Below are positions 1-64,000 of a stretch of DNA of 64,000 bases, piece by piece (position 1 is the first letter of the stretch; each line of letters begins with the position of its first letter). Position numbers and translations under genes: made by a program. Under the pieces are notes generated by a model. That model worked only from the letters and a program-made list of their open reading frames with translations, was not told the origin of the DNA and searched no databases. This stretch comes from Macrostomum lignano (lineage: Eukaryota): assembly GCA_002269645.1 (NCBI GenBank), contig NIVC01002506.1, positions 1 through 64,000 on the forward strand. The letters are read 5' to 3'.

Positions 1-213
1 AGGAAAATCTCTATATTAACGTCGTGCACATGCAGACAGAGTCTAGCTCGTTCACAGGCTCATGCCCAGGATTTGGGTTGTCGTACATCCAACTGTATTT
101 CAAGTGGATTCAAAGGCCCGCAATATTTGTACCCGGGAACTGTCCAGCCTTTGTTTGGATGAGGAAGCTTTTCTATCAGTCCATGTGAATCTATTACCAC
201 CAGAGCGTTGCAT
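1..213 (-). pseudogene. 5' part of parvovirus-VP1-like phospholipase A2 gene (runs off window, small indels)
   Basis: Colinear with 30921-31138, which encodes PGYKYCGP...HDVKY. ATG at 213-211, with short deletions relative to the A3 copy. Confidence 0.8.
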
Positions 214-238
214 TATTTTATTTAAATATTTTTAAAAA

Positions 239-1241
239 ATGACAGATCAGAAACTTAAAAAAATCTACTACAGCGACAAAGGATTCTTTGTAGGCAAAAA
301 ATGCCGTTAGTAAACTCATGAGCTAAGTAAGGAACCAAAAGCTACAGTAGAAAAATGGCTCTCTAAGCAGGCTGTCTTTCAAGTCTATTTCCACCAGTAA
401 AATTTGAAAGGCCCCATTTCAGTATTTATAAACCTAATGAGGCGCACCAAGCAGATCTTCTGTTTCTCCCCAATGACTCAGGCTACAAGTATGCTCTTAC
501 AATTATTGACATTGCTTCCAGATATAAGGAAGCTCGCCCACTCAAGACGAAGAAGTCAGAGGTTGTTGCCACGCACTCCAAGATATTTATAAAAACTCAC
601 CCCTAGTTACCCTGAAATCTTTATGACGACCCGGGTAAGGAATTCATGGGTGCAGTCAAATCCCTTATGGAAAAAAATACAAGATTCGCTATGGCAGAAC
701 AAACTTGCACAGAGACCAGGCTTTTGTGGAAGATTCAATCTTAACTCTAGCCAAGAGACTATTCACTAAGCAGACAGCTGAAGAACTCAAACTGAGTGGG
801 CAGTACTATACAAGTGGACAGAAAGACTCCCCGCTGTTATAGAGCAACTGAACAATGAAGTCACACGCTGACTGGATTGAAACCATCCCATGCAATTAAA
901 CAAGACACTGTCGAACTTAAGCATCTCATAGAACAGACAACAACACTACAACCCACACAAACACACAACAAAACACTCGAACACCTAAGCTTCCAGGAGT
1001 TGAATCACCATACATACTGACAAACTCTGAGTTTCTACGCTTTTTATATCTACCTGGAGAGCTAGAGAAGGACACCAAAAGAAAGCTACAGATCCATACT
1101 TCAGCCTTGATGTACATAAAAAAGACCTCCGACTCCGGTGACTATTACTTTTTATCTCAGGCCTTTAACCCTAAATCCCCCACGCGGTCATTCACTAGAG
1201 CTGAACTCCTAGTGATACCAGCTGACACAGAAATTAATTAA
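239..1241 (+). pseudogene. int: Polinton retroviral-like (rve) integrase, frameshifted
   Basis: Reading across shifts gives HQADLLFL, MTDPGKEF and QAFVE(R)FNLTL (D-D-E triad), plus the C-terminal ATDPYFS...RSFTRAELL. Confidence 0.9.
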
Positions 1242-1255
1242 AATATTAAAATAAA

Positions 1256-1599
1256 ATGACAAAGATTGAAACCAGAACCATCAATAAACTCAATAAAATC
1301 ATTGAATCAAAGAAACCAGGTCTTATATCAATTAAAGGTGCCAAAGTAAAAATCGATCCCGTGCAGCAAATAGTTCAATGTAATGAACAAAGACACAGCA
1401 TCACAGATGAAAAGTCAGGAGGAATCCTACCATTAGCAGCTCTTATCCAATCATTGCAGGCGCTGTAAGTGCCGCAGGTGGTGTAGCTGGAGGTGTAGCA
1501 ACTGCTGTTAAAGCTGGGAATGATAGAGCCCACCAGCTAGAATTGCAAAAGATTGCAAGAGACAAAGGTATAACAATTAAGGCAGGAGAGGTGCCCTGA
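1256..1599 (+). pseudogene. Adenovirus pX-like core precursor (1-nt frameshift near 1447)
   Basis: KSGGILPLAALI, continuing in the shifted frame as IIAGAVSAAGGVAGGVATAV, to TGA at 1597-1599. Confidence 0.65.
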
Positions 1600-1831
1600 T
1601 TTGATGATCATGATGATTGTAGCATGAAAATTCTGTAAGCAAGTCTGACATTGTCAAAGCCATCATGACACTGCACAATGCTGGGTTTACAATAATGCGG
1701 ATGTGATGAGTGATTTTAAAACCCCACTTTATCCAGCTTCATAAACCTAATACTACTTATAGGATGTAGAAACAGTTCAACTTTTCTATCAGGGTGGTCA
1801 CCCTCAAAATTTTTTTATATTTTGAGAAAAA

Positions 1832-4800
1832 ATGCCAAAAGCCAATCCAGCAAGAGATTTAGTCAACAAATATTTTCAAAAGGCGTCTCATTTCAAGACA
1901 AAAGTAATTTACTAAGAGAAGCATGTAAACAAAAGTTTAACACCGACCCTGGTCACCTGGGAAGCTATGAAAAACAGTTGGAAATCATCAAAATTAGAAT
2001 ATGCGCCTATAAAAAATCCTGCAAAGGAACACCAAGAGAGGAGTCGCAACTTAGTTAACAAATACGAAACTCTCACTGGTGAAAAGCAAAGTACCCACAA
2101 AAGTAAGCAGGAACAAGAGAAATTAGAGCAATTAATCCATTTAAAAGAGTCGGAGCTTGCCATTGAAGAGATTAATTTTGCACAGAGGAAGTTTACAGAA
2201 CATTACATAGAGTACACAATCCCAATTAAGGATACCACCGCAAACATCTACGACTATAAAGACAGCATCCAATCAGTTGTTGATCACACACTCAAAACAC
2301 GCAAGACTTTAAACTACAGATATCATTCAAGATTGCGTTTTATATGCCTGCAAAACCCACAGAGCATCTCGAGTATTACATGACAACAAAGGCAAAGCCA
2401 TTCACCCCTACAGACACACTGGATCCTTTCCTTCAAGATGTCAATAAGAAAATTGAAGCGTTTACATCCAGAGGTTCCGATGGGTCGTGGAGGGATTCAA
2501 AGAGCGACTGTCATGGTCATGAAATATGACCCACTTAAAGCCTCCTCTTATATAGAGCTCCGCATAAGCTAGCCGGCAAAAAAGCTTGCATAAATGTTAA
2601 AAATAAAGACAATTGCTGTGCTCTATGGGCAGTTCTTTCTGCACTTCTTCATGATAGTGTCCTCACCACCCCGAAAGAACCTCAAATTATCAAAATTATT
2701 TCAACTACTATCTCATTGAATGCGAAAAGAAGGGAATCAGGTTTGACAAAGGAGGCTTGGCGATCTCTCAGATCCCAAAGCTAGAAGAAGTGTTTAATAA
2801 CAAAATTAGAATCACAGTCTTTGAGTGGAGTGAAAAAACTGAGAAAGTTCAACCGGTCAGATGTAGCAAAGACGTTTTAGATCCTGAGGGGAAAAGGCGG
2901 ACTGAAGTGGATCTTCTAGTGATTGGTAATTTACTAGAGGAGGCTCACTATGTTTGGATTAAAGATCTTTCAAGACTCATTCACAAGCAGTTGAATAATC
3001 ATCACGAGGCTGTTGCCATCTGCCGCTTGTGCCTTAAGCATTACAGTGGACCTGAGCGCTTTGAAAAACTAGCAGAGCATGAATTATCATGCGAGGATCA
3101 CCCGACAACTGCTCTCTTCCTTCAGCTGAAGAGAAGTATCTCCGGTTTAAGAACTATCACAAGATGGAGAAGCTCCCATTTGTTGTATATGCTGATTTCG
3201 AATGCTCAATCATGCCAGAAACTCAAAAACAAACTCCAACTCAAAAACATGTCCCCAATTCAGTAGCATATGCCTTTATTAATACAAAAGGACTTGTTGA
3301 GTATAATTATTTCTTTGGAGAGCAGTGTGTGGAGCAGTTTATTGCCAGAATGTTAGAGTTGCAAAAAGTGATTAGCACCCTTCAACCTGTTCCAATAATG
3401 ATGTCTGAGGAGGATGAAAGCAATTTCCTATCAGCAACTCATTGCCACATCTGCAGGAAACATTTAACTTGCACTAATATTAAAAACCCCACCGTTAGGG
3501 ACCACTGCCACTTTACTGGGAAATTTAGAGGTGCAGCGCATAACACCTGTAATCTAAAGCTAAAATCGAACATTCATGATCTAACGATATTTTGTCACAA
3601 CGCAAAGAACTATGACATGCATTTAATAGTTGAAAAAATCGGCATGATTCCAGACATACACCTTGATTGCATCGCAGAGAACAAGGAGAAGTTTAAGTGT
3701 GTTGATATTAAACAGGATAATTCGGTAAGGTAAAATAAGACTGAAGGATTCATATCAATTTCTAGCTGCCAGTCTAGACGAACTAAGCAAGAATCTAAAA
3801 GATGAACAATGTACATATACAAAGATGTTTGCAAGTAAAATTAACAACACTGATGAATCATTTAAACTTTTAAGAAAGAAAGGCTTCTACCCCTATGAAA
3901 ATATTACTGGGTATCACGTATTTGAAGAAGGTTTACCACCACAGGAGAAGTTCTTTTCAAAGCTAACAGACTCTGGAATCTCTGACAAAGACTATGAGCA
4001 CGCGAAGCATGTCTATAATTACTTTAATTGTCAAAACTTCTTCCAGTATCACCTGCTTTACCTCTACACAGATGTGTTTCTGCTGGCCGATGTGTTTGAA
4101 ACCTTCAGATACACCTGGTACACAGCATATGGCCTCGATCCAGCACATTATGTGTCTCTGCCTGCCACTAGCTGGGAATCTTTGCTTAAAATGAAATGGG
4201 ATCAAGATCCAGATTGGTACATTGAACTTCTTACAGACATTGACATGTACAATTTTGTCGAATCGTCAAAGCGAGGGGGAATCTCAATTTGTGTTAACAG
4301 GTATGCAAAAGCAAACAATCCCTACATTGAATCTTACAATAAGGAGCAGCCCTCAAACTACATTACTTACTTGGACGCTAATAATCTCTACGGGTGGGCG
4401 ATGAGTCAAGATCTTCCAGTTAGAGATTTTCGATGGCTACCCTCATCAGAATTCAAATGGGACTTTTCATTGGCTGCCATTTATGAGGTTGATGTTTACA
4501 TTCCACCAGAGCTTCACGACTATTTCTCTGACTTTCCACCCTTCCCAGAGAACATCAAGTGCCCGAAAATAATCGAAACTCCCAATGATAATAATGGAAC
4601 TTGGCACCTGTCAGGAACAGAAAAAGAACATACAGAGAAACTAACACAGAATCTAAACAACAAGACACGTTACAAAATCCATTACAAACTGCTTCAGTAT
4701 TTTATCTCACTTGGTTGCAGGGTCACCAAAGTTCACAGGGCTCTTACATTTACAGAGGAAGCGTGGATGAAACCCTACATTGATAAGAACACCCAGTTTA

Positions 4801-5648
4801 GGACCAAAGCAACCAACGACTTTGACAAGAACCTCTTTAAGTTGGCCAACAACTCTGTCTATGGCAAGACTCTTGAGAATGAGCGGAAAAGAACAAACCT
4901 GAAACTTGTTACCTCATCAGAGCCTGCTGTTATTCAGGCAAATATGTCAAAGCCAACATTCAAAGAACTCCATATCTTTAATAGCTACTTAGGTGTGATC
5001 ATATTTTACAAAACCAAGGTGACGCTGCGCAAGCCGATCTATACAGGTGTCACTGTTCTCGACGAATCAAAACGTCTGATGTACCAGTTCTTCTATGGCA
5101 TGAAGCAGCAGTACAAGGATAAAATGAAACTCTTGTACACTGACACAGACAGTTTTATTATGGACATTCAAACAGAAGACATTTATCAGGACATGCTGCA
5201 GCAAAAAGATTTGTTTGACTTGTCTGAGTATGATGAATCTTGCAGGACACAGAATGGCGATCAAGTGTTTGACGCCACTAACAAGAAAGTGATTGGGAAA
5301 ATGAAGGACGAGATTGCTGGTGACATAATCACTGAATTCATTGGGTTGAGAGCAAAGTCCTATTTTGTAAAATGTGAGTCGTCAGACCCAATTAAAAAAT
5401 CAAAGGGAATTCCGAAACGCGTCGTTAGGAAGGAAATTAATGAAGCTAAATACAGAGACGCCTTGAATTGCAACAAAAAGACATCACATGAGTTCTCAAA
5501 GCTACAATCTAAAAACCATATTATTCACACAATTCAGCAAAAGAAGATTGGACTGTCAGGTGCAGATAACAAGAGATTCATTTTTGATGACAATATTAAC
5601 AGTCTACAGTTCGGGCACTGGATATTAGGTTTAGGAGGTGGAGGTTAG
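1832..5648 (+). pseudogene. polB: Protein-primed family B DNA polymerase with OTU-like and endonuclease VII-like domains. N-terminal half frameshifted, C-terminal 607 aa open
   Basis: Exo I VYADFEC, Exo II HNAKNYD, Pol motifs YLDANNLYGWAM, KLANNSVYGK and YTDTDS. EndoVII-like CHIC...RDHCHFTGKFRGAAHNTCN. OTU-like KDNCCALW...HYVWI. Confidence 0.95.
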
Positions 5649-5693
5649 GTTTAAGAGAAAGTTTAATAAACCTCATAATAGACCTCATAAAAA

Positions 5694-6092
5694 ATACGAC
5701 AAATAACTTTCTTGAAGATTTGGCTAACGAACTGGAATTCCCAAACTTTAGAGGAATATTTATGAGGGACACTCTGCCTGATTTTCCTCTAAGAAAGGAA
5801 TGCGGCATTATGAACTTTGACACCGCCGATAAGCCAGGATTTCATTGGGTTTGCTGGGTGATTGATCCCGATCGCAAGCACAAGTGTTATTACTTCGATA
5901 GCTATGGGACGGCAGTACCAGAAGAGCTAAGAAATTATATGAAGGGAAAAAAATAAGAAAATTTATCGCTCAGACTTTATTCTCCAAGGTCTTAACAGTG
6001 ATATTTGCGGTGAGCTGTGCATGACTGTTTTGTTTGCAATGACCAAAACACGAAAGACCTACAAGGAAATTATTCTTGGCTGTGTTTCATAA
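5694..6092 (+). pseudogene. Adenain-like cysteine protease (start codon altered, frameshift near 5950)
   Basis: Catalytic-type motifs GFHWVCW, YFDSYG and LQGLNSDICG. Confidence 0.9.
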
Positions 6093-6096
6093 AGGT

Positions 6097-6822
6097 TCAT
6101 TGTGCATTTCTCGTCGTCCTTCTTGCCGACTTTCTTTCCGCATAATGTTGAAAAACTTTCTCGAGTTCATTTTTCAGCTGACTCATGTCATCAGTACCGA
6201 CCATGTTCAAGTTCATTCGAACTGATTGTTCATAAAGATCCTGAATGGTTTTGAACTCATCCTCTGAAATGAACTTATCCTCGATTGCCCTTGAAATGTA
6301 CCCTATGATTGATGTGTGCACCCCTTTCTCTTTTACTTGCTTCTCCTGTAGCTGCTTTAGTTTTTTTCGCCTGTTTCGCGCTAATGCTCCAGTAATTGCT
6401 GAAATAAGTCCACATGCAGCACCCACAGAGCCGAGAGGGATTGCGATTGGGGCTGTGATGACTGGCAACGTTGAGACAGCTGCAGCAGATCCAGATAGAA
6501 CAGACACAGATCCTAGAATCATACTGCTGTAGTCGAAAAATTTACAGTGGCTGTCATAGCGCTTAATTTTCTTTGTGTTGTGAAAAATATTTTTTTCAAG
6601 ATCATCTCGCATTTTTTGAATCTCCACTAGTCGAAACTGCTGAGAGTTACAAGTAATGACGGGGTAAAGTCGGTCTGAATATTGAGGTGCATTCAGATTC
6701 GGTGCATTCAGGCTTGGTGCCAGGTTTTGTGTGTTCGAATTCGGTGCCATTGAGTTTGGTGCTGTCGGAATTTTAGGTTCAGCGTATTGAGACTGATCGT
6801 ATAGAGAATTTTGTTGGGCCAT
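6097..6822 (-). CDS. Polinton membrane-hairpin protein (241 aa) with PTAP and LYPVI motifs
   Basis: Intact ORF with a ~47-aa hydrophobic hairpin MILGSVSV...AITGAL flanked by charged helices. Homologues at 14681 and 33911. Confidence 0.85.
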   Translation of the reverse strand: MAQQNSLYDQSQYAEPKIPTAPNSMAPNSNTQNLAPSLNAPNLNAPQYSDRLYPVITCNSQQFRLVEIQKMRDDLEKNIFHNTKKIKRYDSHCKFFDYSSMILGSVSVLSGSAAAVSTLPVITAPIAIPLGSVGAACGLISAITGALARNRRKKLKQLQEKQVKEKGVHTSIIGYISRAIEDKFISEDEFKTIQDLYEQSVRMNLNMVGTDDMSQLKNELEKVFQHYAERKSARRTTRNAQ

Positions 6823-6912
6823 TTATTCCCTAGAAAAAATAAAAAAATTATAAAACTATCCGGTTGAAAGATCTGTTTTCTTTTTGATAATTCCATCTGC
6901 ACCGCCGGTTGT

Positions 6913-7728
6913 CTAGGCGGCTCTCGTGACGCCGGAGGATCGCGAGTCCAGCAGGCAGCGGCTGGGCGGCTGACGTTTGAGAGCGTGCCGGATTACTCCG
7001 GCGGGGTCCAGAGCTCCTTGTACTCGATCTGCAGTAATGACCGGACGAGCAGTAGATTCTGCTTCATCAATAGCAATACGAGTATCACGAAGATTGAGTG
7101 TTCTCTCCAGACGATTAAGCCTCCTTATTATTTTACCCCAAGAGCTATACATTCCGTTTAGATAGCTACTGTGTGATACATCGTTTCTCTCTAATGCATC
7201 AAGTCTTTCTTTAATTCTATCATGCAACGATATTGACTGGTTCATGAACTCTTGTAAATTCCTCACTTTAACTGTGTTGGTTGCGACGTTTTCTTTAATT
7301 CTTTCATGCAATGCTGTTGATTGGTTCATGAACTCTTCTAAATTATTTACTTTAGCTGTGTTTGTGAAAACTCCTCCTTCAAGAATACGCATCCGTCTAT
7401 CAGTGGAATTTCCCAGAAGATTAACTGATGATCTCAAGCCGTTGATTAGCGAGACTATCGAAGTTATTTCTGACCTTAGTTCATTAGTTGCGTTTAACAA
7501 CGGCGCATAAAGCTTATCACTTTCAAACTTCTGCCTAGCTACTTTAAGCCTGAGATCTTCCATGTTGATTTGCAACTGGTGCATGGAGCGCTCTAGGGCT
7601 TTCAGTCTGTTTTTATTCAGTTTGATCTCTGGGATCTCTTCATCAGTGTTAATGTAGCGCTTGTCAAGGAAGGAAGTTGTGAGAGTGCTGTTGCCTGTAG
7701 TTGACTCACCTGCAAAATTAATAGACAT
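6913..7728 (-). CDS. Coiled-coil protein, putative fibre/spike (271 aa)
   Basis: Intact ORF with heptad pattern and two 28-aa repeats. Homologues at 13922 and 33035. The fibre role is inferred only. Confidence 0.7.
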   Translation of the reverse strand: MSINFAGESTTGNSTLTTSFLDKRYINTDEEIPEIKLNKNRLKALERSMHQLQINMEDLRLKVARQKFESDKLYAPLLNATNELRSEITSIVSLINGLRSSVNLLGNSTDRRMRILEGGVFTNTAKVNNLEEFMNQSTALHERIKENVATNTVKVRNLQEFMNQSISLHDRIKERLDALERNDVSHSSYLNGMYSSWGKIIRRLNRLERTLNLRDTRIAIDEAESTARPVITADRVQGALDPAGVIRHALKRQPPSRCLLDSRSSGVTRAA

Positions 7729-7744
7729 TTTTTTAAATGAAAAA

Positions 7745-8544
7745 TTAAATTAAAATTCTTTTCTCCTTATTAATCATGACAAACTGATAAGGTTGGTTCC
7801 ACTTTTCATAGCATATGTTAACAAATTCCTCCTGTGATATTGTTCTGTTAGAGTTCTTAGCTGGATATGTAATGTGAGCTGGGGCAATGACCTCATTATA
7901 AAATCGTTTCAGTCGATCTTGTGGTATGGTTGGGAAAAGGAGAATCAAATTACAGTTACCTCTAATTGTTTTATTTGGCAGTTCAAACCAGTTTTGGGCA
8001 ATGTAAATAACATTGCAATTATTATGTCTACCCCGGGTGAAATAATTTTCTATCTGTTTCTGGGGACCTGTCATGCAGTCATCGAAGACAATCAGGTGCT
8101 TTCTCCCCTTTTCTAGTTCATCAGGTTGAGGTAAGAGTTTAGTTTTAGGATCTATCTGTGGATCTCCATAAGTGAAAACTTTAATGTTTTGCCATTTTTC
8201 ATTGTCTGGGATGTGCTTTGCGTATTCAGTGGCTAAACTTCCGGGTTGCTGTTGAGGTCTTTTTGATGTCTAAAACATTGAATAATATCTTCCTTGTTGA
8301 GTTTGTTCTGTAGGCCCGCTACTAGCATTTTATACTCATCTTGATACAGAGTGGGTGAATAGATATGTAGTGTGTCATAATCGAGGAATCCAGGTCTGAG
8401 GAGCATGTTAAAAACTCTGAAGGTTTTCCCTGACCCAGATGAGCCAACAACAATGCATCGGAAGTGCCCTGGAATTATCTCGTTGTGAGCAAATTTTATC
8501 TGATTGCGTGTCCAGTGGGGATGAAAGTCGTTTGCGAAGTCCAT
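7745..8544 (-). pseudogene. A32/FtsK-like genome packaging ATPase (1-nt frameshift near 8237)
   Basis: Walker A GSSGSGKT, Walker B LIVFDD, motif TRGRHNNCNVIYIAQ. Confidence 0.92.
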
Positions 8545-8594
8545 TTTTTATGTAAAAAAAACTTTTTCTTTTTAAACTTGTGTATTTAAGACGC

Positions 8595-8705
8595 GTGTGT
8601 CTTTTTTCGGGATGTGTATGTGTGTGTCTCTTTGTGGGATGTGTGTGTCTTTTTTCGGGTTGTGTGTGTCTTTTTTCTACTAGTCCTACATCCGACTAGT
8701 CCTGC
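8595..8705 (-). repeat. Tandem CCC(G)AAAA..GACACAC motifs plus GGACTAGT upstream of ATPase
   Basis: Three or four imperfect units are visible. Related motifs lie upstream of the A3 ATPase at 32126-32180. Confidence 0.6.
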
Positions 8706-8741
8706 ACCCTCACACCTCTTTAACCGTCAGGGTGCACCAAA

Positions 8742-9122
8742 TTAGTCAAATTTAAAACCGCCTCCTTTCTTATATTCAGCTCTCATCTTTGCGTAGATGG
8801 CTGGATCGACACTATCTGCACTCGGTGCAAGGGGTTGAATATCTGGTATTGATTTCCGGGTTTCATTAACCGTATCCTTTATCTTTTTGGCTGCTGTGGC
8901 TACACTGCCAGCCGCTTCGGCAACGTTCTTGATGTTCTCTTTGTTCTCTCCAATGACCTTAAAAATCTTGGCCCCCTGAGCGATCAAATCGGCAAGGCCA
9001 TTCCCAGAGCGTTCTTTTCTTATATAGTGGCCTGCAGGGAAAAGTCCAGATCCGCGTTTAATGAGATTAAGTTCCTCTTTGTCATAGTATTTGTCAATGT
9101 CTTTTTCGAAAATAATTGGCAT
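8742..9122 (-). CDS. Small core-like protein with G-x-G motifs (pVI-like by inference)
   Basis: Probable start AAAAAGATG (MPIIF) at 9122. Motifs RGSGL, SGNGLADLI and C-terminal KKGGGFKFD. Homologous to 60728-61125. Confidence 0.7.
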   Translation of the reverse strand: MPIIFEKDIDKYYDKEELNLIKRGSGLFPAGHYIRKERSGNGLADLIAQGAKIFKVIGENKENIKNVAEAAGSVATAAKKIKDTVNETRKSIPDIQPLAPSADSVDPAIYAKMRAEYKKGGGFKFD

Positions 9123-9138
9123 CTTTTTAAATAGAAAT

Positions 9139-9852
9139 TTATTTTTTGTTGAACCGCGAAAGCAGAAGCTCTCTCGCCCTCTTATCGATGTATTTTCTCT
9201 CAAGCATTTTGTCTAGGATGTGAACAAACTCTTTTCTATTCTCATCTTTCATTCCGGTCTTTGCCGCTCCTAGAAGAACAGCTAACCGCTTGTAGAATTC
9301 AGGCATGCCTTTTCCGGAAGAGCTTGGAGGTGATCCGAATGATTGGTCAGAGGAGGAACTGTCATGTGGCGCTTGTCTTTGTTGAGGTGTGAATACTCTG
9401 TCATTGATTCGCTTCATTCGTTCTGGGGAGAGCCGCTCTAATTGTCGCCAAGTATCAGGGTTCGTATCTTTGTACTGGGAAATCTCATTTGGCCCTGCTT
9501 TTTCAAGCGCTTCTAGTACTTGTTCGGGTGTGATTTGTTGCTGTGGCGGTGGAGGTTGTTGTGGTTGTGTTTGTGTTTGTGGTTGCTGCTGTTGTGGTTG
9601 CTGTGGTTGTTGTGGTTGCTGCTGCTGTGGTTGTGGTTGTTGTCTTATGACCTCTTCTTGATCCGGCAAACCAAACCATTGTTGAAAGTATTTGTATTTT
9701 TTAAACCTGTTCAAGACAATCCCGTTTTCATGTAAAATTTTCAAAACACCGTCGTTCTTGAGCATATCTATATCCCTCTCTAAAGCGAAGGTAACAAGAT
9801 CTTTGTAATTTTCGAACTGCTTTTTAGACGTTTTCTCTAGATTTTTAGTCAT
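9139..9852 (-). CDS. Gln/Pro-rich Polinton protein. A disrupted 5' extension probably reaches 10326
   Basis: 237-aa ORF with a Q/P tract and C-terminal SGKG...RLAVLLG...ILDKM. The upstream same-strand reading (ATEFHKP, ORF 9901-10119) is broken by stops. Confidence 0.7.
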   Translation of the reverse strand: MTKNLEKTSKKQFENYKDLVTFALERDIDMLKNDGVLKILHENGIVLNRFKKYKYFQQWFGLPDQEEVIRQQPQPQQQQPQQPQQPQQQQPQTQTQPQQPPPPQQQITPEQVLEALEKAGPNEISQYKDTNPDTWRQLERLSPERMKRINDRVFTPQQRQAPHDSSSSDQSFGSPPSSSGKGMPEFYKRLAVLLGAAKTGMKDENRKEFVHILDKMLERKYIDKRARELLLSRFNKK

Positions 9853-10356
9853 GTAGTCGAGTAAACTTTGAGTGAAGGGGATTCGTTTAGTTTCTGCGCC
9901 TTAATTGATTAAAATATTTTCCTTTGTCACTTCAATGTTGTAATCCGCCGGTTCCCCGGTAATATTTTTTCGCCAGGCGCTAATTCCAAAAATATATTTT
10001 CCATCATCCAATACGGGGCCAAAAAAGTTATCCGTCACTTTCATCTGCACTGGTTGTCCTGGTTCCTGAGCCTGTGGTTGTCCCGGTGAAGATGGGATTT
10101 TACCCAATGTGTTTTGCAAGTGGCTCTCTTGAATATCATCAACTGCTTACTTCACAGTGTCGAGGTTTTTCTTCGCTTATGTGTATCCGGGTTTGTGAAA
10201 TTCGGTGGCTGCTTGGACAAAATCATTGTAGGATTGTTGCTCCTTATTTATTAGCCCGGTAACTCGTTTCTCTGCTTGTGCTAGCTTCTCCAATTCAGAT
10301 ATCTGCTGTGTACTTTTTCGCTTCATTTCTTATTTTATTTTATTTTTAGTTAAAAA

Positions 10357-11643
10357 ATGAACGACCCACTGACACCAGTTTTTTACAAAATGAACAAGCC
10401 TATTTTGAGTGATGATAGCACAATCAAAGCGACTCAGGTAAGAGTTCCCAGTCAGGAAAATCAGAATGAAACTAATCTTGGTCCTGGTCAAACACTGACA
10501 TTTACATACAATAGATGTTCATCTTTGGTTAGTGTGCACAGTCTTAAGAGCGGATTCCATATGACATTTCAATTCAAGACAAAGGGTGGTGCGGATGCGG
10601 CTCGTGCTAACGTTGACAAGCATGATGCGGATGTGGCTCTGATCAGCAACTTTTGGGCGTACATGTTCAAGGAGTTTAGTGTATCGAATGGGAGCACAGA
10701 GTTGGAGCGAATCGCCAACTTTGGAATTGTCTATGACGCTTATTTTTTGATTGAGAATCCTGATTTTATTCAATTGGGAAGTGGTGCGGGTTTTATTGCA
10801 GACGAAAAAGAAGGAGATATCAATGACAGTGGTTATAAAAATAGGAAGAAGAGATACAACTATGCATTGCAAGATGCTGATGATGCTGCTAAGAACCCGC
10901 AGTATCGGTCTGTTGATGTATTTGTACCATTGAGATTCATGAGTGGATTCTGTAATACATTTAATCGACTGACTAGTAACTTTAGCTACACCTTTAGGAT
11001 GACTAGAGATGATCGCAGTAGAGTGTTGTGGACTGGGGCGGACCACACAAGGATGGAGGTGAAGCTAACCGGAATCGAGCTGTATTTGGAAGTCATTGAG
11101 CCAAAGACTGCACTAAAAGCGGATTATCTCAAGGCAATAGAGAAGGACATTGATGTTGCATACACAGCCTACATGTGTCGAGATGAGCGAAACGAAACTA
11201 GAACAAACATCTGCATTAAAGAGGGATCATGCAGCAATCCAAGGTATATTATTATTAACATGAGAAACCAAAATAGCATTATACGCTACATGCATGGAGA
11301 CGTGCGGTCCATTCAGCATGAAATCAGTGATAATCTTTACCCTGCACTGCCACAAAATGGAGATTTCAGTCAGAACAAGATTAGCAAATTTTACAGCGAG
11401 TTGGTCGACTTGGCTGTGAAAGAGAACAATGGAATTGCTATCACTGCTCTTCAATATGGAACTCTATATCCGATGTTTGGCGCTGATGTGTCTGCCAGAC
11501 AAATGCCTACTGATAACAGCCCTGTGAATATCGTGACTAACATTGAGAGGACTGTCGCAACACCCGTGGACTTGTACATTATCTATGCATTTGAGAGGAA
11601 GGTGAAGCTTAACATGATCAACAATTCATCCAGTAAAGTTTAA
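10357..11643 (+). CDS. Major capsid protein (double jelly-roll type), intact, 428 aa
   Basis: Size, position next to penton, and Polinton-MCP-like motifs SDDSTIK, NFWAYMF..FSV, VPLRFMSGF, PRYIII, LYP and YPMFGADVS. Confidence 0.85.
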   Translation: MNDPLTPVFYKMNKPILSDDSTIKATQVRVPSQENQNETNLGPGQTLTFTYNRCSSLVSVHSLKSGFHMTFQFKTKGGADAARANVDKHDADVALISNFWAYMFKEFSVSNGSTELERIANFGIVYDAYFLIENPDFIQLGSGAGFIADEKEGDINDSGYKNRKKRYNYALQDADDAAKNPQYRSVDVFVPLRFMSGFCNTFNRLTSNFSYTFRMTRDDRSRVLWTGADHTRMEVKLTGIELYLEVIEPKTALKADYLKAIEKDIDVAYTAYMCRDERNETRTNICIKEGSCSNPRYIIINMRNQNSIIRYMHGDVRSIQHEISDNLYPALPQNGDFSQNKISKFYSELVDLAVKENNGIAITALQYGTLYPMFGADVSARQMPTDNSPVNIVTNIERTVATPVDLYIIYAFERKVKLNMINNSSSKV

Positions 11644-11663
11644 ATATTTTTTTAGAACAAAAA

Positions 11664-12527
11664 ATGGAAGCTATAGCCGAAAGACTAAACAACATTGTTT
11701 CACACTCCAAGGAGAGCATTCCTATTACAATAACTGGTCGAATTAATGACTCAAACGGGATGTTTGTTGAAAAATTAGAGCAGGCGATTCGCCTGGATCC
11801 AGGCGCTAATTACCATGTCTATCTTAACGACTTCACTGGTTGGTCAAACGTTCCTAATGTGATGGCAGCAAATAATAAGTTTTATTACAAATGGAAAGGT
11901 GCAGCAGCAGACCCTGTGGTATTCCATGTGAGCACGCAAAGTGTGGATACCTACAATTACTTTCTAGAAAACGTCTTTACTAAAAGAGGCCATTTTGAGA
12001 CACCTGATGCGAGTAAGCCAGATAAAAAACTGTTTCCTGTCAAACTAGCCTATGATCTCACTGTAATGAGAGTGGTCATGCAAGTTCACAAAGATGTGGA
12101 GGTTGAGTTTAAAGATAACACTTGGTATAGGGAATTAGGATTCGAGAAGAAAGTTTATAAGGCAGAATCCGCGGCGCGGACCGCCACTCAAGCGTCGGGG
12201 GCCGTTAGCATGGCCCGGGAAAGTGTACGCGGTTTGTTCTTAGCACCCAATATTGCAGACATTGTAAAGGGTTTGAATATTCAAATCAGAAGCAATCTCA
12301 GTCTTGATTGGGTATTTAAGGGAAAGCGAACTAATATTTTGTACAACATCTCCGACTTTGTTGCTGGAGGACAGATGCTGGTAGAGAAACCAAATCCAGT
12401 GAAAAGAGTTGTATTGAGTAATAAGGAGATTCACGAGATTGTGCTACAGTTTGAGACTGAAGATGGGGTGGGCGTTGATTTTAATGGGGAAGAGTTTGTA
12501 TTGACGTTGATCATTGAGAGAATGTAA
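11664..12527 (+). CDS. Minor capsid protein (penton), intact, 287 aa
   Basis: Motifs SNVPNV...NNKFYY, ELGF, VEKPNP and VDFNGEEFVLTL, directly downstream of MCP. Confidence 0.82.
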   Translation: MEAIAERLNNIVSHSKESIPITITGRINDSNGMFVEKLEQAIRLDPGANYHVYLNDFTGWSNVPNVMAANNKFYYKWKGAAADPVVFHVSTQSVDTYNYFLENVFTKRGHFETPDASKPDKKLFPVKLAYDLTVMRVVMQVHKDVEVEFKDNTWYRELGFEKKVYKAESAARTATQASGAVSMARESVRGLFLAPNIADIVKGLNIQIRSNLSLDWVFKGKRTNILYNISDFVAGGQMLVEKPNPVKRVVLSNKEIHEIVLQFETEDGVGVDFNGEEFVLTLIIERM

Positions 12528-12531
12528 GAAA

Positions 12532-12771
12532 TCACAATTGTCTAATGATTTCTGCAAAGTTATAGTAGCTGTCGTAATCTTTTACATAGGTTACTCCATA
12601 CTTATAAAACCAGTGTCTTTGGAGAGCTAGATTAATATTAGGGACATTGATATCAACATCGAGCCAATATTTTCTCATGTACTCGCTGCATTCTAGTTTG
12701 CATTGGTACTGGGATTTGTACAATGGATTAGGCTGAGTATAATAAGAACCTGGAGAGACGACTGGAAACAT
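12532..12771 (-). CDS. Small Tyr-rich hypothetical protein (79 aa)
   Basis: AAAAATG start context like the other viral genes. Packed convergently against the penton stop. Confidence 0.55.
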   Translation of the reverse strand: MFPVVSPGSYYTQPNPLYKSQYQCKLECSEYMRKYWLDVDINVPNINLALQRHWFYKYGVTYVKDYDSYYNFAEIIRQL

Positions 12772-12789
12772 TTTTAGAGAAAAATTAGA

Positions 12790-13230
12790 TTTTTTTCAAT
12801 GGGTAAGGACCCTGCGCTGATGATTTAAAGTCTTTGGGATCTGGTTTCGCCGCTTCGGATTGAATGTGGGGAAAAGAATGCAGATTATCTTCTTATTGTT
12901 TCGAAGATGCTATGGGTGGATGTCAGTGGATTATATGACACCTGTTATGCTCTGATTCTGTCAGGGATAATGCTCTGATTCTGTCAGGGATAATATGGAT
13001 GGATTTAATGGGATTATGTTCGAAGTTTTCGGAGCAAGTGCGGCCCCTCCACTTTTTCATGATTCTGTCAGGGATAATATGGATGGATTTAGGTGGATTA
13101 TGGACGATGTTTTGTGAGCGAGTGCGACCCCCCTTTTTTTCTGATTCTGTCAGGGATAATATGGATAGATTTAATGGGATTATGGAGGACGTGAAAAATT
13201 TTGTCCCAAAAGCCCCCTCATGCCTTCTAC
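12790..13230 (-). repeat. Right terminal inverted repeat of A1 with ~80-bp subterminal tandem units
   Basis: Reverse complement matches 28471-28834 from the terminal AGTAGAAGGCATG through CCCATTGAAAAAA. Confidence 0.88.
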
Positions 13231-13905
13231 TCAGATGCATTGTTGTTGGTTCATCCGGTTCAGGTAAAACATTCAGAGTCTTTAACATGCTTCTTAGACC
13301 TGGCTTTATCGACTATGACACTCTGCACATCTACTCTCCCACACTGTATCAGGATGATCAACATTATTGCGTGTTTTAATAACCAAATGAGCCTTCCCAG
13401 TAACCCAGAAATTGTAGCTGCTGAATATTCAAAGCACCTCAAAGACAATGAAAAATGGCAGAAAATTAAAGTTTTCACCTATGGAGATCCACAGGCTGAT
13501 CCAAAGACCAAACTTCTACCCCAACCAGATGAGCTAGAAAAGGGGAGAAAGCATTTGATCGTCTTTTATGATTGTATGACAGGCCCACAGAAGCAGATAA
13601 AAAACTATTTTACAAGAGGACGACATAAAAATTGTAATGTAATCTACATTGCACAGAACTGGTTCGAGCTCCCGAACAAAACAATTCGTGGGAACTGCAA
13701 TCTGATTCTCCTGTTTCCAACCATTCCACAGGACAGGCTAAAAAGATTTTACAATGAGGTCATTGCGCCTGCCTATTTTATAAATCCAACAAAAAACTCA
13801 AACAGAAAGATTTCACAGGAGGAATTCGTTAATCTTTGCTATGACAAGTGGAATCAGCCTTACCAGTTTGTGATTATCAGCAAAGAAAAAAGAACTGTAA
13901 TTTAA
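13231..13905 (+). pseudogene. Packaging ATPase, 5'-truncated, with ~50-bp internal deletion
   Basis: RCIVVGSSGSGKT in one frame and TRGRH...YIAQ in another. Near-identical to 32219-33019. Confidence 0.9.
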
Positions 13906-13921
13906 AATTTGCTATTAAAAG

Positions 13922-14572
13922 ATGTCTATCAATTTTGCAGTCGAATTCATTTCTGGCAACAGCGCTCTTACATCAGCTCAAATATCCATCCTTGACAGGC
14001 GATATATCAACAGCGAAGAAGAGATCCCAGAGATCAAACTGAATAAAAACAGATTGAAACAATTAGAGCGCTCCATGCACCAGCTGCAGATAAACATAGA
14101 AGATCTCAGGCCTAAAGTAGCCAGGCAGAAGTTTGAAAGTGATAAGCTTTATGTGCCGTTGTTAAACGCAACTAATGAAGTTAGGTCAGAAATAACTTCG
14201 GCAGTCTCGCAAATCAACGGGTTGACATCGACAATTAATCTCCTGAGAAATTCTACTGCTAGACAGATGCGCATTCTTGAAGGAGGAGTTTTCACAAACA
14301 CAGCTAAAGTGAGAAATTTAGAAGAGTTCATGACTCAGTCAACAGCGTTGCATGATCAAATCAAAGTAAGAATTGATGCAATTAAAGTCTTTGTAGATTT
14401 AGTTTTTACCGAATGGCAGAAATCGTTGAGAAGAATCGGTCGTCTTAAATGCTTGCATAATCTCAAAAACATTGACGCTGAAGAGGCACCACAGACCTGC
14501 ACAAGGGAAATAAGTGATCCAACCGACATGTTTAAGATCAGGCGTAGAATGGAGCTCACAGACAATGAATAG
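13922..14572 (+). CDS. Coiled-coil protein, copy 2 (216 aa, single 28-aa unit)
   Basis: Homologous to 6913-7728 and 33035-33868. Confidence 0.7.
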   Translation: MSINFAVEFISGNSALTSAQISILDRRYINSEEEIPEIKLNKNRLKQLERSMHQLQINIEDLRPKVARQKFESDKLYVPLLNATNEVRSEITSAVSQINGLTSTINLLRNSTARQMRILEGGVFTNTAKVRNLEEFMTQSTALHDQIKVRIDAIKVFVDLVFTEWQKSLRRIGRLKCLHNLKNIDAEEAPQTCTREISDPTDMFKIRRRMELTDNE

Positions 14573-14680
14573 GCAGATTCGAAGAGACCCGTTGCCGTCA
14601 CTGCAGACAAAGCAACCAAACGTAAAACAAATCTAACCACCAACAACTAGTTGTCGATTTTTTAAAAAAATTCCCTAAAA

Positions 14681-15346
14681 ATGGATGCTCAAAATTCTCT
14701 TTATGATCCGAACGCTCCCACAACACTCACAGCTCTCACAGCACCTAGTGCACCCCAATATGAGAAACAAAAACTCTACCCTGTCATTACTTGTAACTCT
14801 CAACAGTTTCGACTGGTGGAGATTCAAAAAATGCGCGATGATCTTGAAAAAAATATTTTCCACAACACAAAGAAAGTTAAGCGCTATGACAACCACTGTA
14901 AATTTTTCGACTACAGCAATATGATTCTAGGATCTGTGTCTGTTCTAACAGGTTCAGCAGCTGCAGCCTCAGTGTTGCCAGCCATCACAGTCCCAATTGC
15001 AATTCCACTTGGCTCAGTAGGTGCTGCATGTGGACTTATTTCAGCAATTACTGAAGCAGTAGCGCGAAACAGGCGAAAAAAACTAAAGCAGCTACAGGAG
15101 AAGCAAGTAAAAGAGAAAGGGGTGCACACTTCAATCATAGGGTACATTTTAAGGGCAATCGAGGATAAGTTCATTTCAGAGGATGAGTTCAAAACCATTC
15201 AGGATCTTTATGAACAATCAATTCGAATGAACTTGAACATGGTCGGTACTGATGACATGAGTCAGCTGAAAAATGAACTCGAGAAAGTTTTTCAACATTA
15301 TGCGGAAAGAAAGTCGGCAAGAAGGACAACGAGAAATGCACAATGA
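14681..15346 (+). CDS. Membrane-hairpin protein, copy 2 (221 aa) with PSAP and LYPVI
   Basis: Intact ORF homologous to 6097-6822. Confidence 0.85.
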   Translation: MDAQNSLYDPNAPTTLTALTAPSAPQYEKQKLYPVITCNSQQFRLVEIQKMRDDLEKNIFHNTKKVKRYDNHCKFFDYSNMILGSVSVLTGSAAAASVLPAITVPIAIPLGSVGAACGLISAITEAVARNRRKKLKQLQEKQVKEKGVHTSIIGYILRAIEDKFISEDEFKTIQDLYEQSIRMNLNMVGTDDMSQLKNELEKVFQHYAERKSARRTTRNAQ

Positions 15347-15502
15347 ACCCCTATGAAACACAGCCAAGAATAATTTCCTTGTAGGTCTTGACTTACTTGA
15401 ATTAGCTGCAGGGGGCGTCCGGCGGATGCAGCGGGGAGGCGGAGGAGACCGCCCATTCCGCTAGCCCCTGGCGACCAATGACTTCCGTTGAAGTGAAGTC
15501 GC

Positions 15503-18500
15503 TCAGGGGACCCGTCGGTCTCGCCTGCAGCGCGATCCTCCTCACCGACAGTGGGGAAGAAATCGGCTTGTCCCGTGTCCCTGAGGTACCGGGCGAGCAG
15601 CGGGATGCTCTCGGGCCTGGCAACGTCGGAGAGAACCGGGTTTGGCCCGAGGTGAGTGAGCCTGGCCCTGGTGAAAACCGGGCAGTGGCAGATTAAATGC
15701 TCGGCGTTTTCACTGCCTGAGCGGCAGAAGGGGCACCGCTCCTCGGGTACCTGGCCCTGAAGGAAGCGGTGGCGAGAGAAGCAGCCATGCCCGGAGAGGG
15801 CCATGCTAACTGCTCTGAGGTCTCTGCGGTTGAGCCTGAGGAGGGCTCTACGCAGGAGAGGGGAGGGGCAGGGGACGGCCGCCCGGGATTGCCTACAATT
15901 CCGGGTGTCGTGCCACCTGCGGAGATGCTCGGAGTCAGCCCAGCGCTTAACGCGGGAGTTGATCACCGAGGCGGGGATGGGGGCCCCCGGGCCCGGCCCC
16001 AGCAGCGCGCCGGCGGAGCCAGCCTTGGCCAGCAGGTCGGCGCGCTCGTTGCCGAGGAAACCGGCGTGGCCCGAGATCCATCTGAGCTCTACCTGGTTGC
16101 CTAGCGCAAGCCCGTTGAGCTGGGTGTTTCAGTCCAGGACGGACCTGGAGCTGGTGGTGCAGCGGCAGAGGGCCCGAAGGGCTGCTTGGCTGTCAGAGTG
16201 AAAAATAAATTTCCGACCGCTAAGCTGCCTTCGGCGCAGTTCTGCCGCGCAGGAGCTGATGGCAAGCACTTCGCTCTGAAAAACACTGGAGTTGAGCCCA
16301 GTGTGCTGGGAGTAGCTCCACGCCACTTCTCCCTTGAAGAAGACGCACGCTCCGAAGCCTGAAAGACCATGCTTCATAGAGCCGTCAGTGTAACAGTGGA
16401 CTTCAGAATCGCTCCAGCTGTCACTCGCCTCATGTCGAGGCTGAATAGTGACCTTATACCTTTGGCTCAGGAGAAGGGTGGCTGGGATCGAGTCCGAGAG
16501 GATGTTGAGCCCGCCACATTCTTCTAGAGCCTTGAGGCAGAGGTCAGAGTGCGGAATAAGCGACCGCTTCTTAAAGGCCCGCACTTTCTTGAAGGCCACC
16601 CCAGCATCCAGAAGACGCCGGGTGTTCTTCGCCGCCTCTCCTTTGATATAAATATCCAGAGGAGGGGTGCAGAGGAAGGCATTCATGCCTTCAAAAGGAG
16701 TAGAGGGTGGAGCGCCCATAGTCATGCGGCAGGCTCTGCCCTGGATTTTGTAGAGAGCGTCGAGGTTACTCTTGACGCCCAGACCGCTAGCCCACACGAG
16801 GCTGGCGTAACTGATCGAGGGGCGGATGATTGCAGTGTAAATCCACCACAGCTTCCTGGGGGTGAGCCCCAGGTGGTGCCCACGGCGCGCCTGATCTGAG
16901 CCAGGACAGCCAGGGCTTTTTTGGCTTTAGTTTGAATGTGCGGAGTCCAGTTGAGCCTGTGGTCCAGAGTGAGGCCCAGGCAGCGGACCTGCTTCTCCAT
17001 GGAAATGTTCTTTCCATAGAGGGTGAGGGGCTTAATGGTCCAGAGCAGTTTGTTGGTAAACATGACCGCTGTGGTTTTTGACTCTGAGAGTCTAAGACCA
17101 CATTGGTTTGCCCAACGCTCCGCTCGTCCCAGAAAGCCCTGCAGAAGATTTCTGATGGTGTCAACCGAGGGGCCCGCGCAGATCGCGGTCACGTCATCGG
17201 CATAGCCCACCTTGAGAATGGGGTCGTGGAGATCACTGCAAAGCAGCTCATCCATGACCATGTTCCAGAGAACGGGGGTGAGAACTCCGCCCTGGGGGCC
17301 CCCTTTTTGGACAGGCGCCGAAAGAGAGCTGCCGTTCAGGTGGGCCACAACAGTGCGGTTCCGGATCATCAACATGATCCACCGGACAAGGTGAGGGTGC
17401 GTGGCCCTGGATTCCAGGGCTCTGCAAAAGGCCTCGAAGATGACGTTGTCGAAGGCCCCCTCAATGTCCAGAGAAAGCGAGAGGGCAAAGCCGCTGCCAA
17501 GAACGGCCCTCTTTAGGAAGTCAACAATGACATGGAGGGCACTCTCGGTAGACCTGCCCGCGCGGAAGGCGTGCTGGTTCTGCGAGAGTGGGAAGCGCTT
17601 CAATTCGACTGAAAGTAGGCGCCAGAGCACCAGTCTCTCGAGGAGCTTGAGGCAGAAAGAAGTGAGGCTGATAGGCCTGAAGGCCTTCACCGATTGGCAA
17701 TCGCTCTTTCCAGGCTTGGGGATAAAGACCACCCGGGCCTCTCTCCACGCAACTGGTACATAGCCCAGTTCCACACAAGCTCGGAGGAGACGACAGAGGA
17801 GGTCCAGAAAGCGGTGGCTTTTCGCCGCCTCGTGCAAGAACGCTGGGTAGATGCCGTCGGGCCCAGGCGCCTTGAACGGGTTAAAGGACCTTGCCGCTCT
17901 AATAATGCGGTCTTTGGTGATTATATACTTTGCTAGGCCTTGCCCTCCCACTGTGTGGTCAGGCGGGCCCTGCTGAGTCGGAGATTTAGGGAAGAAACTG
18001 TTGAGCATTAGCTCCAGAGTCTCTTCAGAGCTCCCTGTGACCGAGCCGTCAGGTCTCTTTACAACAGAGAGTTTAGAAAAACGGTCATTCGTGAGTGCCT
18101 TAACCACGCGGGCTACGGGGCGAGAGCCCTCAAGCCCTTCGCAGTATTGGCGCCACTTGGCCGTCTTGGCCCTTCTGACTTGGCCCTTAAACTCGTGGAT
18201 CGCACGGGTATAGGCCTCTCTGTCAGATGGGTCATTGGTTTTGAGCGCTCGCCTTTGGAGGGTCCTGGCTCGGCGCCGAAGGGCCCCGAGCTCTGGGTTC
18301 CACCAGGGAGCAGATTTCTTGCCTTTATAGGCTTTTAGAGGGCAGGCTGCTTCAAAGGCAGTGGTGATCGCCCAACTCAGGGAGGAGGCGAGATCATCCA
18401 CCACCTGGCAGTCAGAGAGGTCACTGGGGGGGGGTCAAGATCCCGAAGGCCGCGGCTCAGCTTCGAGCCAAAGGCGGCCCAATCGGTGTTCCTGACGTTC

Positions 18501-19207
18501 CGACTCCAAGTGACCTTAGGCTTTTGCTTGATCGGCCCAATGCAAAAGCGGATAAAGCGGTAGTCCGAGAGCGAGTCCTCGTCCCACACTCGCCAGCCCG
18601 TAACTGCGGAAAGCAGTCCGGGTGAGGCGATGGTGGTGTCGATGACTTCGGCCCACCGCCCATTATTGAACGTTGGTGCATTGCCCACGTTACAGAAATT
18701 GAGGTTAGTGCTGCTGACATAGGCCAGCAGCTCCTCGCCTCTGCTATTGATGTTTTTGCTGCCCCAATGCAGGTGGTGTGCGTTCACATCCCCTGCAATG
18801 AGCAGCTCGAACCGATGGGACGCAGCATAGTCAATAAGGTTGACTAGCGCGTCGCAGACAACTGGGGCATCGCCCGGGAAATAGGCAGATGCTACCAGCA
18901 CAGATTTATTGGGAATGAGGTTATTGATTTGAACAACACAGATGTCCCCAGACGAGAGATCAGGTCTCATCCATGCCTCAAAAGCTTTCGCAGCAAAGAC
19001 CAGAGATCTTGGGCGAGGCTGAGAGCCCGCCATGCAAAAACAGTGGTAGCCAGATGGCACATTATTTGGCTTACCTTTAGTCATCCGGGGCTCCTGTACG
19101 AAGACCAGGCCCGGAAGCTGTTGCTCTGCCGTGAGCATCAGGTTGACCGACGCCGCCACGCAGTGCTGGGTGTTGATCTGCAGACACCAGGTAGTCGCTG
19201 GCATCAT
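15503..19207 (-). pseudogene. ORF2 of element 1 (APE-RT-RNase H-CCHC), at least three frameshifts
   Basis: APE QINTQH, VQEP, GDVNAHH. RT PGPDGI, LDIEGAFDN, PQGGVL, GYADD. RNase H YTDGS, HSDSQAA. C-terminal CPFC...H...C. Shifts near 18430, 16860 and 16100. Confidence 0.92.
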
Positions 19208-19880
19208 TGGAGATCGGATGTTGCAGCCGCCAGGAGTTCCTCCTCCTCCTCGGCGCTCACCGGCTTCGGGTCGGGGTCGCCGGTATCCATGGGCTCTTCT
19301 TCAGCAAAAGGCCCCCGATTGGCTGGAAGGCAATAGGCAGCGTTCGCCGCCCTTTGCCCACCATCCATGGGGTCCTCCGCCTCAGATTGGCCCAATGCCC
19401 TGGAGCAGCCAGCCGCCTGGGCAGGCGGGTCCGTCTCCAGTCGGCCCTGCCCCGAGGGGTTGGGCCCAGCTGGGACGTCCCCACCCTCCCTGGACGAACT
19501 GGTGCGCCTAGGCGTCCCGGCGACCTCTCGCCTCAGCTGGGCGATTTTGGCGGTGCGGACTGCCTCAGCTGCACGCTGGTACAGGCCGCGCCGCTTGGTG
19601 CTGCGCGCCGGGCGTCGGTCGCCTCCGCCCTCAGCAGCGCGCTCAGCTTTGCCCGCGCGGCCGTGCTGCCGGGCAGGGCGGTTTGCTTTGGCAGTCTGAG
19701 CAGAGGCTTGCGCCTCGGCCCCGGCCGCCTCCGCATCCCGCCCGCCCTGCTCACTGCCACGGGGAGGGTCGGCCTCGTAGGAGCGGATGCGCAGCTTCCA
19801 AAGGCCGACGTTGATGAAGCTGCCGTGTGGATAACGCCTCATCCAGGCGTCCGACAGCCCCAGGATGGCTGTGAAGCCAG
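19204..19880 (-). pseudogene. C-terminal remnant of ORF1 of element 1
   Basis: GC-rich open frame ending in TGA that overlaps the ORF2 ATG. Confidence 0.7.
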
Positions 19881-20433
19881 TTTCCTTGTAGGTCTTTCGT
19901 GTTTTGGTCAATGCATACAAAACAGTCATGCACAGCTCACCGCAAATATCACTGCTAAGACCTTGAAGAATAAAGTTATTTGTTGTCATTTTTTATGAGG
20001 CTTATCAAACTTTTTTCTTAAACCTAAACCCAATCTCCTAATCTCCTAATCTCAACCTCCTAAACCCAACCTCCACCTACTAAACCTAATATCCAGTGCC
20101 CGAACTGTAGACTGTTAATATTGTCATCAAAAATGAATCTCTTGTTATCTGCACCTGACAGTCCAATCTTCTTTTGCTGAATTGTGTGAATAATATGGTT
20201 GTTAGATTGTAGCTTTGAGAACTCATGAGATGTCTTTTTGTTGCAATTCAAGGCGTCTCTGTATTCAGATTCATTAATTTCCTTCCTAACCACACGTTTC
20301 GGAATTCCTTTGATTTTTTGATTGGGTCTGACGACTCACATTTTACAAAATAGGACTTTGCTCTCAACCCAATGAATTCAGTGATTATGTCACCAGCAAT
20401 CTCGTCCTTCATTTTCCCAATCACTTTCTTGTT

Positions 20434-21031
20434 GTTGTTAAACGAGGGTGGGAAGCATTGCTACCCGCGGATCAGCCCGGGGTGGGCTCTGCCGCTGAGG
20501 GGCACTACCAGGGGCCAATGCATTAGCTGTCCAGGGTCCGAGATACCCGATGGATACAATGGGATTGGACCCGGCTCAAAGCGCGGGTGGGCGAGTTGAC
20601 CCAAGCCTACGGTACAAGACACCGCCAACCCAAACAGTGGAATCAGGGACGGTGCTAGGACCGAGTCCACCCAGGCTACCCCCCCCCAGCTAGCGAGTCT
20701 TTACCCCCCCCCCCCCCAGCTACCGAGTGAGGAGTTACTCCTAAACCTACGGAAATGGCTTGAACTATTGGAGCGAGTCTGGGCAGCTAATTACCAAGAG
20801 CGATCATATACAGCACTGGTCAACTGTAGGTCTCGAGCCTCAAGGCTTTTCACTACCCAGCTCTATTTTGGAGTGAGTCTAGAAGGCTTGTATCCGAGGT
20901 GGAGACTCCAGGCGGATATTGCTACACCTCTATTGCTGCAAACCCAAGGGCATCGCCTATCCAGCTCAATTATTGGGGGCCAGGCCAAGGGGTCGGGAGA
21001 AGGGGCACCCAAAGCAAGAGGACTCCGGACT
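20434..21031 (-). mobile_element. 598-bp non-coding retroposon (SINE-like or truncated LINE 3' end), 16-bp TSD, (AAC)n tail
   Basis: CAATCACTTTCTTGTT at both 20418-20433 and 21032-21047. The empty site is visible at 35378-35400. Minus strand ends ...GTTTAACAAC. Confidence 0.85.
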
Positions 21032-22910
21032 CAATCACTTTCTTGTTAGTGGCGTCAAACACTTGATCGCCATTCTGTGTCCTGCAATATTCATCATACT
21101 GAGACAAGTCAAACAACTCTTTTTGCTGCAGCATGTCCTGATAAATGTCTTCTGTTTGAATGTCCATAATAAAACTGTCTGTGTCAGTGTACAAGAGTTT
21201 CATTTTATCCTTGTACTGCTGCTTCATGCCATAGAAGAACTGGTACATCAGACGTTTTGATTCGTCGAGAACAGTGACACCTGTATAGATCGGCTTGCGC
21301 AGCGTCACATTGGTTTTGTAAAATATGATCACACCTAAGTAGCTATTAAAGATATGGAGTTCTTTGAATGTTGGCTTTGACATATTTGCCTGAATAATAG
21401 CAGGCTCTGATGAGGTAACAAGTTTCAGGTTTGTTCTTTTCCTCTCATTCTCAAGAGTCTTGCCATAGACGGAGTTGTTGGCTAACTTAAAGAGGTTCTT
21501 GTCAAAGTCGTTGGTTGCTTTGGTCCTAAACTGGGTGTTCTTATCAATGTAGGGTTTCATCCACGCTTCCTCTGTAAATGTAAGAGCCCGGTGAACTATG
21601 GTGACCCTGCAACCAAGTGAGATAAAATACTGAAGCAGTTTGTAATGGATTTTGTAACGTGTCTTGTTGTTTAGATTCTGTGTTAGTTTCTCTGTATGTT
21701 ATTTTTCTGTTCCTGACAGGTGCCAAGTTCCATTATTATCATTGGGAGTTTCGATTATTTTCGGGCACTTGATGTTCTCTGGGAAGGGTGGAAAGTCAGA
21801 GAAATAGTCGTGAAGCTCTGGTGGAATGTAAACATCAACCTCATAAATGGCAGCCAATGAAAAGTCCCGTTTGAATTCTGATGAGGGTAGCCATCGAAAA
21901 TCTCTAACTGGAAGATCTTGACTCATCGCCCACCCGTAGAGATTATTAGCGTCCAAATAAGTAATGTAGTTTGAGGGCTGCTCCTTATTGTAAGATCCAA
22001 TTTAGGGATTGTTTGCTTTTGCATACCTGTTAACGCAAATTGAGATTCCCCCTCGCTTTGACGATTCGACAAAATTGTACATGTCAATGTCTGTAAGAAG
22101 TTCAATGTACCAATCTGGATCTTGATCCCATTTCATTTTAAGCAAAGATTCCCAGCTAGTGGCAGGGAGAGACACATAATGTGCTGGATCGAGGCCATAT
22201 GCTGTGTACCAGGTGTATCTGAAGGTTTCAAACACATCGGCCAGCAGAAACACATCTGTGTAGACGTGAAGCAGGTGATACTGGAAGAAGTTTTGACAAT
22301 TAAAGTAATTATAGACATGCTTCGCGTGCTCATAGTCTTTGTCAGAGATTCCAGAGTCTGTTAGCTTTGAAAAGAACTTCTCCTGTGGTGGTAAACCATC
22401 TTCAAATACGTGATACGCAGTAATATTCTCATAGGGGTAGAAGCCTTTCTTTCTTAAAAGTTTTAATGATTCATTAGTGTTGTTAATTTTACTTGCAAAC
22501 ATCTTTGTACATGTACATTGTTCATCTTTTAGATTCTTGCTTAGTTCGTCTAGACTGGCAGCTAGAAATTGATATGAATCCTTCAGTCTTATTTTACCTT
22601 TACCTAAATTATCCTGTTTAATATCAACACACTTAAACTTCTCCTTGTTCTCTGCGATGCAATCAAGGTGTATGTCTGGAATCATGCCGATTTTTTCAAC
22701 TATTAAATGCATGTCATAGTTCTTTGCGTTGTGACAAAATATCGTTAGATCATGAATGTTCGATTTTAGCTTTAGATTACAGGTGTTATGCGCTGCACCT
22801 CTAAATTTCCCAGTAAAGTGGCAGTGGTCCCTAACGGTGGGGTTTTTAATATTAGTGCAAGTTAACTGTTTCCTGTAGATGTGGCAATGAGTTGCTGATA
22901 GGAAATTGCT

Positions 22911-25900
22911 GCTTCAGTCAACCTCTTGAAGCACACTGACCAATACGTGCCAGGGATTATCCTTATCCAGGAACCTTGGACGCTTAGGGGCAGCCCCCAA
23001 CATGTCCCCACCGGCTACCAGTGTTTAACCGCTGGTACCCGGGAGGGAAACCTGGCACCAAGATCCTGCATCATGGTGTCCAGTTCTATTAACGCATGGC
23101 TCAGATCGGACCTGTCCACCAGGGACATCTGTGTCATCCAGTCTGAAGACGTACTCCCTGGGAGGACTACCCTCATCGCCTCGGTTTACCTACCGGGCGA
23201 CGGCGAGATGATCCCAGTAGAGCTTGTCACACTGGTCGAGCTCTGCTCCACCAGAAACTATGAGCTGCTCGTGGCAGGTGACATCAATGCCCACCACACC
23301 CACTGGGGCAGTTCTGATATAAACCAGAGAGGTGAAGACTTCCTGGCTTATATTGCTACTACAACCCTTGAGTTCTGTAACTCGGGTAGTACCCCTACCT
23401 TCAATAACGGACGCCGATCGGAGGTGCTGGATGCCACCCTCGCCACGCCCAGGCTCTTCCGGAGCACTAGGGAGTGGCGGGTGCTTCCTGAGGCGTCCCT
23501 CTCCGATCACAAGTTCATCTCTTTCACGCTGGCCAGCGCCCGAAACGCAGGCCAGCTTTACTGGAAACGGAATGCTAGGAATACCGACTGGACCGCCTTC
23601 AGGCTTGCCCTGGAGGAGACCTATCGTTGCACTAGCACTCCAGTCTCCATCAACACCTGCGAAGAAGCAGATGAATTTGCGGCCGCACTTACGGACTCGC
23701 TCACTGCTGCCTTCGAAGCCTCATGCCCACTAAAGGCATATAAAGGCAAACAGTCGGCCCCATGGTGGAACCCGCAGCTTGGCGACCTCCGTCGCAGAGC
23801 CAAAAGGCTTCACCGCAGGGCCCAAAAAACTAAAAACCCGGCCGATCAAACCGCCTACCTGAACTCTATCCACGAGTTCAAGAGGCAGGTTAGGAACGCC
23901 AAAACCAACAAGTGGCGCGAATACTGTGAGGAACTTGAGGGCTCCCGCCCCACCTCCAGAATCGTTAAAGCCCTCACCCTGGACAAAATGTCCAAACTCT
24001 CCTCAGTCAAGAGAGCCGACGGCTCGCTCACTGAGAACCCAGGAGAAACACTGGAAGCGATGCTAACAGCGTTTTTCCCGAACGAGCCAGCCAGGCCCGA
24101 CCCCCCTGACCACTCAGTGGGCGGACACGTACTGGCTGACTCAATCATCACGGAGGACCGCGTTACTAAAGCTGTCTCCTCCTTCAAACCCTTCAAATCC
24201 CCAGGACCGGACGGCGTTGTGCCAGCCTTCCTGCGGGAGGCGGTGAAATGCACCGGTTTCCTGCGGAACTTTTGTCGGCTTCTGAAAGCTTGCATTGTGC
24301 TCGGCTTTGTTCCGAAATCCTGGACCGAGGCCAAGGTGGTCTTTATCCCCAAGCCTGGCCGACCGGACTACCGGTCCATTAAATCCTTCAGACCAATTAG
24401 CCTCACCTCCACATTTGTGAAGCTGTTAGAGAGACTGGTGCTCTGGCGCCTCCTCTCTGTGGAACTGAAGAACAAGCCGCTCAGTGAGAACCAGCATGCC
24501 TTTCAGGCAGGCAGGTCCACGGAGAGCGCGCTTCACGTTCTGGTTGACATGCTGGAGAAAGCCGTTCTTGGTAATGGCTACGCTCTCGCTGTCTTCCTCG
24601 ACATTGTTGGAGCCTTTGATAGTGTCCTCTTTGAGGCTTTTGACAGAGCTCTACGTGCTAGAGGAACCCACTCGCACCTCACCCGGTGGATCATGTATAT
24701 GATCAGCCACCGTACTGCCACCGCACACCTGTTGGGCCACCAACGGACGGTAACCGTCTGCAAAGGCAGCTCCCAGGGCGGTGTCCTCTCTCCAGTTCTC
24801 TGGAACATGGTCATCGATGAGCTCCTCCAGGACAGCCATCTTGACCCCATCCTCAAGGTCGGTTACGCCGATGATGTCACTGCCGTGGCATCCGGACCGT
24901 CACCTGAAACCCTTAGAGATCTTTTGCAAAACTTCATTCGCTCTGCTGAACGTTGGGCGGACAGGTGCGGCCTCAGGCTCTCCGAGACCAAAACTGTCGC
25001 GATCATGTTCACCAGCAGGGTAAACTGGCGTATTCGCCCACTAAAGCTTTACGGGGTGGAAATTCCATCCTGCAAGCAAACCAAGTGTCTCGGCGTTACG
25101 CTGGACCACCGGCTGAGCTGGTCCACCCACGTCCAGGCCAAAACCAAAAAAGCCCTCGCGATTCTTGCGCAGCTGCGCAGAGCCGTCGGCACCACCTGGG
25201 GCCTCACCCCAAAGCGTCTCTGGTGGATCTATACCGCAATGGTCCGACCGGCCGTTACTTACGCCGGCCTGGTCTGGACCAGCGCCTTGCAGATTAAAAC
25301 CTGCCACGAAGCCCTCAAAAAGGTGCAGGGACGTGCGTGCCGCATGATCCTGAATGCCCCGCTCTCTGCTCCCTTTGACGGCCTCAACGCCTTTCTCTGC
25401 CTCCCGCCTCTGGACATCTTTGTCCGTCGCGAGGCTGCTAAAACCACCCACCGGCTCATCGAGGCTGGTGTTAGCTTCAAGCCACAAAGAGCGATGGCGA
25501 AGCGCAAGCTCCTGCCGCACTCTGACCTGTGCCTTAAAGTTCTGGAGGAGAGTGGGAGTGCGGCTGTCCTTTCGGACGCTGAACCGCGCTCCCTCAATCT
25601 CTACCAACGCTTCAAGGTCACGATCCCCTCCAGGGAGAACGCCAACGACAGCTGGGCCCCTCAGGAGGTTCACTGCTTCACTGACGGATCCTCCAAAGAC
25701 GGTTTATCCGGCTTTGGAGTCTGTATCCTTATCAACGGCCGCGTGATTGCTACTCACGCCCAACACACTGGCAGACTCTCCAGCGTCTTCCAGAATGAAG
25801 TCCTTGCCATCAGCTCTTGTGCAGCTGAGCTCCACCGCAAGGACTTCAAGGACAGAAGAATCTTCTTCCACTCTGACAGCCAGGCCGCTTTACAGGCCCT

Positions 25901-26667
25901 GTGTCACACCACTACGAACTCCCGAACAGTCCGCGACTGTATCGGGCAGCTCAACAAGCTGGCTCGGAGGAACACCGTCCGGCTCACGTGGATCCCAGGA
26001 CACGCCGGCTTCAAAGGTAACGAGCTCGCCGACTCCCTCGCTAAGGCGGGCTGTTCCGGCTCGCCCCTTGGCCCCGTGCCCCTGGCCCCCATCCCCGCCA
26101 CAGTCATTAATCGTCAGATTAACGACTGGGCGGACATCCTGCACTTGCGCAGATGGGATGGTATCTCCAACTGCCGCCAATCTCGTGCGGCAGTGCCCAA
26201 TCCGTCCCTCAAGCTGCGGAGAATCCTTTTGAATCAAAATCGAAAAGATATCCGCGCTCTCACTATGACCTTCACAGGTCACGGTTGCTTTGCCAGGCAC
26301 TGCTTCCTCCGATGTGTTCGCCGGAGTGAACTCTGCCCCTTCTGCAGCCTCGAGAATGAAGATGCCATGCACTTCGTCTGCTACTGCCCGGCCTTCAACC
26401 AAGACCGGCTCAACCACCTCGGGCCCAACCCGTCCCTGGACGACGTTTGCCGGCCCGAGAACATCCCACGGCTCATCCGGTTCCTCCGGGCCACCAAGCG
26501 AGCCTCCGTCTTCCCCACCGAAGACAACGCTGCAGACAGGACCGGCAGACCTCCCTGACCGGCCCCGCGCCCTAGCCTATGCGGGTCTTTCAGGGATTAG
26601 CGGAATGGGCGACGCTCGCCTCCCCGCTGCGTCTTCGGACCGCCCTGCAGCTAAGTCAAGTAAGTCA
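22911..26667 (+). mobile_element. LOA/Lian-like non-LTR retrotransposon 2, 5'-truncated just inside ORF2
   Basis: Interrupts polB. Same domain order and conserved 3' end as element 1, with tail TAAGTCAAGTAAGTC. Confidence 0.93.
22926..26558 (+). CDS. ORF2 of element 2 (APE-RT-RNase H-CCHC), 1210 aa uninterrupted but lacking native ATG
   Basis: IQEP, GDINAHH, SDH. PGPDG, LDIVGAFD, SQGGVLSP, GYADD. FTDGS, WIPGH, GNELAD. CPFC...H...C. Confidence 0.93.
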   Translation: MKHTDQYVPGIILIQEPWTLRGSPQHVPTGYQCLTAGTREGNLAPRSCIMVSSSINAWLRSDLSTRDICVIQSEDVLPGRTTLIASVYLPGDGEMIPVELVTLVELCSTRNYELLVAGDINAHHTHWGSSDINQRGEDFLAYIATTTLEFCNSGSTPTFNNGRRSEVLDATLATPRLFRSTREWRVLPEASLSDHKFISFTLASARNAGQLYWKRNARNTDWTAFRLALEETYRCTSTPVSINTCEEADEFAAALTDSLTAAFEASCPLKAYKGKQSAPWWNPQLGDLRRRAKRLHRRAQKTKNPADQTAYLNSIHEFKRQVRNAKTNKWREYCEELEGSRPTSRIVKALTLDKMSKLSSVKRADGSLTENPGETLEAMLTAFFPNEPARPDPPDHSVGGHVLADSIITEDRVTKAVSSFKPFKSPGPDGVVPAFLREAVKCTGFLRNFCRLLKACIVLGFVPKSWTEAKVVFIPKPGRPDYRSIKSFRPISLTSTFVKLLERLVLWRLLSVELKNKPLSENQHAFQAGRSTESALHVLVDMLEKAVLGNGYALAVFLDIVGAFDSVLFEAFDRALRARGTHSHLTRWIMYMISHRTATAHLLGHQRTVTVCKGSSQGGVLSPVLWNMVIDELLQDSHLDPILKVGYADDVTAVASGPSPETLRDLLQNFIRSAERWADRCGLRLSETKTVAIMFTSRVNWRIRPLKLYGVEIPSCKQTKCLGVTLDHRLSWSTHVQAKTKKALAILAQLRRAVGTTWGLTPKRLWWIYTAMVRPAVTYAGLVWTSALQIKTCHEALKKVQGRACRMILNAPLSAPFDGLNAFLCLPPLDIFVRREAAKTTHRLIEAGVSFKPQRAMAKRKLLPHSDLCLKVLEESGSAAVLSDAEPRSLNLYQRFKVTIPSRENANDSWAPQEVHCFTDGSSKDGLSGFGVCILINGRVIATHAQHTGRLSSVFQNEVLAISSCAAELHRKDFKDRRIFFHSDSQAALQALCHTTTNSRTVRDCIGQLNKLARRNTVRLTWIPGHAGFKGNELADSLAKAGCSGSPLGPVPLAPIPATVINRQINDWADILHLRRWDGISNCRQSRAAVPNPSLKLRRILLNQNRKDIRALTMTFTGHGCFARHCFLRCVRRSELCPFCSLENEDAMHFVCYCPAFNQDRLNHLGPNPSLDDVCRPENIPRLIRFLRATKRASVFPTEDNAADRTGRPP

Positions 26668-28470
26668 AGGTGTTATGCGCTGCACCTCTAAACTTCCCAG
26701 TAAAGTGGCAGTAGTCCCTAACGGTGGGGTTTTTAATATTAAAAAAGTGCAAGTTAACTGTTTCCTGCAGATGTGACAATGAGTTGCTGATAGGAAATTG
26801 CTTTCATCCTCCTCAGACATCATTATTGGAACAGGTTGAAGGGTGCTAATCACTTTTTGCAACTCTAACATTCTGGAAATAAACTGCTCCACACACTGCT
26901 CTCCAAAGAAATAATTATACTCAACAAGTCCTTTTGTATTAATAAAGGCATATGCTACTGAATTGGGGATATGTTTTTGAGTTGGAGTTTGTTTTTGAGT
27001 TTCTGGCATGATTGAGCATTCGAAATCAGCATATACAACAAATGGGAGCTTCTCCATCTTGTGATAGTTCTTAAACCGGAGATACTTCTCTTCAGCTGAA
27101 GGAAGAGAGCAGTTGGTCGGGTGATCCTCGCATGATACTTCATGTTCTGCTAGTTTTTCAAAGCGTTCAGGTCCACTGTAATGTTTAAGGCACAAGCGGC
27201 AGATGGCAACAGCCTCGTGATGATTATTCAACTGCTTGTGAATGAGTCTTGAAAGATCTTTAATCCAAACATAGTGAGCCTCCTCTAGTAAATTACCAAT
27301 CACTAGAAGATCCACTTCAATCCGCCTTTTCCCCTCAGGATCTAAAACGTCTTTTCTACATCTGACCGGTTGAACTTTCTCAGTTTTTTCACTCCACTCA
27401 AAGACTGTGATTCTAATTTTGTTATTAAACACTTCTTCTAGCTTTGGGATCTGAGAGATCGCCAAGCCTCCTTTGTCAAACCTGATTCCCTTCTTTTCGC
27501 ATTCGATGAGATAGTAGTTAAAATAGTTTTGATAATTTGAGGTTCTTTCAGGGTGGTGAGGTACCCTATCATAAAAAAGTGCAGAAAGAACTGCCCATAG
27601 AGCACAGCAATTGTCTTTATTTTTAACATTTATGCAAGCTTTTTTGCCGGCTAGCTTATGCTGGAGCTCTATATAAGAGGAGGCTTTAAGTGGGTCATAT
27701 TTCATGACCATGACAGTCGCTCTTTGAATCCCTCCTACGACCCATCCGGAACCTCTGGATGTAAACGCTTCAATTTTCTTATTGACATCTTGAAGGAAAG
27801 GATCCAGTGTGTCTGTAGGGGTGAATGGCTTTGCCTTTGTTGTCATATAATATTCGAGATGCTCAGTGGGTTTTGCAGGCATATAAAACGCAATCTTGAA
27901 TGATATCTGTAGTTTAAAGGTCTTGCGTGTTTTGAGTGTGTGATCAACAACTGATTGGATGCTGTCTTTATAGTCGTAGATGTTTGCGGTAGTGCCGTTG
28001 GTGTCGTTAATTTGGTTGGTGCCGTTTATTGGGATTGTGTACTCTATGTAATGTTCTGTAAACTTCCTCTGTGCAAAATTAATCTCTTCAATGGCAAGCT
28101 CCGACTCTTTTAAATGGATTAATTGCTCTAATTTCCCTTGTTCCTGCTTATTTTGTGGGTACTTTGCTTTTTCACCAGTGAGAGTTTCGTATTTGTTAAC
28201 TAAGTTGCGACTCCTCTCTTGGTGTTCCTTTGCAGAATTTTTTATAGGCGCATACTGGTTGAATTCTAATTGATTGATGATTTCCAACTGTTTTTCATAG
28301 CTTCCCAGGTGACCAGGGTCGGTGTTAAACTTTTGTTTACATGCTTCTCTTAGTAAATTACTTTTGTCTTGAAATGAGACGCCTTTTGAAAAATATTTGT
28401 TGACCAAATCTTTTGCTGGATTGGCTTTTGGCATCTTTTTTCTCTAAAATAAAAAAATTTTTGAGGGTGA

Positions 28471-28834
28471 AGTAGAAGGCATGAGGGGGCTTTTGGGACA
28501 AAATTTTTCACGTCCTCCATAATCCCATTAAATCAATCTATATTATCCCTGACAGAATCAGAAAAAAGGGGGGTCGCACTCGCTCACAAAACATCCTCCA
28601 TAATCCCATTAAATCCATCCATATTATCCCTGACAGAATCAGAGCATAAGAGGTGTCCTACTGTTATGCTCTGAGGGTTTATGCTCTGAGCATAACAGCT
28701 CCAAATCCACCCATAGCATCTTTGAAACAATCAGAAAATAATCTGCATTCTTCTCCCCACATTCAATCCGCAACGTGCTACCAGATCCCTAAGACTTTGA
28801 AGCATCAGCGCAAGGTCCTTACCCATTGAAAAAA
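28471..28834 (+). repeat. Left terminal inverted repeat of A3 with ~81-bp subterminal units
   Basis: Inverted match to 12790-13230. Confidence 0.88.
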
Positions 28835-28982
28835 TATAAATAATTTTATTATTCATTAGTAAGAAATATATATTTATTAACGGTTGCACAGCTGATAGGA
28901 TTTGTATCAACTATTACAAGATTATCAAAAATGGTAGAAAAAACAGACACTATGTAGGATCTGCGTTAGAATTCTTTAACAA

Positions 28983-29404
28983 CATACAGAGCCAGCCTAG
29001 CGTTTTTTTGAGCCAGCAGCTAGATTCTCTAACGCCGTTAGAATTTTCTATGTGAAAATTTGGTGTGCCCAAGCTTATCATGCGAGAAGTTTTTCACATA
29101 GAAAATTCTAACGGCGTTAGAAAATTTCTACTTCCCTCTATTTAACCATACAGAGCCAGCCTAGCGTTCCTTTGAGCCAGCAGCTAGATTCTCTAACGCC
29201 GTTAGAATTTTCTATGTGAAAATTTGGTGTGCCCAAGCTTATCTTGCGGGAAACTTTTCACATAGAAATTTCTAACAGCGTTAGAATTTAAAACCCACCG
29301 ACTGAGTTGCACACAGTACTGAGAAAATTGCTACCCTCCTCTACTTAATCAATCGGCTGTCTCCAGTTGTTGAATCTTCTTTTTGAAATTCTAACGCGTT
29401 AGAA
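28983..29404. repeat. Tandem 164-bp units each with a 31-bp inverted repeat, plus 16-bp palindrome
   Basis: 29028-29058 is the exact reverse complement of 29091-29121. The second unit spans 29192-29285. TTCTAACGCGTTAGAA at 29389-29404. Confidence 0.9.
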
Positions 29405-29431
29405 AAATTCTAAATGAACTGAATTTAAAAA

Positions 29432-30109
29432 TTACACAACTTTCCACGCAGGATCACTGGCCAAAATTTCTTCTAGAAACTTCATCTTAGAGTTTAGTTC
29501 CCTAATTGACATTGACACCTGTCTCAAGCCTGGGTAGGTAACAGACAGTTTGTACAGACGAATGTACAAATAGCCAGTTGATTCCTGGATGTTTACATTT
29601 TTACACAAATAGGCGAACCGCACTTTAACATCTTGTCCAAAGTTCTCGGTGCGATAAGTTTTTAGCAGCCGCCCAACTTCGAGAATCCAATGTAGACCTC
29701 CAATTTGAGTCTTCTTGTATTTTGCTAGAGCCGCCTTCACCCTAGTGATGATGTTCTGCTCGCCAGATGGAAGCTGGTGATCAACAGCGTCCATCAGCTG
29801 ATCAGCTAGTGTTACGCGGGATGCGTACAACTTCTCCCTGAATATCTGCAGATCCGCCATCTTCTTCTGCAGAGCCGCCGCCTTCTTCTCTTCGCTACTC
29901 ACATTTTGCGCTTCATTCGCTGCGGCGATTTCATCAGGGGCCATGGCGAAAAACTCGATTGGTAGGTCGCCAGTTTCTAGACCGAAAAAGGTGGTTAGTT
30001 CCTCTCTTCTTCTTGCTTGAAGATGTGACGGAATATCCTGTAAAACTCTTTGTAGCATGGCACAAAGGCCTTGCTTATCTGTCAAATGAAGATTCCACTC
30101 GACTTCCAT
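29432..30109 (-). CDS. Hypothetical helical protein (225 aa) in the A3 left arm
   Basis: Long intact ORF with AAAATG context and normal amino-acid composition. No confident family. Confidence 0.65.
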   Translation of the reverse strand: MEVEWNLHLTDKQGLCAMLQRVLQDIPSHLQARRREELTTFFGLETGDLPIEFFAMAPDEIAAANEAQNVSSEEKKAAALQKKMADLQIFREKLYASRVTLADQLMDAVDHQLPSGEQNIITRVKAALAKYKKTQIGGLHWILEVGRLLKTYRTENFGQDVKVRFAYLCKNVNIQESTGYLYIRLYKLSVTYPGLRQVSMSIRELNSKMKFLEEILASDPAWKVV

Positions 30110-30637
30110 TTTCTAAATCTTCTTGTCTTCTGATCTTCTAGTTTGGCGGACAATTTCTTAGATCACTTTCAGCGTGCTTCAGTTCCTGCAGTCGTCAATT
30201 CTCAGTCGCAGTTGATGGCATATGCGGGGAGAATCAACCCGAGTGTTTCTGCATTTGCTTAAATACAGCTATACAGCTAGAAAATTCCAGAAAATTCTTA
30301 GACTGTACAATCTTGAAGTCAAGCAACGAAAAAATAATCGATATAGCTCAGTGAACGATAGAACATGAGGCGTGTGAATGTGAGGGTGCTTTAACTAGCT
30401 TCCGAGCGATTGATTCCCTCCACCCGTTTGAAGTCCCCATACATTTCCTTGGTTGATTGGGTTTGTCAAAGCGGAAAGGAAAGCACGCGTGGAACTTGTA
30501 CATTCGCAAAATCGATTAGAGGGCTGCGCTCCCTCAGCAAATAGCAGTTACCCCACCCTCCTTCTGCTTCTTAACTTTTCAAAATGCAGCTGTTGCGCTT
30601 GGTTAGGGCTGAGAATAATAGTTAAACCCTTCCCGAC

Positions 30638-31138
30638 TCAAGCGTCTCTCTCTACCCCCATATCTTTCAAAAGTCTTCCCAATTCATTGTTAGGAGCGCA
30701 CAAAATAAACCCTGCTTCTGAGCCTCCGCCCTCTCTCCTCGTGCACCAGCCCTCTCTCCCCAAACAGCCGCCCTCGGCGCCAACCCCCAACCCCAGCTTT
30801 TTCTTACCAAAAATAACAGCTTTAACTAGCTTCCGAGCGATCGATTCCCTCCACCCGCTTGAAGCCCCTATATTGTCGAGTCTCTTAAGCATTTCTTTGT
30901 CCCAGCGATTCTTCTCCTCAGGAAAATCTCTATATTTAACGTCGTGCCACATGCAGACAGAGTCTAGCTCGTTCACAGGCTCATGCCCAGGATTTGGGTT
31001 GTCGTTACCATCCAGCTGTATTTCAAGTGGATTCAAAGGCCCGCAATATTTGTACCCGGGAACTGTCCAGCCTTTGTTTGGATGAGGAAGCTTTTCTATC
31101 AGTCCATGTAAATCTAACTTACCACCAGAGCGTTGCAA
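30638..31138 (-). CDS. Parvovirus-VP1-like phospholipase A2 protein (ATG changed to TTG here)
   Basis: WTVPGYKYCGPLN (Ca-loop-like) and DSVCMWHDVKY (catalytic HD..Y), followed by G-x-G motifs. Confidence 0.85.
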   Translation of the reverse strand: MQRSGGKLDLHGLIEKLPHPNKGWTVPGYKYCGPLNPLEIQLDGNDNPNPGHEPVNELDSVCMWHDVKYRDFPEEKNRWDKEMLKRLDNIGASSGWRESIARKLVKAVIFGKKKLGLGVGAEGGCLGREGWCTRREGGGSEAGFILCAPNNELGRLLKDMGVERDA

Positions 31139-31168
31139 TATTTTATTTTAAATTTTATTTTTAAAAAA

Positions 31169-32065
31169 ATGACAGATCAGAAACTAAAAAAACTCTACTG
31201 CAGCGACAAAGGATTCTTTGTAGGAAAAAATGCAGTCACCAAACTCACAGAACTACAGTAAGTAAGGAACCAAAAGCTACAGTAGAAAAGTGGCTCTCTA
31301 AGCAAGCAGTCTTTCAAGTCTATTTCCAACCAGTAAAATTTGAAAGGCCCCATTTCAGTATTTATAAACCTAATGAGGCGCACCAAGCAGATCTTCTGTT
31401 TCTCCCCAATGACTCGGGCTACAAGTATGCTCTCACAATTACAGACGTTGCCTACAGATATAAGGAAGCGAGACCGCTTAAGACAAAGAAGTCACAAGCA
31501 GTTGCAACCGCACTCCAAGATATTTATAAAAACTCATCCCTTAGTTACCCCCAAATCTTTATGACCGACCCGGGTAAAGAATTCTATGGGGCAGTCAAAT
31601 CCCTTATGAACAAGAAAAATACAGAGATTCGCTATGGCAGAACTGAGCTCCACATAGACCAGGCTTTTGTGGAAAGATTCAATCTAACTCTAGCCAAGAG
31701 GCTATTCACTAAGCAGACAGCTGAAGAGCTGAAACTAAAAAGTGGTCAGTACTATACCAAGTGGACAGACCGGCTCCCCACTGTTATAGAGCAACTGAAC
31801 AATGAAGTCTCGCGCATGACCATACATACTGACAAACTCAGAGTTTCTACGATTTTAATATCTACCTAGAGAGCTAGAGAAGGAAACTAAAAGAAAAGCT
31901 ACAGATCCATACTTCAGCCTTGATGTACATAAAATAGACAGACATTTTACCTCCGACTCTGGAGAGTATTACTTTTTATCTCAGGCCTTTAACCCTAAAT
32001 CCCCCACGCGGTCATTCACTAGAGCTGAACTCCTAGTGATACCAGCTGACACAGAAATTAATTAA
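31169..32065 (+). pseudogene. int: rve integrase copy in A3 (core open, N-terminal shift and ~140-bp deletion)
   Basis: HQADLLFL...MTDPGKEF...QAFVERFNLTL in one frame. Confidence 0.9.
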
Positions 32066-32218
32066 AATATTAAAATAAAAATATAGATTATTTATTATTA
32101 TAGAGGGTACAAGACATGTAAGAGTATAGGACTAGTCCCAAAATGACACATCTAAGTCCCAAAATGACACATCTTCTAAATTATTTATTATTAAAAAAAA
32201 TTTCATCATAGAAAAAAA

Positions 32219-33019
32219 ATGGACTTTTCAAACGACTTCAATCCTCACTGGACGCGTAATCAGATTAAGTTTTCTCATCACAAGTCAATCCCGAGTCACT
32301 GCAGATGCATTGTCGTTGGTTCATCAGGTTCAGGTAAAACATTCAGAGTCTTTAACATGCTTCTTAGACCTGGCTTTATCGACCATGAAACTCTGCACAT
32401 CTACTCTCCCACACTGTATCAAGATGAGTATAAAATGCTGATTGCAGGGCTTCAAAACAAGCTGAACAAAGAATACAATATTGCGTGTTTAAATAACCAA
32501 CAAAGCCTTCCCAGTAACCCAGAAATTGTAGCTGCCGAATATGCAAAGCACCTCAAAGACAATGAAAAATGGCAGAACATTAAAGTTTTCACCTATGGAG
32601 ATCCACAGGCTGATCCAAAGACCAAACTTCTACCCCAACCAGATGAGCTAGAAAAGGGGAGAAAGCATTTGATCTTCTTTGAGGATTGTATGACAGGCCC
32701 ACAGAAGCAGATAGAAAACTATTTTACAAGAGGACGACATAACAATTGTAATGTAATCTACATTGCACAGAACTGGTTCGAGCTCCCGAACAAAACAATT
32801 CGTGGGAACTGCAATCTGATTCTACTGTTTCCAACCATTCCACAGGACAGGCTAAAAAGATTTTACAATGAGGTCATTGCGCCTGCCTATTTTATAAATC
32901 CAACAAAAAACTCAAACAGAAAGATTTCAAAAGAGGAATTCGTTAATCTTTGCTACGAAAAGTGGAACCAACCCTATCAGTTTGTCATGATCAACAAGGA
33001 GAAAAAGATTCTTATTTAA
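32219..33019 (+). CDS. Packaging ATPase, intact, 266 aa
   Basis: GSSGSGKT, LIFFED, TRGRHNNCNVIYIAQ. Confidence 0.92.
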   Translation: MDFSNDFNPHWTRNQIKFSHHKSIPSHCRCIVVGSSGSGKTFRVFNMLLRPGFIDHETLHIYSPTLYQDEYKMLIAGLQNKLNKEYNIACLNNQQSLPSNPEIVAAEYAKHLKDNEKWQNIKVFTYGDPQADPKTKLLPQPDELEKGRKHLIFFEDCMTGPQKQIENYFTRGRHNNCNVIYIAQNWFELPNKTIRGNCNLILLFPTIPQDRLKRFYNEVIAPAYFINPTKNSNRKISKEEFVNLCYEKWNQPYQFVMINKEKKILI

Positions 33020-33034
33020 ATTCTGTCAATAAAA

Positions 33035-33868
33035 ATGTCTATTAATTTTGCAGGTAAATCCATTTCTGGCAACAGCGCTCTTACATCAGCTCAGATATCC
33101 ATACTTGACAGGCGATATATCAACAGCGACGAAGAGATCCCAGAGATCAAACTGAATAAAAACAGATTGAAACAATTAGAGCGCTCCATGCACCAGCTGC
33201 AGATAAACATAGAAGATCTCAGGCCTAAAGTAGCCAGGCAGAAGTTTGAAAGTGATAAGCTTTATGTGCCGTTGTTAAACGCAACTCATGAACTTAGGTC
33301 AGAAATGAATTCAGTAGTCTCGCAAATCAACGGCTTAAGAACAAATTTAGCATCGACAATTAATCTTCTGAAAAAATCCACTGATAGGAGGATGCGTATT
33401 CTTGAAGAAGGAGTTTTAACAAACACAGGTAAAGTGTATAATTTAGACGAGTTCATGAGCCAGTCAACAGCATTGCATGACAGAATAAAAGAAAACGTCG
33501 CAACCAACCCAGGTAAAGTGAGGAATTTAGAAGAGTTCATTACTCAGTCAACAGCGTTGCATGATCGAATCAAAGAAAGAATTGATGCAATTTTCACCGA
33601 ATGGCAGAAATCGTTCAGAAGATTCCGTCGGCTTGAACGCTTGCATAATATCAAAACAATCGACATTTACGGCAACATTTACGCTGAAGAGGCACCACAG
33701 ACTATAAGAGAAATAAGTGATCCAACCGACTTGTTTGAGATCAGGACAGAGACTACTCAATTGAGTAGTTCAGGAGTAGAATGGAGCTCACAGACAATAA
33801 ATAGGCGGATTCGAAGAGACCCGTTGCCGTCACTGGAGACGAAGCAATCAACGGTAAAACAAATCTAA
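33035..33868 (+). CDS. Coiled-coil protein copy 3 (277 aa, two 28-aa units)
   Basis: Homologous to copies 1 and 2. Confidence 0.7.
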   Translation: MSINFAGKSISGNSALTSAQISILDRRYINSDEEIPEIKLNKNRLKQLERSMHQLQINIEDLRPKVARQKFESDKLYVPLLNATHELRSEMNSVVSQINGLRTNLASTINLLKKSTDRRMRILEEGVLTNTGKVYNLDEFMSQSTALHDRIKENVATNPGKVRNLEEFITQSTALHDRIKERIDAIFTEWQKSFRRFRRLERLHNIKTIDIYGNIYAEEAPQTIREISDPTDLFEIRTETTQLSSSGVEWSSQTINRRIRRDPLPSLETKQSTVKQI

Positions 33869-33910
33869 CCACCACCAACTAGTTGTCGATTAAAAAAAAT
33901 TTCCTAAAAA

Positions 33911-34557
33911 ATTAATGCTCAAAATTCTCTTTATGATCCGAACGCTCCCACAGCACCTAGTGCACCCCAATATGAGAAACAAAAACTCTACCCTGTCATT
34001 ACTTGTAACTCTCAACAACTTCGATTGGTGGAGATTCAAAAAAAGCGAAATGATCTTGAAAAAGAGATTTTTCACAACACAAAGCAAATTAAGCGCTATG
34101 ACAACCACTGTAAATTTTTCGACTACAGCAATATGATTCTAGGATCTGTGTCTGTTCTATCTGGATCTGCTGCAGCTGTCCCAACGTTGCCAGCCATTAC
34201 AATTCCAATCGCAATCCCGCTCGGCTCTGTGGGTGCTGCGTGTGGACTTATTTCAGCAATAACTGGAGCATTAGCGCGAAACAGGTGAAAAAACTAAAGC
34301 AGCTACAGGAGAAACAAGTAAAAGAGAAAGGGGTGCACACATCAATAATAGGGTACATTTCAAGGGCAATCGAGGATAAGTTCATTTCAGAGGATGAGTT
34401 CAAAACCATTCAGGATCTTTATGAACAATCAATTCGAATGAACTTAAACATGGTCGGTACTGATGACATGAGTCAGCTGAGAAATGAACTCGATAACTTT
34501 CTTCAACATTATGCGGAAAGAAATTCGGCAAGAAGGACAACGAGAAATGCACTATGA
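33911..34557 (+). pseudogene. Membrane-hairpin protein copy 3 (ATG lost, frameshifts)
   Basis: DPNAPTAPSAPQY...LYPVIT and the hydrophobic hairpin are retained. Confidence 0.85.
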
Positions 34558-34947
34558 AACACAGGTAAGAATAATTTCCTTGTAGGTCTCTCGTGTTTTG
34601 GTCATTGCATACAAAACAGTCATGCACAGCTCACATCAAATATCACTGCTAAGACCTTGGAGAATAAGTCTGAGCGATAATTTTTTTTCCTTTATATAAT
34701 TTCTTAGCTCTTCTGGTACTGCCGTCCCATAGCTATCGAAGTATTGATAATAACACTTGTGCTTGCGATCGGGATCAATCACCCAGCAAACCCAATGAGA
34801 TCCTGGCTTATCGGTGGTGTCGAAGTTCATGATGCCGCATTCTTTTCTCGGAGGAAAATCAGGCAGAGTGTCGCTCATAAAAATTCCTCTAAAGTTTGGG
34901 ATTTCCAGTTCGTTAGCCAAATCTTCGAGAAAGTTATTTGTCGTCAT
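34552..34947 (-). pseudogene. Adenain-like protease copy 3 (stop at the catalytic-Cys position)
   Basis: GSHWVCW, YFDSYG, LQGLSSDI then TGA. Confidence 0.88.
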
Positions 34948-35017
34948 TTTTTATGAGGCTTATCAAACTTTTTTCTTAAACCTAAACCCAATCTCCTAAT
35001 CTCCTAATCTCAACCTC

Positions 35018-38000
35018 CTAAACCCAACCTCCACCTACTAAACCTAATATCCAGTGCCCGAACGGTAGACTGTTAATATTGTCATCAAAAATGAATCTCT
35101 TGTTATCTGCACCTGACAGTCCAATCTTCTCTTGCTGAATTGTGTAAATATTATGGTTTTTAGATTGTAGCTTTGAGAACTCATGAGATGTCTTTTTGTT
35201 GCAATTCAAGGCGTCTCTGTATTCAGCTTCATTAATTTCCTTCCTAACCACGCGTTTCGGAATTGCCTTTGATTTTTTAATTGGGTCTGACGACTCACAT
35301 TTTACAAAATAGGACTTTGCTCTCAACCCAATGAATTCAGTGATTATGTCACCAGCAATCTCGTCCTTCATTTTCCCAATCACTTTCTTGTTAGTGGCGT
35401 CAAACACTTGATCGCCATTCTGTGTCCTGCAAGATTCATCATACTCAGACAAGTCAAACAAATCTTTTTGCTGCAGCATGTCCTGATAAATGTCTTCTGT
35501 TTGAATGTCCATAATAAAACTGTCTGTGTCAGTGTACAAGAGTTTCATTTTATCCTTGTACTGCTGCTTCATGCCATAGAAGAACTGGTACATCAGACGT
35601 TTTGATTCGTCGAGAACAGTGACACCTGTATAGATCGGCTTGCGCAGCGTCACCTTGGTTTTGTAAAATATGATCACACCTAGGTAGCTATTAAAGATGT
35701 GGAGTTCTTTGAATGTCGGCTTTGACATATTTGCCTGAATAACAGCAGGCTCTGATGAGGTAACAAGTTTCAGGTTTGTTCTTTTCCGCTCATTCTCAAG
35801 AGTCTTGCCATAGACAGAGTTGTTGGCCAACTTAAAGAGGTTCTTGTCAAAGTCGTTGGTTGCTTTGGTCCTAAACTAGGTGTTCTTATCAATGAAGGGT
35901 TTCATCCACGCTTCCTCTGTAAATTTAAGAGCCCTGTGAACTTTGGTGACCCTGCAACCAAGTGAGATAAAATACTGAAGCAGTTTGTAATGGATTTTGT
36001 AACGTGTCTTGTTGTTTAGATTCTGTGTTAGTTTCTCTGTATGTTCTTTTTCTGTTCCTGACAGGTGCCAAGTTCCATTGGGAGTTTCGATTATTTTCGG
36101 GCACTTGATGTTCTCTGGGAAGGGTGGAAAGTCAGAGAAATAGTCGTAAAGCACTGGTAGAATGTAAACATCAACCTCATAAATGGCAGCCAATGAAAAG
36201 TCCCGTTTGAATTCTGATAGCCATCGAAAATCTCTAACTGGAAGATCTTGACTCATCGCCCACCCATTGAGATTATTAGCGTCCAAGTAAGTAATGTAGT
36301 TTGAGGGCTGCTCCTTATTGTAAGATTCAATGTAGGGATTGTTTGCTTTTGCATACCTGTTAACGCAAATTGAGATTCCCCCTCGCTTTGACGATTCGAC
36401 AAAATTGTACATGTCAATGTCTGTAAGAAGTTCAATGTACCAATCTGGATCTTGATCCCATTTCATTTTAAGCAAATATTCCCAGCTAGTGGCAGGCAGA
36501 GACACATAATGTGCTGGATCGAGGCCATATGCTGTGTACCAGGTGTATCTGAAGGTTTCAAACACATCGGCCAGCAGAAACACATCTGTGAAGAGGTAAA
36601 GCAGGTGATACTGGAATAAGCTTTGACAATTAAAGTAATTATAGACATTCTTCGCGTGCTCATAGTCTTTGTTAGAGATTCCAGAGTCTGTTAGCTTTGA
36701 AAAGAACTTCTCCTGTGGCGGCAGTCCCTCTTCAAAAACATGAAAACCAGTAATATTCTCCTAGGGGTAAAAGCCTTTGGTTCTAAGAAGCTTAAATGTT
36801 TCTTGGTTAACACCAGTAAACATCTTCGCATATGTACATTTTTCATCTTTTAGATTCTTGCTTAGTTCGTCTAGACTGGCAGCTAGAAATTGATATGAAT
36901 CTTTCAGTCTTATTTTACCTGTACCCGAATTATCCTGTTTAATATCAACACACTTAAACTTCTCCTTGTTCTCTGCGATGCAATCAAGGTGTATGTCTGG
37001 AATAATGCCGATTTTTTCAACTATTTGAAGGGTGCTAATAACTTTTTGCAACTCTAACATTCTGGCAATAAACTGCTCCACACACTGCTCTCCAAAGAAA
37101 TAATTATACTCAACAAGTCCTTTTGTAACGGTAATAAAAGCATATGCTACTGAATTAGGGACATGTTTTTGAGTTTCTGACATGATTGAGCATTCGAAAT
37201 CAGCATATACAACAAATGGGAGCTTCTCCATCTTGTGATAGTTCTTAAACCGGAGATACTTCTCTTCAGCTGAAGGAAGAGAGCAGTTGGTTGGGTGATC
37301 TTCACATGATAATTCATGCTCTGCTAGTTTTTCAAAGCGCTCAGGTCCACTGTAATGCTTAAGGCACAAGCGGCAGATGGCAATAGCCTCGTGATGATTA
37401 TTCAACTGCTTGTGAATGAGTCTTGAAAGATCTTTAATCCAAACATAGTGAGCCTCCTCTAGTAAATTACCAATCACTAGAAGATCCACTTCAGTCTGCC
37501 TTTTCCCGTCGGATCTAAAACGTCTTTTCTACATCTGACCGGTTGAACTTTCTCAGTTTTTTCACTCCACTCAAAGACTGTGATTCTAATTTTGTTATTA
37601 AACACTTCTTCTAGCTTTGGGATCTGAGAGATCGCCAAGCCTCTTTTGTCAAACCTGATTCCCTTCTTTTCGTATTCGATGAGATAGTAGTTGAAATAAT
37701 TTTGATAATTTGAGGTTCTTTCAGGGTGGTGAGGGACACTACAATGAAGAAGTGCAGAAAGAACTGCCCATAGAGCACAGCAATTGTCTTTCTTTTTAAC
37801 ATTTATGCAAGCTTTTTTACCGGCTAGCTTATGCGGGAGCTCTATATAAGAGGAGGCTTTAAGTGGGTCATATTTCATGACCATGACAGTCGCTCTTTGA
37901 ATCCCTCCTACGACCCATCCGGAACCTCTGGATGTAAACGCTTCAATTTTCTTATTGACATCTTGAAGGAAAGGATCCAGTGTGTCTGTAGGGGTGAATG

Positions 38001-38420
38001 GCTTTGCATTTGTTGATCATGTAATATTCGAGATGCTCAGTGGGTTTTGCAGGCATATAAAATGCAATCTTGAATGATATCTGTAGTTTAAAGGTCTTGC
38101 GTGTTTTGAGTGTGTGATCAACAACTGATTGGATGCTGTCTTTATAGTCGTAGATGTTTGCGGTAGTGCCGTTGGTGTCGTTAATTTGGTTGGTGCCGTT
38201 TATTGGGATTGTGTACTCTATGTAATGTTCAGTAAACTTCCTCTGTGCAAAATTAATCTCTTCAATGGCAAGCTCTGACTCTTTTAAATGGATTAATTGC
38301 TCTAATTTCTCTTGTTCCTGCTTATTTTGTGGGTACTTTGCTTTTTCACCAGTGAGAGTTTCGTATTTGTTAACTAAGTTGCGACTCCTCTCTTGGTGTT
38401 CCTTTGCAGGATTTTTTATA
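35018..38420 (-). pseudogene. polB: pPolB copy 3, 5'-truncated, with 240-bp in-frame deletion and stops
   Basis: Pol motifs present. STLQ is joined to IVEKIG at ~37030, removing A1 3386-3625. Confidence 0.92.
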
Positions 38421-39224
38421 CGTTCACTGCCTGCCAAAGAGGCTCGCAAGTTTATTCATTCATTACACAGGCCGGCTATTACACAGGGCAGCCTATTAAA
38501 AGGCACAGATAATGAAACAAATTGATGTCGCAACCGATTTCACAGTCAGTCATTATCAGTCTCAGTTAAAGTTAACAAAAACATTGCGCAATATAAATCA
38601 ACCCTCCAATCCACAGCAGTAGTGAGAAGTTGAACCCTCCCCCCAACTTCATCTATTTCGTCTCGCAAAACTGAGTACAATATTTGCAAAAAGTTAAAAG
38701 TATGGAAATAGTTTTTCAAATGCTGTGCTTTTTCTTTTCATATTTAAAGCAAACAATTTATATCCCCGAACTCAGCGTTGCAAGATATTTCCAGCAATAT
38801 AAGTCTCTTCTTTCAAAGTTTAAAACTCGAGGAACAGTTAGCGTTTGAAACTGTCTGATTTATAGCATTGAAGTATGGAGTGTACGTTCACTGCCTGCTT
38901 GCAAGATGATGCATTGAATTTCAATGTCCAACAAATACACAGGGCTGCCCATTGAGAGGCAGGAAAACTTATCAGTAGCCATATCATTGCGCAATTATCT
39001 ATACAGTCAGCCAGTGAGCCAGGGTCCAAGTGTACACACGCAGCCACTGAGAACGCTCCCACCCCCCACTGGAAAGAAAATACACTACAGAGATAGGGAA
39101 AAGTTGTGGCGCAATCACTAAAAATTCGTGCATTTTTTCAGCTCCAAGCAGAAAGAGGGTACAAATAAGATTATCAAAGGTCAAGATTCAAGTTTTCTGC
39201 TTTTTTGAGGATCTTAGAAATTAA

Positions 39225-39329
39225 AATTTCAGAATTAAAATAGCCTATAGCCGACCTCGGATAATTTCCAATCTTCCCATATAAGTTTCAACGCTGAGTT
39301 GCCACTATTCAAGGAGGAGTTGTCGAAAT

Positions 39330-39375
<46 letters not shown>

Positions 39376-39560
39376 AAGACAAACAACACGTGAACTTTAG
39401 TATATGTAGATATTCTAGGAGGAGTTATCGAACTGACAAACAGACAAACAGACGCACAAACATCGCACCAACTTTAGTAATAGGATATTCTAGGAGGAGT
39501 TATCGAACTGACAAACAGACAAACAGACGCACAAACATCGCACCAACTTTAGTATTAGGA
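39225..39560 (-). mobile_element. Non-autonomous Helitron/DINE-1-like 5' ends with (CTGT)n, plus two tandem 75-bp related units
   Basis: Minus strand reads ATCTACATATACTAAAG...CTGTCTGTC. Units at 39412-39560 begin TCCTATTACTAAAG. Related copies at ~41520-41690 and ~42220-42390. Confidence 0.6.
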
Positions 39561-39699
39561 CGACGAGTGGAACTCCTCCTCCGGAGGAGAAAGGGAAAGA
39601 ACTCCCATCACCGGAATTCCATTCCCTGAAATCCATCAGCTGAAACTCCATGACTTGAATCCCATCTTCCAAATCATCTCCAAATCCTCTGTAAAGCCT

Positions 39700-40700
39700 T
39701 TTTTGCTCTCCTCTTTGCCCTCTCACCTCTACAGTGTAGTCTCTTATCTCTTCTCTCTAATCTGCTTTCCATCTCTAGTCTCTCATCTCTGCTCTCTCTT
39801 CTGTGCTATCTTATATCTAGTCTCTCCTCTCTCTCCTCTCATCTCTACTCCCTTATTTATCTCTTCTCCCTCGTCCTTCGTGTCTACGCTCTCCTGTCTC
39901 CTCTCTCCCCTGTTTTCTCCTCTCCTATATCTTATCTCTACTCACTTTTCTATCGTCTCTCCTCTACCCTCTCTTTCTTCTCTTTTCTCTCCCCTCTCTG
40001 CTCTCATTTCTCATGTCACCTATGCGCTCTCACCCTCTCATTTCTTATCTACCATCTTTCTTCCAAGTTCCCTCCTTTCTACCATCTCCTGTCTTCCTTT
40101 CTTCTCTCCTCTCTCTCCTCTCCTCTCCTCTCCTCTCTTATCTCTTCTCCTTTCTCCTCTCATCATCATTTCTAATCTCTAATCTCTTCTCTCTCTTATG
40201 TTCCCACTTATCTCTTCTCATCGCATCTCTCATCCCTCCTCTCCTCACTACTTTCCTCTCTTAACTCTCTCATCTCTGATCTTTCATCTCTCTCCTCTCT
40301 CCTCTCTCTTCTCCTCTCACTTCTCTCTCCTCTCTCTATCATCTCTACTACCTTATTTATATCTTCTCCCTGGTCTTTCGTCTCTACTCTCTCCTGTCTC
40401 ATTTCTCCCCTCTTTTCTCCTCTCCTCTCTCTCCCCTTCTCTCTCATCTCTCATCCCTCATCTCACTCTTTATTTCTCCTCTACTCTCCCCTGTCTTTTA
40501 TTTCCTCTGTACGCTTTTATCCCTCATCTATTCTCTCTCCTATAATCTCTCTCCTCTTCTCTTCTATCCCCCTCTTCATTCCCGCATCACTCCCCTCTTC
40601 TCTCCTATCTGTCATCTCTCCTCTCTAATTTCTACTCTCTTTTCTATCATCTCATCTCTCTTCTCTTTTCGCTCTTCTCTTTACTCTCTTCTCTGACTGA
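39700..40700 (+). repeat. Pyrimidine-rich (CT) low-complexity tract
   Basis: Strong C/T strand bias; the ORFs here are Ser/Leu/Pro artefacts. Confidence 0.95.
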
Positions 40701-40714
40701 CTGAAGATGCCAAA

Positions 40715-41000
40715 TCCATCAAGATCCTCTCCGCGAAGCAGAAATCCTGTCCGTGCAAATGAAAACCATCGAAATCCTCTCCGTGAAACTGGACTCCTTC
40801 GAAATCATATCCTTGAAACTTAAATCCATCAAAATCGTCTCCATAAAACCGAAATCAATCATAAATTATCTCCGCGAAACAGAAATCCTCTCCGTGAAAC
40901 TGAGCACCATCGAAATCCTCTCCACGAAACAGAAATCCTATCCGTCAAAATTAAAACATTGAAATCGTCTCCGCTAAACTGGACTCAATCGAATTTTTTC
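40715..41000 (+). repeat. Imperfect short tandem repeats GAAATC(C/G)TCTCCG(T/C)GAAAC
   Basis: About ten degenerate units are visible. Confidence 0.7.
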
Positions 41001-41031
41001 CGTCAAACAACTCAACTCTCTGGTTCATTGG

Positions 41032-41059
41032 TTAGGGTTAGGGTTAGGGTTAGGGTTAG
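41032..41059 (+). repeat. Interstitial (TTAGGG)4 TTAG
   Basis: Read directly. Confidence 0.95.
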
Positions 41060-41081
41060 AACTACACACAGCTTCGTGTTA

Positions 41082-42479
41082 AAAGGCACAGATAAAAATA
41101 TTGAACTAATTGAATCTATTCATTGCGCAACCGATTTCACAGTCAGTCAGTATCAGTTGAAGTTGAAGTTAACAAAAAGATTGCGCAATCTAAATCAACC
41201 CTCCAATACACAGCAGCAGTGAGAAGTTGAACCCTCCCCCAACTTTATCTATTACGTCTCGCAAAACTGAGTACAATCTTTGCAGAAAGTTAAAGTATGG
41301 AAATAGTTTTTCAAATGCGGTGCTTTTTTTTTCATATTTAAAGCAAACAACTTATATCCCCGAACTCAGCGTTGCAAGCTCTTTCCAGCAATATAAGTCT
41401 CTCGGCCCACAGCGGCCCGCGGGCGGAGGTTATGGTGGCTATTTTTACAAACTGGCTGAAGCCCCAGGCAGAGGGGCAAAAAAGGTTAATGGGGGTTAAA
41501 AAAGCAATTTTCTGCTTTTTTGAGGATCTTAGAAATTAAAATTTCAGAATTAAAATAGCCTATAGCCGACCTCGGATAATTTCCAATATTCCCATATAAG
41601 TTTCAACGCTGAGTTGCCACTATTCAAAGAGGAGTTGTCGAAATGACAGACAGACAGACAGACAAACAACACGTGAACTTTAGTATATGTACGAGTGAAA
41701 CTCCTCCTTCGGAGGAGAAAGGGGAAGAACTTCCATCACCGGAATTCCATTTCCTGAAATATCCATCAACTGAAATTCACAGAAAGGCACAGATAAAAAT
41801 ATTGAACTAATTGAATCTATTCATTGCGCAACCGATTTCACAGTCAGTCAGTATCAGTTGAAGTTGAAGTTAACAAAAAGATTGCGCAATCTAAATCAAC
41901 CCTCCAATACACAGCAGCAGTGAGAAGTTGAACCCTCCCCCAACTTTATCTATTACGTCTCGCAAAACTGAGTACAATCTTTGCAGAAAGTTAAAGTATG
42001 GAAATAGTTTTTCAAATGCGGTGCTTTTTTTTCATATTTAAAGCAAACAACTTATATCCCCGAACTCAGCGTTGCAAGCTCTTTCCAGCAATATAAGTCT
42101 CTCGGCCCACAGCGGCCCGCGGGCGGAGGTTATGGTGGCTATTTTTACAAACTGGCTGAAGCCCCAGGCAGAGGGGCAAAAAAGGTTAATGGGGGTTAAA
42201 AAAGCAATTTTCTGCTTTTTTGAGGATCTTAGAAATTAAAATTTCAGAATTAAAATAGCCTATAGCCGACCTCGGATAATTTCCAATATTCCCATATAAG
42301 TTTCAACGCTGAGTTGCCACTATTCAAAGAGGAGTTGTCGAAATGACAGACAGACAGACAGACAAACAACACGTGAACTTTAGTATATGTACGAGTGAAA
42401 CTCCTCCTTCGGAGGAGAAAGGGGAAGAACTTCCATCACCGGAATTCCATTTCCTGAAATATCCATCAACTGAAATTCC
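41082..42479 (+). repeat. Near-perfect tandem duplication, period 701 bp
   Basis: 41082-41779 is repeated at 41783-42479. Confidence 0.92.
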
Positions 42480-42549
42480 ATGTCTTGAACCCTATCTTCC
42501 AAATCTTCTCCATTTTTTTTTGCAAAACCTTTCAAAGACCATAGCTCAA

Positions 42550-42825
42550 AGACTTTCATGTCTCTCATATCTCCTCTCTCCTCTCTTCGCTATTATAGTG
42601 ACTCTCTTCTTTCTCCTCACTCTCATCTCATCTCTACCCCTACTTCCTTATTTATGTCTTCACCCTCGTCTTTCGTCTGTACCCTCTCCTGTCTCTTGTC
42701 TCCTCTCTTGTCTCATATCTCTCCTCTTCACTTCTCTCTTGTCTCCTCTCTTCTCTCCTATCTCTCCTTCTTCTCTCCTCTCTCATATGTCATCTCTACT
42801 CACTTATCTATCGTCTCTCTTAACC

Positions 42826-42859
<34 letters not shown>

Positions 42860-43570
42860 CCTCTCTGCTCTCATTTCTCATATCTCATATACGCTCTAAC
42901 ACTCTACTTTCTTGTCTCCCATCCTTCTTTCCTCCTTTCCACTATCCCCTGTCTCTTCTCTTCTCTCTTTTCTATCCTCTTCTTTGCTCCTGTCATCTTC
43001 TCCCCTCTCTTCTCTAATCTCTAATCTCTTCTCTCTTATGTTCTCACTCATCTCTTTTTATCGCATCTGTCATCTCTCCTCTCCTCACTACTTTCCTCTC
43101 TACACTCTCTTATCTCTGATCTTTCATCTCTCTCCTCTGTCCTCTCTTTCTTCTCCTTTCGCTTCTCTCTCCTCTCTCTCCTCTCATCTCTACTACCTTA
43201 TTTATGTCTTCTCCCTGGTCTTTCTTCTGTACTCTCTCCTGTCTCCTTTCTCCCCTCTTTTCTCCTCTCTTCTCTCTCCCCTCCTCTCTCATTTCTCATC
43301 CCCCATCTCACTCTTTCGTTCTCCTCTACTCTCCCCTCTCTTCTATTTCCTCTGTATGCTCTTATCCCTCATCTATTCTCTCTCCTATAATCTCTCTTTT
43401 CTCCCTTTGCTATCTCATATCGCCCCTCTCATCTCCTCTCTCCTTCGTCCCCGCCTTACTCCCCTCTTCTCTTCCATCTGTCATGTCTAATCTCTCCACT
43501 CATTTCTACTCTGTTTTCTATCATCTCATCTCTCTTATCTTTTCATTCTTCTCTTTACTCTCTTCTCTGA
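42550..43570 (+). repeat. Pyrimidine-rich (CT) tract, related to 39700-40700
   Basis: Composition and shared sub-motifs. Confidence 0.95.
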
Positions 43571-44168
43571 CTGATTGAAGATGCCAAATCCATCAAGATC
43601 CTCGCAAATTACGTCTATTACGTCTCGCAAAACTAAGTACAATCTTTGCAGAACCTTAAAAGTATGGAAACCATTTTCTTAATTCTAAGCTTTCTTTTTC
43701 CATATTTAAAGCAAACAACTTACATCCCTGAACTCAGCATTAAAAGATCTTTCCAGCAATATAAGTGTCTCCTCTCAAAGTTTAAAACTCGAGGTACAGT
43801 TAGCGTTTAAAATTTACTGATTTCTCGACTGCTTGCTAGAGAAGCTCGCAAGAATTTCACTGCCAGGCTAATACACAGGGCGGCCTATGGAAAATGGCGC
43901 CAATAATAAAACCAATTGAATCTGGACACGTCCTTTCTATCTGTTGACACTGTACAACTGCGATGTACACTCAGCCCAAGCCCTGCCCCCCGTTCTGGGG
44001 GAATCATTAAATTTAATTGAACCCCCCAACACTATAGCTATAAACCCAGTCCGGAAAATTTGCAGTTTTCCCAAATAAGTTTCAACGCTGACTGGCCAGT
44101 AGTCTAGGAGAAAAATTGCAATACACAAAAAAACATCGCACCAACTTTAGTATAAGGAAAGAAGAAAG

Positions 44169-44172
<4 letters not shown>

Positions 44173-44222
<50 letters not shown>
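44173..44222 (+). repeat. (AG)n microsatellite
   Basis: Read directly. Confidence 0.95.
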
Positions 44223-44226
<4 letters not shown>

Positions 44227-44247
44227 AGGAGAGAAGAGAGAGAGAAG

Positions 44248-44432
44248 ACTTGAGTCTAGGAAATTAAAAGGTAGCCTAAGACATTCTCCGTAGTAAGTTT
44301 AGGGTGGGTGTAAAGTTTGGTGTAATTTAGTTGAGCGGTTTGGGAGTCCATAGCGATCAAAATTGTCCACAGACAGACAGACAGACAGAGAGACAGACAG
44401 ACACACAGATTTTTTATTTTTATATGTAGAGA
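44248..44432 (-). mobile_element. Helitron/DINE-1-like non-autonomous end. Second copy at 48020-48178
   Basis: Minus strand reads TCTCTACATATAAAAAT...(CTGT)n...GGACTCCCAAACCGCTCAAC. Both copies head a ~2-kb composite repeat ending in a CT tract. Confidence 0.6.
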
Positions 44433-44739
44433 TAGAAAGCAATGCTGTTCAGTTGTGATTAGGCTACAACAAGCTGTTGAAACCCGCGCATTTTGAACCC
44501 GGGAAACTCCAGTCCCTAGAACTATTTTTGCATGTATTCTAAAATCTGAAGTCATACTTAAACAAAAACTTTTTAATAGTTAGGAATTTAGGATAGAGTT
44601 AAACATAAAATAGAGTATATTCGTTTAAAATTAGTATTTGAAGCAAACATTAATATTGTTGGTTGGGGTGCTGCGCAGAATGTCGGGCAAACTCATGGCC
44701 TCTGCCTCTCCTTGTGTCCCTTGGAAGTTGGATCCTTAG

Positions 44740-46220
44740 AAACTTCTATCTCTACCTTCTCTTCTGTTTTCTCTCTTCTCTCTGGTCTGTGGTCTCTTCT
44801 CTCTCTCCTCTATCCCCTCTTCTCTCCTCTATTCCCTCTTATTATTTTCTCTCCTCTCCTCTCCTCTCTTGTCTCTGCTCTCTTATCTCTCCCTTTCTCC
44901 TGTTTTATCTGTTCCCATTTCTTTCTGCTCTTTATTCTATCTTCTCTCTGCTCTCTACTCTCTCTTCTCTCTGCTCTCTACTCTATCTTCTCTCTGCTCT
45001 CTACTCTATCTTTCCTCTGCTCTCTTTTCTATCTTCCCTCTGCTCTCTTTTCTATCTTCCCTCTGCTCTCTAATCTATCTTCTCTCTGCTCTCTACTCTC
45101 TTCTCTCTGCTCTCTACTCTATTCTCTCTGCTCTCTACTCTCTTCTCTCTGCTCTCTACTCTCTCTTCCCTCTCCCCTCTTCTCACTCCTTACTCTACCT
45201 TCTCCGAACACTTCTTCTCTCTCCTTTCTTCTCTCCTCCCTCCTCTGTACTCTGTACTCTCTCGTCTTTCTCCTCTCCTCTCTTCTCTCTCCTCTCTTCT
45301 ATCGTCTCTTCCCTCACCTCTCCTCTCTCGTCTTTGCTCTCTAATCTATCTCTCCTTTCTCTTCTTTTATCTTTTCTCTCTTATCTCTTCTCATTTCTCT
45401 CTGCATGCTCTCTACCTCTATCTCTCCCTCTCTCTCCTCTCCTCTCTCATCTCTCTCTCATCCTTTCCTCTCTTTCCCCTGTCCTCTCGATTCTCTCCCC
45501 TCCCCTCCTCTCTCCTCACTCACTTCTCTCTCTCCCTTTGTCTCACCTTTCATCTTTCATCTCTTATTTCTATCTATCCTTTTTTCTCTCTACTCTCCCA
45601 TCTCTCGTGTGTTCACTCTCGTCTTTGCTCTCTCAGTCTCATCTTCCCTCTCTCATCTGTCATCTTTACTCTCATATACTCGTATGTTCTCACCTCTCTC
45701 CTCTGTACTCTTCTCTTTCCCCTCATCTGACTCCTCTCTCCGCTCTCCTCTCTCCTCTCAGATATCGTGTTCACTCTCATCCCCTCTAATTTCTGTCATC
45801 TGTACTCTCCAATCTTCAGTGAACTCTTCTCTTTACCCTCTTCTGATTCCTCTCTTTCCTTACTCCTCTTCTCTTCTCTCTTCTATACTCCCTCCCCTCT
45901 ATTCTCTTCTCTCGCCTTTCTGCACTCTGCTCTCTCCTCCTTCATCTCTCATCTCTACTCTCTTCTCACTCTTCTCTACTCTCCTCTGTCATCGATCCTG
46001 TCTCATCTCTCCCATCTTCTCTATCCCTCTTCTCACTTCTACTCTTTCCTGTCCCTTCTCTCTCCCCTCCTCTCGCTTCTTACTTCAATATTATCTGCTC
46101 ACTCCTTATCCTTACCCCAACGTCTCTCTTCTTGTCTTCTATCTTTTCTCTTATCCTCCTCTCGCTTCTCCTCTCTTCTTATAGTCTATTCCTTCTCCTT
46201 TTCACTCTCATCTCATCAGC
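44740..46220 (+). repeat. Pyrimidine-rich (CT) tract
   Basis: Composition; related to 49210-50150. Confidence 0.95.
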
Positions 46221-46410
46221 TATGTGCTTGATTCTTTATCTGGCATTTGAGGTTAAAGTCTGCCAATCCCCGCTTCGAAAGCGTTTGTGGGACTTAGTGC
46301 TCTCATGGTTGTTATGCTTTAATCACATCATATTTCTGGCCAATTAGCAGCCCTGAGAGGAATTTGTGTACCTCCCTCCAGCCCAGCTCCACCACCACTC
46401 TGCAGCAGTC

Positions 46411-47168
46411 TAGTAGGGGTCACAAAATCCCGGATTCTGTCAATTCCGGGATCCCGGGATTAGGAAATGTCAAATCCCGGGATTGATATTTTTCCAGTAC
46501 CATCCTTGTTGTAACACTGTTACGACAGCTAAAGGGGTAATGCTAGTCGGGTAATCTAATATATATAACTATACTATCTAATAGTTAGACTATCTAATAT
46601 ATATCTGTCATTATTGATTACTATGCAAAGCAATATGAATGTATATACATGTATATGGTGTATTACATACTATGTAGTAGCACTAGCAGTATGCACATTG
46701 CAAAACAAATGCACATGACTAGTGGACGTGGTCGTAAAGTCGTTGGCCCGCGGCATGAGGCACACTCACAAGGAGTCACAAGGACTCACAGTCACAACAC
46801 AAGACACAACCTGAACCTACTACCGCCTGGGCATTTACGTTGTCACTTTTCAGTCTGGAGTCTGGACTCACGACTACGAGTTCAAACTTTAAAATCAAAT
46901 CTTAACGTTAAATGATTTAAACAAGACTCAACTCAAACAACATTAAAGACCTTACAAAGTGGGCAACGGAGAATGGACATGTATGAATGTATGTTCCATA
47001 TTTGAATTAACTGCCATTTTATGATAAAATACTTGCTATTATATCAGAAATTATAAAAACATGGTGTTAATGTTCCGGGATTGAATCCCGACCCTGTAAA
47101 TCCCGGGATATCGGGATCCCGGAAAAAGCCCTAAATCCCGGGATCCCGGGATTGTGACCCCCTTACTA
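46411..47168. mobile_element. MITE-like element with imperfect TIRs and subterminal CCCGGGA repeats
   Basis: TAGTAGGGGTCACAAAATCCCGG versus CCGGGATTGTGACCCCCTTACTA. No TSD resolved. Confidence 0.55.
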
Positions 47169-48393
47169 ACAACCAAGGAAATACGTATTTCTTAGGAGCC
47201 ATTTAAATTTTAAAGTACCTTATGCGAATATTAATGTTAAAATTTTCATGGTGTAACTAATTTAGTAGGATTGCATTGTAATCACTACTAATCAGTTATT
47301 CAATAATTTTTCGCTATTTTTACAAACCATCCTACATCGCCTTAATTTGCCATCCACTGTAAAACTGCTGCAGACTTGTCTATACAGGTAAAGAGGACAC
47401 TGGTTTGAATCTCTCGCTAAACTGTCATGGCTAAACGTAGCCTCTCCACGCGCGGGGTGCGGAGAAGGCTATTAAAAGTTAGTCCAAAACACTGTACATT
47501 CGCTATGTACATTGAGCCCCATCGCCTGATCCTTCGTCTGGGCTGGGGGAATGAGTAAGTGAGCGGCACAAACAACAGAAAAAGCAGACAAACTTCACAT
47601 GCTTACAGTTTCCGTCCTGATTGAGATACAGAGTTGAGACTTTACATGTATGAAGAGAATGAGTCAATAATGAATTGTGTCCAATTTGAAGTCAATCGCG
47701 TCACGTGGAGCAAAACTATGGCAGCCGAAAGTTAGGCATTTTAAAACCTATTCACATTTTTACACCCTTTGCCCAGTTCGGGAAAGAGAGGCAGGAGGTT
47801 GGGGTGCATGGCTGCCTCGCTAAAAAACACACTTTAAAAGTGCACAGCGCTGTTCAGGATTAACTTTGAGACTCGAAATTTACACGATTGTGTCAAAATA
47901 ATTGAAACTTGTCTGTGTCAAATTTGAAGAGAATCGGTAGAAGTGGAGCGGCGCTATGGAGGATTTAGTGAAAATATCGCGCATTTTGAGCAGTTTTTGT
48001 ACTTTTAGGTAGGAAGACTTGAGTCTAGGAAATTAAAAGGTAGCCTAAGACATTCTCCGTAGTAAGTTTAGGGTGGGTGTAAAGTTTAATGGCATTTGGT
48101 TGAGCGGTTTTGGAGTCCATAGCGATCAAAATTGTCCACAGACAGACAGACAGAGTTTTGATTTTTATAGGTAGAGACAAGCTGTTGAAACCCGCGGATT
48201 TTGAACCCGGGGAATTCCAATCCCGGGAACTACTTTTGCATGTATTCCTAAATCTAAGGCCATAAACAAACAAAAACTTGTTCATAGTTCGTAGGATAGA
48301 GGTAGACATAAAATGGAGCACATTCGTGTAAAATTAGGGTTTGAGGCAAACATTGATATTGTTGGCTGGGGTACTCCGAAGAATGTCAGGCAA

Positions 48394-49169
48394 TGTCTGT
48401 CTGACTCTAAAACATGTATTGCGTTGGACTGCGCCCTTCCAGTGCGTATGTACTCGTACTTGTGTATCAATTTTGCTTGCCACCCCGCCCCGTCCCCCGT
48501 CTCGCGCCCGGGCCAGGGTTTGTGAGAGGCGTAAGTCTCAACCCTGGCCTAGCCCTTTGCACCCAGCCCCCGGCCCAACCTCTGTTTAATCTGGGTGCCG
48601 ACCCTACCCCCTCCCTCGTTGCCCGCCTCACCCTGGGGCTGCTCGTATTGGCTGGCTGGTTGATAAGCCGGCTGAGCCCCAGGGTTTGGCTCGCCCTCTC
48701 CAGTCTGCCCCACCCTTTTCCCCTTTTTTGTGTATTATTTAAATGCTAGCCCTGAGCGGGCTGCGCTCCACGTTTTTCTCTATTGGTGTCCGCTCGTTGT
48801 TCATCTGCACTTTGCTCGTTCGTCTGTATTCTGCTTGTTCGTTCGCTTAACTGTTGTGATCGCTTGCGATTTGTTCGATCAAACTATTTGCTCTGGGCCA
48901 ATAAATACTTCGTTAAATTCCAAGTATCTGACTGGAGAGGTGAGCTCGAGCTTTCGTTCTTCTGGGTTGCCGCGTGGGGCCGGGATCTGCAGGGACCTGG
49001 GAACGGTGAACTCTCGCCAATCCCAGGGTGTTCGGTCAGGCGAACTCTCGCCGAACCAAGCGAGACAGGGTAGGAATAGCCGGGGTGAGGGCTGGGACCG
49101 GGGTGTCTCAGGCTGGGAAGGCCCGAACCTTGACCCGTCCAGCGGCCATTAGGCCGAGACACAACAACT
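48394..49169 (+). mobile_element. 776-bp solo-LTR-like insertion with 5-bp TSD GGCAA
   Basis: GGCAA at 48389-48393 and 49170-49174, with the empty site at ~44685. Starts TGT and has internal TATTTAAA and AATAAA, but the 3' end is CT rather than CA. Confidence 0.5.
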
Positions 49170-49209
49170 GGCAAACTCTGGCCTCTCCCTGACTCTCCCT
49201 ATGTCCCTT

Positions 49210-49862
49210 GGATCGTTTAAAATTTCTATCGTCTCTTCTGTTTCCATTCTTATCTCTCGTCCCTCGTCTCTCATTTCTCCTCTCTCTTCTCTCCTCTCTT
49301 CTCTCTTATCTTCCCTCATCTCTCTTCTCTTTCATCTCTTTTATCTCATCTCATGTCTTTTCTCTCTACTCTTTCCTCTCTCTCTCCTCTCTATTCTTTC
49401 CTCTCCTCTCTCCTCTCTACTCTTTCGTTTTCTCTCTCATCTCCTCTCTCCTATCTTCTTTCGTTTCTTCCCTCATCTCTCTTCTCTTTCATATCTGTTA
49501 ACTCATCTCTTCCCTCTTCTTTTCTCTCCCCTCTCCTCTCTCCTCTCTAATTTTTCGTTTTCTCTCTCCTTTCCTCTCTCCTCTCTCCCCCTCTTCTCTC
49601 GTCTCTTCCTTCTCCTCTCTATTCTTTTTTCTCTTCTCTTAACTCTCTCCTATACTCTCTCATCTCTCCTATCTACTCTTTCCTCTCTGTCTCCTCTCTC
49701 CCCTCTTTTCTCGTCTCCTCTCTCACCTCTTTCCTCTCTCTTTCCTCTCATCTATTTTCTTGTTTTATCTCTTCTCTCTCCCTTCGTCGCTCGTCTCTTC
49801 CCTCACCTCTCTTCTCTCTCGTCTGCGTTTTCGTCTCTCCTTTCTCTTCTTATCTCTCTCTC

Positions 49863-49916
<54 letters not shown>

Positions 49917-50150
49917 CTCTCCTCTCCCATCTCTCTTCTCCTCTCTACTCTCCTCTCTCCCCTCTTCATTCTCCTATTTCCTCTTCTCTCTCCCTGTCTC
50001 TCCTCTCTCCTCTAGTCTCTGTAATCTCTTCTCTCTTATCTCTCCTCTATTCTCTCTACTCCCCCATCTCTCGTCTGTTCACCCTCATCTCTGCTCTCTC
50101 ATCTGTCATCTTTACTCTCTCATCTCTCATTTAATATGTCTCATCTCTAC
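49210..50150 (+). repeat. Pyrimidine-rich (CT) tract including pure (CT)n at ~49866-49912
   Basis: Composition. Confidence 0.95.
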
Positions 50151-50421
50151 AATCTCACTAGTAATAGAAAATTACGTCCATACCCCAATATTTAATTGCA
50201 AAACACGTAATAAGGTACCCGTCAGAAATTTTATTACGCACATACCTTTTTTTCTATTAAAAATCAAGTAGTAAGGTACCGAACCAAACGGTAGGGTATT
50301 CTACAGGAATTGCAACTACACTGCACCGCACCCACAAAGAATCCAAAAGAAGAAAAGATCTCAATTTCGATCAACCAACCAACCAACTTGTCCAAAAGCG
50401 CACTTTCGGTATATTTCTGCA

Positions 50422-50817
50422 TTACAAGAACAGAGGCAACACATGTGCTGCAAAGCGTCGTAGGCAAAAATACGCGCGCCGAAATTCATTCCTTCGACGA
50501 GACCCACAACCAAGAATACGCGTTAAAAAGAATCGAAGGCTACCACCACCAGTCAGTTTGAAATACAAATAAAACAACACCCAAATACCACAATGACCAG
50601 TCCGAGGATCCTGAATAGCAAATCGGCTGTAGGACCAATTTTGAAAATCCCCACATTCTCGCCCCAACCACCGTCTAATATTTTCCGGTGGATTTAAACC
50701 AAGCGAATCAAAATATTTCCCGACTCTTCGTCCACGGCGCCGCCTAACCCGCCTACTACTCACCCAAACTGCAACACAATGCCTACCAGGAAGATTCGAA
50801 GTGTTTGTATTCGCCAC
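50422..50817 (-). pseudogene. Adenain-like protease remnant of a second Polinton type (family B)
   Basis: NTNTSNLPGRHCVA, YFDSLG and IQDPRTGHCG; clearly diverged from the family A protease. Confidence 0.82.
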
Positions 50818-50829
50818 AAAGAAATAGTC

Positions 50830-51770
50830 TTTATCATCTAAAGGTAATTGTTCACAAAGGCTACCAGAAGCAACCTCGGCACACCACTCGGGAACAAATT
50901 CTCGTGCGTATGACTGGACGATCCGCGCGGAATAGTAAACGTGCCAAGACTCAATCTACGTTGCGGATACAAAGCATTGTGGCTTTTCAAACCATGCGCA
51001 TGCGCTCCAGTAATCTGGGGGAGGGTCCATAAAACGAACACGCAGCTCCGCTTGAAGGATTGATATAGTATAGTCCTTCAATTCTACATCTCTCCGATTG
51101 CCGAACCACTCAGAACGAACTTACTTTTCGCCGGCAGGAACTTGAGTCGTAGTGGAGTTTTTGAGAGCATATACAGCGGCTGCCGAAACAAATCGAGGAA
51201 CAGAGGTCCAGACACAGTGCACTGTTTATTGTCCTCAATCAGAGCCTTCCGCTTCACCCGTCCACTATTTCCCGTAGTACCATCCATTTGTCCAGCAGTG
51301 TCCTTGTAAAAGCCCCAAGGAGCCAAAGCAGTCTTCTGTGCAACACTTCCATACTCCAGCAGAGTCAGTAGCATTGCCTTGTACGGATACATAAAAGTTC
51401 CACCTTCCACCACCGTGTCCCCAATATTGAATTGCACATCCTCGAAAAGACTCGCAATCGCCAAATTGATGAGGCACACGTTGTTCTTTGCCGCATCAAT
51501 AGCCGCTCCGTCAGCCTCACTCACCCGAAACTTGACACCCAAGACCGTTTCGAGAAGGTCAATATACAAATCACCTGCAGGCACTATTTTCAAACTCTAT
51601 TGGCGAACCCTGACTGATGCCATGTTGCGGTTGTATTGTGGTTTAACGACTATCCACCACACTAAACTGAACAGGCGTCGAATCGAACAGCGACAATTCA
51701 CTCTTGAGCGCAGCGATATCCGGTCCCAGCAGCTGATTCAGTATTAACGATTGACTAACCAAAAAGACTG
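50830..51770 (-). pseudogene. Major capsid protein remnant, family B (stops, frameshifts, deletions)
   Basis: KSELSLF...SPIEF, YIDL, YPYKA...LLEYG, FYKDTAG and ENLF.G.P: a different MCP type from 10357-11643. Confidence 0.85.
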
Positions 51771-51793
51771 TAGATGTTTTTCTTACTCTTCCT

Positions 51794-52037
51794 CTGACAG
51801 AATCAGAAGAAAGGGGGGTCGCACTCGCTCACAAAACGTCCTCCATAATCCCATTAAATCCATCCATATTATCCCTGACAGAATCAGAGCATAACAGGTG
51901 TCCTAGTTGCTCCGAAAACTTCGAACATAATCCTCTTAAATCCATCCATATTATCCCTGAATCAGAGGGTCCTACTCGCTCACAAAACGTCATCCATAAT
52001 CCCCCTAACCTATCCTCCTTCCTCCACGACAGAATCA
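51794..52037 (+). repeat. Orphan family A TIR subterminal repeats lacking the AGTAG tip
   Basis: CTGACAGAATCAG / CATAATCCCATTAAATCCATCC units as in 28471-28834. Confidence 0.85.
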
Positions 52038-52038
52038 G

Positions 52039-52200
52039 AGCATAACAGGTGTCCTACATCCTATATACTAAAAATGGTCTGTCTGTGTCTATCTATCTAT
52101 CTATCTATCTATCTATGTGATCGATTAGAGAAAAAATGGCTGGACCGATTTTGTTCAAACTTGCACTGTTCGATCAGAAATTTTCCCGTGACTGTACATG
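52039..52200 (+). mobile_element. Helitron-like non-autonomous 5' end
   Basis: TCCTATATACTAAAA, then CTGT/(CTAT)n and GGACCGATTTTGTTCAAACTT. Confidence 0.55.
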
Positions 52201-52700
52201 CATCGCGGCTAAGAAATTGCTCGATGCTAAAGGCATTAAATATTCGAAAAACATGCTTTTTTGCAAAGGTCAAGCAAACTTTTCGACTTGAAATGCATTG
52301 TAAGAATGCTAGAGAAAAAACTGACTGGTTGAATTCTGGTTCTGAAATAGATTGCATCATCACTGAATTGTAACTCCGACTTGAATTGAAAATGCAGTGT
52401 GGAAGCGTAGCACCAGACTTGATTTAAATTGCGTAACCATATTGTTAACTGATACTGACTGACTGAGAAACTGATTATGTCATAACTGCTTCGTGTGATT
52501 TACTCTATGCTTGGATTTTAAACTGTTGAATTATATATATATATAATTGCAAAATTTGATGTTATCAAAAAGATGAGAACTAGCCTAGAGGTGAACAGAC
52601 TGAACTGCTAAATGCAGCGACGATGGTTCGAATTTTCATAGAGTATAATTTTTTTAATTAAAGCTTTTCAACGTCAGGAAAACTAAAAGACTTTTTAAAA

Positions 52701-55700
52701 AGAAGCGTCATGTAAAAATCATAGTAGCGTCATGTAAAAAATCGTAGAAGCGTCATATAAAAAATTATAGAAGCGTCATATAAAAATCATAGATGCGTCA
52801 TTTAAAAAATCATAGAAGCATCATATAAAAATCATAGATGCGTCATTTAAAAAATCATAGAAGCATCATGTAAACAATCATAGAAGCGTCATTTAAAAAA
52901 ATCATAGAAGCGTCATATAAAAATCATAGATGCGTCATTTAAAAAATCATGGAAGCGTCATGTAAACAATCATAGAAGCGTCATGTGAAAATCATAGAAG
53001 CGTCACGTAAAGAATCATAGAAGCGTCATGTAAACAATCATAGAAGCGTCATGTAAACAATCATAGAAGCGTCATGTAAAAAATCATAGAAGCGTCATGT
53101 AAACAATTATAGAAGCGTCATGTAAAAAAATCATAGAAGCGTCATGTAAACAATCATAGAAGCGTCATGTAAACAATCATAGAAGCGTCATGTAAACAAT
53201 CATAGAAGCGTCATGTAAAAAATCGTAGAAGCGTCATTTAAAAAATCATAGAAGCGTCATGCAAAAATCATAGATGCGTCATTTAAAAAATCATGGAAGC
53301 GTCATGTAAACAATCATAGAAGCGTCATGTAAAAAATCATAGAAGCGTCATATAAAAATCATAGAAGCGTCATGTAAAAATCATAGAAGCGTCATATAAA
53401 AAATCATAGAAGCGTCATGTAAAAATCATAGAAGCGTCATGTAAACAACCATAGAAGCGTCATGTAAAAAATCATAGAAGAGTCATGTAAACAATCATAG
53501 AAGCGTCATGTAAGCAATCATAGAAGCGTCATGTAAACAATCATAGAAGCGTCATGTAAACAATCATAGAAGCGTCATGTAAGCAATCATAAAAGCATCA
53601 TGTAAACAATCATAGAAGCGTCATGTAAACAATCACAGAAGCGTCATGAAAAAATCATAGAAGCGTCATGTAAACAATCATAGAAGCGTCATGTAAACAA
53701 TCATAGAAGCATCATGTAAAAAAATCATAGTAGCGTCATGTAAACAATCATAGAAGCGTCATGTAAAGAATCATAGAAGCGTCATGTAAAAAAATCGTAG
53801 AAGCGTCATATAAAAAATCATAGAAGCATCATGTAAACAATCATAGAAGCGTCATTTAAAAAAATCATAGAAGCGTCATATAAAAATCATAGATGCGTCA
53901 TTTAAAAAATCATAGAAGCGTCATGTGAAAATCATAGAAGCGTCACGTAAAGAATCATAGAAGCGTCATGTAAACAATCATAGAAGCGTCATGTAAACAA
54001 TCATAGAAGCGTCATGTAAACAATCATAGAAGCGTCATGTAAAAAATCATAGAAGCGTCATGTAAACAATCATAGAAGCGTCATGTAAAAAAATCGTAGA
54101 AGCGTCATAATAACAATCATAGAAGCGTCATGTAAACAATCATAGAAGCGTCAAGGAAACAATCATAGAAGCGTCATATAAAAAAATCATAAAAGCGTCA
54201 TGTAAAAAATCATAGAAGCGTCATGTAAAAAATCATAGAAGCGTCATGTAAAAAATCATAGAAGCGTCATATAAAAATCATAGAAGCGTCATGTAAACAA
54301 TCATAGAAGCGTCATGTAAACAATCATAGAAGCGTCATGCAAAAATCATAGAAGCGTCATTAAAAAATCATAGAAGCGTCATATAAAAATCATAGAAGCG
54401 TCATGTAAACAATCCTAGAAGCGTCATGTAAACAATCATAGAAGCGTCATGTAAACAATCATAGAAGCGTCATGTAAACAATCATAGAAGCGTCATGTAA
54501 ACAATCATAGAAGCGTCATGTAAACAATCGTAGAAGTGTCATGTAAACAATCATAGAAGCGTCATGTAAACAATCATAGAAGCGTCATGTTAACAATCAT
54601 AGAAGCGTCATGTAAACAATCATAGAAGCGTCATGTTAACAATCATAGAAGCGTCATGTAAACAATCGTAGAAGTGTCATGTAAAAAATCATAGAAGCGT
54701 CATGTAAACAATCATAGAAGCGTCATGTAAACAATCATAGAAGCGTCATGTAAAAAATCATAGAAGCGTCATATAAAAATCATAGAAGCGTCATGTAAAT
54801 AATCATAGAAGCGTCATGTAAACAATCATAAAAGCGTCATTAAAAAAATCAGAGAAGCGTCATGTAAAAAAATCATAGAAGCGTCATGTAAACAATCATA
54901 GAAGCGTCATGTAAAAAATCATAGAAGCGTCATATAAAAATCATAAAAGCGTCATGTAAACAATCATAGAAGCGTCATATAAAAATCATAGAAGCGTCAT
55001 GTAAACAATCATAGAAGCGTCATGTAAACAATCATAGAAGCGTCATATAAAAATCATAGAAGCGTCATGTAAACAATCATAGAAGCGTCATATAAAAATC
55101 ATAGAAGCGTCATGTAAAAAATCATAGAAGCGTCATGTAAAGATCATAGAAGCGTCATGTAAAAAATCATAGAAGCGTCATGTAAAAAATCATAGAAGCG
55201 TCATATAAAAATCATAGAAGCGTCATGTAAACAATCATAGAAGCGTCATGTAAAAAATCATAGAAGCGTCATGTAAAAAATCATAGAAGCGTCATATAAA
55301 AATCATAGAAGCGTCATGTAAACAATCATAGAAGCGTCATGTTAACAATCATAGAAGCGTCATGTAAACAATCATAGAAGCGTCATGTAAACAATCGTAG
55401 AAGTGTCATGTAAAAAATCATAGAAGCGTCATGTAAACAATCATAGAAGCGTCATGTTAACAATCATAGAAGCGTCATGTAAACAATCATAGAAGCGTCA
55501 TGTTAACAATCATAGAAGCGTCATGTAAACAATCGTAGAAGTGTCATGTAAAAAATCATAGAAGCGTCATGTTAACAATCATAGAAGCGTCATGTAAACA
55601 ATCATAGAAGCGTCATGTAAACAATCATAGAAGCGTCATGCAAAAATCATAGAAGCGTCATTTAAAAAATCATAGAAGCGTCATATAAAAATCATAGAAG

Positions 55701-58700
55701 CGTCATGTAAACAATCATAGAAGCGTCATGTTAACAATCATAGAAGCGTCATGTAAACAATCATAGAAGCGTCATGTTAACAATCATAGAAGCGTCATGT
55801 AAACAATCGTAGAAGTGTCATGTAAAAAATCATAGAAGCGTCATGTTAACAATCATAGAAGCGTCATGTAAACAATCATAGAAGCGTCATGTAAACAATC
55901 ATAGAAGCGTCATGTAAACAATCATAGAAGCGTCATGTAAAAAATCATAGAAGCGTCATGTAAACAATCATAGAAGCGTCATGTAAACAATCATAGAAGC
56001 GTCATATAAAAATCATAGAAGCGTCATGTAAACAATCATAGAAGCGTCATATAAAAATCATAGAAGCGTCATGTAAAAAATCATAGAAGCGTCATGTAAA
56101 AAATCATAGAAGCGTCATGTAAAAAATCATAGAAGCGTCATGTAAAAATCATAGAAGCGTCATATAAAAATCATAGAAGCGTCATGTAAACAATCATAGA
56201 AGCGTCATGTAAAAAATCATAGAAGCGTCATGTAAAAAATCATAGAAGCGTCATATAAAAATCATAGAAGCGTCATGTAAACAATCATAGAAGCGTCATG
56301 TAACAATCATAGAAGCGTCATGTAAACAATCATAGAAGCGTCATGTAAACAATCGTAGAAGTCATGTAAAAAATCATAGAAGCGTCATGTAAACAATCAT
56401 AGAAGCGTCATGTTAACAATCATAGAAGCGTCATGTAAACAATCATAGAAGCGTCATGTAACAATCATAGAAGCGTCATGTAAACAATCATAGAAGCGTC
56501 ATGTAAAAAATCATAGAAGCGTCATGTAACAATCATAGAAGCGTCATGTAAAAATCATAGAAGCGTCATGTAAAAATCATAGAAGCGTCATATAAAAATC
56601 ATAGAAGCGTCATGTAAAAATCATAGAAGCGTCATGTAAACAATCATAGAAGCGTCATTAAAAAATCATAGAAGCGTCATGTAAAAAATCATAGAAGCGT
56701 CATGTAAAAAATCATAGAAGCGTCATATAAAAATCATAGAAGCGTCATGTAAAAAATCATAGAAGCGTCATAAAAAATCATAGAAGCGTCATGTAAACAA
56801 TCATAGAAGCGTCATATAAAAATCATAGAAGCGTCATGTAAACAATCATTGAAGCGTCATGTAAAAAATCATAGAAGCGTCATGTAAAAATCATAGAAGC
56901 GTCATGTAAAAATCATAGAAGCGTCATGTAAAAATCATAGAAGCGTCATATAAAAATCATAGAAGCGTCATGTAAACAATCATAGAAGCGTCATGTAAAA
57001 AATCATAGAAGCGTCATGTAAAAAATCATAGAAGCGTCATAATAAAATCATAGAAGCGTCATGTAAACAATCATAGAAGCGTCATGTAAAAATCATAGAA
57101 GCGTCATATAAAAAATCATAGAAGCGTCATGTAAAAATCATAGAAGCGTCATGTAAAAAATCATAGAAGCGTCATGTAAAAAATCATAGAAGCGTCATAT
57201 AAAAATCATAGAAGCGTCATGTAAACAATCATAGAAGCGTCATGTAAACAATCATAGAAGCGTCATGCAAAAATCATAGAAGCGTCATTAAAAAATCATA
57301 GAAGCGTCATATAAAAATCATAGAAGCGTCATGTAAACAATCATAGAAGCGTCATGTAAACAATCATAGAAGCGTCATGTAAACAATCATAGAAGCGTCA
57401 TGTAAACAATCATAGAAGCGTCATGTAAACAATCATAGAAGCGTCATGTAAACAATCATAGAAGCGTCATGTAAACAATCATAGAAGCGTCATGTAAACA
57501 ATCATAGAAGCGTCATGTAAAATCATAGAAGCGTCATGTAAACAATCATAGAAGCGTCATGTAACAATCATAGAAGCGTCATGTAAACAATCATAGAAGC
57601 GTCATGTAAAAAATCATAGAAGCGTCATGTAAACAATCATAGAAGCGTCATGTAAACAATCATAGAAGCGTCATGTAAAAATCATAGAAGCGTCATATAA
57701 AAATCATAGAAGCGTCATGTAAACAATCATAGAAGCGTCATGTAAACAATCATAGAAGCGTCATGTAAAAATCATAGAAGCGTCATGTAAACAATCATAG
57801 AAGCGTCATGTAAAAAATCATAGAAGCGTCATATAAAAATCATAGAAGCGTCATGTAAACAATCATAGAAGCGTCATATAAAAATCATAGAAGCGTCATG
57901 TAAACAATCATAGAAGCGTCATGTAAACAATCATAGAAGCGTCATATAAAAATCATAGAAGCGTCATGTAAAAATCATAGAAGCGTCATATAAAAATCAT
58001 AGAAGCGTCATGTAAAAAATCATAGAAGCGTCATGTAAAGATCATAGAAGCGTCATGTAAAAAATCATAGAAGCGTCATGTAAAAATCATAGAAGCGTCA
58101 TGTAAAAAATCATAGAAGCGTCATGTAAACAATCATAGAAGCGTCATTAAAAATCATAGAAGCGTCATGTAAACAATCATAGAAGCGTCATGTAAAAAAT
58201 CATAGAAGCGTCATGTAAAAAATCATAGAAGCGTCATATAAAAATCATAGAAGCGTCATGTAAACAATCATAGAAGCGTCATGTAAAAATCATAGAAGCG
58301 TCATGTAAACAATCATAGAAGCGTCATGTAAACAATCATAGAAGCGTCATGTAAAAATCATAGAAGCGTCATGTAAACAATCATAGAAGCGTCATGTAAA
58401 AATCATAGAAGCGTCATGTAAACAATCATAGAAGCGTCATGTAACAATCATAGAAGCGTCATGTAAAAAATCATAGAAGCGTCATGTAAAAATCATAGAA
58501 GCGTCATGTAAACAATCATAGAAGCGTCATGTAAACAATCATAGAAGCGTCATGTAAACAATCATAGAAGCGTCATGTAAAAATCATAGAAGCGTCATGT
58601 AAAAAATCATAGAAGCGTCATGTAAAAATCATAGAAGCGTCATGTAAACAATCATAGAAGCGTCATGTTAAAATCATAGAAGCGTCATGTAAACAATCAT

Positions 58701-60000
58701 AGAAGCGTCATGTTAACAATCATAGAAGCGTCATGTAAACAATCATAGAAGCGTCATGTAAAAAATCATAGAAGCGTCATGTAACAATCATAGAAGCGTC
58801 ATGTAAAAATCATAGAAGCGTCATGTAAACAATCATAGAAGCGTCATGTAAACAATCATAGAAGCGTCATGTAAAAATCATAGAAGCGTCATGTAAACAA
58901 TCATAGAAGCGTCATGTAAACAATCATAGAAGCGTCATATAAAAATCATAGAAGCGTCATGTAAACAATCATAGAAGCGTCATATAAAATCATAGAAGCG
59001 TCATGTAAAAATCATAGAAGCGTCATGTAAAATCATAGAAGCGTCATGTAAAAAATCATAGAAGCGTCATGTAAAAAATCATAGAAGCGTCATTAAAAAT
59101 CATAGAAGCGTCATGTAAACAATCATAGAAGCGTCATGTAAAAAATCATAGAAGCGTCATGTAAAAATCATAGAAGCCATGTAAAAAATCATAGAAGCGT
59201 CATGTAAAAATCATAGAAGCGTCATGTAACAATCATAGAAGCGTCATGTAAACAATCATAGAAGCGTCATGTAAACAATCATAGAAGCGTCATAGAAGCG
59301 TCATGTAACAATCATAGAAGCGTCATGTAAACAATCATAGAAGCGTCATGTAAAATCATAGAAGCGTCATGTAAACAATCATAGAAGCGTCATGTAAAAA
59401 TCATAGAAGCGTCATGTAAACAATCATAGAAGCGTCATGTAAAAATCATAGAAGCGTCATGTAAACAATCATAGAAGCGTCATGTAAAAATCATAGAAGC
59501 GTCATGTAAAAATCATAGAAGCGTCATGTAAAAATCATAGAAGCGTCATGTAAACAATCATAGAAGCGTCATGTAAAAAAAAAATCATAGAAGCGTCATG
59601 TAAAAATCATAGAAGCGTCATGTAAAAATCATAGAAGCGTCATGTAAAAATCATAGAAGCGTCATAAAAAATCATAGAAGCGTCATGTAAAAATCATAGA
59701 AGCGTCATGTAAACAATCATAGAAGCGTCATGTAAACAATCATAGAAGCGTCATGTAAACAATCATAGAAGCGTCATGTAAAAATCATAGAAGCGTCATA
59801 TAAAATCATAAAGCGTCATGTAAAAAATCATAGAAGCGTCATGTAAAGATCATAGAAGCGTCATGTAAAAATCATAGAAGCGTCATGTAAAAAATCATAG
59901 AAGCGTCATATAAAAATCATAGAAGCGTCATGTAAACAATCATAGAAGCGTCATGTAAAAAATCATAGAAGCGTCATGTAAACAATCATAGAAGCGTCAT
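52701..60000 (+). repeat. Satellite array, 22-24-bp unit, consensus ATCATAGAAGCGTCATGTAAACA (about 315-320 copies by length), runs into gap
   Basis: Invariant core ATCATAGAAGCGTCAT plus an A-rich variable linker. Confidence 0.98.
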
Positions 60001-60076
60001 NNNNNNNNNNNNNNNNNNNNNNNNNNNNNNNNNNNNNNNNNNNNNNNNNNNNNNNNNNNNNNNNNNNNNNNNNNNN
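60001..60076. other. Assembly gap (Ns)
   Basis: Read directly. Confidence 1.
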
Positions 60077-60137
60077 CTATGAGAGTAATTTTTTGTTGAG
60101 TGTTACTATTACCATGACTCAGTTTAAACTCTTTTGT

Positions 60138-60546
60138 GACCCTTCGCGCCTGCGGCGCGGCGGCGGGTTATAGAGTGTTGGGGAGAGTTGGAACTGTTAG
60201 AAGAGTTGGGGAGTGTTAGAAGTGTTAGTAGTATATACGATACAAAATACCCAGCAAACCATTCTCACCATTGCAAACAATTTAACCCTTTATCAGTGTG
60301 AAATGGCCTGTTTCCCTTCATTTTCGCTCGTCTTCACTTCGCTCAACTCGCTTCGCTCATCCTCGCTTCATTTCGGTCAAACAGGCCATTTCACACTTAC
60401 AACGATTAATTCTTTTTGAATGGTGAGAACACGCTCTCGTCGTTCGCTTTGGTTTGCTGGGTATTTTGTATCGTCAACGCTTCCAACTCTCTCCAACACA
60501 CACAAACTTTCTAGAACCGTCGCACGCGCCGCAGGCGCGAAGGGTC
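60138..60546. repeat. ~410-bp interrupted foldback (four perfect stems)
   Basis: 60138-60159/60525-60546, 60237-60261/60450-60474, 60262-60272/60419-60429, 60295-60313/60379-60397. Confidence 0.92.
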
Positions 60547-60727
60547 GGAAAGAATAGAAGCTATTTATAGTCAGTTCACCTACCCACCCAACATTCCATT
60601 TAGACCGGATTTTGGACCAAATTTTTGAAAACGAAAACCAAAACGATAGTCTAGTTTTGTTTGGTCTGGAATCTGGTCTAAATGGAATGCAGACAATCTT
60701 TTTCTGTTACTAAAAATAGAACAAAAA

Positions 60728-61125
60728 ATGACACACGTTACACATATGCAAAATCTGAATGAATTGCAGGTAGGAGACCCAGTTGAATACCGAGGTGAGG
60801 GCTTTTTGATGTGGTTGGAACAGCAGCAAATTTTGTTAAAGACAATATGGGGCTTATAGGCCAAGCTGGCTCTGCAGCAGGCTCTATAACAAATGCTGTA
60901 AAAGGAGGAATTGAAGCAGCTAGAGCGGCAGAAGAACTAAAGAAATTGAGAGATTTTAACGACACCCTCTCACAAATAAAATGCAATAAAAGATTTAAAG
61001 CTGGCACAAGCCGCACAACCAACAGAAACCCCACGAAAAGCGCACCAATAAGTAATAAAGATATTCAGGATTTTAATAAAATGTTAAATACTATTAAAGG
61101 TGGAAAAGGATTAAAGAAATTTTAA
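60728..61125 (+). pseudogene. Core-like G-x-G protein homologous to 8742-9122 (1-nt shift near 60805)
   Basis: RGEGF(F)DVVGTAANFVKDNM...AGSAAGSITNAV...KGGKGLKKF. Confidence 0.65.
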
Positions 61126-61135
61126 CAATATAAAA

Positions 61136-62125
61136 ATGGGCTCAGTTAATGATGATGAAAACCGGTTATATTTTATAGGAGAAATTGTAGATACTTTAGA
61201 TCTGATGATAATAAGCAACCCACACAATGTTAAAAAGATTGGATCGATTAGGTAAAAAGTTTGACTACGACATCGATACATTTAAACTCGCAGCAAAATA
61301 TGCACAAGAAGGAAGGCCAATATCCTTTAAGAATCGCGGCAGAAATTATAGGTTGACAGACTCCGATGTGAAATTTTTAATGGAGACTCACACTAAAAAG
61401 GACGGTGGATTACTACCCATTCTACCGCTTCTTTTAGGACTTGGCGCAGCTGGAGCAGTCGGTTTAGCCGGAAAAAGAATTCATGATAATGTAAAACAGC
61501 TAGGAGAGTTAAGAGCGAAACAGGGGGGAATCTTGCCCCTTGCAGCTTTGCTCCCAATAATTTTTGCAGGAATTGGAGCAGCTGGAGAGAGTTGCTGGCG
61601 GAGCAGCTGGAATTAAAGCAGTAAATGACAAAAAAGCTGCGACGAAAAAGCTAAAAGAGAGGCCGAATTTCAAAGACAGCAAATAACGCAGGACGCACAA
61701 TTTAAACAAAACTTATCGATACAATTAATAGTAGTTCAGCAACAGCTGAGCAAAAAAGAAATGCAGAAGCTAGGTTATCAGCTGGAAAAGGGTTAATACT
61801 AAAAGGATCAAATCATGGCAATGGTTTACTTTTACAAGGAACAACCCAAGGAAGTGGAGTTGTCGCAGATAAACTACATGAATTTGGTCAAACTTTAGAA
61901 AAAACGGGTGAGAAAGCTAAAGGATTTTTTGACAATATTGGGGCTAATTTTAGGCCAGCAGTTCAGAAGATTTTTACTAAATTAGGAAAAGATTTTAACA
62001 TCATTGAAAAACATGATGGAAGCGGATTATATCTCGAAATGCGACCAAAAGCAGGTTCAGGAATTTTCTTAAATTCAAACGTTATGGGCAATGGATTGCT
62101 GTTACCAAAAGCAGATCTCGAATAG
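61136..62125 (+). pseudogene. Polyprotein-like core precursor with two pX-like modules and six G-x-G motifs (frameshifted)
   Basis: KDGGLLPILPLL and KQGGILPLAALLPII, then AGKGLIL, HGNGLLL, QGSGVV, DGSGLYL, AGSGIFL and MGNGLLL to TAG at 62123-62125. Confidence 0.65.
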
Positions 62126-62206
62126 GCTCCTGGGGGGAGGGTGGACACCAAAAACGCAAAATAAAAAATCAATAATTCAAACATTATATAAATTATATTC
62201 TATAAA

Positions 62207-64000
62207 ATGGAACAAAGATTGACCCCAGATCAGATTCGACAACTTCTTGCAAATGAGCGCCAACAGTTCAATCGATTACAAAGACAGATTGAACAAATTG
62301 AACAGCGCCAAAGACAACAACGCCGCCAAAGAGCAAGAGAAAGACAGAGAGAAAGGCAGAGAGAAAGAGAAATACAAGACCAACAAATAAATGCATTAGC
62401 AAATAATATAAGGGCAGAATATGAAATGAAGCGATTAATAGAAAAGGCTGAATATGAAAAAAGAATAGCAGAATTAGAAAAAAACCAAAAGAAACCCACA
62501 CGTCGGAAACCTCGGAATAAATCGGATGAAAAACCATTAGATGAGTTTATTAGGGTTTATCGATTTGAACCAATGCAGAATGTCCTAGATTTTATTGAAA
62601 CCCAGCTTTCAAACGGATATGCTGTTGAAATTACTAATGCGAGGGTACAATATTTTTATAATAAAACCGGGGATGATCGTGAAGAGATTAATCAATACTT
62701 AGCAACATTTTATAATATAAGCCAATTTCAAGCTTGGTTTAAGCATTTGGTAGAAAATTACGACATGAATTTAAGTGTGTTTTCTGGAAGACTTAAAATG
62801 ACTCCAAACGAAATTACACTTAAACACGAAAGGTCAAAGCAGGGTATGGGAACAAATGTCATGTGTGAAATTGTAGAGTATAAAGATGAGTACTGTTACA
62901 TACCTAGTGATGGAAATTGTTTCTACAAGTGTGTTCAGTTTATTTATGGTGATAAAGCCCCATCCAAAGACGAATATGGTGCTTGGTTGTTCGACTCAAG
63001 AACCCAAAGAGGTTTAATGACAAATTCAAGAATTGGAAGATTCAATGAATATTTTAATCTTAATATAGGGCTGTACAACACCAAAAATCGTGGCATTGAA
63101 CCAAAGTCTCAAAGAGGGATTCACCACGATTGGTTATTAATAAATTATTTCCACACACCAGATTACCACATTGGGCATTATTGTCTTATATCAAATAAAC
63201 AACGAGGAATCGCCCTCGAACGGATAAAAGACAATTATAAAGTTGTATATAAAAACCCAACGCTCGAAAATGTTAAGGAGCTAAAAATGTTCAACACACC
63301 CACAAATCCCAATAAATCAAACGTATATATATTTGATTTTGAAACATATTTAAATTATAATCAACAAGCATGTCCGTATGCGGTTGGTCTTTTAAACTAT
63401 AACGACTTTTCTAATAAGTGTAATGAAACCCCAGAGGAAATAAAGAAACTAACTAAGATCTTGATATCAGATCGCGGTTGTGATTTTCAAACAGATGGAG
63501 ATAAGGTTGACCGTGCCGAAGGTTCGCAACCAAAGGTTGATTGTGTTAGAAAAATGTTTAAATACCTTGGTACAGTTAGGTCAAAGGGGATTGTTTTGAT
63601 CGCGCATAACTCATCCCGCTTCGATTCATACATACCACTATTTTGTAATATAAAACCAATTAAAATTCTCAAAACCCCAAGAGGAATATTATCAATAACT
63701 TTTGTAAACGATTACGCGTCAAAAGAGGTTAGTGCATTTATAAACAAAGATAAGAAGAAGAATCATAAGGATTCGAAACAAACCATTACGATGCTTTGTT
63801 CATATCAACACGCATCAATGAGTTTAAAAAAGTTTTGCTCATCAATGACAATTAGAGAGGATTTGCGAAAGACCTCAATGGTTCACGACATTACCGAACA
63901 CGACTATTTAGAGCGCATGGACGAATGGTATGAATATTTACAATTTGATCTTATTTCTTTATGCGCCTGTATTCATAAGTATAATGAAATAGCATATGAA
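62207..64000 (+). CDS. polB: pPolB N-terminal part with OTU-like domain and exonuclease. At least 598 codons, open to window edge, absent from ORF track
   Basis: Translated by hand with no stop. R/Q/E-rich N-terminus, IPSDGNCF...GHY, Exo I YIFDFET, Exo II AHNSSRFD, Exo III YLQFD. Confidence 0.85.
   Translation, partial: MEQRLTPDQIRQLLANERQQFNRLQRQIEQIEQRQRQQRRQRARERQRERQREREIQDQQINALANNIRAEYEMKRLIEKAEYEKRIAELEKNQKKPTRRKPRNKSDEKPLDEFIRVYRFEPMQNVLDFIETQLSNGYAVEITNARVQYFYNKTGDDREEINQYLATFYNISQFQAWFKHLVENYDMNLSVFSGRLKMTPNEITLKHERSKQGMGTNVMCEIVEYKDEYCYIPSDGNCFYKCVQFIYGDKAPSKDEYGAWLFDSRTQRGLMTNSRIGRFNEYFNLNIGLYNTKNRGIEPKSQRGIHHDWLLINYFHTPDYHIGHYCLISNKQRGIALERIKDNYKVVYKNPTLENVKELKMFNTPTNPNKSNVYIFDFETYLNYNQQACPYAVGLLNYNDFSNKCNETPEEIKKLTKILISDRGCDFQTDGDKVDRAEGSQPKVDCVRKMFKYLGTVRSKGIVLIAHNSSRFDSYIPLFCNIKPIKILKTPRGILSITFVNDYASKEVSAFINKDKKKNHKDSKQTITMLCSYQHASMSLKKFCSSMTIREDLRKTSMVHDITEHDYLERMDEWYEYLQFDLISLCACIHKYNEIAYE

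Follow-up and report, generated by a model that had tools for sequence, protein, structure and literature searches.

A SLATT-like hairpin protein of Macrostomum lignano Polintons with candidate ESCRT-recruiting motifs in its N-terminal tail

Introduction

Few integrated DNA viruses are as common in animals as Polintons, whose exit route from the cell is a standing question. The locus studied here, a stretch of 64,000 nucleotides from Macrostomum lignano (contig NIVC01002506.1, positions 1 to 64,000; referred to as the window), raises this question in a specific form: a first-pass annotation had proposed that a Polinton membrane protein carries ESCRT-type late domains, P[TS]AP followed by LYPxI, and that the element may recruit host ESCRT for egress, vesicle cloaking or membrane remodelling. 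Are these short motifs more than chance words in a variable tail, and if so, which process might they serve?

The gene type as such is known. SLATT genes have been described in Polinton-like viruses and proposed to encode pores (PMC12220804; 10.64898/2026.10.13.758929), with suggested roles in endosome escape, abortive infection or lysis (PMC12220804; 10.64898/2026.10.13.758929; 10.1101/2025.10.09.676808), and the label SLATT appears in the figure keys of another study (10.64898/2026.06.19.733378) as well as in Fig. S2 of PMC8502044, which maps an adintovirus. In the accessible parts of the papers that treat viral SLATT proteins as pores (PMC12220804; 10.64898/2026.10.13.758929), ESCRT motifs go unmentioned, and the terms “ESCRT” and “late domain” are absent from the main text of PMC8502044. 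A Polinton-ESCRT link was not found in a literature search with subscription papers and preprint supplements outside its scope: the listed matches that name both are on other topics, neither “polinton” nor “iridescent virus” occurs in the further matches listed, PMC11161782, PMC11296320 and PMC9683012 held no matching terms, and PMC11131425, in its accessible part, mentions frequent unknown proteins. The ESCRT reading of this gene type appears to be new.

The hairpin gene and its Polinton surroundings

The window contains three copies of the gene. Copy 1 (6097..6822, minus strand) is an unbroken frame of 241 aa and belongs to a long-tail subtype. Reading from its N-terminus, all on the minus strand, it has a TSG101-UEV-type PTAP (6757..6768, residues 19-22), an ALIX-V-type LYPVI (6655..6669, residues 52-56), a first long helix with a conserved FRLxxI start (6532..6651; a coiled region predicted from alignments and the copy 2 model), an uncharged hairpin tip of 51 residues (6379..6531, residues 98-148; predicted either to cross the membrane as two helices or to form a re-entrant hairpin), a basic cluster just past the hairpin (6355..6378, residues 149-156), and a DxxI[ST]xx[ED][FY] helix-loop-helix (6253..6279) that is conserved in 20/27 lineages and whose loop we take to resemble the second half of an EF-hand. 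Copy 2 (14681..15346, plus strand) is an unbroken frame of 221 aa of a short-tail subtype, and direct reading places its PSAP at 14744-14755 and its LYPVI at 14774-14788. Copy 3 (about 33911..34557, plus strand) is broken: there is no ATG at the usual start position, the frame stops at 34286-34288 and the remainder lies in another frame. Its tail carries PTAPSAP (33947-33967) and LYPVI (33986-34000). The first-pass annotation had described the motifs correctly, with PTAP (6768-6757, minus strand), PSAP and PTAPSAP all at exactly these coordinates, and with LYPVI following in all three copies (starting at 6669 on the minus strand, 14774 and 33986); the coiled region and hydrophobic hairpin that it placed after LYPVI correspond to the helix, the 51-residue uncharged stretch and the basic cluster. 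PTAP or PSAP and LYPVI agree with the consensus forms of ELM LIG_PTAP_UEV_1 and LIG_LYPXL_S_1, respectively, and lie in a predicted disordered segment. However, the three copies share 90.6-92.3% DNA identity, and the N-terminal tail holds a short xAP repeat, so that on their own they cannot lift the motifs above chance or shared descent. The window copies therefore count as one data point, and the test was made on distant relatives found with a motif-free profile.

The surrounding genes are those of a Polinton. Integrase fragments of the first Polinton copy (367..1241, plus strand; rve E 2.9e-5 on 367-606) are followed by a polymerase spread over several frames (1967..5648, plus strand), which is without a Pfam match and which, from its motifs, we take to be of the protein-primed family B, and by an adenovirus-type maturation protease (5600..5956, plus strand; Peptidase_C5 E 0.0021, below cut-off). 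On the other side of the hairpin gene lie a coiled-coil, fibre-like ORF (6913..7728, minus strand) and an A32-type packaging ATPase (7745..8544, minus strand), which is split over two frames here and whose sister copy at 32219-33019 matches Pox_A32 (E 0.002). A double jelly-roll major capsid protein (10357..11643, plus strand; DJR-like_dom E 3e-5) and a probable minor capsid protein (11664..12527, plus strand; named by position only, without a Pfam match) complete this copy, and the third copy contributes a parvovirus-type phospholipase A2 ORF (30638..31147, minus strand; Phospholip_A2_4 E 2.7e-13) that resembles the entry protein PLA2X. The Polinton gene set of rve, Pox_A32, DJR and Peptidase_C5 is thus present, although several scores stay below cut-off. 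The window copies are rearranged and interrupted. The order of genes is nearly fixed across 40 loci of the same genome (1.5-kb flanks): the coiled-coil ORF is directly upstream of the hairpin gene in 40/40 and the ATPase upstream in 37/40, and downstream, facing the hairpin gene, are the protease (38/40) and the polymerase (35/40).

Several other features were recorded in the window. The major capsid protein contains LYPAL (11335-11349, plus strand), which is probably a structural part of the jelly-roll; in hepatitis A virus, however, capsid YPXnL motifs are used for ALIX. Short amphipathic Gly/Ala-rich ORFs at 8742-9122 (minus strand) and 60847-61125 (plus strand; Colicin E 0.02) presumably resemble adintovirus genes of the cupiennin or protein VI type, and the third Polinton copy contains a 225-aa ORF of no clear family (29432-30109, minus strand). 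Fragments at 50422-51596 (minus strand) and 60580-64000 belong to at least one further Polinton family, with protease-like and capsid-like frames, a pX-like ORF (61227-61616; Adeno_PX E 0.038) and a different polymerase from 62207. GC-rich non-LTR retrotransposons with endonuclease, RT and RNase H are inserted in the Polinton copies at 15400-20000 and 23073-26558, one 1161-aa frame being unbroken, and a satellite array of ~7.3 kb (52701-60000; 22-23/45-bp unit) adjoins an assembly gap.

Predicted anatomy of the hairpin protein

An AlphaFold2 model of copy 2, built with 60 sequences, reaches a pLDDT of 83. Residues 1-37 have no secondary structure (pLDDT 54-58) and are followed by helices at 38-97, 104-162, 167-188 and 192-220. 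The prediction is thus of an extended helical hairpin whose tip is uncharged and whose N-terminal tail is disordered. The tip comprises 43-52 consecutive uncharged residues and is flanked by basic ones; its hydrophobicity is moderate, both windows reaching a KD of 1.4 in 13/27 lineages, and an N-terminal signal peptide is absent. Taken together, the hydropathy profile, the basic residues beside the tip and the missing signal peptide would place the tail on the cytosolic side; whether the hairpin is re-entrant or consists of two membrane helices, the tail would remain in the cytosol.

Copies elsewhere in the genome

The M. lignano genome contains at least 151 matches to the hairpin protein (150 of 600 candidates scored), and 130 of these were analysed in two sets of 30 and 100. 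Copies counted as unbroken-looking if they had a start and if the frame stayed open for at least 150 codons beyond the core anchor, which was the case in 84/130; the other 46 were frameshifted, stopped, start-less or unanchored and were dropped. Both P[TS]AP and LYPx[ILV] are present in 84/84 unbroken-looking copies, comprising 38 distinct tails, despite indels in the tail, with the reservation that copies were ranked with the full protein, which might favour intact tails to some extent. The number of overlapping P[TS]AP motifs per distinct tail is one (26 tails), two (6), three (3) or four (3), a variation in copy number also seen in HIV PTAP duplications. Among 77 distinct unbroken frames, 41 of the short and 36 of the long subtype, silent and amino-acid changes counted by column in the core amount to 35/34 in one subtype and 36/39 in the other, which means that the core is under purifying selection. 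In the same frames, the 8 P[TS]AP columns, which were chosen as such, are free of amino-acid changes, compared with 40 changes in 81 other columns of the tail, and the LYPxI columns show 3 in 10, the variants observed falling at x. A few tails (L044, L045, L078 and L103) are mixed, suggesting recombination between the subtypes. A second family of the hairpin gene was not found among the best candidates in the genome, and contigs from four runs that may be RNA cover the element as, at most, candidate transcripts.

The local tail is itself an xAP repeat that includes LNAP, PNAP and SMAP, among others. Such a repeat could generate PxAP words unaided, and distant relatives were therefore needed as a test.

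Conservation of the motifs among relatives

Close relatives (n=11, 42-55% identity) carry P[TS]AP in 9/11 cases, and those found by a core-only profile alone in 4/5. In the close clade together with copy 2, P[TS]AP occurs in 10/12 tails vs a shuffle mean of 0.06, at positions -16 to -51 relative to the core, and [LIMV]YPx[LIV] in 11/12 vs 0.06. The YP motif precedes P[TS]AP in P0010 and P0013, and P0010 falls into a clade (support 100/97) with P0003 and P0011, whose motif order is the opposite; the tree was used solely for this swap inside one supported clade, and its change counts were not used.

For the wider family, a profile built without the motif positions found 4509 representatives at E <=0.001, of which the best 150 were taken. 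A set of 274 proteins was reduced to 171 with a full core and a tail of at least 10 residues (103 fragments were dropped), and these fell into 27 single-linkage groups, or lineages, at 50% core identity, each represented by its lowest id. P[TS]AP is present in 13/27 lineage tails vs a shuffle mean of 0.16 (max 3 in 2000), [LIMV]YPx[LIV] in 21/27 vs 0.09 (max 2) and the strict form [LM]YPx[LI] in 9/27 vs 0.05; neither motif occurs outside the tail in any of the 27 representatives. The comparison with shuffled tails that the first-pass annotation had recommended thus comes out clearly in its favour, with both motifs far above expectation in independent lineages. Near-miss words, in contrast, are at chance (P[^TS]AP 1, P[TS][^A]P 2, P[TS]A[^P] 1 and [^P][TS]AP 2, shuffle means 0.7-1.5), and PPxY is near chance as well (2/27 vs 0.45 expected, shuffle max 4). 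Both motifs occur together in 12/27 lineages, their order is split 6:6, and between 9 and 54 residues separate motif and core. Judged from these alignments, the two motifs float in order and spacing, as short linear motifs do.

An alternative is that the motifs have no function of their own or bind something other than ESCRT, P[TS]AP being a by-product of the xAP repeat and YPxPhi being an adaptin YxxPhi signal or a contribution to core packing. The local repeat speaks for this, YPVI does fit YxxPhi, and the strict ALIX-type form is limited to the 9 lineages mentioned above. However, distant lineages carry PSAP without any xAP repeat, P[^TS]AP does not exceed chance, the distance to the core is variable, and Pro follows Tyr in 23/27 YxxPhi words vs 11% Pro in the tails, which points to an ALIX-type rather than an adaptin-type pattern. 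Both the by-product and the adaptin readings are weakened by these observations, and we regard incidental motifs as very improbable. At the level of sequence, the motifs are a real, family-wide feature.

The two motifs are not equally constant. When groups are formed at 40% identity, only 8 remain, with P[TS]AP in 5/8 and the YP motif in 8/8; the largest group (121 proteins) has P[TS]AP in 0/121 and YP motifs in 90; at the level of lineages, 14/27 have no P[TS]AP and 4/27 have neither a YP-type motif nor P[TS]AP. Going by these tallies, P[TS]AP is not universal, and the ALIX-type motif is the more constant of the pair. As to who carries the family, loci of distant relatives were not found in viral or metagenome contigs, phage records gave no match to the hairpin protein and a cluster look-up of relatives returned no informative names; the few recorded taxa in Atlas clusters of look-alikes are Preplasmiviricota, Nucleocytoviricota and Mollusca, to be read as leads only.

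A putative role in ESCRT recruitment and particle release

The host encodes both expected partners: a TSG101 UEV domain (E 6.7e-39; vs human E 1e-44) and an ALIX V domain spread over several exons. In standard numbering, the UEV pocket retains Y68, N69, V89, M95 and V141 and departs from the human one at two positions, with His in place of Y63 and Val in place of F142, which counts against the reading. A complex prediction of the host UEV with the copy 2 tail gave no verdict (score 0.00, with the alignment unused and a tool not validated for peptides). The ESCRT-recruiting role suggested by the first-pass annotation gains from the motif enrichment and from the host UEV and ALIX V domains, and it loses from the lack of P[TS]AP in the 121-member clade; on balance, we consider ESCRT recruitment of some kind very likely.

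What such recruitment would be for is a separate matter. By analogy with NS3 of bluetongue virus, the balance tips slightly towards a membrane adaptor that recruits TSG101 (ESCRT-I) and ALIX for the non-lytic release of particles. The hairpin protein would be anchored in the membrane with its tail in the cytosol, P[TS]AP and YPx[LI] in the tail would gather ESCRT-I (TSG101) and ALIX, and ESCRT-III would cut the bud away from the cytosol, so that non-enveloped particles could leave the cell inside host membrane without lysis, as with NS3. The protein might oligomerise and might touch the capsid through its C-terminal helices, and the separate PLA2 of the element family could serve entry. What the sequences themselves show is the place of the hairpin gene beside the fibre-like and ATPase genes, the selected motifs and the host partner domains.

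By the prevailing view, Polinton particles are assembled in the nucleus, and release from the cell therefore needs an extra step. ESCRT might instead be recruited at an internal membrane, such as the nuclear envelope or a replication compartment, for the crossing of particles or DNA or for sealing. No RNA polymerase was seen among the window Polinton genes, which fits a nuclear cycle, ESCRT-III does act at the nuclear envelope, and a hairpin protein without signal peptide or luminal loop would suit such a site. However, ESCRT-III at the nuclear envelope uses CHMP7/LEM2 more than TSG101, and P[TS]AP points to ESCRT-I at the endosome or plasma membrane, which makes the internal site improbable.

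For the adaptor in particle release, two further points call for caution. In a ranavirus, only 3 of >20 motif-bearing proteins bound the partner, and conservation was not a filter in that part of the study (PMC4880917), so that the presence of a motif alone is weak evidence; moreover, ESCRT motifs also serve the sorting and turnover of the proteins that bear them, which counts against release. The broader proposal, that animal Polintons possess a dedicated ESCRT egress protein, which resembles NS3, uses a SLATT hairpin as its scaffold and also occurs in invertebrate iridoviruses, and spread vesicle-cloaked and quasi-enveloped without lysis, is put forward tentatively and falls somewhat short of an even chance. 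If vesicle-cloaked spread were true, it would explain movement from cell to cell and into the germline while virions are rarely seen, and vesicle fractions would be the places to seek Polinton particles. A family that runs to thousands of members and has motifs of the TSG101 and ALIX types under selection provides a candidate gene, two host partners and a route.

Comparison with known systems

The best matches of the fold search, with both models and over nearly the full length, are three proteins of invertebrate iridoviruses (S6DF61, A0A068QKD3 and A0A5B8RH66; E 7e-7 to 3e-5), of 214-276 aa and 16-21% identity; the rmsd of 12-19 A arises because long helices flex. This likeness invites the view that the hairpin protein is an ESCRT decoy or helper hook: a large DNA virus infecting the same cell would bud through ESCRT, and the protein would either hinder this or exploit it. 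An iridovirus does bud through ESCRT, according to the accessible part of PMC4880917, and many Polinton-like viruses parasitise large viruses; no helper is known for the M. lignano Polinton, and we consider a decoy or hook decidedly improbable. Other fold matches were set aside, namely PDB entries (BAR domains and other long helices; Z <=11.6, below the meaningful level for helical bundles) and PspA/Snf7 (E 0.017-0.05, treated as generic hairpins), and a sequence search of the PDB gave nothing below E 0.02.

The predicted layout of the protein, a helix, two hydrophobic helices and a helical C-terminus, fits that of SLATT domains (PF18160, PF18181, PF14015). NCLDV SLATT proteins come lower in the fold search (E 0.014-0.11), and one relative, P0184, matches SLATT_5 over the whole core with 27.0 bits (cut-off 29.5). 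The Pfam cut-off for SLATT is reached by 0/60 family members and the window protein has no SLATT match; given the layout and these subthreshold scores, we call the protein SLATT-like and do not file it as SLATT. In a rival reading, the ESCRT motifs might sort only the hairpin protein itself, as a SLATT-type pore (for lysis, abortive infection or endosome escape) whose level or location is set through MVBs or which is exported in particle-free exosomes. Cellular cargo is normally sorted via ubiquitin, which speaks against this. So does the pairing of P[TS]AP with YPxL, tandem-repeated, as it is typical of proteins that viruses use for budding (PMC8402826). On the other hand, the SLATT_5 match and the NCLDV fold matches are joined by a weak likeness to RTX and AopB hairpins, by the pores proposed for Polinton-like virus SLATT genes (PMC12220804; 10.64898/2026.10.13.758929), and by the fact that NS3 itself is also a viroporin (PMC7409164). 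Self-sorting as the sole function seems unlikely, and a self-sorting pore and an adaptor for release are compatible, not exclusive.

Animal Polintons have other accessory genes that act on membranes, as the hairpin gene presumably does, namely GasderminX, Cupiennin and PLA2X of adintoviruses (PMC8502044). The C-terminus of GasderminX and of PLA2X is a pX-like domain, which was not seen in the hairpin protein: neither gasdermin nor Adeno_PX matched copies 1 and 2, and both are missing from the 25 families that the listing for 60 members contains. The PLA2 of this element family is a separate ORF, distinct from the hairpin gene.

Retroviral late domains offer the same motif pair (PTAP and YPXnL in HIV p6; PSAP and LYPAL in MLV; for the motif classes see PMC8402826; PMC8728146), and they too are position-independent and often multiple (PMC8402826). 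However, the retroviral motifs are part of the capsid precursor, in viruses with an envelope, whereas those of the Polinton belong to a separate hairpin protein.

The closest functional parallel is NS3 of orbiviruses such as bluetongue virus (PF01616), a protein of a non-enveloped virus that combines late domains with a coiled coil, with basic motifs and with a pair of membrane helices (PMC6949946). The likeness extends to the size (about 220-240 aa), the N-terminal late domains with PSAP, the coiled coil, the basic residues beside two hydrophobic helices and the C-terminus, which would be cytosolic here. The PSAP of bluetongue NS3 binds TSG101, and its loss leaves particles tethered (PMC6949946; PMC7409164). 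Sequence and fold searches do not establish homology: the Pfam Orbi NS3 profile gave E >=0.053 in 2/60 family members, and NS3 appeared at rank 24 of the fold matches with a poor model and not among the 50 rows with a good one. NS3 has a glycosylated loop, whereas the hairpin family has a tight uncharged turn, and copies 1 and 2 lack an NxS/T site. NS3 pairs PSAP with PPxY, whereas the hairpin family pairs P[TS]AP with YPx[LI], and NS3 belongs to an RNA virus, the Polinton being an integrating DNA virus. The comparison would give viral SLATT-like proteins a role other than that of a pore, and it suggests a DNA-virus parallel to orbivirus NS3.

Follow-up and report, generated by a model that had tools for sequence, protein, structure and literature searches.

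The window analysed here, a stretch of eukaryotic DNA of 64,000 nt, probably from an animal, ends in about 4 kb of a Polinton that is unrelated to the first Polinton of the window. This second element consists of a palindrome, a small gene, a pX-like gene and a polymerase gene represented by its first 597 codons (Table 1). It runs off the window at position 64000, and its own protease and capsid genes lie outside. The ATG of the pX-like gene is preceded by a run of A residues, as are the ATGs at 60729 and 62207. The polymerase gave no direct Pfam or PHROG match as a partial sequence; its best ESM Atlas match scored 0.91, in a cluster that is 58% PF03175. Exonuclease motifs and a vOTU-like Cys/His pair were recognised by eye, and a vOTU domain has been described for Polinton polymerases (PMC11161782). 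The polymerase is not closely related to the one encoded by the first Polinton. Its Polinton-type cluster, along with the mostly Preplasmiviricota composition of the Atlas cluster nearest to the pX-like family, bears out the Polinton context proposed in the first-pass annotation.

The small gene upstream of the pX-like gene matches the family profile described below weakly (11.7 bits) and gave no family match otherwise; it probably encodes a second small virion protein. Its comparison with the ORF at 8742-9212 of the window gave no clear relationship. The palindrome, of which the window contains no second copy, could represent a subterminal structure, an origin structure or an inserted element. 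A second, small hairpin is located upstream of the Polinton genes at 60592-60689.

Table 1 Features of the second Polinton and of its pX-like gene (positions are those of the 64,000-nt window).
Feature	Coordinates	Strand	Remarks
Imperfect palindrome of about 420 nt, nested arms, upstream of the genes	60133..60551	.	Single-strand fold z = -16.6
Small gene, apparently broken once; Gly/Ala-rich stretch and helix; G-x-G-L motif at 61102 near its end	60729..61125	+	
Putative two-module pX-like (Macc-class) virion precursor gene of a Polinton, four frame changes	61136..62125	+	Intact relatives of 265-319 aa cover the full span
Piece 1	61145-61246	+	Model 4-37, 8.6 bits
Piece 2	61221-61586	+	Model 29-150, 164 bits
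Piece 3	61591-61677	+	Model 152-181, 9.2 bits
Piece 4	61632-61694	+	Model 167-187, 7.5 bits
Piece 5	61835-62110	+	Model 188-277, 127 bits
N-terminal domain, about 90 aa, over two pieces	61136..61400	+	P0005 model: three helices, beta hairpin, helix
Extra pX-like module 1: K-x-G-G, then predicted 40-residue peptide with hydrophobic start and basic end (net +3)	61404..61523	+	
pX-like module 2, counterpart of the single module of the family, then helix; broken inside	61524..61677	+	
First G-x-G-hydrophobic triplet (61784, 61817, 61850)	61784..61861	+	
Helical segment with beta hairpin at its end	61862..62017	+	P0005 model: H201-222, H228-241, E242-246, E253-257
C-terminal tail with three G-x-G-hydrophobic units, 12 and 11 residues apart	62018..62125	+	
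Polinton-type protein-primed DNA polymerase B, 5' part, open to the window edge	62207..64000	+	ESM Atlas

The remainder of the window is rich in mobile DNA. Several broken and rearranged copies of another Polinton family, interrupted by non-LTR retrotransposons, occupy positions 1-38500. Their genes encode a polymerase, an ATPase, an integrase, a capsid protein (10354-11643), a probable penton (11637-12527), a PLA2 (30638-31147) and adenain-like proteases (5684-5944 and 34681-34941). A broken single-module pX-like gene (about 1250-1600) is located just upstream of the polymerase gene of this first Polinton. A two-helix hydrophobic protein, encoded at 6097-6822 and 14666-15346, weakly matches the two-module profile (E about 0.005) and may be a distant GasderminX-type Macc protein. 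The remnant of a third element (50422-51596) features an adenain-like protease ORF and a second ORF which, judged by a motif, may encode a capsid protein. Five copies of a TTAGGG-type telomere-like repeat are found at 41030-41059. A 7.3-kb satellite array of 22-23-nt units (45-nt higher-order unit) spans 52701-60000 and is separated from the second Polinton by a gap of 76 bases. Of the 24 sequencing runs listed, 20, which come from seven studies and carry one organism label, contain 0.47-0.71 of the sampled words; this distribution fits an inherited element. One of these studies may be the source of the assembly. No RNA run containing sampled words was among those listed.

The region 61136-62125 had been read as one gene interrupted by frameshifts, and comparison with relatives supports that reading. 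Searches with the longest window piece identified intact relatives of 265-319 aa that share 36-57% identity with it; P0016 was added by profile search. A profile of 278 positions built from seven intact relatives (P0001-P0006 and P0016) was searched against 2812 six-frame pieces of the window and of four metagenome loci (L001-L004). Five window pieces, in changing frames, were placed along this profile in order, and we therefore regard them as parts of a single, broken gene; the three short ones are weak when taken singly (E 0.11-0.35), and derive their weight from order and position. In tblastn searches, P0001 and the window are 53-54% identical across two long blocks. The four frame changes occur near 61205-61240, 61586-61591, 61630-61675 and 61700-61715. 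Runs of 4-6 A coincide with three of the breaks and a GA repeat with the fourth, the frequency of such runs being uncontrolled. In contrast, the frame of the neighbouring polymerase is open across 597 codons. The breaks may reflect decay in the DNA or assembly errors. On the evidence of the ordered alignment, 61136-62125 is a real, broken gene of a widespread family of putative Polinton virion precursors; being broken, the window copy matters only as a pointer to that family.

Two GG-[LI]LP hydrophobic modules are found in the window copy at 61404 and 61524, 40 codons apart, as the first-pass annotation had indicated. When compared to the single-module profile A5, module 2 scores 36.7 bits and module 1 16.3 bits. 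By sequence likeness, it is thus module 2 that corresponds to the single module of the family, while module 1 is additional. Between the two GG motifs lies a peptide of 38-43 residues, with a net charge of +2 to +4 and a best 19-residue hydropathy of 1.8-2.1, both in the window piece and in all seven intact relatives. G-x-G-hydrophobic motifs are found at 61784, 61817, 61850, 62018, 62054 and 62087. Their number is as first reported, yet they do not form a regular series, since the spacings of 11, 11, 56, 12 and 11 residues define two triplets. The first two motifs are extra in the window copy: they sit in an 18-residue stretch that P0001, the closest relative, does not have, and their likeness to the C-terminal units is weak (2.6 bits). 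The third, at 61850, is conserved throughout the family.

A structure model of P0005 (mean pLDDT 71.6, pTM 0.44) features a confident N-terminal domain (block pLDDT 84-96 at residues 11-90), separate helices, and a Gly-rich part and a tail of low confidence. Fold searches with the model revealed no match at E<=0.001 in BFVD and PDB, and ESM Atlas structures gave TM<=0.26 by query. A model made of separate parts, with no fold match, would fit a precursor rather than one globular fold.

Profile searches yielded 178 and 660 matches, the best 120 of each being listed. The 192 proteins analysed were reduced to 43 representatives below 60% identity; P0007, a repeat protein of 1310 aa, was judged a false match and left out of all counts. 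Most members are 150-320 aa long and share a common plan. The first half consists of an N-terminal domain, a K-x-G-G motif, a hydrophobic Leu/Pro and then Gly/Ala-rich segment, and a helix; in the second half, a conserved G-x-G is followed by a helical spacer and then by short G-x-G units that form the tail. One module is present in 31 representatives, two in 7, three in 3, four in 1 and none in 1, so that 11 of the 43 feature two to four modules; at least three G-x-G-hydrophobic motifs are found in 36 of the 43, the patterns for modules and motifs having been chosen after the sequences were seen and missing variant modules, for instance that of P0012. A second, shorter GG-hydrophobic stretch in L001 and L004 was left out of these counts. 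The two-module group and the single-module family match each other in profile-profile comparison at 99.9%. In the two-module group, module 1 is always located 38-43 residues upstream of module 2. The N-termini of the three- and four-module proteins differ from those of the two-module group, and we infer that modules have probably multiplied more than once.

Genes of the family were also examined in their genomic context. Scans of viral contigs and a first scan of metagenome contigs revealed no relative, and a second metagenome scan identified four loci encoding distant relatives; none of the viral and metagenome contigs scanned carries a close two-module relative together with its protease. 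A PHROG search with six proteins returned nothing useful. L002 and L003 are overlapping metagenome contigs that represent one near-identical element. Here, a single-module relative is located between the genes of an A32 ATPase and a protease, and the start of the protease gene overlaps the stop of the relative (1585-2163 and 2160-2774, respectively, in L003). The best PDB match of this protease is adenain (E=0.072), the match to ASFV S273R being weaker. Further genes of the element encode a probable penton, an rve integrase, a separate PLA2 and the end of a polymerase. In L004, the relative follows what appears, by eye, to be the end of a capsid gene. P0116 reads from the family protein on into a protease, and is probably a broken junction of the same precursor-protease gene pair. 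Relatives are thus found within morphogenesis modules. The C-terminal segment of the L003 ORF at 2160-2774 resembles the PP1-binding region of ASFV DP71L/GADD34-like proteins (Pfam E=0.005; PDB E=0.11-0.37). This end of the protease ORF may represent a recruiter of eIF2-alpha phosphatase, either fused to the protease or adjoining it.

The pX-like hydrophobic domain follows GG, is present twice in the window gene and is not terminal. Matches to adenovirus pX are short, hydrophobic and mostly below the Pfam gathering cut-off, which is 25 bits for Adeno_PX (PF05829). The window piece reaches 13.4 bits (E=0.076) and the two-module relatives 22.7 bits at most. The cut-off is passed by more distant relatives, namely by the L003 gene (25.2 bits) and, among 12 proteins scanned, by P0010 alone (27.1 bits). 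At E<=0.05, Adeno_PX is matched by 21 of 44 family members, among which it is the most frequent Pfam family. A PDB chain named PX, 9lr9_E, is the top match of both family profiles (E=0.57 and 0.019), with an alignment limited to the hydrophobic piece. Judging from a reference title, 9LR9 may be from bovine adenovirus 3; no paper describing it was found in the literature. The window piece had no match when searched directly against PDB sequences, and a profile search aimed at named adenovirus pX proteins revealed only family members among the best 120 of 660 matches. The nearest ESM Atlas cluster is 73% viral and 20% Adeno_PX. Viral fusion peptides are also weakly matched by the family profile (E 0.55-0.86); these matches may reflect composition only, and part of the pX match could therefore have the same origin. 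In adenoviruses, it is the C-terminal region of pX that different genera have conserved, with a cleavage site as its boundary (PMC12517501). By sequence, the family is outside the pX family as strictly defined.

Processing by the Polinton protease, with the cleavage of pX by adenain after GG as the model, had been proposed for the gene. Adenain requires M, I or L at P4 (PMC7998265), and the consensus tested was (M/I/L)-X-G-G|X or (M/I/L)-X-G-X|G. Among the 43 representatives, P4 is Lys at 90% of the GG sites (n=58) and at 35% of the GX|G sites (n=157), while M, I or L occurs at 0/58 and 6/157 sites, respectively, against a background of 21%; since the sites share ancestry and are not independent events, these figures are descriptive and not statistical proof. 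Allowing N or Q as well adds nothing at GG sites (0/58) and raises the count to 22/157 at GX|G sites. In the window copy, M, I or L is found at 0/2 GG and 0/6 GX|G sites. The adenain consensus thus does not apply. Lys is the commonest P4 residue at both types of sites (K+R background 14%), a pattern suggestive of a single enzyme. Serial GG|X and GX|G motifs, as found in the window copy and in the family, correspond to the motif defined for the mavirus protease. This protease cleaves the tail of the capsid protein at four serial sites, of the types GG|X and GY|G, and 10 of 12 virophage capsid proteins have conserved motifs of this kind (PMC6048507). As far as the literature search went, no substrate or specificity has been described for a Polinton protease.

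The G-x-G-hydrophobic motif was also counted in 21 ORFs from the window and L002/L003, a set that represents few elements and leaves out the pX-like gene. Small Polinton ORFs contain nine motifs, in 7 of 10 ORFs (2.4 expected, P=0.001), and three capsid ORFs contain three; none is present in eight enzyme ORFs (1.6 expected, P=0.19), a lack that is not significant alone, with ORF classes assigned after the sequences were seen. Several ORFs of two virophage-like contigs carry the motif as well. The presence of the motif in several small or virion ORFs fits a protease signature common to several virion proteins, and the motif is a possible sequence tag for such proteins. P0194, a G-x-G-rich protein found on virophage-like contigs with a protease query, was considered as a relative, but homology is unsupported (hhalign 12%). 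Unrelated small ORFs in which the motif was noticed map to 8742-9212, 9139-9900 and 30638-31147 of the window. The same motif was seen in L002 (2-181 and 968-1894), L003 (3802-4335), L005 (540-2258 and 7549-8925) and L006 (7659-8894).

These data were weighed against other explanations of the locus. That it harbours separate, unrelated ORFs or a chance pattern is hardly credible. Three pieces of the five do score low by themselves (7.5-9.2 bits), but each of seven intact relatives covers the whole region, in order, with one ORF; the P0001 tblastn blocks, together with the ordered profile placement, rule separate ORFs out. Similarly, the six motifs of the last 139-aa piece compare with a mean of 0.6 in shuffled sequences, and 0 of 20000 shuffles reached six. 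The stronger form of the earlier view, in which the gene is a true pX/mu equivalent that encodes a DNA-condensing core precursor, is improbable. It draws on the alignment of the module to pX residues 48-77, directly after GG, and on a Lys+Arg content of 14-17% in the intact relatives. Moreover, the same conserved domain, the C-terminal one, is all that is left of pre-mu in ichtadenovirus (PMC12517501), and the Arg-rich part is therefore not universal. However, adenovirus pX is cut into three, of which the middle part, basic and 19 residues long, is mature mu (PMC7998265). In the seven intact relatives, no Arg-rich mu peptide is found between two sites, nor any strongly basic short fragment; Arg content is 2.6-5.3%, and the predicted fragments have net charges of -3 to +4, except for one N-terminal fragment at +10. 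Because the Arg-rich DNA-binding peptide is missing, the description of the modules as adenovirus pX-like holds for the C-terminal hydrophobic part of pX and does not extend to pX/mu equivalence. The gene could, finally, encode a membrane protein that is not part of the virion and serves, for example, in egress, its likeness to pX stemming from hydrophobic Gly/Ala composition. Each module does contain a 19-residue stretch with a hydropathy of 1.8-2.2, within the transmembrane range, and most Adeno_PX scores are below the cut-off. Against such a protein, which we consider very improbable, stand the GG directly before the module in both families (both glycines are invariant in 44/44 aligned relatives), the rank of Adeno_PX among Pfam matches and the overlap with the protease gene in L002/L003.

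A different question is how much of the protein is cleaved. If only the GG before the modules were cut, the G-x-G units might be beta-strand docking motifs that stay attached and bind the inner capsid or a partner. Conservation continues past the glycines of the G-x-G sites (P2' is hydrophobic by definition, P3' is Y/F in 50% and P4' Leu in 53%), one unit forms a hairpin strand in the P0005 model, and the number of units varies from 0 to 6 among representatives, all of which would suit docking. Furthermore, two additional GXG sites of mavirus are uncut in vitro (PMC6048507), and the motif is therefore not in itself a cut. Yet GX|G is a demonstrated site of both adenain (PMC7998265) and the mavirus protease (PMC6048507), Lys prevails at P4 in both types of sites, and the motif recurs in unrelated small ORFs; on these grounds docking motifs are unlikely.

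We favour the interpretation that 61136-62125 is a damaged minor virion precursor gene of an adintovirus-type Polinton, of the pX-like/Macc class, whose product is processed by the protease (probability about 0.7). The observed gene identity, architecture, family, context of relatives and motif statistics would then be joined by packaging and cleavage, which we infer. The intact precursor would be packaged inside the capsid, and the adenain-like protease of the element would cut it after K-x-G-G and within G-x|G. The expected products are the N-terminal domain of about 90 aa, two peptides with a hydrophobic, Gly/Ala-rich start (the part shared with pX), helical spacers and several tail peptides of 8-12 residues; in intact relatives, predicted tail fragments are mostly 7-17 residues long. 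The two-module form would have arisen by internal duplication. Entry peptides have such a layout: a hydrophobic start, set free when the precursor is cut, and then a helix. By this analogy, we tentatively assign to the hydrophobic peptides, at somewhat below even odds, a role in membrane penetration at entry, or else in lining the inner capsid, rather than in DNA condensation.

A broader reading may be drawn from the same data, although we regard it as speculative. The hydrophobic peptide at the end of pX would be an ancestral, portable entry peptide of Polinton-type viruses, freed by a maturation protease that prefers Lys at P4 and hydrophobic residues after the cut, and its dose would have been raised by tandem duplication (2-4 copies) in several lineages. 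The tail series of 11-12 residues, clipped by the same enzyme, could be a protease cofactor in the manner of the 11-residue pVIc of adenoviruses (PMC7998265); the tail units are similar to pVIc in length, and the cofactor idea is offered as a lead. If the broader reading were true, one small precursor and the neighbouring protease would define virion maturation in Polintons, and the C-terminal fragment of pX would be given a function. The family provides a ready protease substrate, with hundreds of natural relatives, a gene that is often adjacent to the protease gene and a predicted site (K-x-G-G and then a hydrophobic residue) that is sharp and unlike that of adenain.

Proteins with pX-like domains are already known in related elements. 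Such domains are found at the C-termini of adintovirus PLA2X and GasderminX, and the likeness of pX to melittin has been noted (Starrett et al. 2021, PMC8502044); the Macc class was named by Buck et al. (2024, PMC11071296). The window gene has a pX-like domain and belongs to a Polinton-type element, as is the case for adintovirus Macc-class genes. As in PLA2X and GasderminX, the domain is hydrophobic and may have a membrane-active role in the capsid core. In contrast to these proteins, the pX-like module is central rather than C-terminal, is doubled and is followed by a G-x-G tail. Pfam searches of 44 members revealed no PLA2 or gasdermin domain, the published gasdermin likeness having come from HHpred, and in L003 the PLA2 gene is separate from the pX-like gene. 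The available text of the PLA2X, GasderminX and Macc accounts (PMC8502044, PMC11071296) describes neither tandem modules nor cleavage sites, and three module words do not occur in the accessible part of the PMC8502044 supplement. Likewise, the available text of PMC8097293 and 10.64898/2026.10.13.758929 contains nothing on a pX-like Polinton family. No stand-alone multi-module family, tandem pX-like modules or P4-Lys site was found in the literature searched, although sequence supplements to the published work may already contain such proteins. The novelty of the earlier idea is hence partial. The doubled module and the site signature are new, while pX-like domains in adintoviruses and in LO6 had been published, and serial G-x-G tails turn out to be the rule in the family.

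The pX-like LO6 protein of adomaviruses has adenain-type motifs and was found as low-mass bands in virions, which suggest cleavage (Welch et al., bioRxiv 10.1101/341131). The Polinton family resembles LO6 in having a pX-like hydrophobic segment and predicted protease sites; adomaviruses differ in being circular fish viruses, and the LO6 motifs are (MIL)XGXG or L(LR)GG rather than K-x-GG. By analogy, the precursor probably resembles LO6 and adenovirus pX in maturation cleavage. Serial GG|X and GX|G motifs are shared with the C-terminal domain of the virophage major capsid protein, from which MVP, a clan CE protease, releases C-terminal peptides of 12-14 residues in mavirus (Born et al. 2018, PMC6048507). 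The mavirus tail is part of the capsid protein, whereas here the tail is carried by a separate small precursor and its cleavage is predicted from motifs. Adenovirus pX (PF05829) features the same GG followed by a hydrophobic Leu/Pro and Gly/Ala-rich segment, but is 80 aa long (176 aa in aviadenoviruses) and has the module at its C-terminus. The human adenovirus protein contains the Arg-rich mu peptide and M, I or L at P4; the Polinton family has no mu and features Lys at P4, and its proteins have an N-terminal domain and a tail in addition. The family links the most conserved and least understood part of adenovirus pX to Polintons.
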